Below, one piece after another: positions 1 through 62,120 of a DNA stretch of 62,120 nucleotides (position 1 is the first letter of the stretch; the number at the start of each line of letters is the position of its first letter). Origin of the DNA: Opitutaceae bacterium (GTDB lineage Bacteria; Verrucomicrobiota; Verrucomicrobiia; Opitutales; Opitutaceae); contig JAHFTI010000005.1 in NCBI GenBank assembly GCA_023265535.1, positions 1-62,120 on the forward strand, read 5' to 3'. A model generated the notes under the pieces. That model saw nothing but the letters and a program-made list of their open reading frames with translations, ran no database searches and was not told the DNA's origin. A program made the translations under genes and the position numbers.

Positions 1-522
1 GTTGAGCGCGGCCTGGGCGGCGCCGAGGTTGAGGCGGGCGACCTCGAGGCTGCGGTTCCAGATCTGCGGGTTCTGGGGGCGGTGCATGGAGGCGAAGTCG
101 CGCATCATGTCGATGGCGGCCTTGAGCACGTCACCGTTGGAGCGCTTGAGGAAGTACTCCTCCTCGGACTCCTGGGCGAGCTGGACGGGCAGCTTGCGGA
201 CCTGGATGAGCCAGTATTCCTCGTTGTGGCGGAAGGCGGTGACTTCCTCCTTGGTGAGGGGGGCGAACTTGGCGCCACTGGCCTTGTAGGCGTGGTGGAT
301 GACCGTGGTGAGGTTCAGGGCGAAGGAGCCGGCGATCTGGGAGTCGGGGTTCTTGTTGATGGTGGCCACGAGCATGTTGTAGAGCTCGGGCAGGTCCTTC
401 ATAAAGGCTTCGCTGTAAGAGTAGTTCCAGCCGCGCTTCTCGGACTTGGGATTATTCGGGTTTTGGGTGCACTCGGCGAGTGCCTCGTCGAAGCGATCGG
501 TGGAAACAGCGGGAATGGTCAT
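1..522 (-). CDS. hypothetical protein, N-terminal 174 aa only (gene runs off the left edge)
   Basis: Minus-strand frame opens with ATG at 522 (MTIPAVSTDRFDEALAECTQNPNNPKSEKRGWNYSYSEAFMKDLPELYNML...) and has no stop before position 1, which is probably why it is absent from the ORF track. Its composition is balanced, unlike the Gly/Arg/Ala-rich plus-strand ORFs 2..289 and 82..675. I do not recognise the family. Confidence 0.5.
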   Translation of the reverse strand, partial: MTIPAVSTDRFDEALAECTQNPNNPKSEKRGWNYSYSEAFMKDLPELYNMLVATINKNPDSQIAGSFALNLTTVIHHAYKASGAKFAPLTKEEVTAFRHNEEYWLIQVRKLPVQLAQESEEEYFLKRSNGDVLKAAIDMMRDFASMHRPQNPQIWNRSLEVARLNLGAAQAALN

Positions 523-836
523 GTTCGCGTGGGGGATAAAATGTCCTGGAAAAGGGAGTGGGGGGTTCCGCCTGGGCGGTGTGTCGAGCGGGGATTGCTA
601 GCTGGGAGGGCGGCGCACCGCAAGCGCGAGATGGAGGGGGGATGCAGAAAAGAAGCGTGCTTCGGGCTTCGCTAAAAAATGCGTGTCAGGGCGGAAAGTG
701 GCCCGGGGGGGGGGGCGGTCGGGGTCGGTGCCTGCGGGTGCTGCAGGAGGATTGCAGCGCCCGCGGGGCGCCTGAAACGGCCGGGGCATGGGGGCGGGGG
801 GCTCCATTGCCCGAGGCCCCCGTTGCCTGCCGCCAC

Positions 837-2153
837 TCAGCTTCGGTAGTCGGCGTTTTCGCTGACGTATTCGTGGGTGAGGTCGGCGCCGAAGACCGTG
901 GCCTGCTCGCTGCCGGTGCCCAGGTCGACCTCTATCTCCACGCAACGCTCGTGGGGCGGGTGGTGGATCGGGGCGGAGAAGATGCCGTCCGCGTCAGGCT
1001 TGCTGACATAGAGTTCGGCTCCCTTCAGGTGAGCGACGAGGGCGAGCTCCTTTTCGGGATTCAGGCGGAAGGCGCCGGCGGAGAAGATCTCGATGCCGCC
1101 GATGGAGGCGCGCAGGCGTGAGAGGTCCACCTGGAGGTTGTGGGCGCCGACGTGCTTGCCGATGGCCTGCACGAGGCGGCCGACGTTCGGGTCATTGCCC
1201 GCGACGGCGCATTTGAAGAGGGGGGCGTTGGCGATGGCCTTGGCGAGCGCGCGGGCGAGGGGGAAGCTGGGGGCGTTCCTCACCTGGATGCGCATGACGT
1301 GGCGTACCCCCTCGCCATTGCGGACGACGTCCTCGGCCAGATCGGTGCAGATCTGGCGCAGGGCGTTCTCGAAGGCGACGAGGTCCGGGCAGGGGACGAG
1401 GCCGGAGGAGACGGCGACGACGGTGTCGGAGGTAGAGGTGTCGCTGTCGATGGAGATGGAGTTGAAGCTGGTCTCGATGACGCGCGAGAGGATGGCGCGC
1501 AGCTGCTCGCGGGGCACCACAAGGTCGGTGAGGATGTAGACGAGCATGGTGGCCATGTTCGGCTCGATCATGCCGGCGCCCTTCGCGATGCCGACGATGC
1601 GACCGCCACCGAGCTGGACGCTGCGCAGCTTCGGGTAGAGGTCGGTGGTCACGATGCCCTCGGCGGCGGGCATCATGCTTTCCTTGGTGAGGGAGGCGAC
1701 GGCCTGGGGCAGGTGGGTGATGATGCTTTCCTCGGGAAGGCCCCAGCCGATGACGCCGGTGGAGGAGGGGAGGACCTGGGCGGGGGGCATGCCGAGCAGG
1801 CGGGCGGCCTCGGCGCAGATGCGGTTGGCGGTGTCGACGCCGCCGGGGGCGCAGACGTTGGAGATCTTGTTGTTGACCAGGATGGCGCCGATGGCGGGTT
1901 CGGCGAGGCGCGAGCGGCCGACGATGACGGGGGCGCCGGGGAAGGCGTTCTTGGTGAAGACGGCGGCGAAATCAGGGCTGGGCTTGTCCAGGGCGATGAG
2001 GGTGAGGGTCATCTTGGCGGGCTTGGGGGCCTCGCGCGGGACGAAGTCGAAGCGGGTGGTGCCGACGCGGAAACCCGCGGGCAGGGTGGCCTGGCTGGTG
2101 AGCCAGCTGCGGTGCGCTTCGGGACTGGTGAAGGTGAGGGAGGTGCTCGGCAC
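837..2153 (-). CDS. argJ: bifunctional ornithine acetyltransferase / N-acetylglutamate synthase
   Basis: C-terminal ~400 aa of ORF 837..2399 carry ArgJ hallmarks: LPAGFRVGTT near the N-terminus, GIAKGAGMIEPNMATMLVYILTD containing the autoprocessing Thr region, and DSDTSTSDTV. The ORF-track start is a GC-driven over-extension. I place the start at the in-frame GTG at 2153 (VPSTSLTF...), but this start is uncertain. Confidence 0.85.
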   Translation of the reverse strand: MPSTSLTFTSPEAHRSWLTSQATLPAGFRVGTTRFDFVPREAPKPAKMTLTLIALDKPSPDFAAVFTKNAFPGAPVIVGRSRLAEPAIGAILVNNKISNVCAPGGVDTANRICAEAARLLGMPPAQVLPSSTGVIGWGLPEESIITHLPQAVASLTKESMMPAAEGIVTTDLYPKLRSVQLGGGRIVGIAKGAGMIEPNMATMLVYILTDLVVPREQLRAILSRVIETSFNSISIDSDTSTSDTVVAVSSGLVPCPDLVAFENALRQICTDLAEDVVRNGEGVRHVMRIQVRNAPSFPLARALAKAIANAPLFKCAVAGNDPNVGRLVQAIGKHVGAHNLQVDLSRLRASIGGIEIFSAGAFRLNPEKELALVAHLKGAELYVSKPDADGIFSAPIHHPPHERCVEIEVDLGTGSEQATVFGADLTHEYVSENADYRS

Positions 2154-2385
2154 GAGTGGAAGGGATGGTGTGGGGGCGACACAAACGCAGGAGAGGCGCG
2201 GGGACAAGGGGGAAGAATGGAGGGGGGACGGCCCCGTCCGGGTGATAACGGTCACCCTGTGCACTGATAAATTCTTGGACTTCTCGAGGAACCGCTCCTT
2301 TCTCGTGTGCATCGCTGCGCCGGCCCTGTTCGGCGTTGCCTGTCGGCGTCCTTTCGCACCCTTCACCCCGCACCTCCCCAGCACC

Positions 2386-3123
2386 ATGGCCAAGTACAAA
2401 CAACAATACGACGCGCTCTGGGAGCGTATCCGTCATTCCGAGACCGCCCTGCAGCAGGCCGTGGGCGGCGAGTTTGAGGTGGTGGGCTACCTGGAGTTCG
2501 CGCTGCTGCGCCAGCTGGGGCTCAAGCCGGAGCATTCGGTGATCGATGTGGGTTGTGGCAGTGGGCGCCTGGCGGTGCAGCTGGCCCCCTGGCTCGATGG
2601 GCGTTACCTGGGGACCGACATCCTTCCCTCGCTGCTGGACCATGCGCGCACGCTCTGCGGACGCGAGGACTGGAGTTTCGTTGAGACCAATGGGCAGGAA
2701 ATCCCCGCGCCCGACGAGAGCGCCGATTTTGTCACCTATTTCTCGGTGCTCACGCACATCAACCATGAGGAGAGCTACCGCTATCTCGCCGAATCGAAGC
2801 GCGTGCTCAGGCCCGGCGGCATGATCGTGTGCTCCTTCCTGGAGTTCCTCATCCGCAGCCACTGGGGCATTTTCCGGGCCGACCTCCAGGATCGCAGCCC
2901 GGAGAAGGTGCTGAACCAATTCCTGAGCCGTGATGCCTTCCAGGCCTTTGCCTTCAACCTGGGCCTCGAGCTCGTGTGTTTCATCGATGGCGACAAGCCG
3001 ACGATCCCGATCGACAGGGAGCTGAACTGGTCGAACGGTGTGCAGATGAGGGGGCTGGGCAACCTCGGCCAGTCCGTGTGTGTGCTGCGCAAGCCGCTGG
3101 TGCCGCTGCCACTGCCGCTGTGA
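2386..3123 (+). CDS. class I SAM-dependent methyltransferase
   Basis: ATG at 2386 (MAKYKQQYDALWERI...). Contains SAM-binding motif I VIDVGCGSGRL, an acidic loop GTDI and post-motif LRPGGMIV. The upstream part of ORF 1645..3123 is antisense to argJ. Confidence 0.75.
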   Translation: MAKYKQQYDALWERIRHSETALQQAVGGEFEVVGYLEFALLRQLGLKPEHSVIDVGCGSGRLAVQLAPWLDGRYLGTDILPSLLDHARTLCGREDWSFVETNGQEIPAPDESADFVTYFSVLTHINHEESYRYLAESKRVLRPGGMIVCSFLEFLIRSHWGIFRADLQDRSPEKVLNQFLSRDAFQAFAFNLGLELVCFIDGDKPTIPIDRELNWSNGVQMRGLGNLGQSVCVLRKPLVPLPLPL

Positions 3124-3170
3124 GCAGGCGGGGCGGGGGGCGCGCGCAGGGAGGGCCTGCGGGGGCAGAA

Positions 3171-3205
3171 GGCTGTTCCATTTGGGGAACGGCCGCATTA
3201 TTTTA
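3171..3205 (+). terminator. possible intrinsic terminator after the methyltransferase gene
   Basis: GGCTGTTCC-atttg-GGGAACGGCC hairpin (one G.U pair) followed by gcaTTATTTTA. Confidence 0.35.
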
Positions 3206-3320
3206 TGGAAAAGCGGACCCGTGCTGCGCTAGTGATCTGGACGTTTGTTAGAACACGTGAACGGTTTTTTCCAACACACCCTCCACAACACGGCCCCCGG
3301 TCGTGCGAACTGACGCAACC

Positions 3321-4202
3321 ATGAAAGTTGAAGAGATCACGGCAAAAGCCAAGGTGCTGCTCGAGGCACTTCCCTATATCCAGGACTTCCGCGGCTCCAC
3401 CTTTGTGGTGAAGTATGGCGGCAGCTTCATGGACGATCCGAATCCCGAGGTGCGCAACCGCGTCGCCTATGACATCGCCTTCCTGGCGGCGGTGGGTGTG
3501 AACGTCGTCGTGGTGCACGGCGGCGGCAAGGCCATCACCAAGGCCATGGCCGAGTCCGGCCTGAAGTCCCAATTCATCAACGGCCTGCGCGTGACCGACG
3601 AGGCCACCGTGCAGATCGTCAAGAAGACGCTCGACCAGTCGGTCAATCCCGACGTGTGCGCCGCAATCGCCGGCGCGCGTGGCAAGCCGAGCGGCATGCC
3701 CGGCGACAGCGTGCTCATCTGCAAGAAGCTCACCGAGGACGACGACGGCAATACGGTCGACCTCGGCTACGTGGGCGACGTGAGCGAGGTGAAGGTGAAG
3801 ATGATCAAGAAGGAGATTTCCGAGGGCCTGATCCCGGTCATCTCCCCCGTCGCCGAAGGCGAGGATGGCAAGCCCTACAACGTCAATGCCGACACGGCGG
3901 CCGGCCGCGTGGCCAGCGCCCTGCGCGCACGGCGCCTGGTGTACATGAGCGACGTCCCCGGCCTGCTCTCCGACCCGAAGGACATGGATTCCCTCATTTC
4001 GACGCTGAAGATCAGCCAGGTGGACGACCTGAAGAAGCGCGGCATCATCGACAAGGGCATGCGCCCGAAGGTGGCCAGCGCCATCCGCGCCCTGCAGGAG
4101 GGCGTGCAGCGCGTGCACTTCATCGACGGCCGCCTGCCGCACAGCCTGCTGCTCGAGATCTTCACGGACAAGGGCATCGGCACGGAAATCGTGCACGGCT
4201 GA
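3321..4202 (+). CDS. argB: acetylglutamate kinase
   Basis: [23 protein letters not shown] and [10 protein letters not shown] motifs typical of ArgB. The ATG at 3321 is preferred over the GTG at 3303. Confidence 0.9.
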
Positions 4203-4460
4203 GCGGGCCTGCGCCTCCGTGGCGGACGAGTGCCTGCTCCCTCGGGAGGGCCGGCGCGAGGACGGGCGGGAGGCGGCGCAAGAGCAGGGGGAGGGCGGCG
4301 GGCAAGACACCCGTTGCCCAAAAATTCCTGGTTTTGCGAAAAGCACCGGCCGTTAAGTCAAATGAACACGGGGGGCGAGCAGTCCCCCTTCCAACAATAA
4401 CCGTCAGAGAACACCAGATCCAGGGTCGCGGGCCTGCGAGGGCCGGCGGCACACCACAAA

Positions 4461-5675
4461 ATGAACACCTCCATTGTCAGCACCCACACGGCAGAGCTTT
4501 ACGACGCGCATGTGATGAAGAACTATGCGCGCGCCCCGCTCACGTTGGTGCGAGGACAGGGTGCGAGGGTCTGGGATGACACGGGCAGGGGCTACCTCGA
4601 TTTCACCAGCGGCATCGCCGTGAGCGCGCTGGGCCATTGCCACCCGCATTGGGTGGCTGCGGTGCAACGCCAGGCCGCCGAGCTGATCCATGTCAGCAAC
4701 CTCTTCCGCAACCCCAACCAGGGCGAGCTGGCGAAGCGCATCGTGGACCGGGCCGGACCCGGCCGCGTGTTCTTCTGCAACAGCGGCGCCGAGGCCAACG
4801 AGGGCCTGATCAAGCTCGCCCGCCTGCACGGCAAGAAGAAGGCCGGCGACGAGGGCAAGTGCTACAAGATCATCTGCGCGAAGCAGGCCTTCCACGGCCG
4901 CACCTTCGGCGGCATGAGCGCGACGCCCCAGGAGAAGATCCAGAAGGGTTTCCGCCCGCTGGTGCCCGGCTTCGAGTTCGGCGAGCTCAACGACCTGAAG
5001 AGTTTCGAGGCGCTCATCGACGACAGCACGGCCGCGATCTTCGTGGAGACCGTGCAGGGCGAGAGCGGCGTCACCCCCTGCACGAACGAGTTCCTGGTCG
5101 GGCTGCGCGACCTGTGCAACCGCCACAAGCTGCTGCTCCTCCTCGACGAGGTGCAATGCGGCATCGGCCGCACGGGGACCTTCTACGCCTTTGAGCAGGC
5201 GGGCATCCAGCCCGATGCGATCGGCATGGCCAAGGGCCTGGGCGGCGGCATGCCCATCGGTGCGATCTGGGTGCGCGAGAATGCGGCGGAGCTGTTCCAG
5301 CCCGGCTCGCACGGCACGACCTTCGGCGGCACCCCGCTGGCCTGCGCGGCCGCGCTTGCGGTGCTCGACGTGATCGAGAAGGAGCAGCTGCTCGAGAACG
5401 TGCGCACCCAGGGTGCGGTGTGGCGTGCGGCGCTTGAGACGCTCGTCACCGAGTTCCCGGGCAAGGTGCTGGAGATCCGCGGCAAGGGCTTCATGATCGG
5501 CGTGCGCCTGAGCGAGGATCCCTCGGCCACGATCGCGGCCCTGCGCGAGGCCGGGCTGCTGGTGCCCGCCGCCGGCAACAACGTCTTCCGCCTCCTGCCC
5601 CCGCTCAATGCGACGGCGGCCGAGCTGGCCCAGTCCGTGGAGATCATCCGCGGCGTGCTGCGCGCCAAGGCCTGA
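4461..5675 (+). CDS. argD: acetylornithine aminotransferase (class III PLP aminotransferase)
   Basis: LDFTSGIAVSALGHCHP, FFCNSGAEANE, LLLDEVQCGIGRTG and HGTTFGG motifs. It sits among arg genes. Confidence 0.9.
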   Translation: MNTSIVSTHTAELYDAHVMKNYARAPLTLVRGQGARVWDDTGRGYLDFTSGIAVSALGHCHPHWVAAVQRQAAELIHVSNLFRNPNQGELAKRIVDRAGPGRVFFCNSGAEANEGLIKLARLHGKKKAGDEGKCYKIICAKQAFHGRTFGGMSATPQEKIQKGFRPLVPGFEFGELNDLKSFEALIDDSTAAIFVETVQGESGVTPCTNEFLVGLRDLCNRHKLLLLLDEVQCGIGRTGTFYAFEQAGIQPDAIGMAKGLGGGMPIGAIWVRENAAELFQPGSHGTTFGGTPLACAAALAVLDVIEKEQLLENVRTQGAVWRAALETLVTEFPGKVLEIRGKGFMIGVRLSEDPSATIAALREAGLLVPAAGNNVFRLLPPLNATAAELAQSVEIIRGVLRAKA

Positions 5676-5751
5676 GGCACCCGCCCCCTCCCCCGTGTCC
5701 GTGGGCGCTCCCGGGGCGCCCCAGCGGCCCCACGCAAACCATAGCAGCCAA

Positions 5752-5774
5752 GCGTATCCATGAATTTGATACGC
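5752..5774. repeat. perfect 7-bp inverted repeat GCGTATC-N9-GATACGC spanning the start codon of the next gene (member of the GTAT-N11-ATAC family)
   Basis: Read directly: gcgtatc catgaattt gatacgc. The ATG at 5760 lies in the spacer. Confidence 0.5.
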
Positions 5775-7118
5775 ATGGCCCTGTCCTTGCATGTGCGGCT
5801 CCGCGCACAGGAACCGTCTCCATCCACCCCGCCCGCCCCCTTCACGGCCAGCCTGGCGGTCCTGGCCCTGGTGTTGGGCCTTGTCTGCGCCTGTCCGGTG
5901 GCGCGGGCGTCGGCCTGGACGCAGGAGGCCTACGTGTGGCAGCGCAGCCCGCTGCCCGTGCTCGCGCTGGCGGCGCAGGAGGGCGCGCGGCTGGGGGCGG
6001 AGCCCGACGGCGTGGCGTTGCTGGCGGCAGAGGTCTCCTGGCGCGGAGGGCGCGCGGAGCCGGTGTATTCGGAAATCGACTACAGCAGCGCGCTGCTGCG
6101 CGGCTGCGGGCGCGTGGCGCTGGTGCTGAGGGCGGGGCCGTTTTCAGGTCCCTTCGACGCGGGGGCGCCGGCGTGCGTCTCGCTGCGCGGGGTGCTGCGC
6201 GAGGTGCTGCGGCGGGCGCGCGCGGGCGGCCTGGAGCCGGCCGAGCTCCAGGTGGACTTCGATTGCGCGGAGGCGCGGCTGGCGGGCTACGCGGAGTGGC
6301 TTCGCGCCCTGCGCGCCGACTGCGGCGGGCTTCCCCTTCACTTCACGGCGCTGCCCTCCTGGCTGGGGCGGCCGGCGATGGAGGGGCTGGCGGCCTCCGC
6401 CGACGGCTTCGTGCTGCAGGTGCACGCGCTTGAGAAGCCCTCCTCGCCGGGTGCGATCTCGCCCCTGTGCGAACCGGAACGTGCGCTCGGCTGGGTGCGG
6501 CGCGCGGGCGCGCTCGGCAGGCCCTTTCGCGTGGCGTTGCCCACCTATGGCTACCTGCTGGCCTTCTCATCGGAGGGGCGCCTGCTCGGCTTCACGGGCG
6601 GCTCGCGACTTCCCTCCTGGCCCGCGGATGCGCTGCTGCGCGAGCTGCGCGCCGCCGAGGCGGCGCTGGCGGAGCTTGCGCGGCGCCTGCGGGCGGACCA
6701 CCCCGACAGCTGCGTGGGGCTGCTCTGGTTCCGGCTGCCCGCCGCGGGCGATGCGCTGAACTGGCGCTGGCCCGCCCTCGCCGAGGTGCTGCGCGGGGGC
6801 GGGCCCGCAGCCCTGCCGCGAGTCAAGTGTATTCGAAAATCGGATACGACCTGGGAGCTCGTGCTCTCCAACGCCGGCACGGCGTCCTGCGTGCCCCCCG
6901 CGGAGTTCACGGTGTCGTGGCCGGCGGGCCTGCGCGTGGCGGGGGCGGATGCGCTGGGAGGCGCGACGCTGCGGCTCGTGCCGGGCACGCGTCGCGCTCT
7001 GTTCACGCTTCCCGCGCGCGAGGGTGCGCCCCTGCGCCTGGACCCGGGCCGCAGCCTCACGCTGGGTTGGCTGCGCCTGGAGGGCGAGGGGAGTCCTTTG
7101 GTGGAACCCGCCAATTGA
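5760..7118 (+). CDS. secreted DUF3142-like protein
   Basis: Has a signal peptide (LAVLALVLGLVCACPVARASA). AYVWQRSP, LQVDFDC and FVLQVHAL segments resemble what I recall of DUF3142 proteins. The C-terminal ~100 aa look like a beta-sandwich. The family assignment is from memory and is not verified. Confidence 0.6.
   Translation: MNLIRMALSLHVRLRAQEPSPSTPPAPFTASLAVLALVLGLVCACPVARASAWTQEAYVWQRSPLPVLALAAQEGARLGAEPDGVALLAAEVSWRGGRAEPVYSEIDYSSALLRGCGRVALVLRAGPFSGPFDAGAPACVSLRGVLREVLRRARAGGLEPAELQVDFDCAEARLAGYAEWLRALRADCGGLPLHFTALPSWLGRPAMEGLAASADGFVLQVHALEKPSSPGAISPLCEPERALGWVRRAGALGRPFRVALPTYGYLLAFSSEGRLLGFTGGSRLPSWPADALLRELRAAEAALAELARRLRADHPDSCVGLLWFRLPAAGDALNWRWPALAEVLRGGGPAALPRVKCIRKSDTTWELVLSNAGTASCVPPAEFTVSWPAGLRVAGADALGGATLRLVPGTRRALFTLPAREGAPLRLDPGRSLTLGWLRLEGEGSPLVEPAN
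6063..6090 (+). repeat. motif copy A: GTGTATTCGGAAATCGACTACAGCAGCG
   Basis: Shares GTAT-N11-CTAC and the tail CTACAGCAG..GCGCG with copy D at 26335. Lies inside the DUF3142-like CDS. Confidence 0.5.
6822..6850 (+). repeat. motif copy B: GTCAAGTGTATTCGAAAATCGGATACGAC
   Basis: Shares the 11-nt head GTCAAGTGTAT with copy D. Internally it is GTATTCG-aaaat-CGGATAC (a 7-bp dyad with one G.T). It sits in the same CDS as copy A but in a different codon phase. Confidence 0.5.
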
Positions 7119-7244
7119 CAGGTGGATGTGTGATATGGGCCGCGGGGCGCTTGCAGCGCGGTTGGCGAAGGCGTTTCCTAGTTGCGCCCGGGGCATGGTG
7201 TCCCGGGCAAACTATTTTTCGGGCGTTGTCGGGGGGCGATTGTC

Positions 7245-9500
7245 ATGAGCGAGGGGACCATGGGTGGCGTGCGGCTGTCCGTTGCGGGGCTGCGTATTCT
7301 GGTGTTGGGGGTGCTGTGCACCTGGGGTGTGTCCCCGGTGCCGCTGCAGGCTTGCGGGCCTTTTTTCCCGTCGACGATCCTCGACGAGGACACGCCCGCC
7401 GTGCTGGCCGCGCCACCGGCTCACCTGCGCAGCGAGCTCGCCGCCCTCTCGCTGGGGCGCGAGGCGCCCGTGCCCCCCTGCGTGGTGCACGGCGAACAGG
7501 GGTCCCTCCCGCTTGAGCTGGCGGAGTTGCGCGATCTGCTGCTGGCTCGCGGCGTGGAGTCCGCCGAGCGCACGCGCCTCGTCGAGGCCTATGCCCGGGT
7601 GCGCCGCAGCATGCGTGTCCTTGGCGACCCCGCGCAGGAGGTGCAGGAGCCACTCCAGGAGCGCGTCCCCGTCCAGCCGCCGCCGGGCGCCGCAGACGGT
7701 GCAGGGACGGAATGGGTGGATGCCGCTGCGTCGCCCGCCCCGCGCAGGCCCGACCTGACCCTGCCCCCGGAGTTGCCTCCCGAGTTCGGCCTCTACCTGC
7801 GCGGTGCCCAGGTCTGGCGCGAGGGCGACCTCGAGTTGGCGCAGCAGCACTGGCTCGCCTTGCTGGCCCTGCCGGAGGGCGAGCGCCGCCACCGCTCCGT
7901 GTGGGCCAGTTACATGCTGGGCCGCTGTGCGCTCGCCGGGATCACCGAGCGAAAGGGCGCCGAGTTGACGCGTGCCGCGGAGGAGGCCACGCGCTGGTTT
8001 GTGCAGGCACGCGCCCTGGCGGCGCAGGGCTTCCCCGACGTCGCCGGCCTTGCCTCCGAGAGCCTGGGCTGGGAGGGTAGGGCGGCCTTGGTCAGCGAGG
8101 ATTTTCCCCGCGCCTTTGCGCGTTACTTCGAGCAGCACCGGAGCGGCGACACCACCGCCTTCCAGTCGCTTCGCGTCAGCGCCTTCCGGGCCCTGAAGGC
8201 CGGTCCCGAGAGGCTGGGTGTGCTGGCGCGCGATCCCCTGTGCCGCCGCCTGGTGACGGCCTACCTGGTCAGCCGTTCCCTTGAGTCCGTCTATGACGAG
8301 TACAATGGCGACGGCCTCTGGGCCGAGCAGAGCAAGGCCTGGAGCACGGCCCTGAAGGTTCTGCCCCTTTCCCCGCTGCCCGAGGCGGACCGCCTGGCCT
8401 GGATCGCCTACGATGCCGGCGATCTCGAGGTGGCGCACAACTGGCTCGTCCAGTCCTCCAACGAGTCCCCTGTCACCTGGTGGCTGCGTGCGAAGCTCTC
8501 CCTGCGCGTCCAGGGCTCCCAGGAGCAGGCCGAGGCCTTCTATCGCGCCGCGCTCGCCCGTCCCGGGCTCGATGCCTTCCAGTTGAAACGCCTGCAGTCG
8601 GAGCTGGGTCGCCTTTGCCTGGCGCGCGACAAGTTCGAGGACGCCCTCTCGCTCTGGATGCAGGCGGGCGACTGGGAGGCCGCGGCCTACATTGCCGAGC
8701 GCGTGATTTCCGCGTCCGCCCTGCAGCAGTGGGTGGACGGCGAGGCGGACAAGCTGAAGCTCCCGCCCGAGTCCCTTGCCTCGTTGCGCCACCTGCTGGC
8801 GCGCAGGCTGGCCCGCGAGGATCGGGCCGGCGCCCTGAACTACTTCCCGCCTCCGCTCGCGGAGCAGTACCGCAGCTACCTGGCCCACCTGAAGGTGGCC
8901 CACAATTCGGGCAAATCCCCTCAGCAGCGCGGGCGCGCCTTCATGGCCGCCGCCCGCATTCTCCGCCACCAGGGCATGGAGCTCCTTGGCATGGAATTCG
9001 CCCCCGACGGCTTCGCCCACGGAGGGTCCTATCAGCTTCCCGACCGCGCCCAGGACAAGCGCGGCGACTACAACGACCCCCTGACCATGAGCTCCGAGGA
9101 GCGCGAGCGCCTGGCGCGTTATCCGCTGCCGCAGAATGGACGCCGCTTCCATTACCGCTATCGCGCCGCCGAGTTGGCCTGGCTCGGCATTTCACTGATG
9201 CCCAATGACAATGACGAGACCGCCGCACTTCTCTGCGAGGCGGGAGGCTGGCTGAAGGCCCGCGATCCTCAGGCGGCCGACCTTTTTTACAAGGCGTTGG
9301 TGGTGCGTTGCCGCCACACGCGCCTGGGGGAGCAGGCGGACAGCCTGCGCTGGTTCCCGCCCTCGCTGGGTGACGAGGGCTCCGCCCCCGAGAGGGACTG
9401 GGGTGTGCGCAGTTCCTGGCTCCTCGGCTGCTGGGCGCTCGCGATCGCCGTGCCAGTGCTCGGGACCCTGCTTTTCCGCCGCCTGCGCAGGCGTGCCTGA
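7245..9500 (+). CDS. TPR-like repeat lipoprotein with C-terminal membrane anchor
   Basis: ATG at 7245. A signal peptide ends in the lipobox-like PLQAC followed by GPFFP. The body is long, helical and Trp/Leu/Ala-rich. The C-terminus has a hydrophobic helix WLLGCWALAIAVPVLGTLLF followed by RRLRRRA. The antisense ORF 7212..9152 is rejected on composition. Confidence 0.6.
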   Translation: MSEGTMGGVRLSVAGLRILVLGVLCTWGVSPVPLQACGPFFPSTILDEDTPAVLAAPPAHLRSELAALSLGREAPVPPCVVHGEQGSLPLELAELRDLLLARGVESAERTRLVEAYARVRRSMRVLGDPAQEVQEPLQERVPVQPPPGAADGAGTEWVDAAASPAPRRPDLTLPPELPPEFGLYLRGAQVWREGDLELAQQHWLALLALPEGERRHRSVWASYMLGRCALAGITERKGAELTRAAEEATRWFVQARALAAQGFPDVAGLASESLGWEGRAALVSEDFPRAFARYFEQHRSGDTTAFQSLRVSAFRALKAGPERLGVLARDPLCRRLVTAYLVSRSLESVYDEYNGDGLWAEQSKAWSTALKVLPLSPLPEADRLAWIAYDAGDLEVAHNWLVQSSNESPVTWWLRAKLSLRVQGSQEQAEAFYRAALARPGLDAFQLKRLQSELGRLCLARDKFEDALSLWMQAGDWEAAAYIAERVISASALQQWVDGEADKLKLPPESLASLRHLLARRLAREDRAGALNYFPPPLAEQYRSYLAHLKVAHNSGKSPQQRGRAFMAAARILRHQGMELLGMEFAPDGFAHGGSYQLPDRAQDKRGDYNDPLTMSSEERERLARYPLPQNGRRFHYRYRAAELAWLGISLMPNDNDETAALLCEAGGWLKARDPQAADLFYKALVVRCRHTRLGEQADSLRWFPPSLGDEGSAPERDWGVRSSWLLGCWALAIAVPVLGTLLFRRLRRRA

Positions 9501-9610
9501 GCCTTGTTGAGACTGCGGGCGGCGGCCCGTCGCAGCGCACGCGGAGCCCTGGGCCGTTATTTTCTCCTCGTCCCCGTCATGCCCATCCGTCAGATTCTCC
9601 CTTTTCCCAA

Positions 9611-10585
9611 ATGAGACACTTCCTTCACGAGACCGACTTCAAGCCGCGTGAGATCGGCGAAGTGTTTACCCTGGCCAAATCCTACAAGCAGAAGCGTGGG
9701 AAGATTGCCAAGGTCCTCGCCGGCCAGACCTGGGCCCTGATTTTCTCGAAATCGAGCACCCGCACCCGCGTGTCCTTCGAGGTCGGCATTCACGAGCTCG
9801 GCGGCAACCCGCTTTTCCTCAATCGCAATGACATCCAGCTGGGACGCGGCGAGACGATCGAGGACACGGCGCGCGTGCTGTCGCGCTACGTGCACGGCCT
9901 GATCGTGCGCACCTACGATCACAAGGACGTCGAGCGCCTGGCCGCCGCCGGCAGCGTCCCCGTGATCAACGCCCTCACCGATTTCCTGCATCCCTGCCAG
10001 ATCTACGCCGACGCCTTCACGCTCGCGGAGCGCTGGGCGGGCAAGCGCGGCAACCTGCTGGGCTCCCTCAAGGGCCGCAAGATCGCCTTCCTGGGCGACA
10101 CCGCCTGCAATGTCGCCAACTCCTGGGTCATCGCCGCCAACCTGCTCGGCATGAAGATCGCGCTCGCCGGCCCCAAGGGCTACGCCCCGAGCCCCTCGCT
10201 CAACAAGATCCTCGACGCGCACGGCATGGGCTCCGGCGGCTACCAGTTCACGACCGACCCGATCGAGGCCGTGCGTGACGCCGACGTGGTCTACACCGAC
10301 GTGTGGGTCAGCATGGGCAAGGAGGAGGAGACGCGCAAACGCCTCGCCGCCCTCTCGCCCTACGCCGTCACCGCGAAGATCTTCTCCGCCGCCAAGCCGG
10401 ACGCCTACTTCATGCATTGCCTTCCCGCCCACGCCGGCGAGGAAGTCACGCAGGAGGTCCTGGACAGCCCGCGCTCGATCATCTTCGACCAGGCCGAGAA
10501 TCGCCTGCACATCCAGAAGGCGATCATGACAAAGCTCGCCCTCGCCGCCAAGAAGGCGAAGAAGGCCAAGAAGTCGAAGAAGTAA
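9611..10585 (+). CDS. argF: ornithine carbamoyltransferase (anabolic), with an unusual Lys/Ala-rich C-terminal tail
   Basis: SSTRTR carbamoyl-phosphate motif, HPCQ, DVWVSMG ornithine motif and HCLP. Ends in LALAAKKAKKAKKSKK. Confidence 0.9.
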   Translation: MRHFLHETDFKPREIGEVFTLAKSYKQKRGKIAKVLAGQTWALIFSKSSTRTRVSFEVGIHELGGNPLFLNRNDIQLGRGETIEDTARVLSRYVHGLIVRTYDHKDVERLAAAGSVPVINALTDFLHPCQIYADAFTLAERWAGKRGNLLGSLKGRKIAFLGDTACNVANSWVIAANLLGMKIALAGPKGYAPSPSLNKILDAHGMGSGGYQFTTDPIEAVRDADVVYTDVWVSMGKEEETRKRLAALSPYAVTAKIFSAAKPDAYFMHCLPAHAGEEVTQEVLDSPRSIIFDQAENRLHIQKAIMTKLALAAKKAKKAKKSKK

Positions 10586-10635
10586 GTCCGCCGCGCTCTC
10601 CCTTCCCGCGTCGGAAGGGGAGGGTACGAATCTGG

Positions 10636-11874
10636 TCAGGCAAGTGACGCCGTGGCGTTGCCAGCATCCTGACCTTCGGACGTTGAGAGGAGGGCTTGCG
10701 CGCGAAGCAACGCCTCCAGGAAATAGTAGTCTGCGTAGTTGAGGGGGACGTCGAGTTCGATGCCAAGCGGCAGCGCACCGGTGGCATGCCTGAGAAGGAA
10801 TCCCCCATTCTCACCCACTTTGGCAAAGTAGTCCGGGCCCGCGAGGCTGCGGAGTTGCTGCAACGCAAAGGCCTGGTATTTATGACGCTCCGGGCCATCG
10901 ACGAAGCGGGCGAGCTCAAACAAGGCCGAACACATGATGGCCGCGGCCGAGCTGTCCCGGGGCGCATTCGGAATTCCCGGGACGTCGAAATCCCAATAGG
11001 GAATCAGGTCCGTTGGCATGCGTGGATGATGGATGATGAAGCCGGCAATCTTTCTGGCGTGTTCGAGGTACGCGAGTTGACCGGTCCCGCGATACATCAT
11101 GGTGAACCCGTAGAGGCCCCACGCCTGCCCGCGCGACCAGGCAGACGAATCTCCGGCGCCCTGGAAGGTTTGTCGCGCCCTGACTGCACCGGACGCCGCG
11201 TCGTAGTCGATCACATGGAAACTGCTTCCGTCCGGTCGGAAGTGGTTGCGCAGCGTCGTGTCTGCATGGTGTTCGGCAATTGCGTGCAGCTCTGGCATCC
11301 CGGAGCGAGCCGCCCAGAGAAGCAGCTCCAGGTTCATCATGTTATCGATGATCACGGGATATTCCCAGCCGTTGTGAGGATCCCACGACATGATGCAGCC
11401 CACACTGGGCTTGAAGCGCGAGCTGAGCGATTTGGCGCCATTGAGCAGAATCCTGCGGTAAGCGGGGTCGCCGGTAAGACGCAGTCCGTTGCCGCAGCTG
11501 CAATTCAGCATGAAGCCTACGTCATGGTTCGAGCAGTTGAACTGTTCAGCCTCAAGCAGCGCGGTATAGCGAGTCGCTGCGGAGCGCCAGGCCTCCTTTC
11601 CTGTCGCCTCGTACAGGTACCACAGCGAGCCCGGGAAGAAACCGGAGGTCCAATCGGTGGTTTCAACCGTGACCAGTTCACCCTTCACGAAGGTCCGCGG
11701 CAGGCGGCCATCGAACGAGTGATGGTCGAGCAGCCACGAGTATTGCTTGTCCGCCGCCCAGAGGGTCAGCTCAAGCAGGTCGGAAACGGTTTGGCGCGCC
11801 GCCTTCAGTGCTGCCGGATCAGCGGATGGCACAAGGGCGGGCAAGGCCGGTGCAGAGAGGTATGATGTCGTCAC
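10636..11874 (-). CDS. glycoside hydrolase family 88 (unsaturated glucuronyl hydrolase-like)
   Basis: TDWTSGFFPGSLWYLYE, HDVGFM, IIDNMMNLELL and SRGQAWGLYGF are characteristic GH88 segments. Confidence 0.8.
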   Translation of the reverse strand: MTTSYLSAPALPALVPSADPAALKAARQTVSDLLELTLWAADKQYSWLLDHHSFDGRLPRTFVKGELVTVETTDWTSGFFPGSLWYLYEATGKEAWRSAATRYTALLEAEQFNCSNHDVGFMLNCSCGNGLRLTGDPAYRRILLNGAKSLSSRFKPSVGCIMSWDPHNGWEYPVIIDNMMNLELLLWAARSGMPELHAIAEHHADTTLRNHFRPDGSSFHVIDYDAASGAVRARQTFQGAGDSSAWSRGQAWGLYGFTMMYRGTGQLAYLEHARKIAGFIIHHPRMPTDLIPYWDFDVPGIPNAPRDSSAAAIMCSALFELARFVDGPERHKYQAFALQQLRSLAGPDYFAKVGENGGFLLRHATGALPLGIELDVPLNYADYYFLEALLRAQALLSTSEGQDAGNATASLA

Positions 11875-12052
11875 TTGGGTTTTCGTAGTGGTAGGAGGCC
11901 GGCCTGACGCAGTCAGGGTCCGGCCCCATGGTTTTCGTGATGGCGCATTCCGTCCCGACCTCCGGCTTGGAGTTGGAGGGGTCGGGCGGCCCAGGACAGC
12001 GCCATTGAGGAGCTTGAACTCCTCGCTGGCGTGTCCTGCGTTGCCGTGAGGA

Positions 12053-14758
12053 TTAGAAGCGGACCGTATTCGTCAGGGCCCAGGTTCTCGGTTTTGCGTA
12101 CCGAACGTTGTTGAGTGCAAGCTCCTCGAAGTAGTCCTTGTTGAGCAGGTTGTTAACGTTCAGGCTGATGTTCCAATTGTATCGGCCAATCCGTGTGTCA
12201 TAGCCCAGCTTGGCGTTGAAGATCACCCGGCTTGCCCCATAGCCCGACACGATTCCCGCGCCTCCAGGAATCACTTCACTCCATTGGATCGGGGCGGAAC
12301 GATAATTGACCCCGACGCCCGTCGTGAGCCCTTTGAGCGGGCCGCTCGCGAAACGGTATTTCGAGAACAGGTTGAAGTTGTGCTTGTAGTTGCGCACGCC
12401 TTTCACACCCGGGATCTGCTGAACCAGCCAGTTTTGGGCATTCTGGATCTGCACCCCGATGGCTGAGGCCTGATCGGGATAGGTGGACTGGAGCTGCTTC
12501 CATTCAGGGAGGTACTGGTTGATGTAGGCGATCATCTTGTCCGGTATGGTCCGCTGCTCGTTGTCGGTAAGGGAATAGTTCATCGTCATCGCCCATTCCT
12601 TTGTCAGGTTAGTGAAGAGCTCCACTTCGTAACCGTCTGTTCCTGCAACGGTTTCCTCGGTGGTGCCATAGGCGAGCACCCGGTCCTGCCGGTTGACCTG
12701 GGCGTTCTGCCAGATTGCGTTGGCGGCGCTCACTGCTGTCGCCACGCTGGTCCGGTTCCCCTGCGAGAGGGTCTTGTATTTTGCGATGGTCAGGTAGACG
12801 CTGTCGTTGGGGAGTGAGAGGCGTATGCCCACTTCATCGCCCTTGCCCGAGACCGCATTGTGCGCGTTGCCCGTCCAGTCGAGTCCGCTGGTGCTTGGCG
12901 CAAAGGACTCCGCCTTGGTGCCATAGAGGGTAAACCAAGACACCGGGGTCAGAACGAGTCCGTAGAATGGCTTCGCCACAACATTGCGGATGCTCGGGGA
13001 GCTCTGGTACGGGAGAATATTCTGAATCCCGGTGACCGGATCGACCTGCAGGGGGGCCTGGTATTCCGTGTAGGAGTCCTGACGTTGGCCGATCAGGCTC
13101 CGGATGCGGCCCTTCCAAAAGGCGCTGGAGGCGGAGATGGCCCAGGAGTCCAGCGTCGATTTTCCGCGGGTGTTTCCACGCGCGCCTCCGGCAACGCTGA
13201 CGAGTTCCGAGCGCAGGCCCGAAGGATCGTTTATCAGGCCAGGCCAGGCGAGACTCTGACGCGTATCCCCATCGCTCAGGTAGCGGCGGTGGAACACACG
13301 GTTGTTGCTGTTCGCGAAGCTCTGGGTGCCGGGGATCGGGTTATTGGCGATACGTTCGGTGAAGCTGTCGCCAAAATAGTGCTCACTTCTCCTGCTGGTG
13401 CTCGCAAATACCTTGTGTTGCATCCACTCGAACTGTTTCGGATGCCAATCGTAGATGGCTGAAGCGCGGGCCTCCCAGATGCTGTTACCCGAGTCCGAGG
13501 GACTGTACTGACCCTCGTAATAATAGGCGCCGTAATAGGGATTGGCGTCCGTGGTGCCGGGCAGTAACTGATTGGGGTCCCGGCGGATGCTTGTCATGCC
13601 CTGCCATTCGCCCACGTCGGTGCGATGGTTGGACTGGCTTGCCGCGAGTTCGATGTGCAAGTCCTGGCCGATGGCCTGCTCGACGGTGATGCTTTGGGTC
13701 CCGTGTTTGAGGTCCTGCCGCCAATCGGGGCCGCCAAAGTTGGATTCACGGGGAAGGATCGACTCATTCTTGACGGGGAGGGAGGCGTTGCCCGTCGGGC
13801 CCGTGGTCTGGCCCCAGCCACGCGCGTTGAGGAGCTGCATGCGTTGCGCGATGAAGAGATAGTGGCTTGTTGTCGCCGTGTTCACCGCAACACGCTGCAA
13901 GCCGGTCGTGGTCGATGGATTTGAGTTGTAGGCGAAGGGCGTCTGGCCGTCCCACCAGGAGAAGGCATCACGCCCCAGTGGTATGGCCACTACCTTGGGG
14001 CGCCTCAGATACTCCGCTTCGATGCGAACGGTCGTTTTCGGGAAGACGCGCCAGGTGCCGGCGACATGCAGGCCCCGACGTTGCTCTTCCTCCCAGTTGC
14101 GATCCGACTGTTCGTTTGACCAGAGGAGATTCAGCCGGACGGCCACGTTCTCTCCAAGCTGGCGGTTGATGTCGGCGGTGAACCGGTTGGCGTTGAAGCT
14201 GCCGATGCGGGAATCGAGGGTGACGAAGTTCTTGAATTGGGCCCGCTTGGTCGTCGTGTTGGCGAGTCCGCCTGCGGGGGCGACGCCGAATAGCAGCGAA
14301 TTGGGCCCGCGCACAATGTCGATGCGGTCGGTGCTGAAATTGTCGCTGATGCTGAACCACGAGAACATATTCCTGAACGTGATCGGCGTGCGGATGCCAC
14401 GGAAATTGAAGCCGCGAAAGTCGATCCAGGCCGAAGGCGCATAGCCGCCGCCGACCATGTAGTCGGAGGCACTCAGCAGGTCCGTCGCTCCAATGTCCTT
14501 GAGGAAATCGCTGGTCATCACCGAGACCGAGGCAGGGATGTTTCGGATTTCCTCGTTCATGCGGCTTCCTGCGGCCGAGGAGGTGGCGCGGTAGCCCACG
14601 TCCCGCTCGGAGCGGACTTCGAAGGGGGAAAGCTCGATGGCTGTGTCGTTGCCGGTTGTGGCCGCCGGGGCGGGAGCCTGTTCGGCGTGCAAGAGCTGCA
14701 AGCAAGCGAACAAGGGGGTCAGGGACTTTAACTTTAGGCGCGGGGTTGCATGAGTCAT
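12053..14758 (-). CDS. TonB-dependent outer-membrane receptor
   Basis: ATG at 14758 (MTHATPRLKLKSL..., signal peptide). Plug region LSPFEVRSERDVGYRA and IDIVRGPNSLLFG. C-terminal aromatic residue ...NTVRF. Confidence 0.8.
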   Translation of the reverse strand: MTHATPRLKLKSLTPLFACLQLLHAEQAPAPAATTGNDTAIELSPFEVRSERDVGYRATSSAAGSRMNEEIRNIPASVSVMTSDFLKDIGATDLLSASDYMVGGGYAPSAWIDFRGFNFRGIRTPITFRNMFSWFSISDNFSTDRIDIVRGPNSLLFGVAPAGGLANTTTKRAQFKNFVTLDSRIGSFNANRFTADINRQLGENVAVRLNLLWSNEQSDRNWEEEQRRGLHVAGTWRVFPKTTVRIEAEYLRRPKVVAIPLGRDAFSWWDGQTPFAYNSNPSTTTGLQRVAVNTATTSHYLFIAQRMQLLNARGWGQTTGPTGNASLPVKNESILPRESNFGGPDWRQDLKHGTQSITVEQAIGQDLHIELAASQSNHRTDVGEWQGMTSIRRDPNQLLPGTTDANPYYGAYYYEGQYSPSDSGNSIWEARASAIYDWHPKQFEWMQHKVFASTSRRSEHYFGDSFTERIANNPIPGTQSFANSNNRVFHRRYLSDGDTRQSLAWPGLINDPSGLRSELVSVAGGARGNTRGKSTLDSWAISASSAFWKGRIRSLIGQRQDSYTEYQAPLQVDPVTGIQNILPYQSSPSIRNVVAKPFYGLVLTPVSWFTLYGTKAESFAPSTSGLDWTGNAHNAVSGKGDEVGIRLSLPNDSVYLTIAKYKTLSQGNRTSVATAVSAANAIWQNAQVNRQDRVLAYGTTEETVAGTDGYEVELFTNLTKEWAMTMNYSLTDNEQRTIPDKMIAYINQYLPEWKQLQSTYPDQASAIGVQIQNAQNWLVQQIPGVKGVRNYKHNFNLFSKYRFASGPLKGLTTGVGVNYRSAPIQWSEVIPGGAGIVSGYGASRVIFNAKLGYDTRIGRYNWNISLNVNNLLNKDYFEELALNNVRYAKPRTWALTNTVRF

Positions 14759-14863
14759 GGGTTTTACCGGGGTTGAAGGTGACTGGGGTAGGGTCCAAAC
14801 ACGAGGCCCTGGGGGCCGAATGGAGTGAGCAACCGAGGAGATGATGCGGAAGGGGACGCGAAA

Positions 14864-14891
14864 CAATGTCCCGACTACTTGACCCGTTAAG
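14864..14891 (-). promoter_or_regulatory. PUL box 2: CTTAACGGGTCAAG-N10-ATTG, about 120 nt upstream of the TonB receptor start
   Basis: Reverse complement of 14864..14891 reads CTTAACGGGTCAAGtagtcgggacATTG. It has the same architecture and orientation relative to its gene as the boxes at 17021 and 18123. Confidence 0.5.
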
Positions 14892-15010
14892 CCAACGGCC
14901 TGAATTCGTGTCGTCGCTTGTGCTTTTCCCCAAGGAGGCGGCCTCCCATGTCGAGGGAGTTTCCCCGCGCAGGAGGCCGGCGCCAGGCTGGCCGCGCCTC
15001 CGGTGACTGC

Positions 15011-16882
15011 TCAGGAACGGGGAGCGTCGTTCACTGCCTCGATCCGGACCTTGAGCAGAAGTCGGCCGTCCGCGGGCACCGGGATATGGAAACGCAGGAT
15101 ACGATGCTTGGGCGCAGGTTCGTCGAACGCAGCCGTGCCGGCGGCGGAGACAAGCTCGGCCTTCATGCCGCTTGGTGCGTCGAGCAGCTTCACCGCGACG
15201 CTGTGGGCACCGCTGGAGAGAAGTGCCCTGTCGCGATCGATCGTGACCGTGGAGCTGGTCACAAGTGTCCAGGTCACTTCTGTCTTGGGCGCGAGACCCG
15301 CGAGATCGTCAGTGATGTCCACGCCCAAGCCGTCGGCGTGCGGCTGAAAGCGCCGGAGCGCGCGTTCGAGATTTCCCGAAAGCACCGGCTTGAGGTCGGC
15401 TGTGACGCCCAGGGTGCCGGGCTCGGCGGAGAAGTCGCCCAGGGTGCTCCGACCCTCCACCCGGTGCAGGGCGGAGCCCAGGGTGAGGGTGTTGTGCGCG
15501 AAGTTGGTGTAGCGAAAAATCCGCCACCGGTCACCGTCCTGCCGCGCGTCAAAAAGCTTGATGCCTGCCGCTTCGAGTGCCGTGTAGGCCTGCATGCCGA
15601 GGTCGTCGGCCCAGCGGACACCATTGATTTCCAGGATGAAAGAGCCTGAGTCCATATGCCCGTGAGAATCCCCGGGGGAGCCGCCCTTGACAGCCAGGTA
15701 AAAGGGGCCGCGGGGCTGGTCGGGGCCGCGGAAGACGGCGAGGGGAACCTGTCCCTTTGCAAACAGGCTGGACCACACGTTCACCGCGGCGCGCTTTGGC
15801 TGCTGCCAGCACAGGATGGCGAAGATGTTCTCAAAGGTGAACTGGTCGGGATTTGGGTGCGTTGCATGAGGCGGATAGTGGCGACCCTGGTTTGCGAGGA
15901 GACTCGGTTCCTTGAGACGCTGGGCGAACCAGAAGAGCAAGGGATCGGGGACGGCCATGCTTTTGCCGTCGCCGAAACTGAAGACTTCACCAGAGGGTGC
16001 GATGAGCTGGTCCTGGATCCGGGCGCTGGCAAGGAAGGCGGAAAGGTCGCGGTAAGGCGCCTCGGTGCCCAGCGCGCTTTGGAGAGCGGCAAGACTCAGG
16101 ACAGTGTAGCTGCTGCCGAAGCGCCAATAGTTGGGGCCTTCGGGATATATTCCGTCGGGGCCGTAGGGTGCGAGGCCGTTGTCGTGGCGAAGTGCGAGGA
16201 GTTCGAGGGAACGCCGAGCGAGTTCCGGTTCATCCTCCGCAATGGCGAGGGCGGCGAGAGTAAGGCCGCCGAGGCACACCTGGTTCCAGTTCATGCGTGC
16301 CGTATGCCACCAGTTGTGCTCCTGGGTTGGGTCGAGCGCCGGGCGGACGCCCTTTTCCACGAGGGCGCGGCGTAGCACGGCACGGCTGGCGGGGGACAGG
16401 TCGTGATAAAGCCAGTCGTAGCCCAAGGCTACTGCGGCGCTCATCTCGGCCACATCGAGGAAATGGGAGGGGTTCCAATCGTCAAAGGCTGCCGCCGCGA
16501 GAAGATTGCGCTCGGCGACTTCCAGGAAGCGGCGTTCCCCTGTCACCTGGTAGGCCAGGGAAAACCACACCGCGTCGGCCAACACGCGCCGGGAAACAAA
16601 GAGCAGCCGCTTTCCGGTAAGAACGCGTTTTGGTGGCGGAGCCGCGATGCGGCCGCGTGCGGTCGCGAGCGCACATTCAATCAGGGTGTGAAAGGCGGCA
16701 TCGGTTTCCGCGCGTTGACGGATTTCCCGCCACGTGTCGGGACCGACCAGCAGGCGGGGATGCGGACGGAGGTCGCGAAGGGTGACGGGCGTCAGGGGGC
16801 CTGGATCCGCAGCACCGGGTTCGGCGGCGTGCAGGGCGGTGATCCACAACGCGACAAGGCAAAAGGACAGGAGGGAGCGCAT
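15011..16882 (-). CDS. heparinase II/III family polysaccharide lyase
   Basis: Signal peptide, then an N-terminal alpha/alpha-toroid region (NWNQVCLGGL, YPEGPNYW) and a C-terminal GDSHGHMDSGSFILEINGVRWADDLG segment typical of heparinase II/III-like proteins. Confidence 0.8.
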   Translation of the reverse strand: MRSLLSFCLVALWITALHAAEPGAADPGPLTPVTLRDLRPHPRLLVGPDTWREIRQRAETDAAFHTLIECALATARGRIAAPPPKRVLTGKRLLFVSRRVLADAVWFSLAYQVTGERRFLEVAERNLLAAAAFDDWNPSHFLDVAEMSAAVALGYDWLYHDLSPASRAVLRRALVEKGVRPALDPTQEHNWWHTARMNWNQVCLGGLTLAALAIAEDEPELARRSLELLALRHDNGLAPYGPDGIYPEGPNYWRFGSSYTVLSLAALQSALGTEAPYRDLSAFLASARIQDQLIAPSGEVFSFGDGKSMAVPDPLLFWFAQRLKEPSLLANQGRHYPPHATHPNPDQFTFENIFAILCWQQPKRAAVNVWSSLFAKGQVPLAVFRGPDQPRGPFYLAVKGGSPGDSHGHMDSGSFILEINGVRWADDLGMQAYTALEAAGIKLFDARQDGDRWRIFRYTNFAHNTLTLGSALHRVEGRSTLGDFSAEPGTLGVTADLKPVLSGNLERALRRFQPHADGLGVDITDDLAGLAPKTEVTWTLVTSSTVTIDRDRALLSSGAHSVAVKLLDAPSGMKAELVSAAGTAAFDEPAPKHRILRFHIPVPADGRLLLKVRIEAVNDAPRS

Positions 16883-17020
16883 AGGGTAAGGCAGGATGGA
16901 TTGGGGGTGGATACGGGCGTGGATCCAATTCAGGGGAACAGAACCCGGAGAGGATGCTTGGGGCGAGCCTGCAACCCTTCACCCTCCGACTCATCTGATT
17001 GTAGGGACTCCGGCCTGCGA

Positions 17021-17048
17021 CAATCCTGGCAGTGCTTGCGCCGTTAAG
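17021..17048 (-). promoter_or_regulatory. PUL box 3: CTTAACGGCGCAAG-N10-ATTG, about 150 nt upstream of the heparinase gene and overlapping the LacI stop codon
   Basis: Reverse complement reads CTTAACGGCGCAAGcactgccaggATTG. Confidence 0.5.
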
Positions 17049-18099
17049 TGTCTTTCTGTCTTCCGCGCACTTGGACGCGACGCCGCCCGGGTCCTGGTGC
17101 CGTCTGTCCGCTGACCCAGGTGCCGTGCAGCAGGTGCGCCTGCGGCTCGGCGATGGGCCCGGTTGCGTTATGGTGCAGCTGCGCCAGAAGCTGCTCGACT
17201 GCGATGGCGCCAATGCGCCCAAGGTTCTGATGGATCCCGCTTACCTGCGAGTTGCGATCCATGACGGACAGGTCCACGCAACCGATTTCCGGCGGTGTCT
17301 TGAGCAGGCAGTCGCGGTCAAATGTGCCGAACACGACGACATCGGGTTTTTGCCGCTCGCACCAGCGCGGCACGAACTCGGAAATGCCCACCATGCGCGT
17401 GGACATCAGCGGCGGCACCACCTCCGTCAGTCCGGCCTCGGCCACTCCCTGACGGAACCCTGCGAGCAATCGGTGTTCGAGGCGCTCGCTCATTTCCGCG
17501 CTCACGGCGAACCCGGGGCGCCGGTAGCCCAGCTCCACACATTGTGCCACCGCGAGGCGGGCCAGTTGATAGTGATCGCTTGCGACCCGCATGATTGACG
17601 GCGTCACGACACTCGTGCCCAGGCCCACTGCGGAGAATTCGGAGATGTCCACCGGAAACACCGTGTGGTTTCCGTGGAGGGGCGCCACGAGAACGCCGCG
17701 AATGCCCCGGGCGCGCAGGATTCCCTGGACACGCGTGGGCGTCAGCTGGCTCAGCGCGAATTCCTCCAGGCGACACCCGAGCTCGTTGGCGCGTTGTTTT
17801 GCCCCGTTGAACATCTGGACGTAGGCGGGGTAGCGGGTCCAAGGGTCATCGGGTGGATGGGAGGTCACAAAGGCCAGCGTCAGTCCGGAACGTCCGGGCT
17901 TGAGCTGAAGATGGTAGCTCATGAGAGCAGAAACCAAGGGGTTGGTCCGATAGCCGAGCCGGCGTGCGGCTTCCCTGACCCGCGCCTGGGTTTTCTCCGG
18001 GATGGAGGTATGTCCGCGCAGGGCCAGCGAGACAGCGGCCCGGGTCAGCCCAACATCGTCTGCCACCTGTTGCATCGTGACGATCCGTGCCTTTGCCAT
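17044..18099 (-). CDS. LacI-family transcriptional regulator
   Basis: N-terminal HTH VTMQQVADDVGLTRAAVSLALRG followed by a periplasmic-binding-protein-like sugar domain. ATG at 18099 (MAKARIV) is preferred over GTG at 18108. Confidence 0.85.
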   Translation of the reverse strand: MAKARIVTMQQVADDVGLTRAAVSLALRGHTSIPEKTQARVREAARRLGYRTNPLVSALMSYHLQLKPGRSGLTLAFVTSHPPDDPWTRYPAYVQMFNGAKQRANELGCRLEEFALSQLTPTRVQGILRARGIRGVLVAPLHGNHTVFPVDISEFSAVGLGTSVVTPSIMRVASDHYQLARLAVAQCVELGYRRPGFAVSAEMSERLEHRLLAGFRQGVAEAGLTEVVPPLMSTRMVGISEFVPRWCERQKPDVVVFGTFDRDCLLKTPPEIGCVDLSVMDRNSQVSGIHQNLGRIGAIAVEQLLAQLHHNATGPIAEPQAHLLHGTWVSGQTAPGPGRRRVQVRGRQKDT

Positions 18100-18122
18100 G
18101 AGGTGCACTGTTCCGCCGATTA

Positions 18123-18150
18123 CTTAACGGGTCAAGCCTTCCGCTCATTG
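18123..18150 (+). promoter_or_regulatory. PUL box 1: CTTAACGGGTCAAG-N10-ATTG, about 150 nt upstream of the MFS gene and adjacent to the divergent LacI start
   Basis: Read directly: cttaacgggtcaagccttccgctcattg. Confidence 0.5.
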
Positions 18151-18285
18151 CAAGCCCAGGCTGCGTGGGCTTCGTTTGCCAAGGGACTCATGGTTTGTTT
18201 GAGCTCTCATCAGCCTGAGTTACCCCCACGATCGCCTGAGTACCCCGCATTCCCGCATCCCGATCGAGCCCTCAACGTACTTGCC

Positions 18286-19713
18286 ATGAGTTCACTCCCA
18301 TCGGGTTCATTCCACTCCGCGCCTCCTCAGCCGGGTTCCGACTCTGACGGGCAGCTGGCCGCCGGTGTCGCGCCCCGCTCTTGGCGGGTCGGCACGCTGA
18401 CCTATTCCCTTGCCGGGCTCCTCGTGTTGTTCGCCTGGTTGTTGCTTGGGGATTTTGGCTATTGGATGCGTGAGCGCTCAGCGGCGCCTGTGGCGCAGCT
18501 CATGTTGAAGAAGTTCCAGGCCTCCGACCTGTTCACAGGCGTGTTTCTCCTCACGATCCCGTGGGCGGTGATTCTCATCCTGGGCCCCGTGGTGAGTTAT
18601 TGGAGCGATCATTATCGCAGCCGCTGGGGGCGGCGAATCCCTTTCCTGCTCGCATCGGCTCCCCTCACCACCTTTTCGATCATCGGCCTCGCATTCAGTC
18701 CCGCCATGGGGCGGTGGCTCCACGGCCTGCTTGGGTTGGCGCCGGAAAGGATCAACTTCACGATCCTCGCGGTCATGTGCGCCTGCTGGACCTTCTTCGA
18801 GATCGGAGTGGTCATTGCCAATGCGATTTTCAACGGTCTCATCAATGACGTCGTGCCGCGGGAGCTCCTCGGAAGGTTCTTTGGCCTGTTTCGGATGGTG
18901 AGCCTGGGAGCGGGTGTGCTGTTCAACTACAGGATAATCGGGCAGGCGGAGCAGCATTACTCCATCATCCTTGTCGGCATTGGCCTAATCTACGGCGTCG
19001 GCATGGCTCTGATGTGCTGGCGCGTGAAGGAGGGCGACTATCCACCCCCCGCCCAGTCGGGGGCGTCGGACCGGCATCCGGTGATCCGGGTGCTCCGCGA
19101 TTATTGGCGGGATTGTCTCGTGAAGCCCTACTACCTGATGACGTTCGCCTTTATCGGGCTCGCCAATCTGGCGTTTGTCCCCGTGAACACCTTCAGCATC
19201 TACGCGGCCAAGAGTTTCAACATGACGATGGAGACCTATGGCCGATACCTGGTGGTCACCTATCTCTGCTCCTTCGTCATTGCCTTTCCCATCGGCTGGC
19301 TGGCGGACAAATTCCATCCGCTCCGGGCGACGCTGGCTGCGCTTGTGCTGTATGCGGGGGTGATGGCTGCAGGTTTTGCGGGAATAGGTGACGACACATC
19401 CTTCGGGGTGGTGTTTCTCGCGCACGGAGTGCTGGCGGGGGTCTATTTCACCGGAGTTGCCGCGCTCCCCCAAATGCTGTTCCCGAAGGAGAAGTTCACC
19501 CAGTTTGCCGCCGCGGCGGGCATGGTCGCAGCGCTCTTCAACATGGCGATGGGGCCTGTCCTGGGTGCACTGCTCGACGGCCTTGGAGGGGACTACCGCT
19601 ATGTATTTCTCGCAGGCTCCGTGCTGGCGATCGGGTCACTTGCCCTTGGCGCGGTGATCCATGTCCAATGGAAAAAGCTCGGCGGCAAGGCTGCGTACGT
19701 GGCGCCGGCCTAA
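18286..19713 (+). CDS. MFS-type transporter (probable oligosaccharide/sugar importer)
   Basis: ATG at 18286 (MSSLPSGSF...). Multiple hydrophobic helices and WSDHYRSRWGRRIPF, which resembles the MFS loop 2-3 motif. The upstream part of ORF 17665..19713 is antisense to the LacI gene. Confidence 0.75.
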   Translation: MSSLPSGSFHSAPPQPGSDSDGQLAAGVAPRSWRVGTLTYSLAGLLVLFAWLLLGDFGYWMRERSAAPVAQLMLKKFQASDLFTGVFLLTIPWAVILILGPVVSYWSDHYRSRWGRRIPFLLASAPLTTFSIIGLAFSPAMGRWLHGLLGLAPERINFTILAVMCACWTFFEIGVVIANAIFNGLINDVVPRELLGRFFGLFRMVSLGAGVLFNYRIIGQAEQHYSIILVGIGLIYGVGMALMCWRVKEGDYPPPAQSGASDRHPVIRVLRDYWRDCLVKPYYLMTFAFIGLANLAFVPVNTFSIYAAKSFNMTMETYGRYLVVTYLCSFVIAFPIGWLADKFHPLRATLAALVLYAGVMAAGFAGIGDDTSFGVVFLAHGVLAGVYFTGVAALPQMLFPKEKFTQFAAAAGMVAALFNMAMGPVLGALLDGLGGDYRYVFLAGSVLAIGSLALGAVIHVQWKKLGGKAAYVAPA

Positions 19714-19982
19714 GGCCGCATGAGACCAGATGCCTGAAAGGCATCCTGTCTTTGGTGTTCTGAAAGGGTGTGGCTACTTCCTCCTCTCCCAGGCATGGCC
19801 GGCCTGTCGGCCCGCACCCAGGCGACCGCATCTTCTGACTCGCAAATTTGATGGCGGCGGGGTGTGATCCACTTTTCCGTTTCAACATCACGCCCACCCG
19901 CCTTCCTCGCATGAACATGCGGCACTTCCGCTGACCTCTTTTCCACTTTCATTCCATCTTTTCTACCATAAAGGACAAACCC

Positions 19983-21209
19983 ATGAAAATCGTTCTCGCC
20001 TACTCCGGTGGTCTCGACACCTCCGTCATCGTAAAGTGGCTGAAGGAAACCTATGACGCCGAGATCGTCACCTTCGCGGCCGACGTTGGCCAGGAAGAGG
20101 AGCTGAAGGGCCTCACCCAGAAGGCCAAGAAGACCGGCGCCTCGAAGCACTACACCCTCGACCTCGTCGAGGAGTTTGCCGCCGACTACATCTACCCGAT
20201 GATCCGCGCCAACGCGGTTTACGAGAGCCAGTACTACCTGGGCACCTCGATCGCCCGCCCGCTCATCGCGAAGGCCCAGGTCGAGATCGCCAAGAAGGAA
20301 AATGCCGACACCGTCGCGCACGGCGCCACGGGCAAGGGCAATGACCAATGCCGCTTCGAGCTGACCTACATGGCGCTCGCCCCGAACCTGACCATCATCG
20401 CCCCCTGGAAGATGGAGGAGTTCCGCAAGGTGTTCCCGGGCCGCGCCGAGATGATCGCCTATTGCGAGAAGCACAAGATCCCGGTCGAGGCCTCCCTCAA
20501 GAAGCCCTATTCGATGGACCGCAACCTGCTCCATATCTCCTATGAGGCAGGCATCCTCGAGGATCCGTGGTTCGACCCGACCACCCCCGAGAACAAGGCC
20601 ATGTTCAAGCTCTCCGTCGCTCCGGAGGACGCCCCGAACAAGGCCGAGTACGTCGACCTCGATTTCGTGAAGGGCAACTGCGTCGCCGTGAACGGCAAGA
20701 AGATGACGCCCGGCCAGGTGCTCAAGACCCTCAACAAGCTCGGCGGCAAGCACGGCATCGGCCGTGTCGACCTCGTCGAGAACCGTTTCGTCGGCATGAA
20801 GAGCCGCGGCGTGTACGAGACCCCGGGCGGCACGATCCTCATGCAGGGTCACCGCCAGGTGGAGAGCCTGACGATGGACCGCGAGGTCGAGCATCTGCGC
20901 GACAGCCTGATCCCGAAGTACGCCGAGCTCGTGTACAACGGCTTCTGGTTCGCCCCGGAGCGCGAGTGCCTGCAGGCCTTCATCGACAAGAGCCAGGAGT
21001 TCGTGACGGGCACCGTCCGCCTGAAGCTCTACAAGGGCAACATCATCACCTGCGGCCGCAAGTCGAAGTACTCCCTGTACGACGACAAGATCGCCTCCAT
21101 GGAAGGCGTGAAGAGCTGGTACAACCAGAGCGACGCCACGGGCTTCATCCGCCTGAACGGCCTGCGCCTGCGCGCCCGCAACCTGTCCCAGGGCGGTCCC
21201 AAGCTCTGA
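19983..21209 (+). CDS. argG: argininosuccinate synthase
   Basis: [17 protein letters not shown]-PPase motif, [15 protein letters not shown], and [14 protein letters not shown]. Confidence 0.95.
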
Positions 21210-21242
21210 GCAGCGGGTTTCCGTCGATTGGACTGATTTCAA

Positions 21243-21269
21243 GGACCGGCGCCATGCCGGTCCTTTTTT
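21243..21269 (+). terminator. rho-independent terminator of argG
   Basis: GGACCGGC-gccat-GCCGGTCC perfect 8-bp stem followed by TTTTTT. Confidence 0.8.
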
Positions 21270-21882
21270 ATTGGTGCGCAGGGACCGGGGCAGGGGCAGG
21301 GCGGCGGGGGGATGGGGGGCGGTGGTGAGCTGGGGCGGAGGCCCGGGCAGGGGCCCACCGTTGGTTGCGCGAGCGGGAAAACCGGGCCGATGTGGACGCA
21401 CTTTTCACTCGGGGAAGCCCAATTTGTATCCAGTTTGTGGAGACGGGGCCAGGCCCCTGTCCGCAGGGGCTTCCGGGCTGCCTGCGGAGTCTTGAATTTG
21501 GCCAACGATCTCCATTCGAAAAACGTTCAAATTTTAATGGGGCTCCTTTGCTCTACTTATGGAGCTTTCCTTGCATATCGGGATTTAGCGTAAAAGCAGC
21601 CGGCCGATTTTGTGATCTGTTACCTCTTTTATGAGATTGCCGTGTAGCGGTTTAAACTTTTTATCGGCAAAAATTTAACATTATATGGCAAAGGCTCTCA
21701 ATTTTTGGCCGCGTTAAGCGTTAAACTAGGAAGCTTTCTCTATTGACCGGTAATAGATCTCATCCTCAATTGCGGCCGGATCGTCTAGTGTGAGTGTGCC
21801 CCTTCTTCCCCTGCCTGCCCCTGACGCCCCACCTTGCGTTGGATTGGTGTGCACTCTCCCCCCGTAACCCTAACTCAAACAT

Positions 21883-24800
21883 ATGAACCGGACTACCATT
21901 CAGGTGAGAAACTACCTCGCCCTTGCTCTGCTCGCCGCTGCGCCCAAGCTCATGGCGCAAGCTGCTCCTCAACCCGCCGCGGCTCCTGTCACCGAGACGG
22001 CTGAGGACACCATCACCCTCGACCCGTTCTCGGTTTCCGCCGATGACGAGGGCCGTGGCTACCAGGTGAAGGACACCCTCGCCGGTACCCGTGTGCGTAC
22101 CGACCTGCGCGACGTGGCCTCCGCCCTGTCCGTCGTCAACTCCCAGTTCCTCAAGGACACCGGTGCCAAGAGCAACACGGACCTGCTCGTTTACACCCCC
22201 AACACCGAAGTCTCGGGTACGGGTGGTAACTTCGCTGGCGTCGGCAATGTTTTCATCGGCAACGCCAACGAAAACAACAATTTCGCCCGCCCCAGCAGCA
22301 ACACCCGCGTCCGCGGTCTCGATTCCGCCGACAATACGCGCGACTTCTTCAACTCCTTCATTCCCTGGGATTCCTATATCGTTGACCGCGTCGACCTCCA
22401 GCGTGGACCCAATTCGGTGCTCTTCGGCATCGGTTCGGCCGCCTGTATCGTCAACACCAGCATCAACGCCGCCGGCTTCAAGACCGGTGGCAAGTTCGAG
22501 ACCCGCTTCGGTTCCTTCGGCAGCGTCCGCATGAGCGGCGACTACAATTACGTCCTCAAGAAGAACGAGCTCGCCTTCCGCGTGGCCTTCCTGAACGACA
22601 AGACGCAGTACCGTCAGCAGCCCGCCTTCAACCACGACCAGCGCTTCTTCGGCGCCCTGAAGTGGGATCCCAAGCTCTTCGGCGCTGGCAACCGCACCTC
22701 TATTCGCGTCAATTTCGAGAATGGACGGGTCAACGCCAATCGCCCCCGTATTCTCCCTCCCTATGAGAATATCTCCACCTTCTTCGATCCTCTGAAGAAT
22801 AACAAGAGGACCTATGATCCCGCCCAGGTCTGGGATCGGGGCACGATCCAGAAGGTCCTCGGCCAGAGCGAGCCGGACAATGACAAGAGCGCCGCGATGA
22901 CTCCTTGGCTCGGCCAGTACATGGTTTCCGGCGCCCAGCTCACGGCCAATCCCGTGTTCTTCTATGACGCCAGCTCCGCCACCACCCCGACCCAGGTCCG
23001 CGTGATCGGTCCCCAGACCAACTTCGGTCTGAAGTCCGACGGCACCATCGACCAGAGCATCGGCGGCTTCCCCTTCTCCAGTGCCATCGGCCTCAAGGGC
23101 TGGGGTGACTGGGCCCGTTACAACCTGCCGGGTGGTGACGTGGGTCTCTACAAGGACGTCAACATGACGGACGCCTCCATCTTCGACTTCTACAACAAGT
23201 TGATCGATGGTCCGACCAAGTATGAGAAGAACAACTGGAATGCCTGGAATGCCAGCATTGAACAGTTCTTCCTGAACAACCGTCTCGGTCTGCAGCTCGT
23301 CTTCGACAAGCAGAGCTATTACGACGAGCAGGCCCGCAACCTCGACAATCCCACGCTGACGGTCGACGTCATGCAGTACACCATGGATTATCCGGGCTAT
23401 TACACCTCGGCCAACTCCACGGTTTCCGCTGTCCTCAATCCGAACGCCGGCCGCGCTGTCACAGGCTCGGGCACCAAGAATGGTGGCCGTTCCTTCCGCA
23501 TCAACAGCGAGAGCATGCGCCTCACGATGACCGGTGAGCTTCGCGCCACGGACCTCTTCAACAAGGGTCTTCTCACCGACCTCCTCGGCCGTCATAACTT
23601 CACGGCCCTTTACCAGCACGACAAGGATCAAACTGATAACCGCTCCTTCGTCCGTTATGCCGTGGATCCCTCCTTCGCCATGGCTCTTGGTCAGTCGCAG
23701 GACACCAGCCTCACCACCGGCAATGCCCGCATCATCGACGTCCTGACCTACCTCAGCGGCGACCTGCGCAGCAAGACCTCCGCCTCCGGCCTGAACCTCG
23801 ACGGTGTCACCGCTGCACAATCCCCGGCGCAGAGCGCTGTACGCATCAAGTACTTTGATTCCCACTGGAACAACGCCAAGAACGTCAATCCTGCTGCCGC
23901 CTGGGCGAACGTGGGCTCGTGGAAGTATTTCACGAACCCCCAGGGCGACGTGGCCTCCACCCAGTCCGAGAATCCCGCCAACTACATTGGCTGGACCACG
24001 GGCAGCTTCAATGTGCTGAATGCCGACGATCCTGCAGACCGCCAGTCCCTCTTCACTTCGATCAACAAGCAGGTCGTGGTCAAGGACTCGAAGGCCATCA
24101 CCTACCAGGGGTCCCTGTTCAACGACATCCTGATTCCCACCATCGGTGTGCGTCGTGATGTGCATACCAACAAGTCCCGCCAAGCTGACACGGGAGGCCT
24201 TTCGGCCAACCCGAACCTCTTTGGTGCTGAAGCCAGCAGCATTGCCAAGGGCAACAACACCAGCTGGGGTACAGTGCTCAGGCTTCCGAAGAGCCTGCGC
24301 AACAAGCTGCCCTTCGGCTCCGACATCAGCGTGAGCTACAACCGCGGCAAGAACATGCGCGTTGAGAACCGTTACGGCTTCTCTGGCCAGAAGCTGCCGA
24401 ACTCGAGCGGTGACACGACCGACTACGGCTTCGTGATCAGCACCCTCGACGAGAAGGTGCAATTCAAGGCCAACTGGTACAAGACCGGCAACAAGGACGC
24501 CAATATCTCCTCGCAGCCGGGTGAGAACGCCACGCTGGGCAACAACTCCTACATGCTGACCCGCCTTGAGGGCTGGGGTGCCGCCACGGCCCTCATGAAC
24601 AAGGCCGGCAACAACAACCAGTTCTCGGGCTGGGAGTGGTTCTGGAACTACGCCCTCGTCGATAATGGTTGGGACAGCAAGTACAACGACCCGACCACGG
24701 AGATCTACAAGACCAACCCCTCCACCATCAAGCAGATGGCTGCGACCGCGGATTGGTTTGCCACAGCCAAGGCCGTCACGCCGCAGTCTTGGTTTGACGC

Positions 24801-25689
24801 CTATGGCTACAAGATCGATGCCAACAAGCTGGCTGCCGGTGACCTCACCGCCATCCAGAATTGGACGCCCTCCGGCGGCGTCGGTGGTGTGCAGCCCTCC
24901 GGTGCAGGTGCCATTGGCGGTGTCTATCCTGTCGGAACCCTGGACATCGAGTCGAAGGGTATTGAATTCGAGCTCGCGGCTCAGCCCGTCAAGGGCCTGA
25001 ACATCTCGCTCAATGCGACCAAGGTCAACGCCAAGACCGTCAAGCTTGGACAGGAGATCTCCCGGTTCATCGAGAATCAGTGGGCTCGCCTCGGTGGTGA
25101 CTACACCCGCACGGGTGACAAGGGCAGCTTCACCGCGATCTACAACAAGGAAAATGGCACGAACTACTCCGGCGCCGCGGGCGATCTTCGCCTCTGGTGG
25201 GGTGGTGGTGACTCCTTCCGCAAGGCCTATTACAGCACGATCTGGGCCCCCTACACCTTCCAGCTCAACAAGGCTGGCCTGGGCGTGGGTGAGCTCTCCG
25301 AGTGGAAGGTCAACGGCATCGCCAGCTACAGCTTCGACAAGGGCCTGCTCAAGGGTGCCTTCGTCGGCGGTGGTTATCGTTGGCAGGCGGGTCAGGTCCT
25401 TGGCTATGCCTTCAGGACCAATGCCGCAGGCAGCGTGATCGGCCTGGATCCGAAGAAGCCTTACAAGGGCGCTTCCGAGGACCATCTCGACATGTGGTTC
25501 GGCTACACCAAGAAGATCTCCAAGGGCATCAACTGGCGCATTCAGGCCAACCTGCGCAATGTGGGTGAGAGCAAGCACCTCGTTGTGTTCGGCATGAACC
25601 CGGCTGCCACGGTCGACAAGATGACCCCGTCGAGCTACCGCATCGCCGAGGGCATGACCTGGGAGCTGACCAACGCCTTCGAGTTCTAA
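21883..25689 (+). CDS. very large TonB-dependent receptor-like outer-membrane protein (1268 aa)
   Basis: Signal peptide. Plug ITLDPFSVSADDEGRGYQV and VDLQRGPNSVLFG. Long Asn/Gly/Tyr-rich beta-strand body. Terminal ...NAFEF. The 1313-aa antisense ORF is rejected. Confidence 0.8.
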   Translation: MNRTTIQVRNYLALALLAAAPKLMAQAAPQPAAAPVTETAEDTITLDPFSVSADDEGRGYQVKDTLAGTRVRTDLRDVASALSVVNSQFLKDTGAKSNTDLLVYTPNTEVSGTGGNFAGVGNVFIGNANENNNFARPSSNTRVRGLDSADNTRDFFNSFIPWDSYIVDRVDLQRGPNSVLFGIGSAACIVNTSINAAGFKTGGKFETRFGSFGSVRMSGDYNYVLKKNELAFRVAFLNDKTQYRQQPAFNHDQRFFGALKWDPKLFGAGNRTSIRVNFENGRVNANRPRILPPYENISTFFDPLKNNKRTYDPAQVWDRGTIQKVLGQSEPDNDKSAAMTPWLGQYMVSGAQLTANPVFFYDASSATTPTQVRVIGPQTNFGLKSDGTIDQSIGGFPFSSAIGLKGWGDWARYNLPGGDVGLYKDVNMTDASIFDFYNKLIDGPTKYEKNNWNAWNASIEQFFLNNRLGLQLVFDKQSYYDEQARNLDNPTLTVDVMQYTMDYPGYYTSANSTVSAVLNPNAGRAVTGSGTKNGGRSFRINSESMRLTMTGELRATDLFNKGLLTDLLGRHNFTALYQHDKDQTDNRSFVRYAVDPSFAMALGQSQDTSLTTGNARIIDVLTYLSGDLRSKTSASGLNLDGVTAAQSPAQSAVRIKYFDSHWNNAKNVNPAAAWANVGSWKYFTNPQGDVASTQSENPANYIGWTTGSFNVLNADDPADRQSLFTSINKQVVVKDSKAITYQGSLFNDILIPTIGVRRDVHTNKSRQADTGGLSANPNLFGAEASSIAKGNNTSWGTVLRLPKSLRNKLPFGSDISVSYNRGKNMRVENRYGFSGQKLPNSSGDTTDYGFVISTLDEKVQFKANWYKTGNKDANISSQPGENATLGNNSYMLTRLEGWGAATALMNKAGNNNQFSGWEWFWNYALVDNGWDSKYNDPTTEIYKTNPSTIKQMAATADWFATAKAVTPQSWFDAYGYKIDANKLAAGDLTAIQNWTPSGGVGGVQPSGAGAIGGVYPVGTLDIESKGIEFELAAQPVKGLNISLNATKVNAKTVKLGQEISRFIENQWARLGGDYTRTGDKGSFTAIYNKENGTNYSGAAGDLRLWWGGGDSFRKAYYSTIWAPYTFQLNKAGLGVGELSEWKVNGIASYSFDKGLLKGAFVGGGYRWQAGQVLGYAFRTNAAGSVIGLDPKKPYKGASEDHLDMWFGYTKKISKGINWRIQANLRNVGESKHLVVFGMNPAATVDKMTPSSYRIAEGMTWELTNAFEF

Positions 25690-25713
25690 GGCGAGCCCGA
25701 TTCCCATAAGCGA

Positions 25714-25740
25714 GGCGGCGTCCGGTTGACGCCGCCTTTT
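25714..25740 (+). terminator. terminator hairpin 1 after the large receptor gene
   Basis: GGCGGCGTC-cggtt-GACGCCGCC followed by TTTT. Confidence 0.65.
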
Positions 25741-25750
25741 CCAAACTTCG

Positions 25751-25778
25751 GCGCCGGGCGAAAGCCCGGCGCTTTTTT
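25751..25778. terminator. terminator hairpin 2, possibly bidirectional (shared with the convergent VOC gene)
   Basis: GCGCCGGGC-gaaa-GCCCGGCGC followed by TTTTTT. Confidence 0.7.
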
Positions 25779-25804
25779 GTATTCAAAACTCAACTACACC
25801 GGCC
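25775..25804 (+). repeat. motif copy C: TTTTGTATTCAAAACTCAACTACACCGGCC
   Basis: GTAT-N11-CTAC with TCAACTACA shared with copies D and E. Intergenic, abutting the terminator. Confidence 0.5.
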
Positions 25805-25827
25805 CCCCGGCCGGGGCCCCCGCGCGC

Positions 25828-26217
25828 TCAGCGGCGCTCCTCCATGAGGGCGAGCAGGTTTCCGTCAGGGTCGCGGAAGAAGGCCATCCAGAGCTCGTGG
25901 TCCGGCATGCGGGCCAGGGCCATCGGTTCGCGGTCGAAGTGCACGCCGCGCGCGCTCAGCTCCCGGTGCGCGGCCTGGATGTCCCCGCAGCGCAGGTACA
26001 GCACCGAGTTAGCGCCGACCACGCCGGCCCCCTGCGGGCGGCCGATCATGAGGCGCACCCCGCCCAGGTCGAAGAAGCTCAGGCCGGGGGGCGCGCTGAA
26101 GAGAAAGGGGAGACCGACTTGGTCGCGCAGGAATTTCGTGCTGCGCTCGACGTTCTCGACCGCATACGCAATCTGGCCAAGTCCGGTGACCATGGTGGGT
26201 GGGGTAGCCGTGGACAT
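25828..26217 (-). CDS. VOC (glyoxalase/bleomycin-resistance/dioxygenase) family protein
   Basis: 129 aa. GQIAYAVENVERSTKFL ... FRDPDGNLLALME is the typical VOC fold signature. Confidence 0.8.
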   Translation of the reverse strand: MSTATPPTMVTGLGQIAYAVENVERSTKFLRDQVGLPFLFSAPPGLSFFDLGGVRLMIGRPQGAGVVGANSVLYLRCGDIQAAHRELSARGVHFDREPMALARMPDHELWMAFFRDPDGNLLALMEERR

Positions 26218-26258
26218 GGGGGCATGCTGTGCGCCGGACGGGCCCGGCGCAAGGGCGT

Positions 26259-26305
26259 AAAAACGGAGGGACCGGAACCCGCCCGATCAGGCTGATTCCG
26301 GTCCC
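26259..26305 (-). terminator. probable terminator of the yceI-like gene
   Basis: Perfect 10-bp stem GGGACCGGAA/TTCCGGTCCC (26268-26277 and 26296-26305). On the minus strand it is followed by tccgTTTTT. Confidence 0.5.
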
Positions 26306-26334
26306 AGTGCCCTGCCCGCGACTGAAGCGCGCGG

Positions 26335-26370
26335 GTCAAGTGTATCAAGAGTTCAACTACAGCAGGCGCG
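26335..26370 (+). repeat. motif copy D: GTCAAGTGTATCAAGAGTTCAACTACAGCAGGCGCG
   Basis: The longest copy. Its head matches B, its tail matches A and its core matches C and E. Intergenic, between the VOC and YceI genes. Confidence 0.5.
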
Positions 26371-26422
26371 CGCCCTCCGGGACGGGCGCCCTCCCGGAAG
26401 GCGGTCTTGGACGGTGTCCCGC

Positions 26423-27046
26423 TCAGTTCTGGGCGGCGGCGCCGGCGAGGTTGAGCGTCAGGTCGATCGTCTCGGACACCTTCTCGGTGTTCTTGCCGGG
26501 CATGATGCCGAACTCGCTGCGGTTCACGCTGAATTGGGTGCGCAGCACGAGGAGGTCGCCCTTCAGGTCGGCCTTGCCCATGCGGGCGCCGAGCTTGCCG
26601 GGCAGGTAGGTGAGGCTGACGGGGGCGGAGAGTTCCTTGGTCACGCCCTTGATGGTGAGCTTGCCGGTCACCGTGGCGGTGGTCTTGTCACCGACGGTCT
26701 TGACGTTGGAGAGGGCGGTGGCCTCGAAGCTGATCTCGGGATGGGTGGCCACATCGAGCCACATCTTGCCCTGGAGGTGGTCCTTCATCATCGGGTTGCC
26801 GACGGTGAGCGAGGAGGTGGCGAGGGTGATCCTGCCCGTGGTGGCGGCGGGATTGGCGGGGTCGAAGCTGACCGTGCCGGCGATGCCGGTGCCGGTGCCG
26901 CTGATGGCCTCGAGGGGAGCGTCCAGGTTGAACAGGACGTTGTTCACGCCCTTCGGGTCCTTGAAATCAAAGGAGAGCGGCGCGGCGAAGGCGACGGCGC
27001 TGGACAGGAGGGCGGCGGAGGCGAGGAGCTGGGTGACGAGTTTCAT
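26423..27046 (-). CDS. YceI-family periplasmic polyisoprenoid-binding-like protein
   Basis: Signal peptide, then MKDHLQGKMWLDVATHPEISFEA and LTIKGVTKE, which are typical of YceI-like proteins. Confidence 0.85.
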   Translation of the reverse strand: MKLVTQLLASAALLSSAVAFAAPLSFDFKDPKGVNNVLFNLDAPLEAISGTGTGIAGTVSFDPANPAATTGRITLATSSLTVGNPMMKDHLQGKMWLDVATHPEISFEATALSNVKTVGDKTTATVTGKLTIKGVTKELSAPVSLTYLPGKLGARMGKADLKGDLLVLRTQFSVNRSEFGIMPGKNTEKVSETIDLTLNLAGAAAQN

Positions 27047-27165
27047 GATGTGTCAGTTGTGATGGAGTGTTGGAAGAGGACGTGGAAAAAGGGGGTGGGT
27101 GGGTTTTGGGGCCGTGCCCGGTCGGGGGCGAGGGCCGGTGGCTCGGCGTTGAGCGCTGGCGGGAC

Positions 27166-27447
27166 TCAGGTGGCCTGGGCCGCGGCCTTGCGGGAGAGTT
27201 TCCAGGAAACCGCACCGAGCACGGCGGCCAGGCCCAGCGCTGCGCCGAGCAGGTCGACACCGGGCTGGAAGGCCCGGGTCGTGACCGGATAGTCGAGTCC
27301 CGTGATCTCGTCGCGGGCGATCGTGGTGGACTCGGTGCGCGTCCAGCCGCGGTTGGCGCCTCCCAGGCCCCAGGCGCCGAGGCTGCCCAGGAGGAGCAGC
27401 AGGGCGGTCCAGCGGAGGACCTTGGCGGTGTTGGACGTGGTTGTCAT
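27166..27447 (-). CDS. small membrane protein (two predicted helices), function unknown
   Basis: 93 aa with hydrophobic segments at both ends. Divergent from the LysR gene. Confidence 0.45.
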   Translation of the reverse strand: MTTTSNTAKVLRWTALLLLLGSLGAWGLGGANRGWTRTESTTIARDEITGLDYPVTTRAFQPGVDLLGAALGLAAVLGAVSWKLSRKAAAQAT

Positions 27448-27504
27448 ATAAGCAAGGTAGCACGGTGTGCCAAGATATGCTAATGCTCAGGACGGCTTGC
27501 GCAT

Positions 27505-27519
27505 ATGCAGAAAATGCAT
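27505..27519. promoter_or_regulatory. LysR-type T-N11-A dyad ATGCA-GAAAA-TGCAT
   Basis: Perfect 5-bp inverted repeat 12 nt upstream of the LysR start codon, in the divergent intergenic region. The palindrome GCATATGC is adjacent. AAGGAGG RBS at 27523-27529. Confidence 0.4.
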
Positions 27520-27530
27520 AACAAGGAGGG

Positions 27531-28451
27531 ATGAACACGGATACGGTCAGGGCATTCCTGGTGGTCCTCGAGGAGGGCAGCCTCAACCGCGCGGCTGTGC
27601 GCCTGCACCTGGCGCAGTCGTCGCTGACGCGGCAGATGCAGTCGCTCGAGCATGAGTTGGGGGGCCTGCTGCTGGAGCGCACCGCCGGGGGCGTGGCGGC
27701 CACGGCGGCGGGGCAGGATTTTGCGCGCCGGATGAAGCCGTTGCTGGCGGGGTTTGACGAGGCGGTGGAGGCGGTGCGCCAGCATGCGCGCGGGCAGCGC
27801 AGCACGCTGCGCGTGGGTTACATCCTTTCGGCGGGGCGGATCTACCTCAATCCGGCGCTGGCAGTGCTGCGCCGCGAGCACCCGGAGGTGCAGGTGAAGC
27901 TCTTCGACCTGTCGCCGGGCGAGCAGCTCGAGGCCCTGCGCAAGGGCGAGATCGACGTGGCGCTCGTGGGGCAGGAGGGCGCGGTGGCGGCGAAGGATTT
28001 TTACACGCGCCGCGTGGCCACGCTCTCGCTGGTGGTGGTCCTGCCCGAGCAGCATCCCTTGGCGGGGCGGGAGCGCGTGCGCATGGAGGACCTGCGCGAG
28101 GAGCTCTTCATCGGCGTGCCCGATGCGCATGTGCCGGGGCGCGACCGCTGGATCACGCGCCTGTGCCGCCAGGCGGGCTTCAAACCGCGCTTCCTGATGG
28201 AATCCGACAGCCTGGTGCACGCCCTCTCGCTGGTGGTGAGCGAACGCGCCGTGGTGATTGCCCCGAGCTATGTGTGCGACGTGCCCGCGGCGGGTGTCGT
28301 CTCCGTGCCCATCGATGCGCCCGGGGTGACTTGGGACTTCCTGGTGGTGTGGCAGCGGGGCAAGGTGGCGCCGGCCGTGAAGGCGCTGGTGCAGGCCATT
28401 CCTGCGGGGCCGGAGCTGCAGGGGGCAAAGGCCCCCGCCAAGAGCCGCTGA
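27531..28451 (+). CDS. LysR-family transcriptional regulator
   Basis: N-terminal wHTH MNTDTVRAFLVVLEEGSLNRAAVRLHLAQSSLTRQMQSLE followed by a LysR substrate-binding domain. Confidence 0.85.
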   Translation: MNTDTVRAFLVVLEEGSLNRAAVRLHLAQSSLTRQMQSLEHELGGLLLERTAGGVAATAAGQDFARRMKPLLAGFDEAVEAVRQHARGQRSTLRVGYILSAGRIYLNPALAVLRREHPEVQVKLFDLSPGEQLEALRKGEIDVALVGQEGAVAAKDFYTRRVATLSLVVVLPEQHPLAGRERVRMEDLREELFIGVPDAHVPGRDRWITRLCRQAGFKPRFLMESDSLVHALSLVVSERAVVIAPSYVCDVPAAGVVSVPIDAPGVTWDFLVVWQRGKVAPAVKALVQAIPAGPELQGAKAPAKSR

Positions 28452-28526
28452 GGCCCCGGGGCCGTGGCGGGGTGGCTTTTCCCACCGATTCCACTTTCTT
28501 CTCCGGGGAGGGATGTCTAGCTCTGG

Positions 28527-29717
28527 GTGCGCATGCGCATGCGCCTTACGGAGCTCCTCCTTGTTTTTCTGCGGCTGGGCTGCAGTTCCTTCGGCGGGCC
28601 GGCGGCGCACATCGGCTATTTCCACGAGGAATGTGTGCGTCGGCGTGGCTGGTTCGAGGAGGCCGCCTTCGCGGAACTCGTGGCGCTGTGCCAATTCCTG
28701 CCGGGACCGGCGAGCAGCCAGCTGGTCTTTGCCATTGGGCGTGCGCGCGCGGGCTTTCCGGGTGCCGTGCTGGCTTCGCTCTGTTTCACGCTGCCCTCGG
28801 TGTTGCTGATGGTGGGCTTTGCCTACGGGCTGGCCCATCTCGGCGGGCTGCGCGAGGCGGCCTGGCTCCACGGGCTCAAGCTTGCGGCGGTGGCAGTGGT
28901 GGCGCAGGCGGTGTGGTCGATGGGCGGAAGGCTTTGCCCGGACTGGCCCAGGCGTGCGTTGGCGCTCGTGGTGGCGGCGTGCGTCCTGCTCCTGCCCGGT
29001 TCGGCGGGGCAGTTGGGCGCGATCGTGTTTGGCTCCCTGGCAGGCTGGCTCCTGTATCGGGGCGTGGTGCCCGCGGGGCCGGTCGCAGCGGAGTCGGGGC
29101 TGGCCCGGCAGCATCTTTGGGCGGCCGGGGCACTGATCCTGTATGGGGTGCTCCTGGTGGCCCTGCCGGTAGTGGCGGCGGGCGGAGAGGCTCCCTGGGC
29201 GGGGCTCTTCGACCGCTTTTACCGTTCCGGAGCCCTGGTTTTTGGCGGCGGCCATGTGGTCCTGCCCCTGCTGCGTGCGGAACTGGTGCCGCCGGGGCTG
29301 ATCAGTGACGACGCCTTCCTGGCAGGCTATGGTGCGGCGCAGGCCCTGCCCGGTCCGCTGTTCAGCTTCGCGGCTTACCTGGGGACGGTCATCGAGGGTG
29401 GTCCGCAGGCCTGGGTGGGGGGCCTTTGGTGCACCTTCGCCCTGTTCCTGCCCGGCTGGCTGCTGATCGGTGGTGCGCTTCCCTTCTGGCATCTGTTGCG
29501 CGGAAGGATCTGGGCGCAGGCTGCGCTCCGGGGCGCCAATGCCGCGGTGGTGGGCGTGCTCCTGGCTGCGCTCTGGCAGCCGGTGTGCCGGGAGGCGGTG
29601 CACGGTCCCTGGGATGTGCTGGCTGCAGTTTTGGGCTTTGTGCTCCTGGAATGGCTGCGGGCGCCCTCCTGGAGCGTGGTGCTGGGGTGTTTGGCCGCTG
29701 CACAGTGGCTTTTGTGA
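28527..29717 (+). CDS. chrA: chromate ion transporter (CHR family)
   Basis: Duplicated CHR halves: FLRLGCSSFGGPAAHIGY and ALVFGGGHVVLPLL. Confidence 0.85.
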   Translation: MRMRMRLTELLLVFLRLGCSSFGGPAAHIGYFHEECVRRRGWFEEAAFAELVALCQFLPGPASSQLVFAIGRARAGFPGAVLASLCFTLPSVLLMVGFAYGLAHLGGLREAAWLHGLKLAAVAVVAQAVWSMGGRLCPDWPRRALALVVAACVLLLPGSAGQLGAIVFGSLAGWLLYRGVVPAGPVAAESGLARQHLWAAGALILYGVLLVALPVVAAGGEAPWAGLFDRFYRSGALVFGGGHVVLPLLRAELVPPGLISDDAFLAGYGAAQALPGPLFSFAAYLGTVIEGGPQAWVGGLWCTFALFLPGWLLIGGALPFWHLLRGRIWAQAALRGANAAVVGVLLAALWQPVCREAVHGPWDVLAAVLGFVLLEWLRAPSWSVVLGCLAAAQWLL

Positions 29718-29735
29718 ATAACTTTTTGCCGTCGA

Positions 29736-29764
29736 GGCAGGCACTTGTGGAAGTGCTTGCCTTT
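29736..29764 (+). terminator. possible terminator after chrA
   Basis: GGCAGGCACTT-gtgg-AAGTGCTTGCC (11 bp with one G.T) followed by TTT. Confidence 0.45.
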
Positions 29765-29908
29765 GAGAAGGAAATTGTTCTCCTCGTGGCCCGTTTCAGA
29801 GTGAAAAGCGGCCGTCCCGCACACGGAAACGGGTAGGGGATCTCAGGAGCTGCTTGACAGCCGCCAAGGGATTCTGCACTTCCGTTAACTCTTAATCAGT
29901 CTCATACC

Positions 29909-30046
29909 ATGCAACCCACCTTCCGTCCGCATAAGAAAAAGCGCGCCCGTCAGATTGGTTTCCGCGCCCGTAACAAGACCAAGGGCGGCCGCAAAGTCCT
30001 TGCAGCCCGCCGTAACAAGGGCCGTAAGCGCCTGACGGTCGTCTAA
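29909..30046 (+). CDS. rpmH: 50S ribosomal protein L34
   Basis: My own translation: [45 protein letters not shown]. At 45 aa it is too short for the ORF track. It sits in the canonical position before rnpA. Confidence 0.95.
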
Positions 30047-30088
30047 GTCCGTTTTTCCGCGCCCCGCGTCCCATCGTGCGACGCTCCC

Positions 30089-30640
30089 ATGCGCTATCGC
30101 CCTGAACAGCATCTACGCCGTCAGGGCGAAATTCGCGCCGTGCGGGAGCAAGGTCGACGAATGGATTGCGGGGCTTTTACTTTGTGGTGGCTCGCGCGTC
30201 CCGTGGACGCCTCCACCGAAAGTCCCGCCGGTCCCCGTGTCTGCGTCGTGGCGTCCATCGCCGCCGTGGGCAAGGCCGTGCTCCGCACCCGGGCGAAACG
30301 TCGCCTTCGGGAGCTTTTTCGCATCCATCAGGAGCGTATTCCCGCAGGCCTCGACCTCATGCTGATCGCCAAGTCGGGCTGCGTGAAGTTCGAGTTCAAG
30401 GAGTTGGAGCGACGCTTCTTGCAGGCCTGCAGCCGGCTTCCCGCGCCCCGTTCCGGGGTGCCGCCCGCAGGGTCAGCCACCGTGGTGTCGGCAGCGCCGG
30501 CGATGGCCGCGTCACTCTCTCCGGTCCCGGGGCCCGTGCCAGCGCCTGCATGGGCGGCCACGCCCGTGACCCCGGCTCCGGTGGCGGCAGCATCCGCCGA
30601 AAAGAAGGCCGGCCCGCACTCCGGGCAGGCGGCTCGCTGA
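30089..30640 (+). CDS. rnpA: ribonuclease P protein component with a ~65-aa Pro/Ala-rich C-terminal extension
   Basis: The RNase P protein core includes the RNR-like [10 protein letters not shown] motif and follows rpmH. The tail [50 protein letters not shown] is atypical. Confidence 0.8.
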
Positions 30641-30683
30641 GAGCCGTTGTCCGACTTGTTCACAGCTTATCCACAGGGCCGTC

Positions 30684-31019
30684 ATGACTGAGCAGCAGGA
30701 GGCCAAGGAGCCTGTCAGCGAGGGCGGCGGGCTGCAGATCCGCAGGGTCGGCCTGTTGGCGGGGGCGCTCCTGCTTGTCATCCGGCTTTACCAACGCCTG
30801 ATCGCTCCGCTCTGGCCCGTGCTTTTCGGACCGAATGCCGGTTGCCGCTTCTATCCCAGCTGTTCCCATTACACCGCCGAGGCCCTGCGCGTGCATGGCG
30901 CCTTTAGGGGAACCGCCCTGGGCGCGTGGCGGATTTTGCGTTGCACGCCGCTTTCCAAGGGGGGGCTGGACCCGGTTCCTCCGCGACATCGCGCCGCTCC
31001 TTCTTGCGTTCGTCGCTGA
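30684..31019 (+). CDS. yidD: membrane protein insertion efficiency factor YidD
   Basis: YQRLIAPL...[10 protein letters not shown]...RILRC signature. Longer than usual at both ends, so the start is uncertain. Confidence 0.8.
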
Positions 31020-31079
31020 TTCTTGCTCCTTCGTACCCTTTTACACGTCAGATTTTCACACCCGGACCACTTTCAGTTA

Positions 31080-32864
31080 ATGGACAAAAAGAATACCATC
31101 ATCGGTGTTGTGCTGCTCATCGCGGCCTTCGCCACCTTCTACGTCGGCCAGAAGCTCTCCCCCCCGTCCCCCGCACAGCCCGTGCGTGAGATCACGGGCA
31201 CCGGCGGGCCCAACCAGGCCAACAACAGCCCCGTGACGACCTCCCCCACCGACGCGACCTTCGCGGCGGTGACGAAGGACATCGCCGAGGCCAAGCTCTA
31301 CACGCTCAAGAACGACCTGGCCGAATTCCGCTTTTCCAATTTCGGCGGTGCCGTGCGCGAGGTGGCCCTGCTCAAGTACGACCAGGAGAAGTCCAACCCG
31401 GGCGTCCCCTATGTGGTGAACCGCCTGAGCGCGGCCCCGGCCCTTGCCTTCGTCGACCTCCCCGGCCTCGACCGCAACGCGCCCTACGAGCTGGTCTCCA
31501 GCAGCGCCACCGAGATCGTCTTCCGCGCCGTGTGGGAGAACCGCGTCGAGGTCACCCGCCGCTATTCGATCAATGCCGGCGCGGGCAGCGCCACCGCCGA
31601 TCCCTATGTGCTCCGCTACGAGACGAGCTTCCGCAACCTCAGCGACCAGACCGTGCAGATGCCGCGCGCGCTCCTGAGCGTCGGCACCGCCGCCCCGCTC
31701 AACGCGGATGACGTCGGCATGTATTTGAGCAATGGATACCACATCGCGGGCGACACGACGCTGATCAAGCGCTCGGAGCTCGAGGGTGGCGGCATGCTGA
31801 GCTGGATCGGCATCGGCTCCAAGAATCCCCTTCCCTACATCGAGACCGCCGGCTCGCTCGGCTGGGCCTCGGTGCAGAACCAGTTCTTCGTCTCGATCCT
31901 CACGCCCGACCAGCCCGCCATCGGCCTGCTCTCGCGCCGCGTGGAGCTTCCCGCCTTCCCCGGCAGCGTGCATCCCGCGGTCGGCATGACCGGCTCGGCC
32001 CGCTTTGAGGTGCCCGCCCTCGCGCCCAAGGCCGAGGCCAAGCTCAGCGGCTCGCTCTACAGCGGCCCGAAGGAGTACAGCCGCCTCTCGAACATGGACG
32101 TGTTCAAGCTCGACCAGGAGAAGGTCATGGACTTCGGCTTCTTCAAGTTCTTCAGCCAGATCCTGCTCACGCTCATGACCTGGATCCACAAGGGCATCCC
32201 GAACTGGGGCTGGGCCATCGTTCTGACCACGCTGCTGCTCAAGCTGGTGTTCCTGCCCCTCACGCTCGCCGCCTCCAAGTCGGCCAAGCGCATGGCCAAG
32301 ATCCAGCCCGAGATGGCCGCCGTCCGCGAGAAGTGGAAGGACAATCCGCAGAAGCTCCAGCTCGAGACGATGGAGCTCTTCAAGAAGCACAAGGTGAACC
32401 CCATGGGCGGCTGCCTGCCGATCCTGGTCACGATTCCCTTCTTCATCGGCTTCTTCTCGATGCTGCAGAGCACGGCTGAGCTGCGCTTCCAGAGCTTCCT
32501 CTGGGCCGCCGACCTGAGCGCGCCTGACACGGTGGGCCACCTCTGGGGTCTCCCGATCAACATCATGCCCGTGCTCATGGGTGCGACGATGATCATCCAG
32601 ATGCACCTCACGCCGACGCCGACGGTGGATAACATGCAGGCCAAGATGTTCAAGTTCATGCCCTACATCTTCGCGCTGTTCTGCTACAACTTCTCCTGCG
32701 CCCTTTCCCTCTATTCGACGGTCAACGGTGTCTTCACGATCCTCCAGCAGCTTGTGATCAACAAGATGAAGGATCCCGTGGGTGACGCCGCCGAGGCGGC
32801 CCTGGCTGCCGAGGCTGCGAAGCGCGGCGGGCGCAAGGTCAAGAACGTGACGCCTGGCAAGTAA
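31080..32864 (+). CDS. yidC: membrane protein insertase YidC
   Basis: ATG at 31080 (MDKKNTIIGVVLLIAAF). Large periplasmic P1 domain, then the conserved core WGWAIVLTTLLLKLVFLPL, MAKIQPEM and GCLPILVTIPFFIGFF. Confidence 0.9.
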   Translation: MDKKNTIIGVVLLIAAFATFYVGQKLSPPSPAQPVREITGTGGPNQANNSPVTTSPTDATFAAVTKDIAEAKLYTLKNDLAEFRFSNFGGAVREVALLKYDQEKSNPGVPYVVNRLSAAPALAFVDLPGLDRNAPYELVSSSATEIVFRAVWENRVEVTRRYSINAGAGSATADPYVLRYETSFRNLSDQTVQMPRALLSVGTAAPLNADDVGMYLSNGYHIAGDTTLIKRSELEGGGMLSWIGIGSKNPLPYIETAGSLGWASVQNQFFVSILTPDQPAIGLLSRRVELPAFPGSVHPAVGMTGSARFEVPALAPKAEAKLSGSLYSGPKEYSRLSNMDVFKLDQEKVMDFGFFKFFSQILLTLMTWIHKGIPNWGWAIVLTTLLLKLVFLPLTLAASKSAKRMAKIQPEMAAVREKWKDNPQKLQLETMELFKKHKVNPMGGCLPILVTIPFFIGFFSMLQSTAELRFQSFLWAADLSAPDTVGHLWGLPINIMPVLMGATMIIQMHLTPTPTVDNMQAKMFKFMPYIFALFCYNFSCALSLYSTVNGVFTILQQLVINKMKDPVGDAAEAALAAEAAKRGGRKVKNVTPGK

Positions 32865-32866
32865 CC

Positions 32867-33619
32867 ATGGCGGGACACAACAAGTGGTCCAAGGTCAAGC
32901 GCGGCAAGGCCATCGTGGATGCCCGCAAGGGCAAGGTCTTCAGCCGCATCAGCCGTGACATCACCCTCGCCGCAAAGGCGGGCGGGGGTGATCCCGATGG
33001 CAATGCGCGCTTGCGCACGCTGATGCTGAAGGCCCGCGAGGTGAACATGCCCGTGGACAACGTGGAGCGCGCGATCAAGAAGGGCACGGGCGAGCTGCCC
33101 GGCGTCACCTTCGAGGACGCCACTTACGAGGGCTACGGCGCGGGCGGCGTGGCCTTCGTGGTGAAGGTGACGACCGACAACAAGACGCGCGCCGCGCAGG
33201 ACGTGCGTTCGTGCTTCACGCGCTGGAATGGCAACATGGGCGGCGCCGGTTCGGTGGCCTTCCAGTTCATTCACGCCGGCCAGATCCTGGTTGCGCTCGA
33301 CTCGTGCACCGAGGACCGCCTCATGGAAGTGGCGCTCGAGGCGGGGGCCGACGATGTCATCACGACCGAGGAGGGGTACGAGGTGCGCTGCCCCGTGAAC
33401 TCCTTCGACCGCGTGCTGCAGGCGATCGACAGGGCGGGCATCCGCACGGAGAGCTCCGAGGTCGCCTACATCCCCACGGTCACGGTGCCCGTGACGGACC
33501 TTTCGGTGGCGCGTTCGCTCGTGAAGCTCCAGGAGATGCTCGAGGAATACGACGACGTGCAGAGCGTCTTCTCGAACGAGGAGATGGACGAGAAGCTCGC
33601 CGAGGCCGCGCGCGAGTGA
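32867..33619 (+). CDS. YebC/PmpR-family DNA-binding transcriptional regulator
   Basis: MAGHNKWSKVKRGKA N-terminus, plus NMPVDNVERAIKKG. Confidence 0.9.
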   Translation: MAGHNKWSKVKRGKAIVDARKGKVFSRISRDITLAAKAGGGDPDGNARLRTLMLKAREVNMPVDNVERAIKKGTGELPGVTFEDATYEGYGAGGVAFVVKVTTDNKTRAAQDVRSCFTRWNGNMGGAGSVAFQFIHAGQILVALDSCTEDRLMEVALEAGADDVITTEEGYEVRCPVNSFDRVLQAIDRAGIRTESSEVAYIPTVTVPVTDLSVARSLVKLQEMLEEYDDVQSVFSNEEMDEKLAEAARE

Positions 33620-33715
33620 GCAGGGCGGCGGATGACGCCGCACTGCGTTGCGTTTCCCTTTCGGCAGGCCTGTGACGGCCTGCCTTTTTTTGCGGGGTGG
33701 CGGGTGGGCCCCGGC

Positions 33716-34291
33716 TCAGAGGCCGCGGCGGATCATGTTCACGGCGATGGCGCCGAGGAGCAGGGCGATGATCTTCGAGATGGCGCGCAGGCCGGCGGGG
33801 CGTATCAGCTTTGCCAATACATCGCTGTAGCGGAAGGCCAGGATGATGAGCACGAGGTTCACGCCGAGGGCGAGCAAGGTGTGCAGCATGCCCACGGTCT
33901 GCGTGAGCAGCAGCAGCGACGCGATGGTGGCGGGACCCGCGATGAGCGGCATGCCGAGGGGGACCACGCCGAAGTCGTCGGCAAGCTTGGCGGGTTCGTC
34001 GGAGGGGGACTGGATGATGTCGCGCGCGGCCAGGATGAAGAGGATGAGGCCGCCCGCGATCTGGAAGTCCTTCACCGAGATGCCGAGCGCGGAGAAGATG
34101 CTCGCCCCCAGGAAGAGGAAGAGCAGCGAGACGCCGCCGCCCGTGATGGTCGCCTGGAAGGCGATCTTCCGTTTCTGGGCGACGGGGGATCCCTGGCTCA
34201 TGGCCAGGAAAATGGCGGCCAGGCCGATGGGATCTATCGCCACGAAGAGCGGGATGAAGGCTTGGAGGAAGGGGTGGGAAAGGTCGGGCAT
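33716..34291 (-). CDS. MarC-family (UPF0056) integral membrane protein
   Basis: FIPLFVAIDPIG N-terminus and six hydrophobic segments. Confidence 0.8.
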   Translation of the reverse strand: MPDLSHPFLQAFIPLFVAIDPIGLAAIFLAMSQGSPVAQKRKIAFQATITGGGVSLLFLFLGASIFSALGISVKDFQIAGGLILFILAARDIIQSPSDEPAKLADDFGVVPLGMPLIAGPATIASLLLLTQTVGMLHTLLALGVNLVLIILAFRYSDVLAKLIRPAGLRAISKIIALLLGAIAVNMIRRGL

Positions 34292-34402
34292 GGGGCAATG
34301 CTAGGAGGGCGCATGGCTCGCGGGCAATGGGTAACGCACGTGTGCGAACAGCAGATTTAGGCTTCCGCTTTTGCGTGGGCCCCTCCATCTATCGTCTGCC
34401 CT

Positions 34403-34780
34403 ATGTCCACGCAGAGCAACGCATGCACCAACCCCGCCACGTCGGGCCCTTCCGTCGACAAGCTCCGCCGTCTTCCCCCCTCGGCAACCGAGGATTTCCT
34501 GAGCTTCAAAGGCAAGGGTGATGAGGAGGCCCTCACGCGCCTGATCATTGCGGTGCTCACGGACCATTCGCCCGACAAGGCCAAGGCTGTCACCCAATGG
34601 GGCCCCGAGTTGCGCCTGATCGAGGACATCGGCTTTGATTCCCTGGCCATCGCCGAGACGGTCTTTTTCTTCGAGGACCTCTTTCAAATCAGCATTTCCA
34701 ACGAGGAAATCATGCAGGTGCGCACGCTTGGTGAGCTGCGCGCCTTTGTGAAGACCAAGGTGACGGCCCTCGCCTCCTGA
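34403..34780 (+). CDS. acyl carrier protein 1 (with ~40-aa N-terminal extension)
   Basis: Phosphopantetheine attachment motif IGFDSLAIAE. First gene of the coupled operon. Confidence 0.75.
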   Translation: MSTQSNACTNPATSGPSVDKLRRLPPSATEDFLSFKGKGDEEALTRLIIAVLTDHSPDKAKAVTQWGPELRLIEDIGFDSLAIAETVFFFEDLFQISISNEEIMQVRTLGELRAFVKTKVTALAS

Positions 34781-34817
34781 GCCTTCCGCAGGCCCGGGCC
34801 CCAAGCACCCCACATCC

Positions 34818-36092
34818 ATGCGACGCGCCGTCATCACCGGCATCGGTTTCATCAGCAGCATCGGCAACGATCGCGCCAGCGTGCTGGCCAGTCTCCGGGA
34901 GCTGAGGCACGGCTTCGAGCAGGTCACCTGGCTCGACAATCCGCGCGTGGCCGTGAAGGTGCTCGGCACCGTCAAGGGCTTCCAGGTCGCCTCCACCGAG
35001 TGGCGCGACTGGCGCTGGCCCGAGGGCTATTCCTTTGGCAGCGAGATCCTCCGTTCCCTCGCCCCGCACGGGCTTTACGCCCTGTGCGCCTGCGAGCAGG
35101 CCGTGGCCGATGCGGGTCTCAGGGCCGCGGATCTCGCCAATGTCGACACGGGGTTGTTCACCGCCTCCGCGGGTTCGCCTTTCCTGCTGCACCATCACCT
35201 CAAGACGCTCGACGTGGCACGCGGTGAACGCGGCAACCCCATGGGGGTCGTGAGTTCGATCAGCGGCACGCTCAACTTCAACCTGGCCACGCATTTTCAC
35301 ATCCAGGGCGCGGTCTGCGGCTTTGTCTCCGCCTGCGCCTCCTCGAGCCATGCGCTCGGCTATGCCCTCGACGAGATCCGTCTCGGGCGCCAGAAGCGCA
35401 TCCTGGTCGTGGGTGCCGAGGAACCGCACGCGGAGACGGTGCTGCCCTTCGCGGCCATGCGCGCCCTCTCGATCAATCCGGACCCGGGTTCCGCCTCGCG
35501 TCCCTTCGACCGCCGGCGTGACGGCTTTGTCGGCACGGGCGGTGCCGCCGCGCTCCTGGTGGAGGAGGAGTCCGAGGCCCTGGCGCGCGGTGCCACCATC
35601 TACGCCGAATTGGCGGGCTGGGGGCAGGCGGCGGACGGGCACAGCGTCGCCATGTCGCATCCCGAGGGGCGCGGCCTGATCGAGGCCATGAAACGCGCCC
35701 TGAAGGACGCCTCCGTGGAGTCGTCGGAGGTGGATTACATCAACGCCCACGCCACCTCCACTCCCGTCGGGGACAAGTCCGAGGCCTTTGCGCTCAGGAG
35801 CGTGTTTGGGGCGGTGCCGCGCCAGCCGCGCGTGAGCAGCACCAAGGCCCTCACCGGGCATGGCCTGTCGATGGCGGGTGCGCTCGAGACGGCGCTGTGC
35901 GCGCTAAGCATGAAGGAGGGCATCATCCCCGGCTGTGCCCACCTCCAGGAGCCGGATCCCGCCTGCGAGGGCCTGGACCTTCCGCGTGCGACCCTGGCCG
36001 AGCCCACCCGTGTCATGCTGAACAACAGCAGCGGGTTTGGTGGAAGCAATGTCTGCCTGGTCCTGAAGGCGGCGGCGGCTTCCCGCACCTGA
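34818..36092 (+). CDS. beta-ketoacyl-ACP synthase (FabF/FabB-like KS)
   Basis: Active-site Cys in SACASSSHALG, His in NAHATSTPVGD and KALTGHGLSMAG, and a C-terminal NSSGFGGSNVCLVL. Confidence 0.9.
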   Translation: MRRAVITGIGFISSIGNDRASVLASLRELRHGFEQVTWLDNPRVAVKVLGTVKGFQVASTEWRDWRWPEGYSFGSEILRSLAPHGLYALCACEQAVADAGLRAADLANVDTGLFTASAGSPFLLHHHLKTLDVARGERGNPMGVVSSISGTLNFNLATHFHIQGAVCGFVSACASSSHALGYALDEIRLGRQKRILVVGAEEPHAETVLPFAAMRALSINPDPGSASRPFDRRRDGFVGTGGAAALLVEEESEALARGATIYAELAGWGQAADGHSVAMSHPEGRGLIEAMKRALKDASVESSEVDYINAHATSTPVGDKSEAFALRSVFGAVPRQPRVSSTKALTGHGLSMAGALETALCALSMKEGIIPGCAHLQEPDPACEGLDLPRATLAEPTRVMLNNSSGFGGSNVCLVLKAAAASRT

Positions 36093-36182
36093 GCAGGAGC
36101 GGCCTTTCCGCCCTGCCATTCGCCTGCAGTGCGTGCTTGCGGAGCACCGTGCTTGTCTCCTGACTGTGCCCGTTTCCCCCGT

Positions 36183-36458
36183 ATGGCCGACCCTCTCTGC
36201 ACACGTCTCAAACACATCATCGTCCAGACCCTTCGTCTCGAGGATATCACCCCCGAGCAGATCAAGGACGACGAGCCGCTCATCGGCTCGGGCCTGGCCT
36301 TGGATTCGATCGATGCGTTGGAGCTCGTTGTCCAGCTGGAGAAGGAGTTCGGCATCAAGATCAGCAGCAGCGAGGAGTCCAAGCAGGCGCTTGCCAGCGT
36401 TTCCTCCCTTGCCGCCTTCATTCGTACGCGCGTGGAACCCTCCCGTCTTCCTTCCTGA
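36183..36458 (+). CDS. acyl carrier protein 2
   Basis: ATG at 36183 (MADPLCTRLKHIIV...). GLALDSIDALELV attachment motif. Confidence 0.8.
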   Translation: MADPLCTRLKHIIVQTLRLEDITPEQIKDDEPLIGSGLALDSIDALELVVQLEKEFGIKISSSEESKQALASVSSLAAFIRTRVEPSRLPS

Positions 36459-36476
36459 CCGTAACTTCCGCGGCGC

Positions 36477-37592
36477 ATGGCGGCCAAGCACCCCGAATCA
36501 GCCCGTCTGCTGGCCTACGATTGCCTCACCCCCTTTGGCGATGTGGCTGAGACCCATCGTGCCCTGTGCGAGGGGCGTCGCGCCCTGGCTCCCGTGCCCG
36601 TGCTCGGCTCGCGCGGAGGGGATCCGGTTCCGCTGGCGCTGATGCCCGGACGCGGCCTCGACGAGGCGCCGCTGCCCCATTGGCTCGGGGGTATCCGTGG
36701 CCTGGCGGCACGCATTCCGGGGGGCGACTGGGGTCGTCCTGGGCGTCCCATCGTGGTCACCAGCAGCAACTTTGGCGTGGGCAGCCTGTATTCCTACCGG
36801 CATGACGGCGGGGATCCGTCCCACCTCGGCCATGGGGCCCCCTTCTCCTCCGTGGAGTGGCTGCGGTGCGAACTGGGCTGGGGGGCGGACATCACGGTGT
36901 TCTCTCATGCCTGCGTGTCGGCGCACCTGGGCCTGGTGCATGCGGCCCGGCTGCTGGCGCGGGGCCTGGCTGACGAGGTGCTGGTGTTCAGCTACGATTT
37001 CCTGAGTCCCTTCGTGGCGGGCGGCTTTCACGCCCTCAAGATCCTGAACGGCCAGATGCCCGCGCCTTACCGCCGGCAGGAGACCGGTTCCATCGCGCTG
37101 GGCGACGGGGCGGCCTTCGCCGTGCTGACGCGCGACCGCGGCGAGCATCAGCTTGTGGCCCAGTCGCTTTTCAACGAGCTGCACCATTTCACCGCCAACA
37201 AGGCGGACGGTTCCGGCTTTGCCAGCGTGCTGGAGGGCCTGCGCGAGGCCGCGGGGGGGCGGCGCCTCTGGCTGAAGGGCCATGGCACGGGCACCCTGGA
37301 GGCGGGCCGCCTGGAGGCGGAGTCGCTCGGCCGCTGTTTCCCCGGATCGCCGCTGGTCGGCTGGAAGGGCAGCCTCGGGCACACGCTGGGAAGCTGCGGC
37401 CTGGTGGAACTGGCCATCGCCACGGAAGCGCTGCGCCGCGGGCAGGCTCCCGGGACGGTCGGCACCGAGGGCCCCTGCTTCATCGACGAGGTGGCCACGG
37501 CGCCCTTCGCCACGGGCGGCTTCGACGCGGTCCTGTGCAGCTCAAACGCCTTTGGCGGCGCCCACGCGGCGCTGCTCCTCGCCCATGCCTGA
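36477..37592 (+). CDS. second, divergent beta-ketoacyl synthase
   Basis: FSHACVSAHLG (Cys), KGHGTGT (His), GSLGHTLGSCG (His) and SSNAFGGAHAALLL. Shorter (371 aa) and more divergent than the first KS. Confidence 0.8.
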   Translation: MAAKHPESARLLAYDCLTPFGDVAETHRALCEGRRALAPVPVLGSRGGDPVPLALMPGRGLDEAPLPHWLGGIRGLAARIPGGDWGRPGRPIVVTSSNFGVGSLYSYRHDGGDPSHLGHGAPFSSVEWLRCELGWGADITVFSHACVSAHLGLVHAARLLARGLADEVLVFSYDFLSPFVAGGFHALKILNGQMPAPYRRQETGSIALGDGAAFAVLTRDRGEHQLVAQSLFNELHHFTANKADGSGFASVLEGLREAAGGRRLWLKGHGTGTLEAGRLEAESLGRCFPGSPLVGWKGSLGHTLGSCGLVELAIATEALRRGQAPGTVGTEGPCFIDEVATAPFATGGFDAVLCSSNAFGGAHAALLLAHA

Positions 37593-38238
37593 ACTGTATA
37601 TCCAGAATCTCAATACAGAGATGCCAGGCCTGGAGGAGCCCGCCGCCACGCGCGAGCGCCTGCGCGCCTGTTTCCCGGCCGGCGCGGCGCGGCGCATGAC
37701 GCAGCTCGGGATGCTGGTGGGGTCCGTGCTCGGGCCGCTCAACCCCGGCCCCGAGGATGTCCTGGTGTACGCCTCCGGCTTCGGCGAGAGCCGCTCCCTC
37801 GAGGCCTACCTGGACAGCTTCCCCACGGCCAGCCCGACCCTCTTCCAGACCTCGATCCATCCCAGCGGGGCGCAGCAGCTCATGATCGGCAGGCAGACGC
37901 CCCTGCGGCGCTTCTTTCCGCTTTCGGGCGGCAGGCAGCTCGTGGCGCAGGCCCTGGTGACGGCCCTGGTCCAGGAGGGGGGCCGCGTGCTCCTGTGCGG
38001 CGGCGAGGAGCGCGGCACCTGGCTGCGCGAGTGCGGGGTGGCGAGCGAGCATTCCCTGGCCTTTGCCCTGGAGCTGGCGCACGTGCGCAGCGAGGGCAGC
38101 CTGGGGCGCATTTCGCTGGAGCGCGGCGGCGGCGACGAGGGACTTTCGCTTCACGACTGGTGCGGGCTCCTGGCCCGGCGACAGCCCTTTTCGGGTGACG
38201 CCGGCGCAGGCTGGAGCCTGGCCTTGGAGTGGTTCTGA
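37585..38238 (+). CDS. beta-ketoacyl synthase N-terminal-like / chain-length-factor-like protein
   Basis: ATG at 37585 overlaps the upstream stop by 8 nt. At 217 aa, with no catalytic Cys/His triad evident, it resembles in size and position the short CLF-like proteins of aryl-polyene clusters. This assignment is inferred. Confidence 0.55.
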   Translation: MPELYIQNLNTEMPGLEEPAATRERLRACFPAGAARRMTQLGMLVGSVLGPLNPGPEDVLVYASGFGESRSLEAYLDSFPTASPTLFQTSIHPSGAQQLMIGRQTPLRRFFPLSGGRQLVAQALVTALVQEGGRVLLCGGEERGTWLRECGVASEHSLAFALELAHVRSEGSLGRISLERGGGDEGLSLHDWCGLLARRQPFSGDAGAGWSLALEWF

Positions 38239-39161
38239 TGACCGCGGAGACCGAGCATTCCGCAGCACGCAATCCCGGTCCCGACTGGGGGTATGCGTTC
38301 CTTCGCCTCGCGGACAAGGTGCTTCCCGAGTGGCTTTACAGGCCCCTGCGCGGCCTGGGCACGGCCATTGCGATGGCGGGCATGAGGGAGCAGCGCAGGC
38401 ATTCCCGCGACTACCTGCGGCTGATGCTGGGGCGTGAGCCCGGAGTGCGCGAGGTGTTCAGGCATTTTTTCGCCTTCGAGGAATCGCTGATGCTCAAGCT
38501 GCGCATCGCGAACGGGCGTCACATCCCCTGCGAGTACACCGAGGGGGCGCAGGATTTCCGGCGCTGGATGGAGGGGGGCGGGCCCGTTTTCCTGGGCACG
38601 ATGCATGTGGGTGTGTCGGACATGCTGGGATTCCAGATTGGCGGTCGTGGGGAGCATTCGGTCTACCTGGTGCGCCAGCAGGTCGGAAACTCGCACGACA
38701 CGGAGCGGCTGGAACGGCGCTTTGGCGGGCGCGTGAAGTTCATCTGGGTGAACCGCCCACAGGACATGATCTTTGCCCTCAAGGACGCCGCGGCCACCCC
38801 GCACGCCATTGCGATGCAATGCGACCGCGTGGAGCACAGTGCACGCGTGGAGGCTTTCCAGTTCCTAGGGGCGCGGAGGCTCTTCCCCTTCACGATCTAC
38901 CACCTTGCCCTCATCTTTCGACGCCCCGTGCTGCTGAGCGTGGGGGTGACGAAGGCGTGCGGCACCTCGGAGTTGCATGCGGCACCCGTCTTTGAGCTGC
39001 GCGAGGGGGAGCGGCGCGAGGAGGCCCTGGCGCGGGCGCGGGTGCATTTCCAGGGGTTCCTGACGCAGGTGGAGGTGTTGCTCAGGCGCGATCCCTATGT
39101 CTGGTATAATTTCACAGCCTTGAATCCCGTGGCCGGGCAGGACATGCCTTCAAGCCGATGA
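38238..39161 (+). CDS. LpxL/HtrB-like lipid acyltransferase
   Basis: ATG at 38238 overlaps the upstream TGA (TGATG). FLGTMHVGVSD contains the HX4D-type motif. Length and layout fit lauroyl/myristoyl acyltransferase family members found in aryl-polyene clusters. Confidence 0.65.
   Translation: MTAETEHSAARNPGPDWGYAFLRLADKVLPEWLYRPLRGLGTAIAMAGMREQRRHSRDYLRLMLGREPGVREVFRHFFAFEESLMLKLRIANGRHIPCEYTEGAQDFRRWMEGGGPVFLGTMHVGVSDMLGFQIGGRGEHSVYLVRQQVGNSHDTERLERRFGGRVKFIWVNRPQDMIFALKDAAATPHAIAMQCDRVEHSARVEAFQFLGARRLFPFTIYHLALIFRRPVLLSVGVTKACGTSELHAAPVFELREGERREEALARARVHFQGFLTQVEVLLRRDPYVWYNFTALNPVAGQDMPSSR
39102..39110 (+). promoter_or_regulatory. extended -10-like element TGGTATAAT inside the acyltransferase CDS
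   Basis: Read directly. It encodes W-Y-N using the rare TAT and AAT codons in a GC-rich gene, and lies ~50 nt upstream of the next start codon. No convincing -35. Confidence 0.2.
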
Positions 39162-39898
39162 GGCGCCTGTACCACTGCATCGCCTACTACCTCTCCTGGT
39201 TCGCCTTCGGGGCGGTGGGGCTGCTGCTGAACCTGTGTTGTGCCTGCCTCCTCCCCCTGCCCGGGCGGGAGCGGCGCGCTCCGGGGGTGAGGCGCATGAT
39301 CCGCAGGCTGTTCGACCTCTGGGTGCGCTGGTTTCACGCCTCGCGCGTCCTGGAGATCCGCTGGGTGGGCTTCAATCGCGAGCTGCCCGCGGGCACCGTC
39401 TACATCGCCAACCATCCCAGCCTGCTGGATGCCACCTTCCTGCTGGCGCGGCTCCCCGACGCCTTCTGCATCTTCAAGCCCGCGCTCATGCGCAATCCGG
39501 CGATCGGACCGGCGGCGATCATGGCGCGCTACGTGGCGGGCGACAACGCGGTAGACGTGGTGCGCGGTGCCGCAGAACGTGTCGCGGCGGGACAGTCCCT
39601 GCTGGTGTTTCCCGAGGGTACGCGCACCCTTCCTGGCACCGTGGTGGGCACGCTCAGGCCGGGCTTTGAGCTGATCGCACGCAGGGCGAAGGCGCCGGTG
39701 CAGCTGGTGATCATCCGTGCCAGCGAGGGCCTGGTGCCGCGCGGCCGCCACTGGCTGCTGCCTCCCACCGTGCTGCCCGCCTGGATCGAACTCACCCTGG
39801 ACAGGCGCTGGGAGGCGGGGGACCTGGCGGAGACGCGTGACAGCGTGCGGGAGGTCGAGGCGCGCATCCGCGAGGTGTTGGCGCCTGGACGGGCCTGA
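39158..39898 (+). CDS. 1-acyl-sn-glycerol-3-phosphate acyltransferase-like (PlsC/LPLAT family)
   Basis: ATGA overlap with the upstream gene. NHPSLLD (HX4D) and VFPEGTR motifs. Confidence 0.8.
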   Translation: MRRLYHCIAYYLSWFAFGAVGLLLNLCCACLLPLPGRERRAPGVRRMIRRLFDLWVRWFHASRVLEIRWVGFNRELPAGTVYIANHPSLLDATFLLARLPDAFCIFKPALMRNPAIGPAAIMARYVAGDNAVDVVRGAAERVAAGQSLLVFPEGTRTLPGTVVGTLRPGFELIARRAKAPVQLVIIRASEGLVPRGRHWLLPPTVLPAWIELTLDRRWEAGDLAETRDSVREVEARIREVLAPGRA

Positions 39899-40030
39899 GT
39901 GTGCGGGGGGGCAGGCCGGTGCGGCACTCCTGCCGGGGCCGGTTCAATGGGCGTGAAAATGGGGTTGCGCCAGAGGGGCTCTTTGGGCGCCATGCAGGGG
40001 CTGCACGCCCGGCGCGGCACGCCCCTCCCG

Positions 40031-41413
40031 ATGTCCCCGTCGTCCACCCAACTCGTCATCATTCCCAGCTACAACCCCGGCGACCGCCTCCTGCGGACCG
40101 TGCGCGAGGCGCTGGCCGTGTGGCAGCCCGTGTGGGTGATCGACGATGCGAGCACGGACGGCAGTCTCGCCGCGGTCGAGGAACTGGCGCGCAGCGAGCC
40201 CGGCCTGCGTGTCCTGAGGCGTGCGGCCAACGGGGGCAAGGGGGCGGCGGTGCTCGAGGCGGGAGAGGCGGCCCTGGAGGCGGGTTTCGAGGCGGCGCTG
40301 GTGATGGATGCGGACGGCCAGCATCCGGCCGGGCACATCATGCGTTTCATGGAGGCTGCGCGCGGCCTTCCGGGCGGCATGATCGTGGGGCTCCCCGAGT
40401 TTGGCGCCGAGGCCCCCAAGCTGCGCCTTTATGGTCGCAAGCTCAGCGTGTGGATGGTGTGGCTCGAGCTGGGCGGGGCGCGCGTGCGCGATCCGCTCTT
40501 CGGTTTCCGCGTTTACCCCCTGCGCCCGCTGGTGGCGGTGATGCGCGCAACGCGTTTCGGACGGCGCTATGATTTCGACCCGGAGTTCGCGGTCCGACTC
40601 GTGTGGGCGGGCGTGCCGACCCTGAATGTGCCCGCGCCCTGCCGCTACATCCCGCGCGAGGCGGGTGGCATCTCCCATTTCCATTACCTGAGGGACAACC
40701 TACGCATGATCTTCCTGCACACCCGACTGATCCTTGAGCTGCTGTTTGTGCGCTGGTGGAGGCGGGCGCCCTCCTTCCTTCTCGTGCTGCTCCTGGCCCT
40801 GGGGCTGCCCCTGGCGAAAGGCGCCGAGCTGCAGCAGGCGGGCCCCGAGATCGACAACCTGCGCGGACTGGTCGAATGGGCGCCCTTGCTCACGCGCCTG
40901 GCCACGCAGGGCGCCATCACCTCGACCTTCACCGAGCAGCGCTGGTTTCCCTTCAAGAAGACCCCCGCCAAGCTGCAGGGCGAGATGCGCTACTCGCCCG
41001 AGCTGGGCCTGAGCCTGCGCTACACCCAGCCCGACGAGCGCATGATGATCCTCGATGAGAAGGGGCTGCTGATGCGCGACGGCAAGGGCCGCCAGAAGGG
41101 CGCGCCCTCCGACCCGAAGAATCCCGACCTGGCCCACTCGCTGCTCTCCATCCTGCGTTTCGACGAGGAGAGCCTGCGGCGCGACTTCAGCATCCGCGGT
41201 GCGCGCGAGGGCGACGACTGGAGGCTCGACCTCATCCCGCGCGACAAGGAGCAGCTCAGGCGCATCGGCGTGGTGACCGTGTGGGGGGCGGGCGACCTGG
41301 TGAGGAAGATGGAGTTCCGCCGGGCGGCCAACCAGCGCATCGAGGTCAGTATCCAAACTTCAACTACAGTTGCGGGCTTCAGCGAGGCCGAGCGCCGCCG
41401 CTTCTTCCGATGA
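40031..41413 (+). CDS. family 2 glycosyltransferase fused through a TM helix to a LolA-like lipoprotein-carrier domain
   Basis: The GT2 part has VIIPSYNPG, VIDDASTDGS and VMDADGQH. A TM helix APSFLLVLLLALGLPLA follows. The C-terminal ~200 aa (FTEQRWFPFKKTPAKLQGEMRYSPELGLSLRY...) resemble the LolA-like proteins of aryl-polyene clusters. Alternative in-frame starts are at 39947 and 39899. Confidence 0.7.
   Translation: MSPSSTQLVIIPSYNPGDRLLRTVREALAVWQPVWVIDDASTDGSLAAVEELARSEPGLRVLRRAANGGKGAAVLEAGEAALEAGFEAALVMDADGQHPAGHIMRFMEAARGLPGGMIVGLPEFGAEAPKLRLYGRKLSVWMVWLELGGARVRDPLFGFRVYPLRPLVAVMRATRFGRRYDFDPEFAVRLVWAGVPTLNVPAPCRYIPREAGGISHFHYLRDNLRMIFLHTRLILELLFVRWWRRAPSFLLVLLLALGLPLAKGAELQQAGPEIDNLRGLVEWAPLLTRLATQGAITSTFTEQRWFPFKKTPAKLQGEMRYSPELGLSLRYTQPDERMMILDEKGLLMRDGKGRQKGAPSDPKNPDLAHSLLSILRFDEESLRRDFSIRGAREGDDWRLDLIPRDKEQLRRIGVVTVWGAGDLVRKMEFRRAANQRIEVSIQTSTTVAGFSEAERRRFFR
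41345..41376 (+). repeat. motif copy E: GTCAGTATCCAAACTTCAACTACAGTTGCGGG
   Basis: GTAT-N11-CTAC with TTCAACTACAG identical to copy D. It lies inside the GT2::LolA CDS and is read as IQTSTTV. Confidence 0.5.
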
Positions 41414-43794
41414 GTCCCGGCACCCTCGCCCTGCGTGCGCGCCTCCTGCTGGCCCTCTGGGTGGGCCTGTGCGCGGGCCTGCTCTGGTTCCTCGACCTGC
41501 CCGCACGCATCTCCACCGACGTGCTGGACCTGATCCCCGTCGGGGAGCGCCGGCCCGAGCTGGCCATGGTGCGCGGCATGGCCGCCGAGAAGCAGGGCCG
41601 CGTGGTGATGCTCGCGCTCGACCTTCCGGCGGGGCTGGACACCGGCCGCAGGGCGGTGGCGGGCGAGGCGGTGCGGGCGTCGCTCGAGGGGAGCGGTGCC
41701 TTCGAGGAGCTCCAGGCCATGGGTGGCACCGCCACGCGTGACGCCCTTGGCAGGGCCGTGCACCAGGGCAGGATGAACCTCCTTTTCCCGGGCTGGCTCG
41801 CACGCCAGCAGGCGGCCTGGCGCGACGAGGGGGGCGGGGCGGGCGGGCCCGATGCCGACTGGCTGGCGGCCCGGGCGGTGAGCGAGTTGGGCGCCTTTGT
41901 GGGCAGGCCCGAGGCGGTGGCCTTCCAGGATCTCCTGCCCTCCGACCCGCTGCTGCTGCTCCCGGGACTCGTGGACAAGCTCCAGGATGCGCAGCTCCAG
42001 CCGGGGAGCGCGGAGGGACCGGTGCTCCTCTGGGGCCTGATGCGCGGCAACCCGATGAACGAGGCCGACCAGGCCCGGCTGAGCGGGGCCGTGCAGCGGG
42101 CCGCCGGCGCCGCGTCGTCCCTCGAGCCGGGCAGCGGACTGCGCTGGACGGCGGTGGCGCGCTTTGCGGAGCTGAGCCGCGCGCGTATCCAGTCGGAGAT
42201 GACACGCCTCAACCTGCTTTCCCTGGCTGCGGTCTTCGGCATGGCCGCCCTCTGCCTGAGCCGCGTGTTCCGTTCGCTGCACCTGGTGCCGCCCGTGCTG
42301 ATCAGCACGCTGACCGGCTGGTGCGTGACCCTGCTGGTCTTCCCGCGCGTGCATGTGCTCGTCTTCGTGGTGGGCTCGCTGCTGGCGGGCGTCGCGGTGG
42401 ACTACGGCTTCTACCTTTTCATGCAGCCGCCCGCGTATCCGGAGGAGCCCTACACCCGCCGCGCCGGGCGCCTGCTGCGGCCCCTGCTGGCGAGCGCGCT
42501 CACGACGATCCTCGGCTTTTCGCTGCTGTTCTTCTCCGAGCTGCCGCTCATCCGCCAGCTGGGCGTGTTTGTGAGCGCGGGCCTGCTGGCCGCCCTGGGT
42601 GCGGCCCTGCTCTGGTTCGCCCAGATCAGGAACGCCCACCTGCCCGCCCGCCCCTTCGCGGCGGCGACGGTGCCCGCGGGGAGGCCCGGACGGGTCGTGG
42701 CCTGGGTCCTGATCGCGGCCTGTGCGTTGGCCGCCTGCGTCGGGCCCTGGCGCCTTGAGTGGCGTGATGACATCCGCACGCTGGAGGTGCCCTCACCGGA
42801 GCTGCGCGAGAACGATGCCGCCCTCCGCAGGCTCTTCGGCGAGGAGCCAGGGCGTGCCCTGTACCTCTCGGTCGGTGCGGATGCCGCCCAGGCGCGCGAG
42901 GCCTGGGGGCGGCTCGACGCCTGGCATGCCGGGAGGCACCCGGGCAAGGGCCTGCTCTCGCTGGCGCTGCTCATGCCCTCACGCTCCGAATGGGAGGGAC
43001 TTTCAGCAGCCAGGCCCTCCCTGCAGGATTTTCCCGCCAGCCTGAGGCGGGAGTTGGAGGCCGGCGGCTTTGAGGCGTCCGGCTTTGAGCCCTTCTTCAG
43101 GGAATGGGGGCGCTGGCGTGCCGAGCCGCCCCCCAGCCCCGACAGCCTGGCGGAGGGCTTCCAGGCGCAGCTGCGAGGGCCCGTGGCCCTGCTGATGTCG
43201 GTGCGGGCGGGGCAGGCCTGGTTCGCCTCCGTTTCAGGCGCCCCGGTCTCCCCCGGCGACCAGGTTCCCGAAGGCACCTTCCTGGCCAGCCAGCTGGCAA
43301 CGCTCAACCGCCTCTTCTCCGACTATCGCCAGTCGGCGCTGCGCCTGAGCAGCATCGGGCTCGCCCTGGTGGGACTGAGCGTGTTCGTGCTCTACGGCCT
43401 GCGCCGGGGCGTATTTGTTTTCATGATACCCAGTGGGGCCTGCCTCGGCGCCTTCGGCATCCTGGGCCTCTGCGGCCAGACCCTCAACCTCTTCCACCTT
43501 CTCGGGGCTTTCCTGGGGGTGTGCCTCAGCCACAACTACGCCATCTTCTCGATTGAGAACCGCCTGTGCGGCAACGGTGTGCCGCCCTCGATACGCATGT
43601 CGGCGCTGAGCACCTTCGCCTCCTTCGCGGTCCTGGGCATCAGCAGCATCCCGGTGGTGGCCGCCCTGGGGACCATGGTGGCCCTGATCGTGCTCCTGGC
43701 GCTGCTGTTCGTCGAACTCGGCGCAATTCTCTCCCGTTCCCGCACCGGAGCTGCTTGCGCAACGGCCGCGGGCGACTTGAATGATGGGGCCTGA
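41410..43794 (+). CDS. MMPL/RND-like exporter
   Basis: ATGA overlap with the upstream gene. 794 aa with two blocks of hydrophobic helices separated by soluble loops. Same position as the MMPL exporter of aryl-polyene/xanthomonadin clusters. Confidence 0.75.
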   Translation: MSPGTLALRARLLLALWVGLCAGLLWFLDLPARISTDVLDLIPVGERRPELAMVRGMAAEKQGRVVMLALDLPAGLDTGRRAVAGEAVRASLEGSGAFEELQAMGGTATRDALGRAVHQGRMNLLFPGWLARQQAAWRDEGGGAGGPDADWLAARAVSELGAFVGRPEAVAFQDLLPSDPLLLLPGLVDKLQDAQLQPGSAEGPVLLWGLMRGNPMNEADQARLSGAVQRAAGAASSLEPGSGLRWTAVARFAELSRARIQSEMTRLNLLSLAAVFGMAALCLSRVFRSLHLVPPVLISTLTGWCVTLLVFPRVHVLVFVVGSLLAGVAVDYGFYLFMQPPAYPEEPYTRRAGRLLRPLLASALTTILGFSLLFFSELPLIRQLGVFVSAGLLAALGAALLWFAQIRNAHLPARPFAAATVPAGRPGRVVAWVLIAACALAACVGPWRLEWRDDIRTLEVPSPELRENDAALRRLFGEEPGRALYLSVGADAAQAREAWGRLDAWHAGRHPGKGLLSLALLMPSRSEWEGLSAARPSLQDFPASLRRELEAGGFEASGFEPFFREWGRWRAEPPPSPDSLAEGFQAQLRGPVALLMSVRAGQAWFASVSGAPVSPGDQVPEGTFLASQLATLNRLFSDYRQSALRLSSIGLALVGLSVFVLYGLRRGVFVFMIPSGACLGAFGILGLCGQTLNLFHLLGAFLGVCLSHNYAIFSIENRLCGNGVPPSIRMSALSTFASFAVLGISSIPVVAALGTMVALIVLLALLFVELGAILSRSRTGAACATAAGDLNDGA

Positions 43795-43813
43795 GCGTCC
43801 CTCACAGACAACG

Positions 43814-45226
43814 ATGATTTCAGACCACACCAGCACCGGTTCGCGCGTCCTGCTCGCCAACCTCAACCGCTACGACCAGCCCTATCCGGTCTATCCGTTG
43901 TCCATGGCCTACCTGGATTCCGCCCTGCGCGAGGCGGGCCACACGCCGCTGTGCTGGGACGCCAAGATGGCCACCGAGACGCTCGAGGAGGCGGTGCTGC
44001 GCTTCAAGCCCGACTACATCGGCGTGTCGGTGCGCAACGTGGACAATGTCCAGAGCCACAACCCGAAGAGCTTCATCCATGAGCTGGTTGCCTGCTGCCG
44101 CAGCCTGCGCTCGATCACGAAGGCCACGCTGGTGCTAGGCGGCAGCGGCTTCTCGGTTTTCCCCCGCGAGCTGCTGGCCGTGGCGGATGCCGACTTCGGC
44201 GTGGCGGGCGAGGGCGAGCGGGCGCTGGTGGAGCTGATCGCCGCGCGCAGCCGGGGCGCGGACCATCGTGGCATCTTCGGCCTGGTGTGGAAGGAGGCCG
44301 ACGGTCGTGTGGTCGCGGCGCCGCGCACGCCGAACGGTGAGCTTTTCACGGTCGAGCCCTTCCATGACCCGGAACTGCTCAAGGCCTACGTGGCCCAGGG
44401 TTCCATCCCCGGCGTGCAGACCCAGCGCGGCTGCCCGCTGCGCTGCTGTTACTGCACCTATCCGCTGATCGAGGGAAAGAAGAGCCGGTTCCGCTCCGGG
44501 CCCCAGGTGGTGGAGGAGATGCGCCGCCTGATCTCGCTCGGCGTGCACTACACCTTCATTGTCGACTCCGTCTTCAACACGAGCCGCGAGCACACCGCCC
44601 AGGTCTGCGAGGCGCTGGCGAGGGCCGGCCTCGACATGCAGTGGGGCTGCTTCCTGCGTCCGCGCAACCTGAGCAAGGACCTGCTGGAGCTCATGAAGCG
44701 CGCCGGCATGAAGCACATCGAGTTCGGCTCCGACAGCCTTTCCGACCCCGCACTGAAGCATTACGGCAAGAGTTTCACCTGGGAGGAGATCCGCGCCTCC
44801 AGCGCCTACGCGCACGAGCTCGGCCTGCACTACAGCCATTTCCTGATCTTCGGCGGCCCCGGAGAGACGGAGGCGACGGTCGAGGAGACCCTGCTGCATT
44901 CGACGCAGCTGCCCGGCGCCTTCTTCTTTGGCACGATCGGCATGCGCATCTATCCGGAGACGCCGCTATGGCGGCATTGCAATCCCGAGGCGCGCGGTGA
45001 GAAGCCCGCCGACTACCTGCTCGAGCCGCGCTTTTACATCGAGGCGCCGCTCACCACGCAGAGCCTGCTCGCGCGCATCACCACGCACCGCGAGCGGCAC
45101 CACAACTGGATCCTGGGCGACCCGCCGCCCGAGTTCAACGAGACCATGGACAAGCTGCGCCGCCGCGGCGTGCGTGGGCCCATGTGGGAATACGTCGAGC
45201 TCCTGCAACGCCTGCAGCCTGCATGA
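43814..45226 (+). CDS. B12-binding domain / radical SAM protein
   Basis: N-terminal Rossmann-like B12-binding region (RVLLANLN...YIGVSVRN). CX3CX2C cluster motif GCPLRCCYCTYP. An alternative start at 43781 overlaps the upstream gene. Confidence 0.85.
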   Translation: MISDHTSTGSRVLLANLNRYDQPYPVYPLSMAYLDSALREAGHTPLCWDAKMATETLEEAVLRFKPDYIGVSVRNVDNVQSHNPKSFIHELVACCRSLRSITKATLVLGGSGFSVFPRELLAVADADFGVAGEGERALVELIAARSRGADHRGIFGLVWKEADGRVVAAPRTPNGELFTVEPFHDPELLKAYVAQGSIPGVQTQRGCPLRCCYCTYPLIEGKKSRFRSGPQVVEEMRRLISLGVHYTFIVDSVFNTSREHTAQVCEALARAGLDMQWGCFLRPRNLSKDLLELMKRAGMKHIEFGSDSLSDPALKHYGKSFTWEEIRASSAYAHELGLHYSHFLIFGGPGETEATVEETLLHSTQLPGAFFFGTIGMRIYPETPLWRHCNPEARGEKPADYLLEPRFYIEAPLTTQSLLARITTHRERHHNWILGDPPPEFNETMDKLRRRGVRGPMWEYVELLQRLQPA

Positions 45227-46563
45227 GTGCGCCGGGGGCCACGCTTTCCGAACGTTGGCGCGACACCCTGCGCCGCGGACCCGGCGAGACCGCACTGATC
45301 GAGGCCGCGGAAGGCCGCGTGTTCACGCGCGCCCAGCTTCAGGCTGGTGCCGACGCCTGGCTGGCCGGCCCCGCCGCGGGGGCGGTGCTTGCGCGCCGGC
45401 GCGTCGGCCTGGCGGTGCCCAACGGCGCGGCATGGCTGGAGGTGTTCCTCGCGCTGCAGCAGGCCGGTGCGGTGCCGGTGCTGCTGGATGCCTCGGAGGG
45501 CGCGGACCGCCTTCGTGGGCAGGCGGCGGGACTGGGTGCGGCGCTGCTCTGGGCAGAGGGTGGGCTTCAGCCCACGGGAGGACGCGCGCGCGCCTGCCCC
45601 GCGGACCACTGCCTCGTCAAGGTCACCAGCGGCAGCACGGGGGCGCCGAAGGGGCTGCCCTTCACGCACGCCCAGGCCGCCGCGGACGGGCTCCAGGTCT
45701 GCTCCAGCATGGGTATCCGGGAAACGGATACGAACTTCGCGCTCATCCCGCTCGGCCACTCCTACGGCCTGGGCAACCTCGTGCTCCCGCTGCTGCTGCA
45801 GGGCAGCCCCGTGCTGTGCGGCTCGATGCCGCTGCCCCACTGCATCGCCGCCGACTGCACCCGCTGGCGCCCCTCGCTCTTTCCCGCCGTGCCCACCCTC
45901 CTCCGCGCCCTGCTGCGCTCGGGGCTGCCCGGCGACGCGCTCGCCCCCCTGCGCGGCGTGATCTCCGCGGGCTCGCCCCTGGACCCGGCGGAGGCCGCCG
46001 CCTTTGTATCACGATTCTCGATACGCGTGCACTCCTTCTACGGCTCCAGCGAGACGGGCGGCATCAGCTACGACCGCAGCGGCGAGGCCGCCGTGACGGG
46101 GCGCAGCGTGGGGACGCCGCTGGACGGCGTGACCCTGCGTTTCGCCCGCGGCGGCCGCTTCCATGTCTCCGGCGCCGCCGTGCTGGGCCGGGGCAGTTTC
46201 TCCCCCTCGGACCGCGGCGAGCTCACCCCGGAGGGGGAGCTCAGGCTTGTCGGCAGGGTGGGGCGCCTCTTCAAGATCGGCGGCCGCCGGCTCGACCTTG
46301 CGGGGCTCGAGGCCGAGATCGGCGCGGTGCTTTCGGCGCGCGGTGTCGTGGTGGCGGCCCATCCCGAGCGGCCCGAGAGCCTGGCGGCCCTCGTGGCCTG
46401 CGACCATGGGGTGCAGGAGGCCCGGGCGCTGCTCAGTGCCCGCCTGGCGGCCTGGAAGGTGCCTGCGCGGGTGCGCGTGGTGCAGGAATTGCCCTCCACG
46501 CAGCGCGGAAAGACGGATCGCCGCAGGGCCGTGGAGCTGCTGGCGGGTGTGGCAGCCTCCTGA
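45223..46563 (+). CDS. AMP-dependent synthetase/ligase (probable aryl- or acyl-acid:ACP ligase)
   Basis: ATGA overlap with the radical SAM gene. Adenylation cores VTSGSTGAPKG, FYGSSETGG and a C-terminal QRGKTDRR. Confidence 0.8.
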   Translation: MSAPGATLSERWRDTLRRGPGETALIEAAEGRVFTRAQLQAGADAWLAGPAAGAVLARRRVGLAVPNGAAWLEVFLALQQAGAVPVLLDASEGADRLRGQAAGLGAALLWAEGGLQPTGGRARACPADHCLVKVTSGSTGAPKGLPFTHAQAAADGLQVCSSMGIRETDTNFALIPLGHSYGLGNLVLPLLLQGSPVLCGSMPLPHCIAADCTRWRPSLFPAVPTLLRALLRSGLPGDALAPLRGVISAGSPLDPAEAAAFVSRFSIRVHSFYGSSETGGISYDRSGEAAVTGRSVGTPLDGVTLRFARGGRFHVSGAAVLGRGSFSPSDRGELTPEGELRLVGRVGRLFKIGGRRLDLAGLEAEIGAVLSARGVVVAAHPERPESLAALVACDHGVQEARALLSARLAAWKVPARVRVVQELPSTQRGKTDRRRAVELLAGVAAS

Positions 46564-46615
46564 GCGGAAGGGCGGAGTCTCGCCGTGGCCGGGTGACCCC
46601 GGGCCCGGCCGCTGC

Positions 46616-47554
46616 TCAGCCCTGTGCGGTGGTCCGCACGCCGAAGGCGCTGAGCTCGATCTCTACGTTGAGATCGGCCCGGCAGACGTCGGAACGCAGG
46701 TAGCTCACCTTGTCCGTCGGCTGCAGGAGGCGCTCGAAAAGCTGGCGGGCCACGAAGTCCAGGTCCCCGGCGTGGCGCAGGTACACCTTCAGGTGGCGCT
46801 GGCTGCCGTCGCCCGCGGCGAGGGAGCGACCGATGCCGCAGTGGACGCCGAGTGCCTGCATGTTCTCGATCGTGCAGTCGAGCTGCTCGGCGGTGCGTCC
46901 GGGGGCGATGCTGCGGTGGCCCCGGATGGCGGCCGTGCCCGAGATGAAGGCGTCGCACAGGCCTTCCGCCGTGTGGACCAGGGTGGCGCGGGCGAAACTG
47001 GGGGGACGAGGACCGTAGTCGGCCGGATATTCGTAGGCGGGGGTCTGCAGCGGGTTCTCGAAGTGCCGCGACCTGGCGGTGGTGGCGGCGAACATGACGA
47101 CGAGGTTGTCCCCGTCGGTGCCCACCGCGGAGGCCGAGGGCAGGCGATGCTCAAAGCCGCGTCCATAGGCCTCCTCAAAGGCGAGGGCCCGCCCCAGGCA
47201 GAAGGACTTGTAGTTCTCGCGTCCCTCCGCGTCCGTCTGGTTGATGCCCGGGACGTAGTTCCAGACGCGACACAGGCCCTGGCCGGCAATCGCGAGCAGT
47301 TCCCTGTAGAGGGAACGCGCTGGCTCTACGCAGTCGCCAGCGCAGCACGCCGAGGCCACGCCCAGGGTGTAGCCGCCCTGTTGGTAAAGGCTGAAGGCTC
47401 CCGTGGCGGACGCGAGCCGCGCCTGGGGGAAAAGCCGTTCGACATCCTCGCCTCCCAGGACGGGCACGCCGGTGGCGATGCGCTCATCCAGGAGGACGAG
47501 CTGGCTTGGCTCGGTGACTGTGCCGGCGGGGGCGGAGGACATCTGACGTCTCAA
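46616..47554 (-). CDS. chorismatase-like protein (FkbO/Hyg5/XanB2 family, RidA-like C-terminal domain)
   Basis: CRVWNYVPGIN and FISGTAAIRGH segments and the overall ~310-aa length match what I recall of chorismate-hydrolysing XanB2/Hyg5-type enzymes. Not verified by alignment. Confidence 0.6.
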   Translation of the reverse strand: MRRQMSSAPAGTVTEPSQLVLLDERIATGVPVLGGEDVERLFPQARLASATGAFSLYQQGGYTLGVASACCAGDCVEPARSLYRELLAIAGQGLCRVWNYVPGINQTDAEGRENYKSFCLGRALAFEEAYGRGFEHRLPSASAVGTDGDNLVVMFAATTARSRHFENPLQTPAYEYPADYGPRPPSFARATLVHTAEGLCDAFISGTAAIRGHRSIAPGRTAEQLDCTIENMQALGVHCGIGRSLAAGDGSQRHLKVYLRHAGDLDFVARQLFERLLQPTDKVSYLRSDVCRADLNVEIELSAFGVRTTAQG

Positions 47555-47558
47555 ATCA

Positions 47559-47963
47559 CTATTTCAGCATCGCCACCTCGTTGAGGAAGCGGGAGAGGTC
47601 GGCCTTGATGTACTTGATCCAGCTCGCGGGAAGCTCGGGCTTCTTGCGTTCGCCCGTGTTCCTATTGATGTCGTAGCCCCAGCAGCTGATCTCGATGGTG
47701 CGGCCGGTGATCACAAAGGTGATCTGCGCCTCGTTCGTGTGGCGCCTGAGGTAGGCGACGACCCTGTCCGCGGATTCCTCCCTGATGGTCCACTTGCGGT
47801 TGTTCAGCGCACGCATGATGGCCTTCTGAGCGTCCTCGGTGGTGATCTTTTCCGAGGGGATCTCAATGTTGCCAATCGGCAGGCTGACCTCGTCTGCCGC
47901 GAGGCAGACGTGTGCGAGGAAAAGTGCTGAGGACAGCAGCAGGAAACGGAGGAGGAATTTCAT
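47559..47963 (-). CDS. small secreted protein, unknown function
   Basis: ATG at 47963 (MKFLLRFLLLSSALFLAHVCLAADE signal peptide). 134 aa. Ends 4 nt before the chorismatase-like gene starts. GC content is visibly lower than its neighbours. Confidence 0.5.
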   Translation of the reverse strand: MKFLLRFLLLSSALFLAHVCLAADEVSLPIGNIEIPSEKITTEDAQKAIMRALNNRKWTIREESADRVVAYLRRHTNEAQITFVITGRTIEISCWGYDINRNTGERKKPELPASWIKYIKADLSRFLNEVAMLK

Positions 47964-48042
47964 GGCGGGGAGCTGGTGGGGAGGTGTGCACCCCATCTTT
48001 ACTGCAGCGCCGGTGGGCATTGCAAGTACGACTCAAGGGGCT

Positions 48043-48837
48043 TTAGGGCTTGGCTTGCGCCCCTTTGCGCCGCAGCAGCCGGAGCACGGTGGCGAAGAGC
48101 CCGAGGCCTGCGCAGCAGAGAAGCACCACGCGAATCCGGCCGTTCATCAGGGCGTCGCCGCCCGCGATGACCAGGGCCGCATAGACGCCGGCGACGGACA
48201 GGGAGGCGATCATGTAGGGGAGGAAGGGCACGCCTGCGATGCCCAGCAGGCAGCTTTGCAGGAAGAAGGGCGGGCCGGGGGTGGCGCGCACGAGGAAGGC
48301 TGCCGCAAGGTGCTTGTCGGCGGGAATCTCCGGAATGGAGTAGCCCAGCCAGGCGGCCGCGCGCACCACGAGCGGGCGCAGGGTGTATTTGGAAAGGCAA
48401 TACGTCAGGGAGACGTTCACGCCGATCGCGGCGCAGGCGAGCAGGATCACCGGGAGCAGGCCCAGGGAGGGCACGAAGGCCGGGCCGGCGGCCAGGTTGA
48501 AGGGGGCCAGGGGAAAACCGATCACGGGCAGCAGCCCCATGGCTCCAAAGTAGACCCAGGGTCCCGCCTCGCGGAGGAACTGCACCGCCTCGGCGGGATG
48601 AAACCCGGGATTCAGGCGCAGGAACGCCAGCACGGCCAGTGCGGCAAACAGGGCCACTCCAAACCCAAGCCAACGCCTGCGGCGCCGGAAGTGCTGCGGG
48701 GTGGCTCCAGCGGCGGAAGGCTTTGGTTGCGTGGGCACCGAGACCAGAAAGCCGTGATGTGGGTGCTTGGCAAGGCCCGCGATGGTGCGGGGCGCGGAGA
48801 AGGCATGGCGAGCACGGAAGTGCAAGCCGAGGAACAA
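48043..48837 (-). CDS. TVP38/TMEM64 (DedA-related) family membrane protein
   Basis: Multiple helices, plus GPAFVPSLG...RATPGPPFFLQSCLLG segments resembling the family. The start (TTG at 48837) is uncertain. Confidence 0.6.
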   Translation of the reverse strand: MFLGLHFRARHAFSAPRTIAGLAKHPHHGFLVSVPTQPKPSAAGATPQHFRRRRRWLGFGVALFAALAVLAFLRLNPGFHPAEAVQFLREAGPWVYFGAMGLLPVIGFPLAPFNLAAGPAFVPSLGLLPVILLACAAIGVNVSLTYCLSKYTLRPLVVRAAAWLGYSIPEIPADKHLAAAFLVRATPGPPFFLQSCLLGIAGVPFLPYMIASLSVAGVYAALVIAGGDALMNGRIRVVLLCCAGLGLFATVLRLLRRKGAQAKP

Positions 48838-48838
48838 C

Positions 48839-49102
48839 TTAGAACACCCCGATGGCGGAGGCGCTCTCGACGACGACCCAGGCGGCCAGGGCGACGAGGC
48901 CCAGCATCAGGGCGCTGCGCAGCAGGCGACGGCCGGCGAGAAGGGCGTCCTGTCGGTCGGTGTTCAGTGAGCGGCGGTTATTCGAGGCCAGGTAGCTGGC
49001 AAAGCGTTCGTTACGCAGGCGCTGCCCTGAGCGCGGGGCACGGCCGAGCGAGCCGAGCTGATGCACGGGGCGGTGGAGGAGGCGTCTGACGAAGCTGATC
49101 AC
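48839..49102 (-). CDS. possible small membrane protein
   Basis: 87 aa, Arg-rich N-terminus and a single C-terminal helix LMLGLVALAAWVVV. Directly abuts the next gene. Weak support. Confidence 0.3.
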   Translation of the reverse strand: MISFVRRLLHRPVHQLGSLGRAPRSGQRLRNERFASYLASNNRRSLNTDRQDALLAGRRLLRSALMLGLVALAAWVVVESASAIGVF

Positions 49103-49187
49103 GAGAGTGGGTACATCGGAACTTTATGGTCGTTTTTTCAAGGTGATTCCCGCAGCTTTCGCGCTTTCACGCTTTTTTTCCCAGCCT

Positions 49188-50492
49188 ATGCACCACTTTC
49201 GCTACTCCGGTGAAACCCTGCACTGTGAGAATGTAGACCTGGCGGCGGTCGCCCAACTGTATGGCACCCCCACCTACGTCTACAGCACGGCGACGCTGGT
49301 CGAGAACATCGACCGGCTGAGACGCGGCTTTGGAAATCTCGATGTGCAGGTATGTTATGCAGCCAAGGCCAACTCTAGCCTGGCGATTCTGAGGCAGTTT
49401 GCGAACCTGGGCGCCGGCTTCGACCTGGTCAGCGGGGGCGAGCTGCGCCGTGTGCTGGCCGCCGGTGGCTCGATCAAGCGCAGCGTGTTTGCGGGCGTGG
49501 GCAAGACGGAGGCGGAAATCCGCCTGGCGTTGGAGAAGGGGATCTATGCCTTCCACGTGGAGAGCGAACCCGAGCTGGCGCGCATCAACCATATCGCCGG
49601 CCTGGTGGGGCAGCGCGCCCCGATCTCCATCCGCATCAACCCGGACGTCGACGCGCTCACGCACGCCAAGGTCAACACGGGAAAGAGCGACAGCAAGTTT
49701 GGCATCCCCCTCAAGCATGCCTTGTTGGCCTATGAGGCCTGCGCTCGTTTCAAGAACGTGCGCATCCGCGGCGTGCAGATGCACATCGGCTCGCAGCTCA
49801 CCGAGATCGGGCCTTTCCAGGAGGCGGCGCGCAAGCTGGCCGCGCTGGCGGCCGAGCTGAAGGCGGTGCACAACATCGAGTACATTTCCGTGGGTGGCGG
49901 CCTGGGCATCGTGTACAAGGACGCCCTGGCCAGCGGTTCCCCCGACTGGTGGGCCGCCCAGCCCGCCGAGCGCAGGCCGCTCACGCCCGAGGCCTATGGC
50001 GAGGCCCTTGCCCCGATCCTGGCGCCGCTCGGTCTCGAGGTGATGATCGAGCCCGGCCGTTTCCTGACGGGCAACGCGGGTGTCCTGCTGTCCCGCGTGG
50101 AGTACCTCAAGCGCGGCTCCGGCAAGAATTTCCTGATCATCGACGCCGCCATGAACGACCTCGTGCGGCCGGCGATGTACGACAGCTATCACGAGATCGT
50201 CCCGCTGCGCCGCGACACCACGCGGCGTGCCCTGGTGGCGGACGTCGTCGGCCCGGTCTGCGAGAGCGGCGACTGCTTTGCGCATGACCGCCAGATGCAG
50301 GAGGTCGGCGAGGGCGAGCATGTGGCCCTGATGAGCGCCGGCGCCTACGGCTTCTCGATGGCGAGCCGCTACAACAGCCGCCCCCTCGCCGCCGAGGTGC
50401 TGGTGAACGGCAGCGGCTTCGAGCTGATCAACGCGCGCGAGACCTTTGAGCAGAGCATCGCGGGCGAGCGCATCCCGAAATTCCTCCAATAA
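49188..50492 (+). CDS. lysA: diaminopimelate decarboxylase
   Basis: ATG at 49188 (MHHFRYSGETLHCENV). YAAKANS (PLP Lys), ISVGGGLG, and EPGRF / CESGD motifs. Confidence 0.9.
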   Translation: MHHFRYSGETLHCENVDLAAVAQLYGTPTYVYSTATLVENIDRLRRGFGNLDVQVCYAAKANSSLAILRQFANLGAGFDLVSGGELRRVLAAGGSIKRSVFAGVGKTEAEIRLALEKGIYAFHVESEPELARINHIAGLVGQRAPISIRINPDVDALTHAKVNTGKSDSKFGIPLKHALLAYEACARFKNVRIRGVQMHIGSQLTEIGPFQEAARKLAALAAELKAVHNIEYISVGGGLGIVYKDALASGSPDWWAAQPAERRPLTPEAYGEALAPILAPLGLEVMIEPGRFLTGNAGVLLSRVEYLKRGSGKNFLIIDAAMNDLVRPAMYDSYHEIVPLRRDTTRRALVADVVGPVCESGDCFAHDRQMQEVGEGEHVALMSAGAYGFSMASRYNSRPLAAEVLVNGSGFELINARETFEQSIAGERIPKFLQ

Positions 50493-50495
50493 GCC

Positions 50496-51494
50496 ATGAA
50501 CTTCCTCGTACTCGGCGCCGGTGCCTGGGGCACGGCGATGGCGGTCCACCTCTCCAGGCAGGGCCATGCGGTCCAGCTGGCGCCGCGCCGCGCGGAGCAG
50601 GCCGCCGCCATGCGCGCCACCCGCGAGAACCGCGAGTACCTGCCCGGGCTCGTGCTGCCGGACGGGTTGTATCTGGATTCTGAATACGCCTCCAGGCTGC
50701 CGGCCGTGGATGCGGTCCTACTCGCCTGCCCCTCGCAGGCCCTGCGCGAGACCTCGGCCAGGCTGCAGGCCGCGATCGGCGGGCGAGGGCTGCGCCCCTG
50801 GGTGCTGAGCCTGGCCAAGGGGCTCGAGCTGGGGACCCATCTCCGTCCCTCGCAGGTCATCGCCTCCGAGCTGCCGGGGCTTCCGGTGGGCGGCGTGACG
50901 GGCCCGACCAATGCGGGCGAGGTGTCGCGCGGGTTGCCCGCGGCGATGGTGCTGGCGGCGGAGCGGATCGATGCCGGGCTGGAGTCGCTGCAGGCGGCGA
51001 TGAGCGGGCCGACCCTGCGCATCTACACGAGCGACGACCTGGCGGGCATCGAGTATGGCGGTTGCCTCAAGAACATCTATGCGATCGCGGCGGGCTGCTG
51101 CGACGGGCGCCGCCTGGGCGACAATGCCAAGGCAGCGCTGCTGACGCGTGCGCTGGCGGAGATGCTGCGCGTGGGCACGGCGCTGGGTGCGCGTGCGGAG
51201 ACCTTCTACGGGCTGAGCGGCTTCGGCGACCTGGTGGCCACCTGCCATGGCGCGTGGAGCCGCAACCGGGAGTTCGGCCAGCGCCTGGGAGAGGGGGCCA
51301 CGACGGCGCAGCTGCTCGCCGGCCGCAAGACGGTCGTCGAGGGCTACCGCACCACGGAGAGCTTTCACGGCCTGTGCCGGGAGCGCGGCATCGAGGCCCC
51401 GATCCTCAACGAGGTGTATGCCATCTGCTTTGGGGGCAAGGGGACGGGCGAGGCGCTGCATTCGCTGATGACACGCGGCCTGAAGCGCGAGTGA
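50496..51494 (+). CDS. gpsA: NAD(P)H-dependent glycerol-3-phosphate dehydrogenase
   Basis: LVLGAGAWGTA Rossmann motif, LAKGLE, GGCLKNIYAIAAG, and GFGDLVATC. Confidence 0.9.
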   Translation: MNFLVLGAGAWGTAMAVHLSRQGHAVQLAPRRAEQAAAMRATRENREYLPGLVLPDGLYLDSEYASRLPAVDAVLLACPSQALRETSARLQAAIGGRGLRPWVLSLAKGLELGTHLRPSQVIASELPGLPVGGVTGPTNAGEVSRGLPAAMVLAAERIDAGLESLQAAMSGPTLRIYTSDDLAGIEYGGCLKNIYAIAAGCCDGRRLGDNAKAALLTRALAEMLRVGTALGARAETFYGLSGFGDLVATCHGAWSRNREFGQRLGEGATTAQLLAGRKTVVEGYRTTESFHGLCRERGIEAPILNEVYAICFGGKGTGEALHSLMTRGLKRE

Positions 51495-51548
51495 GGCGTG
51501 CGGAATTTCGCCTGCCCTGCTTGCCAGAAGGCCGGCAGGCGCTAGCCT

Positions 51549-52037
51549 TTGGGCATGAAATTCCGCCCCCTTCTTCTCCTTGCCGCCCTGGTGTCGCTGC
51601 TCTCGGTCTCGTGCTTCGGCTCCCTGGGTGACGGCGCCACCACCAATGTGGGCAAGTCCGTCCCGGCTGCCCAGCTGCAATATGTCGCCAACCAGGCCGA
51701 CACCACGGGCAAGCCCTACATCCTGGAGTTCTGGGCCACCTGGTGCCCGCCCTGCCGCAAGAGCATCCCGCACCTCAACCAGGTGTTCGCGAAGTTCAAG
51801 GACCGCGGCCTGCTGATCGTGGGTGTGAGCGATGAGGAGCCCGCCGTGGTGAAGGACTTCATGAAGAAGATGCCGATGAACTACACGGTCGCCATCGACT
51901 CGACCAACGCCCTCGGCACCGCCTTTGGCATCCGCGGCATCCCGCATGCCATGGTCGTCGACAAGACGGGCAAGATCGTCTGGGAAGGCCATCCGCTCGA
52001 GCTCGAGGACTCGGTTGTCGAGAAGGTGCTGAAGTAA
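51549..52037 (+). CDS. TlpA/redoxin-family thiol:disulfide oxidoreductase
   Basis: Signal peptide. WATWCPPCRKSIP thioredoxin-fold active site. Confidence 0.8.
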   Translation: MGMKFRPLLLLAALVSLLSVSCFGSLGDGATTNVGKSVPAAQLQYVANQADTTGKPYILEFWATWCPPCRKSIPHLNQVFAKFKDRGLLIVGVSDEEPAVVKDFMKKMPMNYTVAIDSTNALGTAFGIRGIPHAMVVDKTGKIVWEGHPLELEDSVVEKVLK

Positions 52038-52077
52038 GTCGGATGTCGGATGTCTTCAGATTCAAGGATCACAAAAA

Positions 52078-52104
52078 TGCGAGGCTTTCTGGGCCTCGCT
52101 TTTT
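52078..52104. terminator. rho-independent terminator between convergent genes
   Basis: GCGAGGC-tttctgg-GCCTCGC followed by TTTTTT, with AAAAA upstream, so it may work in both directions. Confidence 0.75.
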
Positions 52105-52125
52105 TGTGCCCTGTGAGGGTGGTGC

Positions 52126-54444
52126 TCAGAAGATGAGCGTGTAACCCAGGGAGGCCTCGCGTCCGGCCCCCACGCGGGCGATGCTCGTCAGCAGGTTGGT
52201 ACCGAGGACATTGCGCACGGAGAGGGATGCGGCGTGGGTGAGGGTGCCGCGTTTCCAGCGCCAGCCGACGCTGGCGTTGACCAGGGCGTAGCCGGGGTAG
52301 TCGAGGCGCTCACGCGTGTTGCTGGCGTACCAGGCGGTGTGCGGGCCGATGTAGACCAGGCCGAGGCCCAGCGAGCCGCCGCTGAGGGAGCCGGCGGTGG
52401 GGGCGTAGCGTGCACTCACGGAGCTGTTGGTGCGCGGAAGGCGGCTGAGCTGGCGTCCCACCTCCTCGGGCAGGTCGGGCGAGGCGGTGGTCCTGGCATT
52501 CGTGTATCCGGAACGGCAGGACAGGGTGAGGGAGGGCTCGGGGCGCCAGCGCAGCTCGGCGATGCCGCCGCTGAAGCTTTCCTCGCCGCTTGCCAGCAGC
52601 TGCGGCTGGGTGTTGTCCGCGTCGTAGATGGGGTTGTCGTAGAGCGGGTTCCTGCGGGCGATGTTGCGGTTGCGGAAGCTGAAGGACGTGAGCGTGTACG
52701 AGACGGTGCGCGTGAAGGCCATGCCCGTGGCGCCGGCCTCCCAGCCGATCGTGGTCTCGTTGCCCTGGATGCGGCCCGTGCGCGCGTCGACGCGCAGGGA
52801 GGGCTCGAAGGCGGTGCTGGCGTTGGCGAAGAGGAGGAGCTTGCCGGGCCTGACGACGAGGTTGGCCCCGGTGTGCCAGGAGAGGCGCCGGCTGCGGTCC
52901 TCGATGTGCGGGTGGGCGGTGCCGGGCTTGCGGTCCACGATGTCGAGGGAAACCCAGTCCTGGCGCAGGCCGGTGGTGGCGACGAGCCGCCCCTTGGCGA
53001 AGGCGGCGCGCTCGCTGATCACGAGGGCGGCGTGGTCCGTGGTCTCGTCGCGGTCGTTGAGCACGCGCGTGTAGTCCTCGGGTGAATACACGGGATGCCA
53101 GTAGTTGGGCGCGGCGGGGTTGAAGGTGCGCAGGTCGGCCGGCAGCAGGGCGCGCTGGGCCGTGGAGAGGGCGCGCTGGAAACGGGTCAGCATGGTGCGG
53201 CTGCCCTCGGCGGACACCAGCAGCTTGTGGTCGGCTCCCAGGGCGCGCAGGCGCAGGGTGGCCTCGAGCTCGCCGCTGAGGGTGTCGAGCGGCTGCTCGC
53301 TGTGCTGCGGTTCGCGCGTGCCGCTGAAGACCTTCTCGTCCAGGAGGTACTCGCCCCTGGTGAAGCGGTCCTCGGTGAACTGGCGGGAGAACCACTGGGC
53401 GGTCGCGCGCAGGGCGAGGTTCTTGCGGACCTGGCTCTCGAGCTGGAGCGCCACGCTGGCGAGGCGCTTGCGCTGGCCGGTGTCGGGGCCGTTGGTGTGG
53501 AACTCGGCGAGGGGCAGCCAGGGGCCCTGGATCTTTCCGGTGCGGGTGAGGCGGTACTCCGGCATGCCGCCCGAGGGGCGCGCCACAAAATCGGTCCAGT
53601 CGACCTGCAGCATGAGGGAGCTGGCGCGGCTGAGCTTGCGGGTGAGGGACTGGCCGAAGCTGCGCTGGCGCAGGGTCGTGAAGGGCTCGGGCCCGCCCTT
53701 GTGCGAGAGGGAGAGGCTGGTGCGGCTCCAGGCGCGCTTGGGGATGATGACGAGGTTGTTGTCGAGGAAGGCGCGCTGGTTGTCGAGGGTGCCCACGCTG
53801 AAGCCGAGGTTGCCGCCGGGCTTGATGCGGGGGCGGGCGGTGACGAGGTTGGTGATGCCTCCGGGGGCGGCGCGGCCCATGACGGAAACCAGCGGCCCCG
53901 TGATCTGCTCGTTGCGCTCGGGGTTCAGCACGTCGGGCACCCCGAGCTGCGTGAAGCCGTTGCGCAGGCGGGGTGTGGGGAAGCCGCGGATGTCGAGGCG
54001 GGACTGGCCGGCGGAGAGGTCGGCCGGGGGCGGGGCCCCGAGCTGGCCGAGCTCGGTCTCGATGAGGGAGGCGGTGTCGTCGGGCGCCGAGGCGCTCGCC
54101 AGGAGGTCGTTGGAGAAGGGGGCCTCCTCGCGTTCCATCTCCATGGCGCCCATGCCTGTGGCGTCGAAGCCGTCGTCCTCGGCCTCGGTGGCCACGCGGA
54201 CGGGGGGCAGCGCGATCGGACTGTCCACGGGGCGGAGTTCGCCGGCGGGCGGGGGGATCGCGAGCGGGCCGGGCGCGGCGGGGGCGGCCGCCTTTGTATC
54301 CGGTGCCTGGATACCCTTTTCGGGTGCCCCCGAAAGCGGGGTCGCGGCCAGCAGCAGGGCAAGGAGCCCGAGGGCGGGCAGGCGGGCGCGCGCGGCGCCC
54401 CTGGGGCCTGGTCTGCGTGCGGAGTTGGGCTTGGGCTTGGGCAT
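52126..54444 (-). CDS. TonB-dependent outer-membrane receptor
   Basis: ATG at 54444 (MPKPKPNSARR..., signal peptide LLALLLAATPLSGA). Beta-barrel body ending ...LGYTLIF. Confidence 0.8.
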   Translation of the reverse strand: MPKPKPNSARRPGPRGAARARLPALGLLALLLAATPLSGAPEKGIQAPDTKAAAPAAPGPLAIPPPAGELRPVDSPIALPPVRVATEAEDDGFDATGMGAMEMEREEAPFSNDLLASASAPDDTASLIETELGQLGAPPPADLSAGQSRLDIRGFPTPRLRNGFTQLGVPDVLNPERNEQITGPLVSVMGRAAPGGITNLVTARPRIKPGGNLGFSVGTLDNQRAFLDNNLVIIPKRAWSRTSLSLSHKGGPEPFTTLRQRSFGQSLTRKLSRASSLMLQVDWTDFVARPSGGMPEYRLTRTGKIQGPWLPLAEFHTNGPDTGQRKRLASVALQLESQVRKNLALRATAQWFSRQFTEDRFTRGEYLLDEKVFSGTREPQHSEQPLDTLSGELEATLRLRALGADHKLLVSAEGSRTMLTRFQRALSTAQRALLPADLRTFNPAAPNYWHPVYSPEDYTRVLNDRDETTDHAALVISERAAFAKGRLVATTGLRQDWVSLDIVDRKPGTAHPHIEDRSRRLSWHTGANLVVRPGKLLLFANASTAFEPSLRVDARTGRIQGNETTIGWEAGATGMAFTRTVSYTLTSFSFRNRNIARRNPLYDNPIYDADNTQPQLLASGEESFSGGIAELRWRPEPSLTLSCRSGYTNARTTASPDLPEEVGRQLSRLPRTNSSVSARYAPTAGSLSGGSLGLGLVYIGPHTAWYASNTRERLDYPGYALVNASVGWRWKRGTLTHAASLSVRNVLGTNLLTSIARVGAGREASLGYTLIF

Positions 54445-54497
54445 TCCTTGCGCGGCTAGACGCTCGGGGAGGCCATTGGATGCCCCAAAGCTGGGGT

Positions 54498-55367
54498 TCA
54501 GGCCTTGCCCTCGGGTTTTTTCGGCTCGGGCTGGGGCTGGAGCAGGTCGTCGAAGCTGAGGCCTGAGAGGGTCTGCACGCCCTTGAGCAGGCGCCACAGC
54601 GCGTACACCGTGATGAGCATCGTGGGCAGCACGATGACCGGCCAGGAGAGGGCGTTCATGCGGCCGAGCTCGGTGTTGAACTCGGGCGTGCCGGCGGGGC
54701 TGGTCAGGATGTAGCGGGCCAGGCCGAAGTTCAGGCAGGCGCTGATGAGGAAGCCCAGGGCGAGCAGGTAGCTGGAGCTGGCGAGCAGCCGTTCAAAGTC
54801 CGCCTTGGTTCCCTTCTCGGCCAGTGCGGCCTCGATGCGGGCGGTGTCGATCACCTGGTCGTTGTAGAGGAATTCGCGCACGAGCGGCCGCTTGGTTCGC
54901 TGGGTGATGAGGACCATGGCGCCGATGAGCAGGGGGATGGAGGCCTCCTTCACGGCGAACCACATGCCGTCGGCCTTGAGCAGGCCCATTCCGCCGGTGA
55001 GCAGCACGCTGAAGAAGCCGAGGATCGAGATGAAGTTGGTCTTCCTTCGGGTGACCAGATCGTAGAGGCCGTAGATGACCGGGAAGAGCAGTGCGAGGAT
55101 CAGGCCGCAGGCGGCGGCGAAGGTCTTGGCGGAGGCCTCGTCGGGGCCGTTGTAGGCGCCCGAGCCCAGCAGGCCCGCCAGCCATTTCCATTGGCGCGGC
55201 TCGCTCAGCCAGGAGAGGATCAGGCTGGGGGCGGCGATGTTGAAGAGGATGTTCAGCAGGAGGTTCTCGCGTTGCGGCGCGGGGCCTGCCGGTGCGGTCT
55301 TGCCTGCGGTAGTCCCGGTCTCGGGGGCCGGGGAGGGAGTTGCGGAAGAGTCGGACATTTGTTGCAA
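54498..55367 (-). CDS. polytopic inner-membrane protein (possibly YciB/septation-protein-A-like)
   Basis: About six hydrophobic segments after a Pro/Ala/Thr-rich N-terminus. Family assignment is tentative. Confidence 0.5.
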   Translation of the reverse strand: MQQMSDSSATPSPAPETGTTAGKTAPAGPAPQRENLLLNILFNIAAPSLILSWLSEPRQWKWLAGLLGSGAYNGPDEASAKTFAAACGLILALLFPVIYGLYDLVTRRKTNFISILGFFSVLLTGGMGLLKADGMWFAVKEASIPLLIGAMVLITQRTKRPLVREFLYNDQVIDTARIEAALAEKGTKADFERLLASSSYLLALGFLISACLNFGLARYILTSPAGTPEFNTELGRMNALSWPVIVLPTMLITVYALWRLLKGVQTLSGLSFDDLLQPQPEPKKPEGKA

Positions 55368-55410
55368 GAGACAGTTGCCAGCACCTTAATCGCGTCAAAC
55401 CCTCCCGCAT

Positions 55411-56193
55411 ATGATTCTGCTCGGACTCAACATCGACCATTGCGCGACCGTTCGCCAAGCCCGTTATCGCGAAGCGGGTTCCACCTGTGGTGGCCCCATT
55501 GAGCCGGATCCCGTGACCCTGGCGTTGCTCGCCGAGCAGGCGGGTGCGGACGGCATCACGGTGCACCTGCGCGAGGACCGACGCCACATCCAGGAGCGCG
55601 ACGTGTGGCGCCTGCGCGAGAGCATTTCGACCCGCCTCAACCTCGAGATGGCCTGCACCCCGGCGATGATCGAGTTCGCCCTCAAGCTGAAGCCCGAGTC
55701 GGTCTGCGTCGTGCCCGAGAACCGTGCCGAGGTGAGCACCGAGGGCGGCCTGGACGTCGTGGGCAACAGCGACCGCGTGCGCGAGTGCGTGGAGGCCATG
55801 AAGGCCGCGGGCATCATCACCAGCCTTTTCATCGATCCGGATCCCATGCAGATCGAGACCAGTTCCGAGCTGGGTGCGCCCTGGATCGAGCTGCACACCG
55901 GCTCCTACGCCAATGCCTTCCACGGCGCCGGCCGCAAGGCGGAGTACAAGCGTCTCTGCCTCGGCGCCTCCCTCGGCCACCAATGCGGCCTCACGGTCAA
56001 CGCGGGCCATGGCATCAACTACGTGAACATTTCCGAGGTGCGCACCATCCCGCACCTGCACGAGCTCAACATCGGGCACAGCATCATCAGTCGCGCGCTC
56101 TTCACGGGCATCGGCGAGGCGGTGCGCGAGATGCACCAGCGCATGAACCCGGCCGGCCCCCGCGCCGCCTCCTCAGGCTCCGGCTCCGCATGA
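55411..56193 (+). CDS. pdxJ: pyridoxine 5'-phosphate synthase
   Basis: LGLNIDHCATVRQAR, GITVHLREDRRHI, and ELHTG...NAGHG motifs. Confidence 0.9.
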   Translation: MILLGLNIDHCATVRQARYREAGSTCGGPIEPDPVTLALLAEQAGADGITVHLREDRRHIQERDVWRLRESISTRLNLEMACTPAMIEFALKLKPESVCVVPENRAEVSTEGGLDVVGNSDRVRECVEAMKAAGIITSLFIDPDPMQIETSSELGAPWIELHTGSYANAFHGAGRKAEYKRLCLGASLGHQCGLTVNAGHGINYVNISEVRTIPHLHELNIGHSIISRALFTGIGEAVREMHQRMNPAGPRAASSGSGSA

Positions 56194-56621
56194 GTCTCGT
56201 CGTTCCCCCAGGCGCCACCGTCCTCGGCATCGGCTGCGACCTCGTGGAGGTGGCGCGCGTGCAGGGCGTCATCGAGCGGCAGGGAGAACGGTTCCTCGAG
56301 CGGGTGTTCACGGACGGCGAGCGCGCCTATTGCGCCGACAAGGCCCGTCCGGAACCCTTTTATGCGGCGCGTTTTGCCGCAAAGGAGGCGATTGCAAAGT
56401 GTTTCGGCACGGGTATCGGCGAGGAGCTGGGCTGGAAGTCCATCTCGGTGGCACACGGGCCGCGCGGCGAGCCCCTGGTGGTGCTGGACAGCCAGGGGGA
56501 GGCCTTCCTGAAACAGGTGGGCGGCGATCGTATCCTGTTGAGCCTCAGCCATACAGATAGCATGGCCATGGCCATGGCGGCCATCGTTCGGGAGGGCGGT
56601 GCGGGCGAAATTAAAAGGTAA
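56190..56621 (+). CDS. acpS: holo-[acyl-carrier-protein] synthase
   Basis: ATGA overlap with pdxJ. GIGCDLVEV, FAAKEAIAKC, and SLSHTD motifs. Confidence 0.85.
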   Translation: MSLVVPPGATVLGIGCDLVEVARVQGVIERQGERFLERVFTDGERAYCADKARPEPFYAARFAAKEAIAKCFGTGIGEELGWKSISVAHGPRGEPLVVLDSQGEAFLKQVGGDRILLSLSHTDSMAMAMAAIVREGGAGEIKR

Positions 56622-56711
56622 AATAAATTTAATGCTGACAGGCGGCTCCCGGCCTGCCTAGGATTGCCCCATTCCCCTCTGAAACGTCCTTTTTGGAAAG
56701 CGTTTACCCCC

Positions 56712-57296
56712 ATGGATGAGATTCCCTCCGCACCCCAGAGGCCGCCATCAGCGGCGAAACTCTCGCGCACGCCCTCGTGGGTGATGCTCGGGTTCCTGCT
56801 GGGGGCAGGGTTTGTGTGGCTCCTGCTGCGGCCCAGTCCGGACCTGAGCCCGACCGCTCCGGCGCCGGCGAAGGCGTCCGCGGGGCAGGGTGTGGCCCAG
56901 AAGGTGGTGCAGCAGGCCGCGCCGGTGGCTCCGGCGGCTCCCGCCAAACCGAAGCCCCGCCAGTTGAGCACGGTCGAGGCCGTGTTCGAGGCCTATGGCA
57001 AGAATGCGATCTGGGAGCGCGACCGCACGGAGGTGGCGCTGTGGAATTCCGACAAGGGCGCCTATTCCGATTTCTACGAGGTGTACCGCGAGGAGGGGAC
57101 CTATTTTTTCCGCAGCATCCCCGTGTTGACCCGTCCTCTCATGGCGGTGTCCGACCAGGTGGATGTGCCCCTGGTCTTCACTGAGACCGCGGCCCTGAGG
57201 CGGGAGCGTATCGAGGCTCTCCGCCATCTGGTTCCGGCACATGCCGTTCCCAGCGAGACCCTTCCAAAACCCGACGTGGAGGCGCCCAAGCCATGA
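56712..57296 (+). CDS. membrane-anchored protein, unknown function
   Basis: ATG at 56712. One TM (WVMLGFLLGAGFVWLLL), a Pro/Ala-rich linker and a ~100-aa C-terminal domain. Confidence 0.45.
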   Translation: MDEIPSAPQRPPSAAKLSRTPSWVMLGFLLGAGFVWLLLRPSPDLSPTAPAPAKASAGQGVAQKVVQQAAPVAPAAPAKPKPRQLSTVEAVFEAYGKNAIWERDRTEVALWNSDKGAYSDFYEVYREEGTYFFRSIPVLTRPLMAVSDQVDVPLVFTETAALRRERIEALRHLVPAHAVPSETLPKPDVEAPKP

Positions 57297-58798
57297 GGGG
57301 TGTCCATCCCATCCTGAGCGCAGCCCAGGCCCTGGCCCATGAGCAGCGGGTGCTGGGCGAGGATGAAGCCCGCGTGTGGTCGGCCATGTGCGAGGCCGGT
57401 CGGCGGGTGGGGCTGGCTGCGTTGGCCGACTTTTCCGAGCTGGGTGCCTTCCCGGCGCGAGGGCGCATCCTGGTGCTGGCGGGCAAGGGGCACAATGCCG
57501 GGGATGCGTTGCTGGCGGCGCGCGAGATCCTGCGCAGGCAGGTGGAGGCCCGCGTGGAGGTGGTTTTCGTGCACGGGACCTCTGAGTTGCGGCCGTTGAC
57601 CGACCGGGCCTGGCGCCTTTTGCAGGAGGAGGCCCCGGAGCGGGTGCAGCAGTATGTCTTTCGCGGAAGGGACAGCCTTCCCTCCTACGATCTCTGCCTG
57701 GATGGCATCTATGGGTCCCGTTTCCGGCCGCCCCTCGACCTGGAGGCGGGCACGGTGCTCGCCTGGTCGGCACAGCTGCCCATCCGCATGCGCGTGGCGG
57801 TCGACCTGCCCAGCGGCATGGGGGAGCCCGCGGTGTTCCGGGCAGATTTCACGTATGCGACGGGCATCATGAAGACGCCGCTCCTCAGCTGCCCTGCGGC
57901 GGGGCGGGTGCGTTACCTGGACCTGGGATTTTTTGATGGGTTTGAGGCGGACGCCTTCGAGGTGAAGGACTGGATCCTGCTGCCCGACCTGCTGGATTGC
58001 CTGCGCGGGTTCAGGCCGGCGGGGTCGGACAAGCGCAGCTTCGGCCATGTGTTTGTGCTTGGAGGCTCACGCTCGTATCCGGGCGCGGTGCTCATGGCCG
58101 TGCTGGGAGCCTTGCGCAGCGGTGCGGGCCTGGTCACCGCCTTTGTGCCCGAATCGCTGGTGTCGGCCTTTGCGGCGCGCGTGCCGGAGGCGATGTGGGT
58201 GGGCTGGCCCGAGACGCCCGACGGCGGCCTGGCCCTCGAGGGACTTTACCTGATCGAGCATCGCCTGGCGCGTGCCAATGCGCTGGTGATCGGCCCCGGC
58301 ATCGGCCGCGAGCCGGAGACCATGGCCATGGTGGAGGCGCTGGTGCGCCAGACGACGGTGCCACTGGTGCTGGATGCCGAGGCGCTGCAGCCCGCGATCG
58401 TGCGCGCGGGGCGTTCGCCGCGCATCCTCACGCCGCATGCGGGCGAGTTCCTGCGCGTGGCGGGGGGCAGGGATGCCGAGGGCCTTTCCGTGGAGAGCTC
58501 CTCCGTGGTCGTGCTCAAGGGGCAGATCACGCGCATCGCCTGGGGCGGGCACGCGCACCATTCCTTCTGTGGCGGTCCCGTGCTGGCGCGCGGAGGCAGT
58601 GGCGACCTGCTGGCCGGCCTCATGGGCGGTCTCCTGGCGCAGCGGCCGGGCGAGGTGTCCGCGACTGCTGCCCGCGCGGTGCTCTGGCAGGGCCTGGCGG
58701 CAGACCTGCTGGCGCGCAGGCAGGGCCAGGTCTCCGTGATGACCACCGATCTCCTGGATTTCCTGCCGGAGGCGCTCAGGGCGCGGGACGATGGCTGA
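57293..58798 (+). CDS. nnr: bifunctional NAD(P)H-hydrate repair enzyme (epimerase + ADP-dependent dehydratase)
   Basis: ATGA overlap with the upstream gene. N-terminal YjeF_N (LAGKGHNAGDAL), and a C-terminal carbohydrate-kinase-like part (GGSRSYPGA, GSGDLLAG). Confidence 0.85.
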   Translation: MRGVHPILSAAQALAHEQRVLGEDEARVWSAMCEAGRRVGLAALADFSELGAFPARGRILVLAGKGHNAGDALLAAREILRRQVEARVEVVFVHGTSELRPLTDRAWRLLQEEAPERVQQYVFRGRDSLPSYDLCLDGIYGSRFRPPLDLEAGTVLAWSAQLPIRMRVAVDLPSGMGEPAVFRADFTYATGIMKTPLLSCPAAGRVRYLDLGFFDGFEADAFEVKDWILLPDLLDCLRGFRPAGSDKRSFGHVFVLGGSRSYPGAVLMAVLGALRSGAGLVTAFVPESLVSAFAARVPEAMWVGWPETPDGGLALEGLYLIEHRLARANALVIGPGIGREPETMAMVEALVRQTTVPLVLDAEALQPAIVRAGRSPRILTPHAGEFLRVAGGRDAEGLSVESSSVVVLKGQITRIAWGGHAHHSFCGGPVLARGGSGDLLAGLMGGLLAQRPGEVSATAARAVLWQGLAADLLARRQGQVSVMTTDLLDFLPEALRARDDG

Positions 58799-59912
58799 GG
58801 TCCCGCTCGATGAACGCCAGGCCCTGCTTGTCCTGAACGGGCTGCCGGGCATGGGGCCGGTGATGATGAATCGCATGCTGGCCGAATTCGGGGGCGATCC
58901 GTGTGCGGTCCTGGGTGCATCCGCGGAGCAGCTGTTTGCCATCACGGGTGTGACCAGGAAGGCCGCCGACTCGGTGGCGCACTGGCCTGATTTTTTTGAC
59001 CTGGCGGGCGAGGAGCGGCGGATGGGCGGGGCGGACTGCGTGTTCGTGAGCTGCCGCCACCCGGAGTACCCGCCGCTGCTGCGCGAGCTCCAGGACTGCC
59101 CGATCGGCTTGTATCGGCAGGGGCACTACACGTGTCAGGACCCCTGCGTGGCGATCGTCGGCAGCCGGCGCACGACGCCCTATGGCCTTTCGGTGGCGCG
59201 CTCGATGGCGGCGGGACTGGCGCGGGAGGGTTTCTGCGTGGTGAGCGGGCTGGCACTGGGCATAGATGCGGCCGCGCACGAGGGTGCGCTCGCCGCGGGT
59301 GGGCGCACCGTGGCGGTGTTGGGCACCGGTATCGACACCGATTATCCGCCCGGGAATGCGGGGCTGCGGAGGCGCATCACCGGGACCGGGGCGGTGCTCA
59401 GCGAGTTTCCCTTTGGGCGGCCCGCCGACAGGCAGAGCTTCGCCATGCGCAACCGCATCGTGTCGGGCATGAGCCGCGCCGTGGTGGTGGTGGAGAGCGA
59501 CGTCGATGGCGGCTCGATGATCACCGCAGGCTTCGCAGGGGACCAGGGGCGCATCCTGTGTGCCGTGCCCGGGCGCATCGACCAGCCCGGCAGCCGCGGC
59601 TGTCATCAGCTGATCCGTGAGGGGGCCACGCTCGTGACCAGCGTGGACGAGGTGCTTGAGGCACTGCAGTACCTGAAGGGATTGGACAAGGTCTCGCTGG
59701 CGCGCGCGCCCTCGGTGCGTTGCGTGGAATTGTCCGACGAGGAGCAGCGTGTGCTGCGGTGTTTTGCGGGCGGGGAGGTGCTGGCTGTCGACCACCTGGT
59801 GGCGTGCCTGGGTGAGGCTGCGGCGGGCGTGGGCGCCACCCTGATGATGCTCGAGGTGAAGGGCTGCGTCACCCGGAGGCGGGACGGCAGCTATGAGGCG
59901 GCCGTGACCTGA
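58791..59912 (+). CDS. dprA: DNA-processing protein DprA
   Basis: 8-nt overlap with nnr. VAIVGSRRTTPYG and SGLALGIDAAAHEGAL Rossmann-like DprA core, plus a C-terminal winged-helix-like tail. Confidence 0.85.
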   Translation: MAEVPLDERQALLVLNGLPGMGPVMMNRMLAEFGGDPCAVLGASAEQLFAITGVTRKAADSVAHWPDFFDLAGEERRMGGADCVFVSCRHPEYPPLLRELQDCPIGLYRQGHYTCQDPCVAIVGSRRTTPYGLSVARSMAAGLAREGFCVVSGLALGIDAAAHEGALAAGGRTVAVLGTGIDTDYPPGNAGLRRRITGTGAVLSEFPFGRPADRQSFAMRNRIVSGMSRAVVVVESDVDGGSMITAGFAGDQGRILCAVPGRIDQPGSRGCHQLIREGATLVTSVDEVLEALQYLKGLDKVSLARAPSVRCVELSDEEQRVLRCFAGGEVLAVDHLVACLGEAAAGVGATLMMLEVKGCVTRRRDGSYEAAVT

Positions 59913-60023
59913 GTTTGCCTTGGGAGGGCGGAGGCGAGCCGGGGAGCGGGTTTGCCGGCGCCTTCGGGCTCCAGCAAGTCCCTGGCCGGGGAGCATGCCG
60001 GGTGAGGCTGTCCTGCGACTGGC

Positions 60024-61277
60024 TCAGGGCGCAGTCAGGTCGAGCATACACTCGAAGGGCTTGCCGGCGCGTTCCACGGTGAGCCGGTGCTTGTAGCCGG
60101 CCCTGAAGGGGCTTGAGTGGGGCAGGTTGCCGGAATTCAGGCCTCGCACGGCGGTGATGCGGTCTCCCGTCCTGAGGCCGGCGCGTTCGGCGCGGCCGCC
60201 CGCATCGATTTCGCCAATCCTCCAGCCGTTGCGTGCGGGGAGCAGGAGGGCGCCGACACTGACGGCGCGGCCGTCCCTTTCGAGCGGTGTGTCGGTGTCC
60301 CAGCGCATGGGTGCGTCATTCTCGATCCAGAGGCGTTGCGCGGCGCAGTCGATGGTGAGGCGGCTGCGGGCGAGGGCGGGTGCACCGAGTCTGTTGTCCG
60401 CGCTTTGCTGGAGGGGCGGGAATTGCCACTGGGCGGAGCCGAGGCTGATGGAGCCGGCGAGCTGGGAGCGGTAGTTGCGCGTGGCGCCGCCCGCCTGGAC
60501 GGAGGGGAATTCGCCCTTGTCCTTCGGATAGACCAAGGGCACGGAGTCCAGGTCGGAGAGGGAGAAGAAGTATTCGGCGCCGGTGTCGATCGCGAAGGTG
60601 CGTGCCTGGCCGTGGATGTTGAGCAGTAGGCGGGGCACGGTGCCTGCGTAGGCCTGAGCGGTGGACAGGGGCAGCCTGGCGAGGGAGGGCTCGCAGACGC
60701 GCACGGTCTGGGCGGGATAGTCGAGTTCGAGCACCAGGCCTGCGAAGGCGTTGATGCCAAGGATGCCGTCGAACTGGGTGCCGCTCAGCGCCTCGATGCG
60801 GAGGAGCTCATCCTGGGGAAGCAGCACGAAGGCGGGGTTTTCGATGCGGAAGGCCCCGGCCTGCAGCTGCGTGGCGCTGGCGAGACGGTGGTGGCTTTGG
60901 CGGCCAGCGGCATCGAGAACGAGGGCTTCGCGGGTTTGGAGCAGCTGGAGGCCCGCCTTCTCGGCGGCTCCCGAGCCGAGCACCAGGCCGCTGGCGCCGG
61001 TGTCGAGGATGAGGCGGAAGGGACCACGGTCATTGATCAGCACCTCGACGATGAAGAGGTTTTCCTCGAGGCTGGCGGGGAGGAGGGCGTGGCTTCCCGT
61101 GAGACGGTTGGCGCTGGGCGCGAGGCTGCCCGTGGAGCCGCTGTGGGAGCAGCCAAGGAACAATGACAGCAAAAGGGCTAGCCAGAGTGAGGCCGGGTTC
61201 AGGAACCGGGCCGCAGGCTTGTGGCAAGCGCCTTGCAAAATAGTCACTCGCCTCAATCGGCCCGCTCGACACCCCAC
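60024..61277 (-). CDS. lipoprotein with two retropepsin-like aspartyl-protease lobes and a C-terminal PDZ domain
   Basis: Lipobox LFLGCS. First lobe FRLILDTGASGLVLG, second lobe TFAIDTGAEYFF. PDZ-like GRAERAGLRTGDRITAV. The start is a GTG at 61277 and is uncertain. Confidence 0.65.
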   Translation of the reverse strand: MGCRAGRLRRVTILQGACHKPAARFLNPASLWLALLLSLFLGCSHSGSTGSLAPSANRLTGSHALLPASLEENLFIVEVLINDRGPFRLILDTGASGLVLGSGAAEKAGLQLLQTREALVLDAAGRQSHHRLASATQLQAGAFRIENPAFVLLPQDELLRIEALSGTQFDGILGINAFAGLVLELDYPAQTVRVCEPSLARLPLSTAQAYAGTVPRLLLNIHGQARTFAIDTGAEYFFSLSDLDSVPLVYPKDKGEFPSVQAGGATRNYRSQLAGSISLGSAQWQFPPLQQSADNRLGAPALARSRLTIDCAAQRLWIENDAPMRWDTDTPLERDGRAVSVGALLLPARNGWRIGEIDAGGRAERAGLRTGDRITAVRGLNSGNLPHSSPFRAGYKHRLTVERAGKPFECMLDLTAP

Positions 61278-61414
61278 CTAAGTACGAGGGTGGGACTACC
61301 AGTCGGGCTGGGTGGAATTTACACTGGGGTGGGATTGGAGGGGGCGGCGTGGAGGGCTTGGCGCTTGCGGTTGAAAGTGAATGCCATAAGGTGCTGTCCC
61401 AGCCACCCCCAAGC

Positions 61415-62120
61415 CATGAAGTTCCCCCTGCAGTCCCTGTTCGCCAGCCTTGTCCTTGTGATGGGTCTTTGTCTTCCCTGCCTTGCGCAGACGGGGGGGA
61501 GTTCGCAGGGCATGAAGTTCGGTTCCGACCCTGCGCTGAAGGCCGTCTTCCGCAAATTCCAGTCCTTCTCGGGGGAGGTCCAGGTGAACATGGTGCAGGA
61601 GAAGACCTCCCTTAGCATGCTGGTGCAGCTGGAGGTGCGCTCGGGCAATTCGCGCACGGAGATGGACATGCGCACATTCAAGGGTGCGGAATTGGAGCAG
61701 GAGTCGGTGGACCAGATGTTGTCGCTCGGCTTCAATCCCATGGTGACGCTGACCCTGGAGGACGGGGCCCTGATCTATGTGCTTTATCCCAGCCTGAAGG
61801 CGTATGCGTCGCAGAAGTCCACCCTCAAGCCCCAAGGTGAGGTGAAGGTGGTGGAGAAGGATCTGGGGGAGGAGTCGGTGGAGAGCCATCCCTGCGTGAA
61901 GCGGCAGGTCATGGTGACGGTGCCTGGCTCCAAGCCCAAGGAGATGATCGTCTGGGTGGCCAAGGACATGGGCGAGTTTCCCGTGAAGGTGGAGTACAGC
62001 GAGAAGGGCGAGCCTTATTCGCTGTCCTTCAGGAAGGTGGTTTTCGCGGAACCCGCGGCCACGCGTTTTGAGCTTCCGAAGGATTACACGGCCTATGCCA
62101 GCGTGCGGGACCTGATGCAG
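61415..62120 (+). CDS. secreted protein, unknown function (partial, runs off the right edge)
   Basis: My own translation from ATG 61415: MKFPLQSLFASLVLVMGLCLPCLAQTGGSSQGMKFGSDPALKAVFRKF... There is no stop before the window end, so it is absent from the ORF track. It may have a LolA/DUF4412-like fold, but that is a guess. Confidence 0.5.

Follow-up and report, generated by a model that had tools for sequence, protein, structure and literature searches.

What kind of lipid would be made by a gene cluster that resembles an aryl polyene (APE) cluster, and yet holds no reductive genes and carries a B12-radical SAM enzyme? The question is raised by the window, the whole stretch of DNA analysed, which is an entire 62-kb contig; searches of host DNA cover that contig alone. 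The host belongs to the Opitutaceae (Verrucomicrobia), in agreement with the PVC/Verrucomicrobia-like origin supposed in an earlier, sequence-only reading. Reading product, priming and location alike from homology, we consider it likely that the cluster encodes a pathway of the APE-lipid type that is aryl-primed and has its own export machinery, an Opitutaceae form of the aryl-polyene-lipid (APEL) pathway, and that its product is probably related to the aryl polyene lipids of the outer membrane.

Organization and borders of the cluster

Eleven co-directional genes occupy positions 34403-46563 of the + strand and a chorismatase gene on the - strand converges on their end, all of them where the sequence-only reading had placed them (Table 1). 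The eleven genes are tightly coupled translationally: as read from the sequence, the KS2 and chain-length factor (CLF) genes overlap by 8 nt (ATGCCTGA, 37585-37592), a TGATG junction is located at 38236-38240, ATGA overlaps are present at 39158, 41410 and 45223, and the next open reading frame starts directly after the PlsC-like stop at 39898. The ligase and chorismatase genes end at 46563 and 46616 respectively, with a 52-nt gap between them. The span originally drawn around the cluster, 34403-47554, contains the eleven genes and the chorismatase but leaves out an ApeA-like gene that lies ahead of the chorismatase gene and forms one operon with it, so that the cluster reaches past 47554. The ApeA-like protein is 26.8% identical to E. 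coli ApeA (E 6e-4) with a visible signal peptide, and homologues are positioned ahead of the chorismatase in related loci L050 (pairwise E 4e-11), L003, L016 and L088. The DedA/VTT gene lies directly upstream on the same strand, with synteny only in L003, and is also present in L082. For the 87-aa protein encoded first in the - strand operon, there is no family match and no homologue in the related loci. Two + strand open reading frames (33632-34360 and 47839-49089) were rejected as antisense artefacts.

Table 1. Features of the cluster and its right flank.
Feature	Coordinates	Strand	Evidence and remarks
ACP1, acyl carrier protein	34403..34780	+	PF00550 23.2 bits; ~60-aa N-terminal extension
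KS1, FabB-like ketosynthase	34818..36092	+	Full KS N and C domains; Cys-His-His (alignment); ApeR-type slot
ACP2, ApeE-type acyl carrier protein	36129..36458, likely start 36180	+	NF006617/PRK09184 67.5 bits
KS2, ApeO-like ketosynthase	36477..37592	+	Cys-His-His triad intact (alignment)
Truncated chain-length factor, ApeC-like	37585..38238	+	PF13723 25.2 bits; 8-nt overlap with KS2
LPLAT-superfamily acyltransferase, LpxM/PatA fold	38229..39161, likely start 38238	+	Corresponds to ApeJ C-terminal half
PlsC-type acyltransferase, ApeD-like	39158..39898	+	PF01553 43.8 bits; ApeD 36.5% identity, E 3e-23
GT2 glycosyltransferase fused in frame to LolA-like protein	39899..41413, likely start 40031	+	PF00535 62.4 bits; PF19574 LolA_3 34.5 bits
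ApeM-like RND/MMPL-type exporter	41410..43794	+	MMPL 20.3 bits; HAE3 6.7e-10; ApeM E 3e-20 over 659 aa
Cobalamin-binding radical SAM enzyme	43814..45226, likely start 43814	+	B12-binding and Radical_SAM domains; CX3CX2C motif
ApeH-like adenylating ligase, predicted aryl-acid:ACP ligase	45223..46563	+	AMP-binding 129 bits; ApeH E 9e-9
Chorismatase, FkbO/Hyg5 superfamily	46616..47554	-	PF21168 76 bits; N-domain present; predicted hydroxybenzoate-forming
ApeA-like small secreted protein or lipoprotein (S153)	47559..48020	-	Directly upstream of chorismatase, same operon
DedA/VTT-domain membrane protein	48043..48837	-	PF09335 23.2 bits, below cut-off 33.9; cluster membership possible, unproven
87-aa predicted membrane protein	48839..49102	-	First gene of - strand operon; high GC3; cluster membership unproven

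Correspondence to the aryl polyene machinery

With the characterised ape cluster of E. coli CFT073 as reference, there are counterparts of ApeE, ApeO, ApeC, ApeD, ApeL, ApeM, ApeH and ApeA, and ApeJ is split over two genes, whereas the methyltransferase ApeB has no counterpart. The ape-type parts list proposed from the sequence is thus borne out by homologues, and the underlying domain calls (two PP-binding acyl carrier proteins, two ketosynthases, PlsC-type, GT2 plus LolA_3, MMPL-like, B12-binding plus Radical_SAM, AMP-binding, and an FkbO/Hyg5 N-domain) were all recovered. The roles of ApeD, ApeJ, ApeL and ApeM have been assigned from the published APEL structure and genetics.

ACP2 contains the motif LALDSIDALEL and is 47.5% identical to E. 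coli ApeE (E 8e-23). KS2 has ApeO as its top E. coli match (77 bits, versus 63 bits for FabF) and matches PDB 7f28_B and 6qsp_A. The short protein that had been called CLF-like is ApeC-like by its PF13723 score and by profile matches to the ApeC structures (6qsp_B, 6e-8; 7f28_A, 7e-6), and matches E. coli ApeC itself with E 3e-4. KS1 scores below the curated cut-offs for both FabF (331 versus 494 bits) and FabB (310 versus 630 bits); it is 39% identical to E. coli FabB, 34% to FabF and 31% to ApeR, and scores higher with FabB/FabF than with ApeR, which is itself described as FabB-like. For the ape-type reading, the higher scores of KS1 with FabB and FabF count against, and the FabB-like character that it shares with ApeR counts in favour. 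ACP1, with the serine motif DSL (within IGFDSLAIAE), is weakly similar to AcpP and ApeF, with AcpP at least as close as ApeF, and its adjacency to KS1 is kept in many loci, including the distant L050.

The LPLAT-superfamily acyltransferase has no Pfam or NCBIfam match, and its homologues are named 'predicted LPLAT superfamily acyltransferase' by JGI. An AlphaFold (AF2) model (pLDDT 83.5) matches LpxM (5knk, Foldseek E 3.7e-10) and also PatA, an HX4D motif is present with H123 and D128 invariant, and hhalign pairs the protein with ApeJ residues 258-548 (probability 94%, E 1e-7), all of which support its previous description as LpxL-like. The N-terminal half of ApeJ (residues 1-235) is 36.6% identical to the GT2 part of the GT2-LolA fusion, and the LolA-like part is related to ApeL (E 6.5e-5). 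An in-frame GTG at 40748 is positioned just ahead of the LolA signal peptide within this open reading frame; the fusion is shared with the nearest relative, L090, and the two parts are separate genes in ~30 other loci.

Evidence for aryl priming and the proposed pathway

The chorismatase matches the structures of Hyg5 (5ag3, 136 bits) and FkbO (135 bits), and scores 185 bits against TIGR04444, under the cut-off of 325. It has only two of the three CH-II signature glycines, and carries both Hyg5-type residues (signature from PMC7170507) expected for hydroxybenzoate formation, the predicted activity. These residues, a Gly (SGT) and a Cys (DxCR), are kept together with the catalytic Glu in 9/9 cluster-linked homologues. 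With all three residues and the N-domain in place, the protein is not a plain RidA enzyme, an identity set beforehand as a point to check. The top PDB matches of the ligase are benzoate-, feruloyl- and 4-chlorobenzoate-CoA ligases, in keeping with the aryl-acid ligase role previously predicted for it, with a low likeness to ApeH and aryl ligases (25% identity, about 65 bits).

In NCBIfam, the ligase matches a long-chain fatty-acid-CoA ligase subfamily best, at a score far under the cut-off. This would fit a different scheme in which the ligase activates a fatty acid and the operon makes an envelope lipid without an aryl primer, for instance by furnishing a glycolipid or lipid-A-like molecule with a special acyl chain; the chorismatase would then have a separate task, such as quinone or cofactor supply. 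The FabB-like character of KS1 agrees with this, as do the presence of lpxB a few kb upstream in L087 and the generic nature, as lipid-assembly and transport parts, of the LpxM-fold and PlsC acyltransferases, the GT2, the LolA-like protein and the RND pump. We nonetheless regard it as very improbable, given that the ligase is structurally closest to aryl-acid ligases, that ACP2 resembles the aryl-chain carrier ApeE, and that the distant L050 cluster contains an FAD halogenase, also a feature of xanthomonadin and arcuflavin clusters. Moreover, at least ten loci keep chorismatase, ligase and cluster next to one another, and three different arrangements occur among them. This linkage is kept in about ten Verrucomicrobial genomes with varying gene order, the ligase and chorismatase being downstream in the window, L003, L011, L018 and L089, upstream in L087 and L088, and internal in L050.

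In the aryl-primed pathway that we propose, the chorismatase would convert chorismate to 3- and/or 4-hydroxybenzoate, which would be adenylated by the ApeH-like ligase and loaded onto ACP2. Malonyl extension would be performed by the ApeO/ApeC-like KS2-CLF heterodimer and by KS1 (with ACP1). At the inner membrane, the ApeD-like acyltransferase, the GT2 and the LpxM-like acyltransferase would then link the acyl chain or chains to a glyco-glycerolipid anchor, and the ApeM-like pump, the LolA-like carrier and the ApeA-like secreted protein would deliver the lipid to the outer membrane.

Missing reductive genes and the radical SAM enzyme

In all ape, xanthomonadin and flexirubin clusters that have been characterised, ketoreductase (KR), dehydratase (DH) and thioesterase (TE) genes belong to the core, but none is present in the whole window, or within ~10 kb of the cluster in >20 Opitutaceae loci and in L050, which counts against the proposed pathway. 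Both this absence and the radical SAM gene, pointed out in the sequence-only reading, are real and conserved across the lineage, and because of them the product is probably a related lipid. One guess, on which we are evenly divided, is that beta-keto reduction and dehydration are provided by enzymes encoded elsewhere (a second locus or FAS II) to give a polyene-like or partly reduced chain; alternatively, these steps may be absent altogether.

The same machinery and priming could also yield a product that is not a polyene. One candidate is a short beta-keto chain; another is an omega-(hydroxyphenyl) fatty acyl lipid, which would arise if FAS II (FabG, FabZ, FabI) worked on the FAS-like KS1/ACP1 pair and reduced the chain fully. 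Such a product might then be methylated or cross-linked by the radical SAM enzyme. The KR and DH genes are missing from all of these loci even though the ligase and chorismatase linkage survives rearrangement, and the likeness of KS1 to FabB and of ACP1 to AcpP points the same way. In addition, other Verrucomicrobial clusters with a radical SAM enzyme of this family (TIGR04072) keep KR and DH beside that gene, so the loss here looks like a real pathway change. The FAS FabG of Acinetobacter baumannii, unable to replace ApeQ in vitro, cannot serve the APE carrier protein. However, every KS-CLF system of the ApeO/ApeC type that has been characterised yields conjugated polyenes, the parts of a pigment cluster may lie at unlinked loci, as they do in Azoarcus, and the absence of KR and DH in the host applies within the 62-kb contig only. 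We therefore consider a non-polyene product possible but rather doubtful.

The radical SAM enzyme, a 470-aa protein in the database, belongs to NCBIfam TIGR04072 ("rSAM_ladder_B12"; 379.5 bits, just above the cut-off of 360), a 'ladderane-type' membership missed in the sequence-only reading. Its closest solved structure is TsrM (6wte, E 1.4e-31) and its second-best family is BzaD (161 bits); both of these closest characterised relatives are methylases of aromatic sp2 carbons. The cluster itself has no class I methyltransferase, and a guess, offered tentatively and at a little below even confidence, is that the enzyme tailors the product, most likely by C-methylation of the aryl ring in place of the missing ApeB. 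Homologues with 42-61% identity are also encoded at loci that have no PKS context, and so the substrate need not be an aryl chain.

The family name raises the further prospect of a ladderane-type cluster, in which a fatty acyl chain would be the substrate of a key, skeleton-forming reaction of the radical SAM enzyme and the aryl genes would play an incidental part. The candidate ladderane cluster of anammox bacteria likewise puts a B12-radical SAM enzyme together with an ACP and a KS/CLF-like FabF pair. 'Ladderane' clusters are also, according to surveys, well represented in Verrucomicrobia, and in Verrucomicrobiota and Fibrobacterota, phyla that are also among the radical SAM loci that we retrieved. 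But the TIGR04072 score is barely over the cut-off, nine proteins are Ape homologues, the CLF is of the truncated ApeC type and not a full-length inactive FabF, neither an amxFabZ-like dehydratase nor a phytoene-desaturase-like gene was found in the window, and ladderanes are known only from anammox Planctomycetota, all of which makes this explanation extremely improbable. Our cluster is probably what the surveys list as Verrucomicrobial "ladderane"/arylpolyene clusters. The earlier description of it as unlike the characterised clusters holds for its radical SAM gene and its lack of reductive genes, although the cluster is less singular than implied: the type is widespread in the Opitutaceae.

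Layout of the cluster and its surroundings

The sequence-only reading had described eleven co-directional genes facing a convergent chorismatase-like gene, and both are present, the former on the + strand and the latter on the - strand, with the two convergent stops (of the ligase and chorismatase genes) 52 nt apart. The junctions that it had listed were also recovered: ATGCCTGA was read from the sequence at the claimed overlap, the 217-aa CLF overlapping KS2 by 8 nt, and the TGATG junction and the ATGA overlaps are all present. When the parts list was checked with Pfam and NCBIfam, two ACPs, two ketosynthases, a PlsC-type acyltransferase, GT2 and LolA_3 in a single ORF, an MMPL/HAE3-like transporter, B12-binding and Radical_SAM domains, an AMP-binding domain and an FkbO/Hyg5 N-domain were confirmed. 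Homologue lengths and alignments led us to move the starts of the ACP2, acyltransferase, GT2 and radical SAM genes. Two + strand ORFs were rejected as antisense artefacts by codon-position GC.

Positions of features in the window and in related loci
Feature	Position	Strand	Remark
High-G+C stretch	5760-9500		G+C peak of the window (0.74)
Low-G+C stretch	10636-25689		G+C 0.60-0.63, against 0.65-0.74 elsewhere
argG	19983
rnpA-yidC pair	30089-32864
Rejected ORF	33632-34360	+	antisense artefact
Terminator-like hairpin	33663-33684		strong; closes the YebC gene preceding the operon
MarC gene	33716-34291	-	divergent; between YebC gene and operon
Eleven-gene operon	34403-46563	+
ACP2 start	36180	+	revised
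ATGCCTGA	37585-37592		overlap
TGATG	38236-38240		junction
Acyltransferase start	38238	+	revised
ATGA	39158, 41410, 45223		overlaps
GT2::LolA fusion	39899-41413	+
GT2 start	40031	+	revised
In-frame GTG	40748	+	GT2/LolA junction
Radical SAM gene start	43814	+	revised
Chorismatase gene	46616-47554	-
ApeA-like gene	47559-48020	-
Rejected ORF	47839-49089	+	antisense artefact
DedA/VTT-domain and 87-aa membrane protein genes	48043-49102	-
L001 (Opitutus sp. ER46), second B12-radical SAM gene	2203-3654
L050, halogenase gene	680-2416		opens the cluster
L050, ApeA-like gene (in a unit with the chorismatase gene)	9441-9881
L050, DUF481 protein gene	16912-17967		closes the cluster
L078, cluster of another type	5377-15784
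L083 (= L026), radical SAM orthologue	10001-12275
L088, ApeA-like gene (in a unit with the chorismatase gene)	33-476
L088, second B12-radical SAM gene	2814-4376
L089, G-to-T nonsense change	6472
L090, GT2::LolA fusion	6214-7596

Within the fusion ORF the GT2 C-terminus is joined in frame directly to the LolA signal peptide (…LILELLFVRWWRRAPSFLLVLLL…), and an in-frame GTG lies at the junction. GT2 and LolA-like genes are separate in about 30 other loci. A fusion confined to the window and caused by an assembly error was ruled out, since the identical in-frame junction occurs in an independent assembly, L090, of the nearest relative, whose radical SAM protein is 87% identical. In L089, a second assembly of the L090 sequence, a single G-to-T nonsense change falls inside GT2.

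The rnpA-yidC pair lies about 1.5 kb upstream of the cluster and is followed by a YebC/TACO1 gene; a replication origin is typically near such a pair. MarC was rejected as a cluster member, its synteny being limited to the closest relatives. On the other side, the - strand operon whose last gene is that of the chorismatase starts with genes for two membrane proteins, one with a DedA/VTT domain and one of 87 aa. Only the closest relatives (locus L003) have the VTT gene in a syntenic position, and it is also present in L082; a role of its product in lipid flipping is conceivable. No Rfam RNA, cobalamin riboswitch included, was detected across the whole window, and a sigma-70 promoter scan returned nothing useful. 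Further upstream, the low-G+C stretch encodes polysaccharide-use functions (GH88-like, heparinase II/III-like, two large TonB-dependent receptors, an MFS transporter) and sits among arginine-biosynthesis genes, with argJ, argB, argD and OTCase genes upstream as well as argG; it may be an inserted island. In the high-G+C stretch are genes for a DUF3142 protein and for a 772-aa protein without a Pfam match.

Homology to aryl polyene and xanthomonadin clusters

The proteins were compared by blastp with those of the CHARACTERISED cluster, the E. coli CFT073 ape cluster (L084, apeA-R), and with E. coli fabB, fabF and acpP products. ACP2 is 47.5% identical to ApeE, the PlsC-like protein 36.5% identical to ApeD and the GT2 36.6% identical to ApeJ residues 1-235. 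The transporter matches ApeM (E 3e-20), the ligase ApeH (E 9e-9), the LolA-like part ApeL (E 6.5e-5; LolA_3 34.5 bits), and a 153-aa secreted protein, whose gene lies immediately upstream of the chorismatase gene, ApeA (E 6e-4). The ApeA-like gene and the chorismatase gene form a conserved two-gene unit, seen also in L050 and L088. In L053 and L056, both from Opitutales, an ApeA-like gene adjoins the radical SAM gene. ACP1 has a PP-binding domain and the serine motif, and its similarity to ApeF is no greater than that to AcpP.

ApeO is the top E. coli match of KS2, which keeps the Cys-His-His triad when aligned to FabF and matches 7f28_B and 6qsp_A. The 217-aa CLF matches ApeC by blastp, with a PF13723 score at its cut-off, and the ApeC-type assignment is independently backed by a profile of 13 orthologues, which matches only the two solved ApeC chains, 6qsp_B (6e-8) and 7f28_A (7e-6). 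KS1 shows 39% identity to FabB, 34% to FabF and 31% to ApeR by blastp and its catalytic residues are present; it falls below both the NCBI FabF and FabB cut-offs. ApeR itself is described in the literature as a FabB-like KS. The 307-310-aa acyltransferase gave no Pfam, NCBIfam or PDB-sequence match, a profile search against PDB sequences included. Its AlphaFold model (pLDDT 83.5) matches LpxM and PatA (Foldseek, E 4e-10 to 3e-8), its HX4D motif is invariant, and its profile aligns to ApeJ residues 258-548 (hhalign, probability 94%). Because the GT2 corresponds to residues 1-235 and this LpxM-like acyltransferase to residues 258-548, ApeJ is split into two genes here.

Of the proteins of the E. 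coli and Xenorhabdus doucetiae ape clusters, ApeA, C, D, E, H, J, L, M and O thus have counterparts by homology in the window, where a FabB-like second KS (KS1) may fill the ApeR role. Like those clusters, the window has a truncated CLF overlapping a KS, two ACPs, two LPLAT-type acyltransferases with a GT2, and a LolA/RND export module. It differs from them in the split ApeJ, with the ApeD homologue between the halves, in the fusion of GT2 to the LolA-like protein, in its added B12-radical SAM enzyme and Verrucomicrobiota host, and in having its own chorismatase; for the E. coli ape cluster, 4-hydroxybenzoate is predicted to come from the ubiquinone pathway. The celluxanthene arylpolyene cluster of anaerobes was set aside as a closer relative, having no radical SAM enzyme or chorismatase.

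The chorismatase is not a plain RidA protein, its PF21168 N-domain scoring 76.1 bits (cut-off 27) and the catalytic Glu being present. Its TIGR04444 score (184.9 bits) is under the cut-off of 325, and it matches the structures of Hyg5 (136 bits) and FkbO (135 bits) equally. The signature of CH-II, the 3-hydroxybenzoate-forming class of Hyg5, is Gly, Gly, Cys (PMC7170507). In an alignment of nine cluster-linked Verrucomicrobial homologues with Hyg5 and FkbO, all nine keep the catalytic Glu and have Hyg5's Gly in SGT and its Cys in DxCR (each Ala in FkbO); the first CH-II Gly is Ala in all nine, so that two of the three signature residues are present. We read the chorismatase as a putative hydroxybenzoate-forming enzyme, of either the XanB2 or the Hyg5 subtype. 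The best solved relatives of the ligase, at low scores, are benzoate-, feruloyl-, 4-chlorobenzoate- and anthranilate-CoA ligases, and specificity for aryl acids is suggested. A chorismatase and an AMP-ligase are also found in the xanthomonadin and arcuflavin pathways of Xanthomonas and Azoarcus, in which the XanB2/ArcB chorismatase and XanA2/ArcT ligase supply and load hydroxybenzoate, and the clusters further share GT, acyltransferase, LolA and exporter genes and a ligase gene adjoining the chorismatase gene. The window differs from them in having a radical SAM enzyme and in lacking KR, DH and halogenase genes; halogenases belong to xanthomonadin-type clusters, and among the related loci one was found only in the distant L050.

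Homology and synteny together support the earlier proposal of an aryl-primed APE/xanthomonadin-like lipid cluster. Following the published APEL model for the roles, all steps of the pathway are predicted from these two lines of evidence. Chorismate would be converted to hydroxybenzoate, which the ligase would load on ACP2 for extension by KS2/CLF and KS1, while ACP1 possibly carries a second chain, as proposed for ApeF. The PlsC-like enzyme would acylate a lysoglycerolipid, the GT2 would add a sugar, and the LpxM-like enzyme would esterify the aryl chain to that sugar; the lipid would then reach the outer membrane via the RND pump, the LolA-like carrier and the ApeA-like protein. APE lipids, which protect against oxidative stress, are regarded as coming from one of the most widespread families of bacterial gene clusters.

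Conservation in Verrucomicrobiota and the missing reductive genes

Opitutaceae, including Opitutus sp. ER46 and Nibricoccus, provide the nearest homologues of the radical SAM protein. A scan for radical SAM loci, with one genome per species, gave more than 583 loci, and the window proteins were compared with the best 80 by tblastn. These 80 are mostly from Opitutaceae and other Verrucomicrobiota; weaker relatives belong to Fibrobacterota, Nitrospirota, Acidobacteriota and Gammaproteobacteria. Among the loci compared, those of about 20 Opitutaceae genomes have the block ACP2-KS2-CLF-acyltransferase-PlsC-GT2-LolA-exporter-radical SAM, and many of these also have ACP1-KS1; the cluster type is widespread in Opitutaceae, cultured members included. 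All parts are also present, in another order, in the distant Verrucomicrobial locus L050 (47% radical SAM identity). The ligase and chorismatase genes are downstream in the window and in L003, L011, L018 and L089/L090, upstream in Nibricoccus (L087) and L088, and in mid-cluster in L050, and a linkage kept through such rearrangement is a good indication of a shared function. In L050 (55% GC, to which the GC3 filter for gene finding is unsuited) the cluster opens with a FAD-dependent halogenase of the tryptophan-halogenase family, which suggests a halogenated aryl head group in this lineage, and it closes with a DUF481 outer-membrane-type protein.

The reductive genes had been called missing, and we found no SDR/KR in the window either with Pfam or with ApeQ and FabG as tblastn queries. 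Searches with Pfam and with the E. coli proteins by tblastn found no KR, DH, TE, class I methyltransferase, ApeG or ApeN in the 62-kb window, which is thus unlike the ape clusters with their ApeQ (KR), ApeI/P (DH), ApeK (TE), ApeB (class I methyltransferase), ApeG and ApeN. Within the flanks examined, KR, DH and the others are likewise missing from every Opitutaceae-type locus and from L050. No hot-dog/FabA-like protein was found in the window or related Opitutaceae loci, a search that small divergent proteins could escape in tblastn, and every conserved ORF in the operon interior has an assignment. FabG-like KR and FabA-like DH genes do accompany a radical SAM gene of the same family in two other groups of Verrucomicrobial loci, the Akkermansiaceae type (L040-L042) and the L078 type, of which the latter has a second B12-radical SAM gene too. 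L078 encodes LolA, a FabA-like DH, a ligase, GT2, a TIGR04072-like radical SAM enzyme, a second B12-radical SAM enzyme with DUF4070, a KS, a KS-like protein without a Pfam match and a FabG-like KR; similar loci are L049, L064, L069, L073-L075, L079 and L080. By gene content, the L078 type is a predicted APE-like cluster whose reductive genes are intact and which encodes two radical SAM enzymes.

The FAS II enzymes may carry out the reduction in Opitutaceae, but in A. baumannii the FAS FabG is no substitute for ApeQ in vitro, which makes the absence of reductive genes a real puzzle. The reductive genes may instead be in an unlinked locus, as reported for Azoarcus, or the chain may be other than a polyene. 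The locus represents a conserved Verrucomicrobial APE derivative which has its own predicted hydroxybenzoate supply, has lost the polyene-making enzymes and has gained a cobalamin radical SAM enzyme, and its interest lies in the conservation of both this loss and this gain.

The radical SAM enzyme and the ladderane label

The radical SAM enzyme matches TIGR04072 over its full length (379.5 bits, cut-off 360) and carries a CX3CX2C motif. NCBIfam names this family "rSAM_ladder_B12", "lipid biosynthesis B12-binding/radical SAM protein", and a literature search on TIGR04072 found no paper. The second-best family is the BzaD model (160.9 bits, cut-off 450), and the nearest solved structure is TsrM (112.8 bits, TsrM family cut-off 500). 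TsrM and BzaD both depend on cobalamin and methylate aromatic carbons, the former as a tryptophan 2-C-methyltransferase and the latter in benzimidazole C-methylation. These nearest characterised relatives share the B12 domain and the CX3CX2C core with the window enzyme, although similarity is low and far under the family cut-offs, and homologues of the window enzyme also occur in non-aryl contexts.

Since these relatives methylate aromatic carbons and ApeB, which normally methylates APE head groups, is absent here, our preferred guess is that the enzyme may C-methylate the aryl ring. The guess is weak, because there are PKS-free orthologues, unrelated neighbourhoods in Nitrospirota and Dokdonella, and a family name that points to anammox bacteria. 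Orthologues of 57-61% identity lie away from any PKS genes, and in Nitrospirota and Dokdonella the homologues, at 42-47% identity, have unrelated neighbours, so that the link of the TIGR04072 family to APE-like clusters is specific to Verrucomicrobiota and not a general one. One Opitutaceae orthologue (L083, 60% identity) has no PKS/lipid cluster and is directly followed by a class I SAM methyltransferase gene, and no cluster genes surround the radical SAM gene in the Opitutaceae loci L023, L027, L032 and L035. A bolder proposal, which we consider improbable, is that the enzyme builds the skeleton on an ACP-bound aryl-polyketide/lipid, for example by C-C coupling, cyclisation or chain methylation, replacing the KR/DH-dependent polyene route. 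The outer-membrane aryl lipids of Opitutaceae would in that case form a new class, and a culturable carrier such as Opitutus sp. ER46 could offer the first experimental handle on the ladderane-named radical SAM family.

The candidate ladderane cluster of anammox bacteria comprises amxACP, amxFabZ, FabF2/FabFmut, a PDH-like gene and a B12-radical SAM gene, whose product is a candidate for cyclobutane formation. That cluster and the window both encode a dedicated ACP, a KS paired with a CLF-like protein, and a radical SAM enzyme of the cobalamin type; the window enzyme is in TIGR04072, and the anammox enzyme (Kuste2803) would belong there by the name of the model. Neither an amxFabZ-type dehydratase nor a phytoene-desaturase-like domain was found in the window, and a 217-aa ApeC-type CLF stands in place of the anammox heterodimer of full-length FabF and inactive FabF, and we therefore place the cluster outside the anammox cluster family. 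Genes for a predicted aryl starter and for Ape-type anchoring and export, and a host that is not an anammox bacterium, further set the window apart.

Clusters that antiSMASH labels "ladderane" are well represented in Verrucomicrobia in one survey and are also reported by survey from Verrucomicrobiota, Fibrobacterota and other phyla, and "aryl polyene-ladderane" hybrids are listed in the literature. These surveyed taxa overlap with those in which the scan found the radical SAM family. The present cluster type is probably what the surveys count as Verrucomicrobial "ladderane", and such clusters would then be APE-lipid-like envelope pathways, not ladderane pathways. Because cultured Opitutaceae carry the cluster, the function of TIGR04072, also invoked for ladderane biosynthesis, could be tested in a tractable organism. 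The version in ER46 is without GT2 and ACP1/KS1 in the stretch seen. There, as in L088, a second, divergent B12-radical SAM gene lies beside the ligase gene, the second enzyme in such Opitutaceae clusters having about 25% identity to the first.
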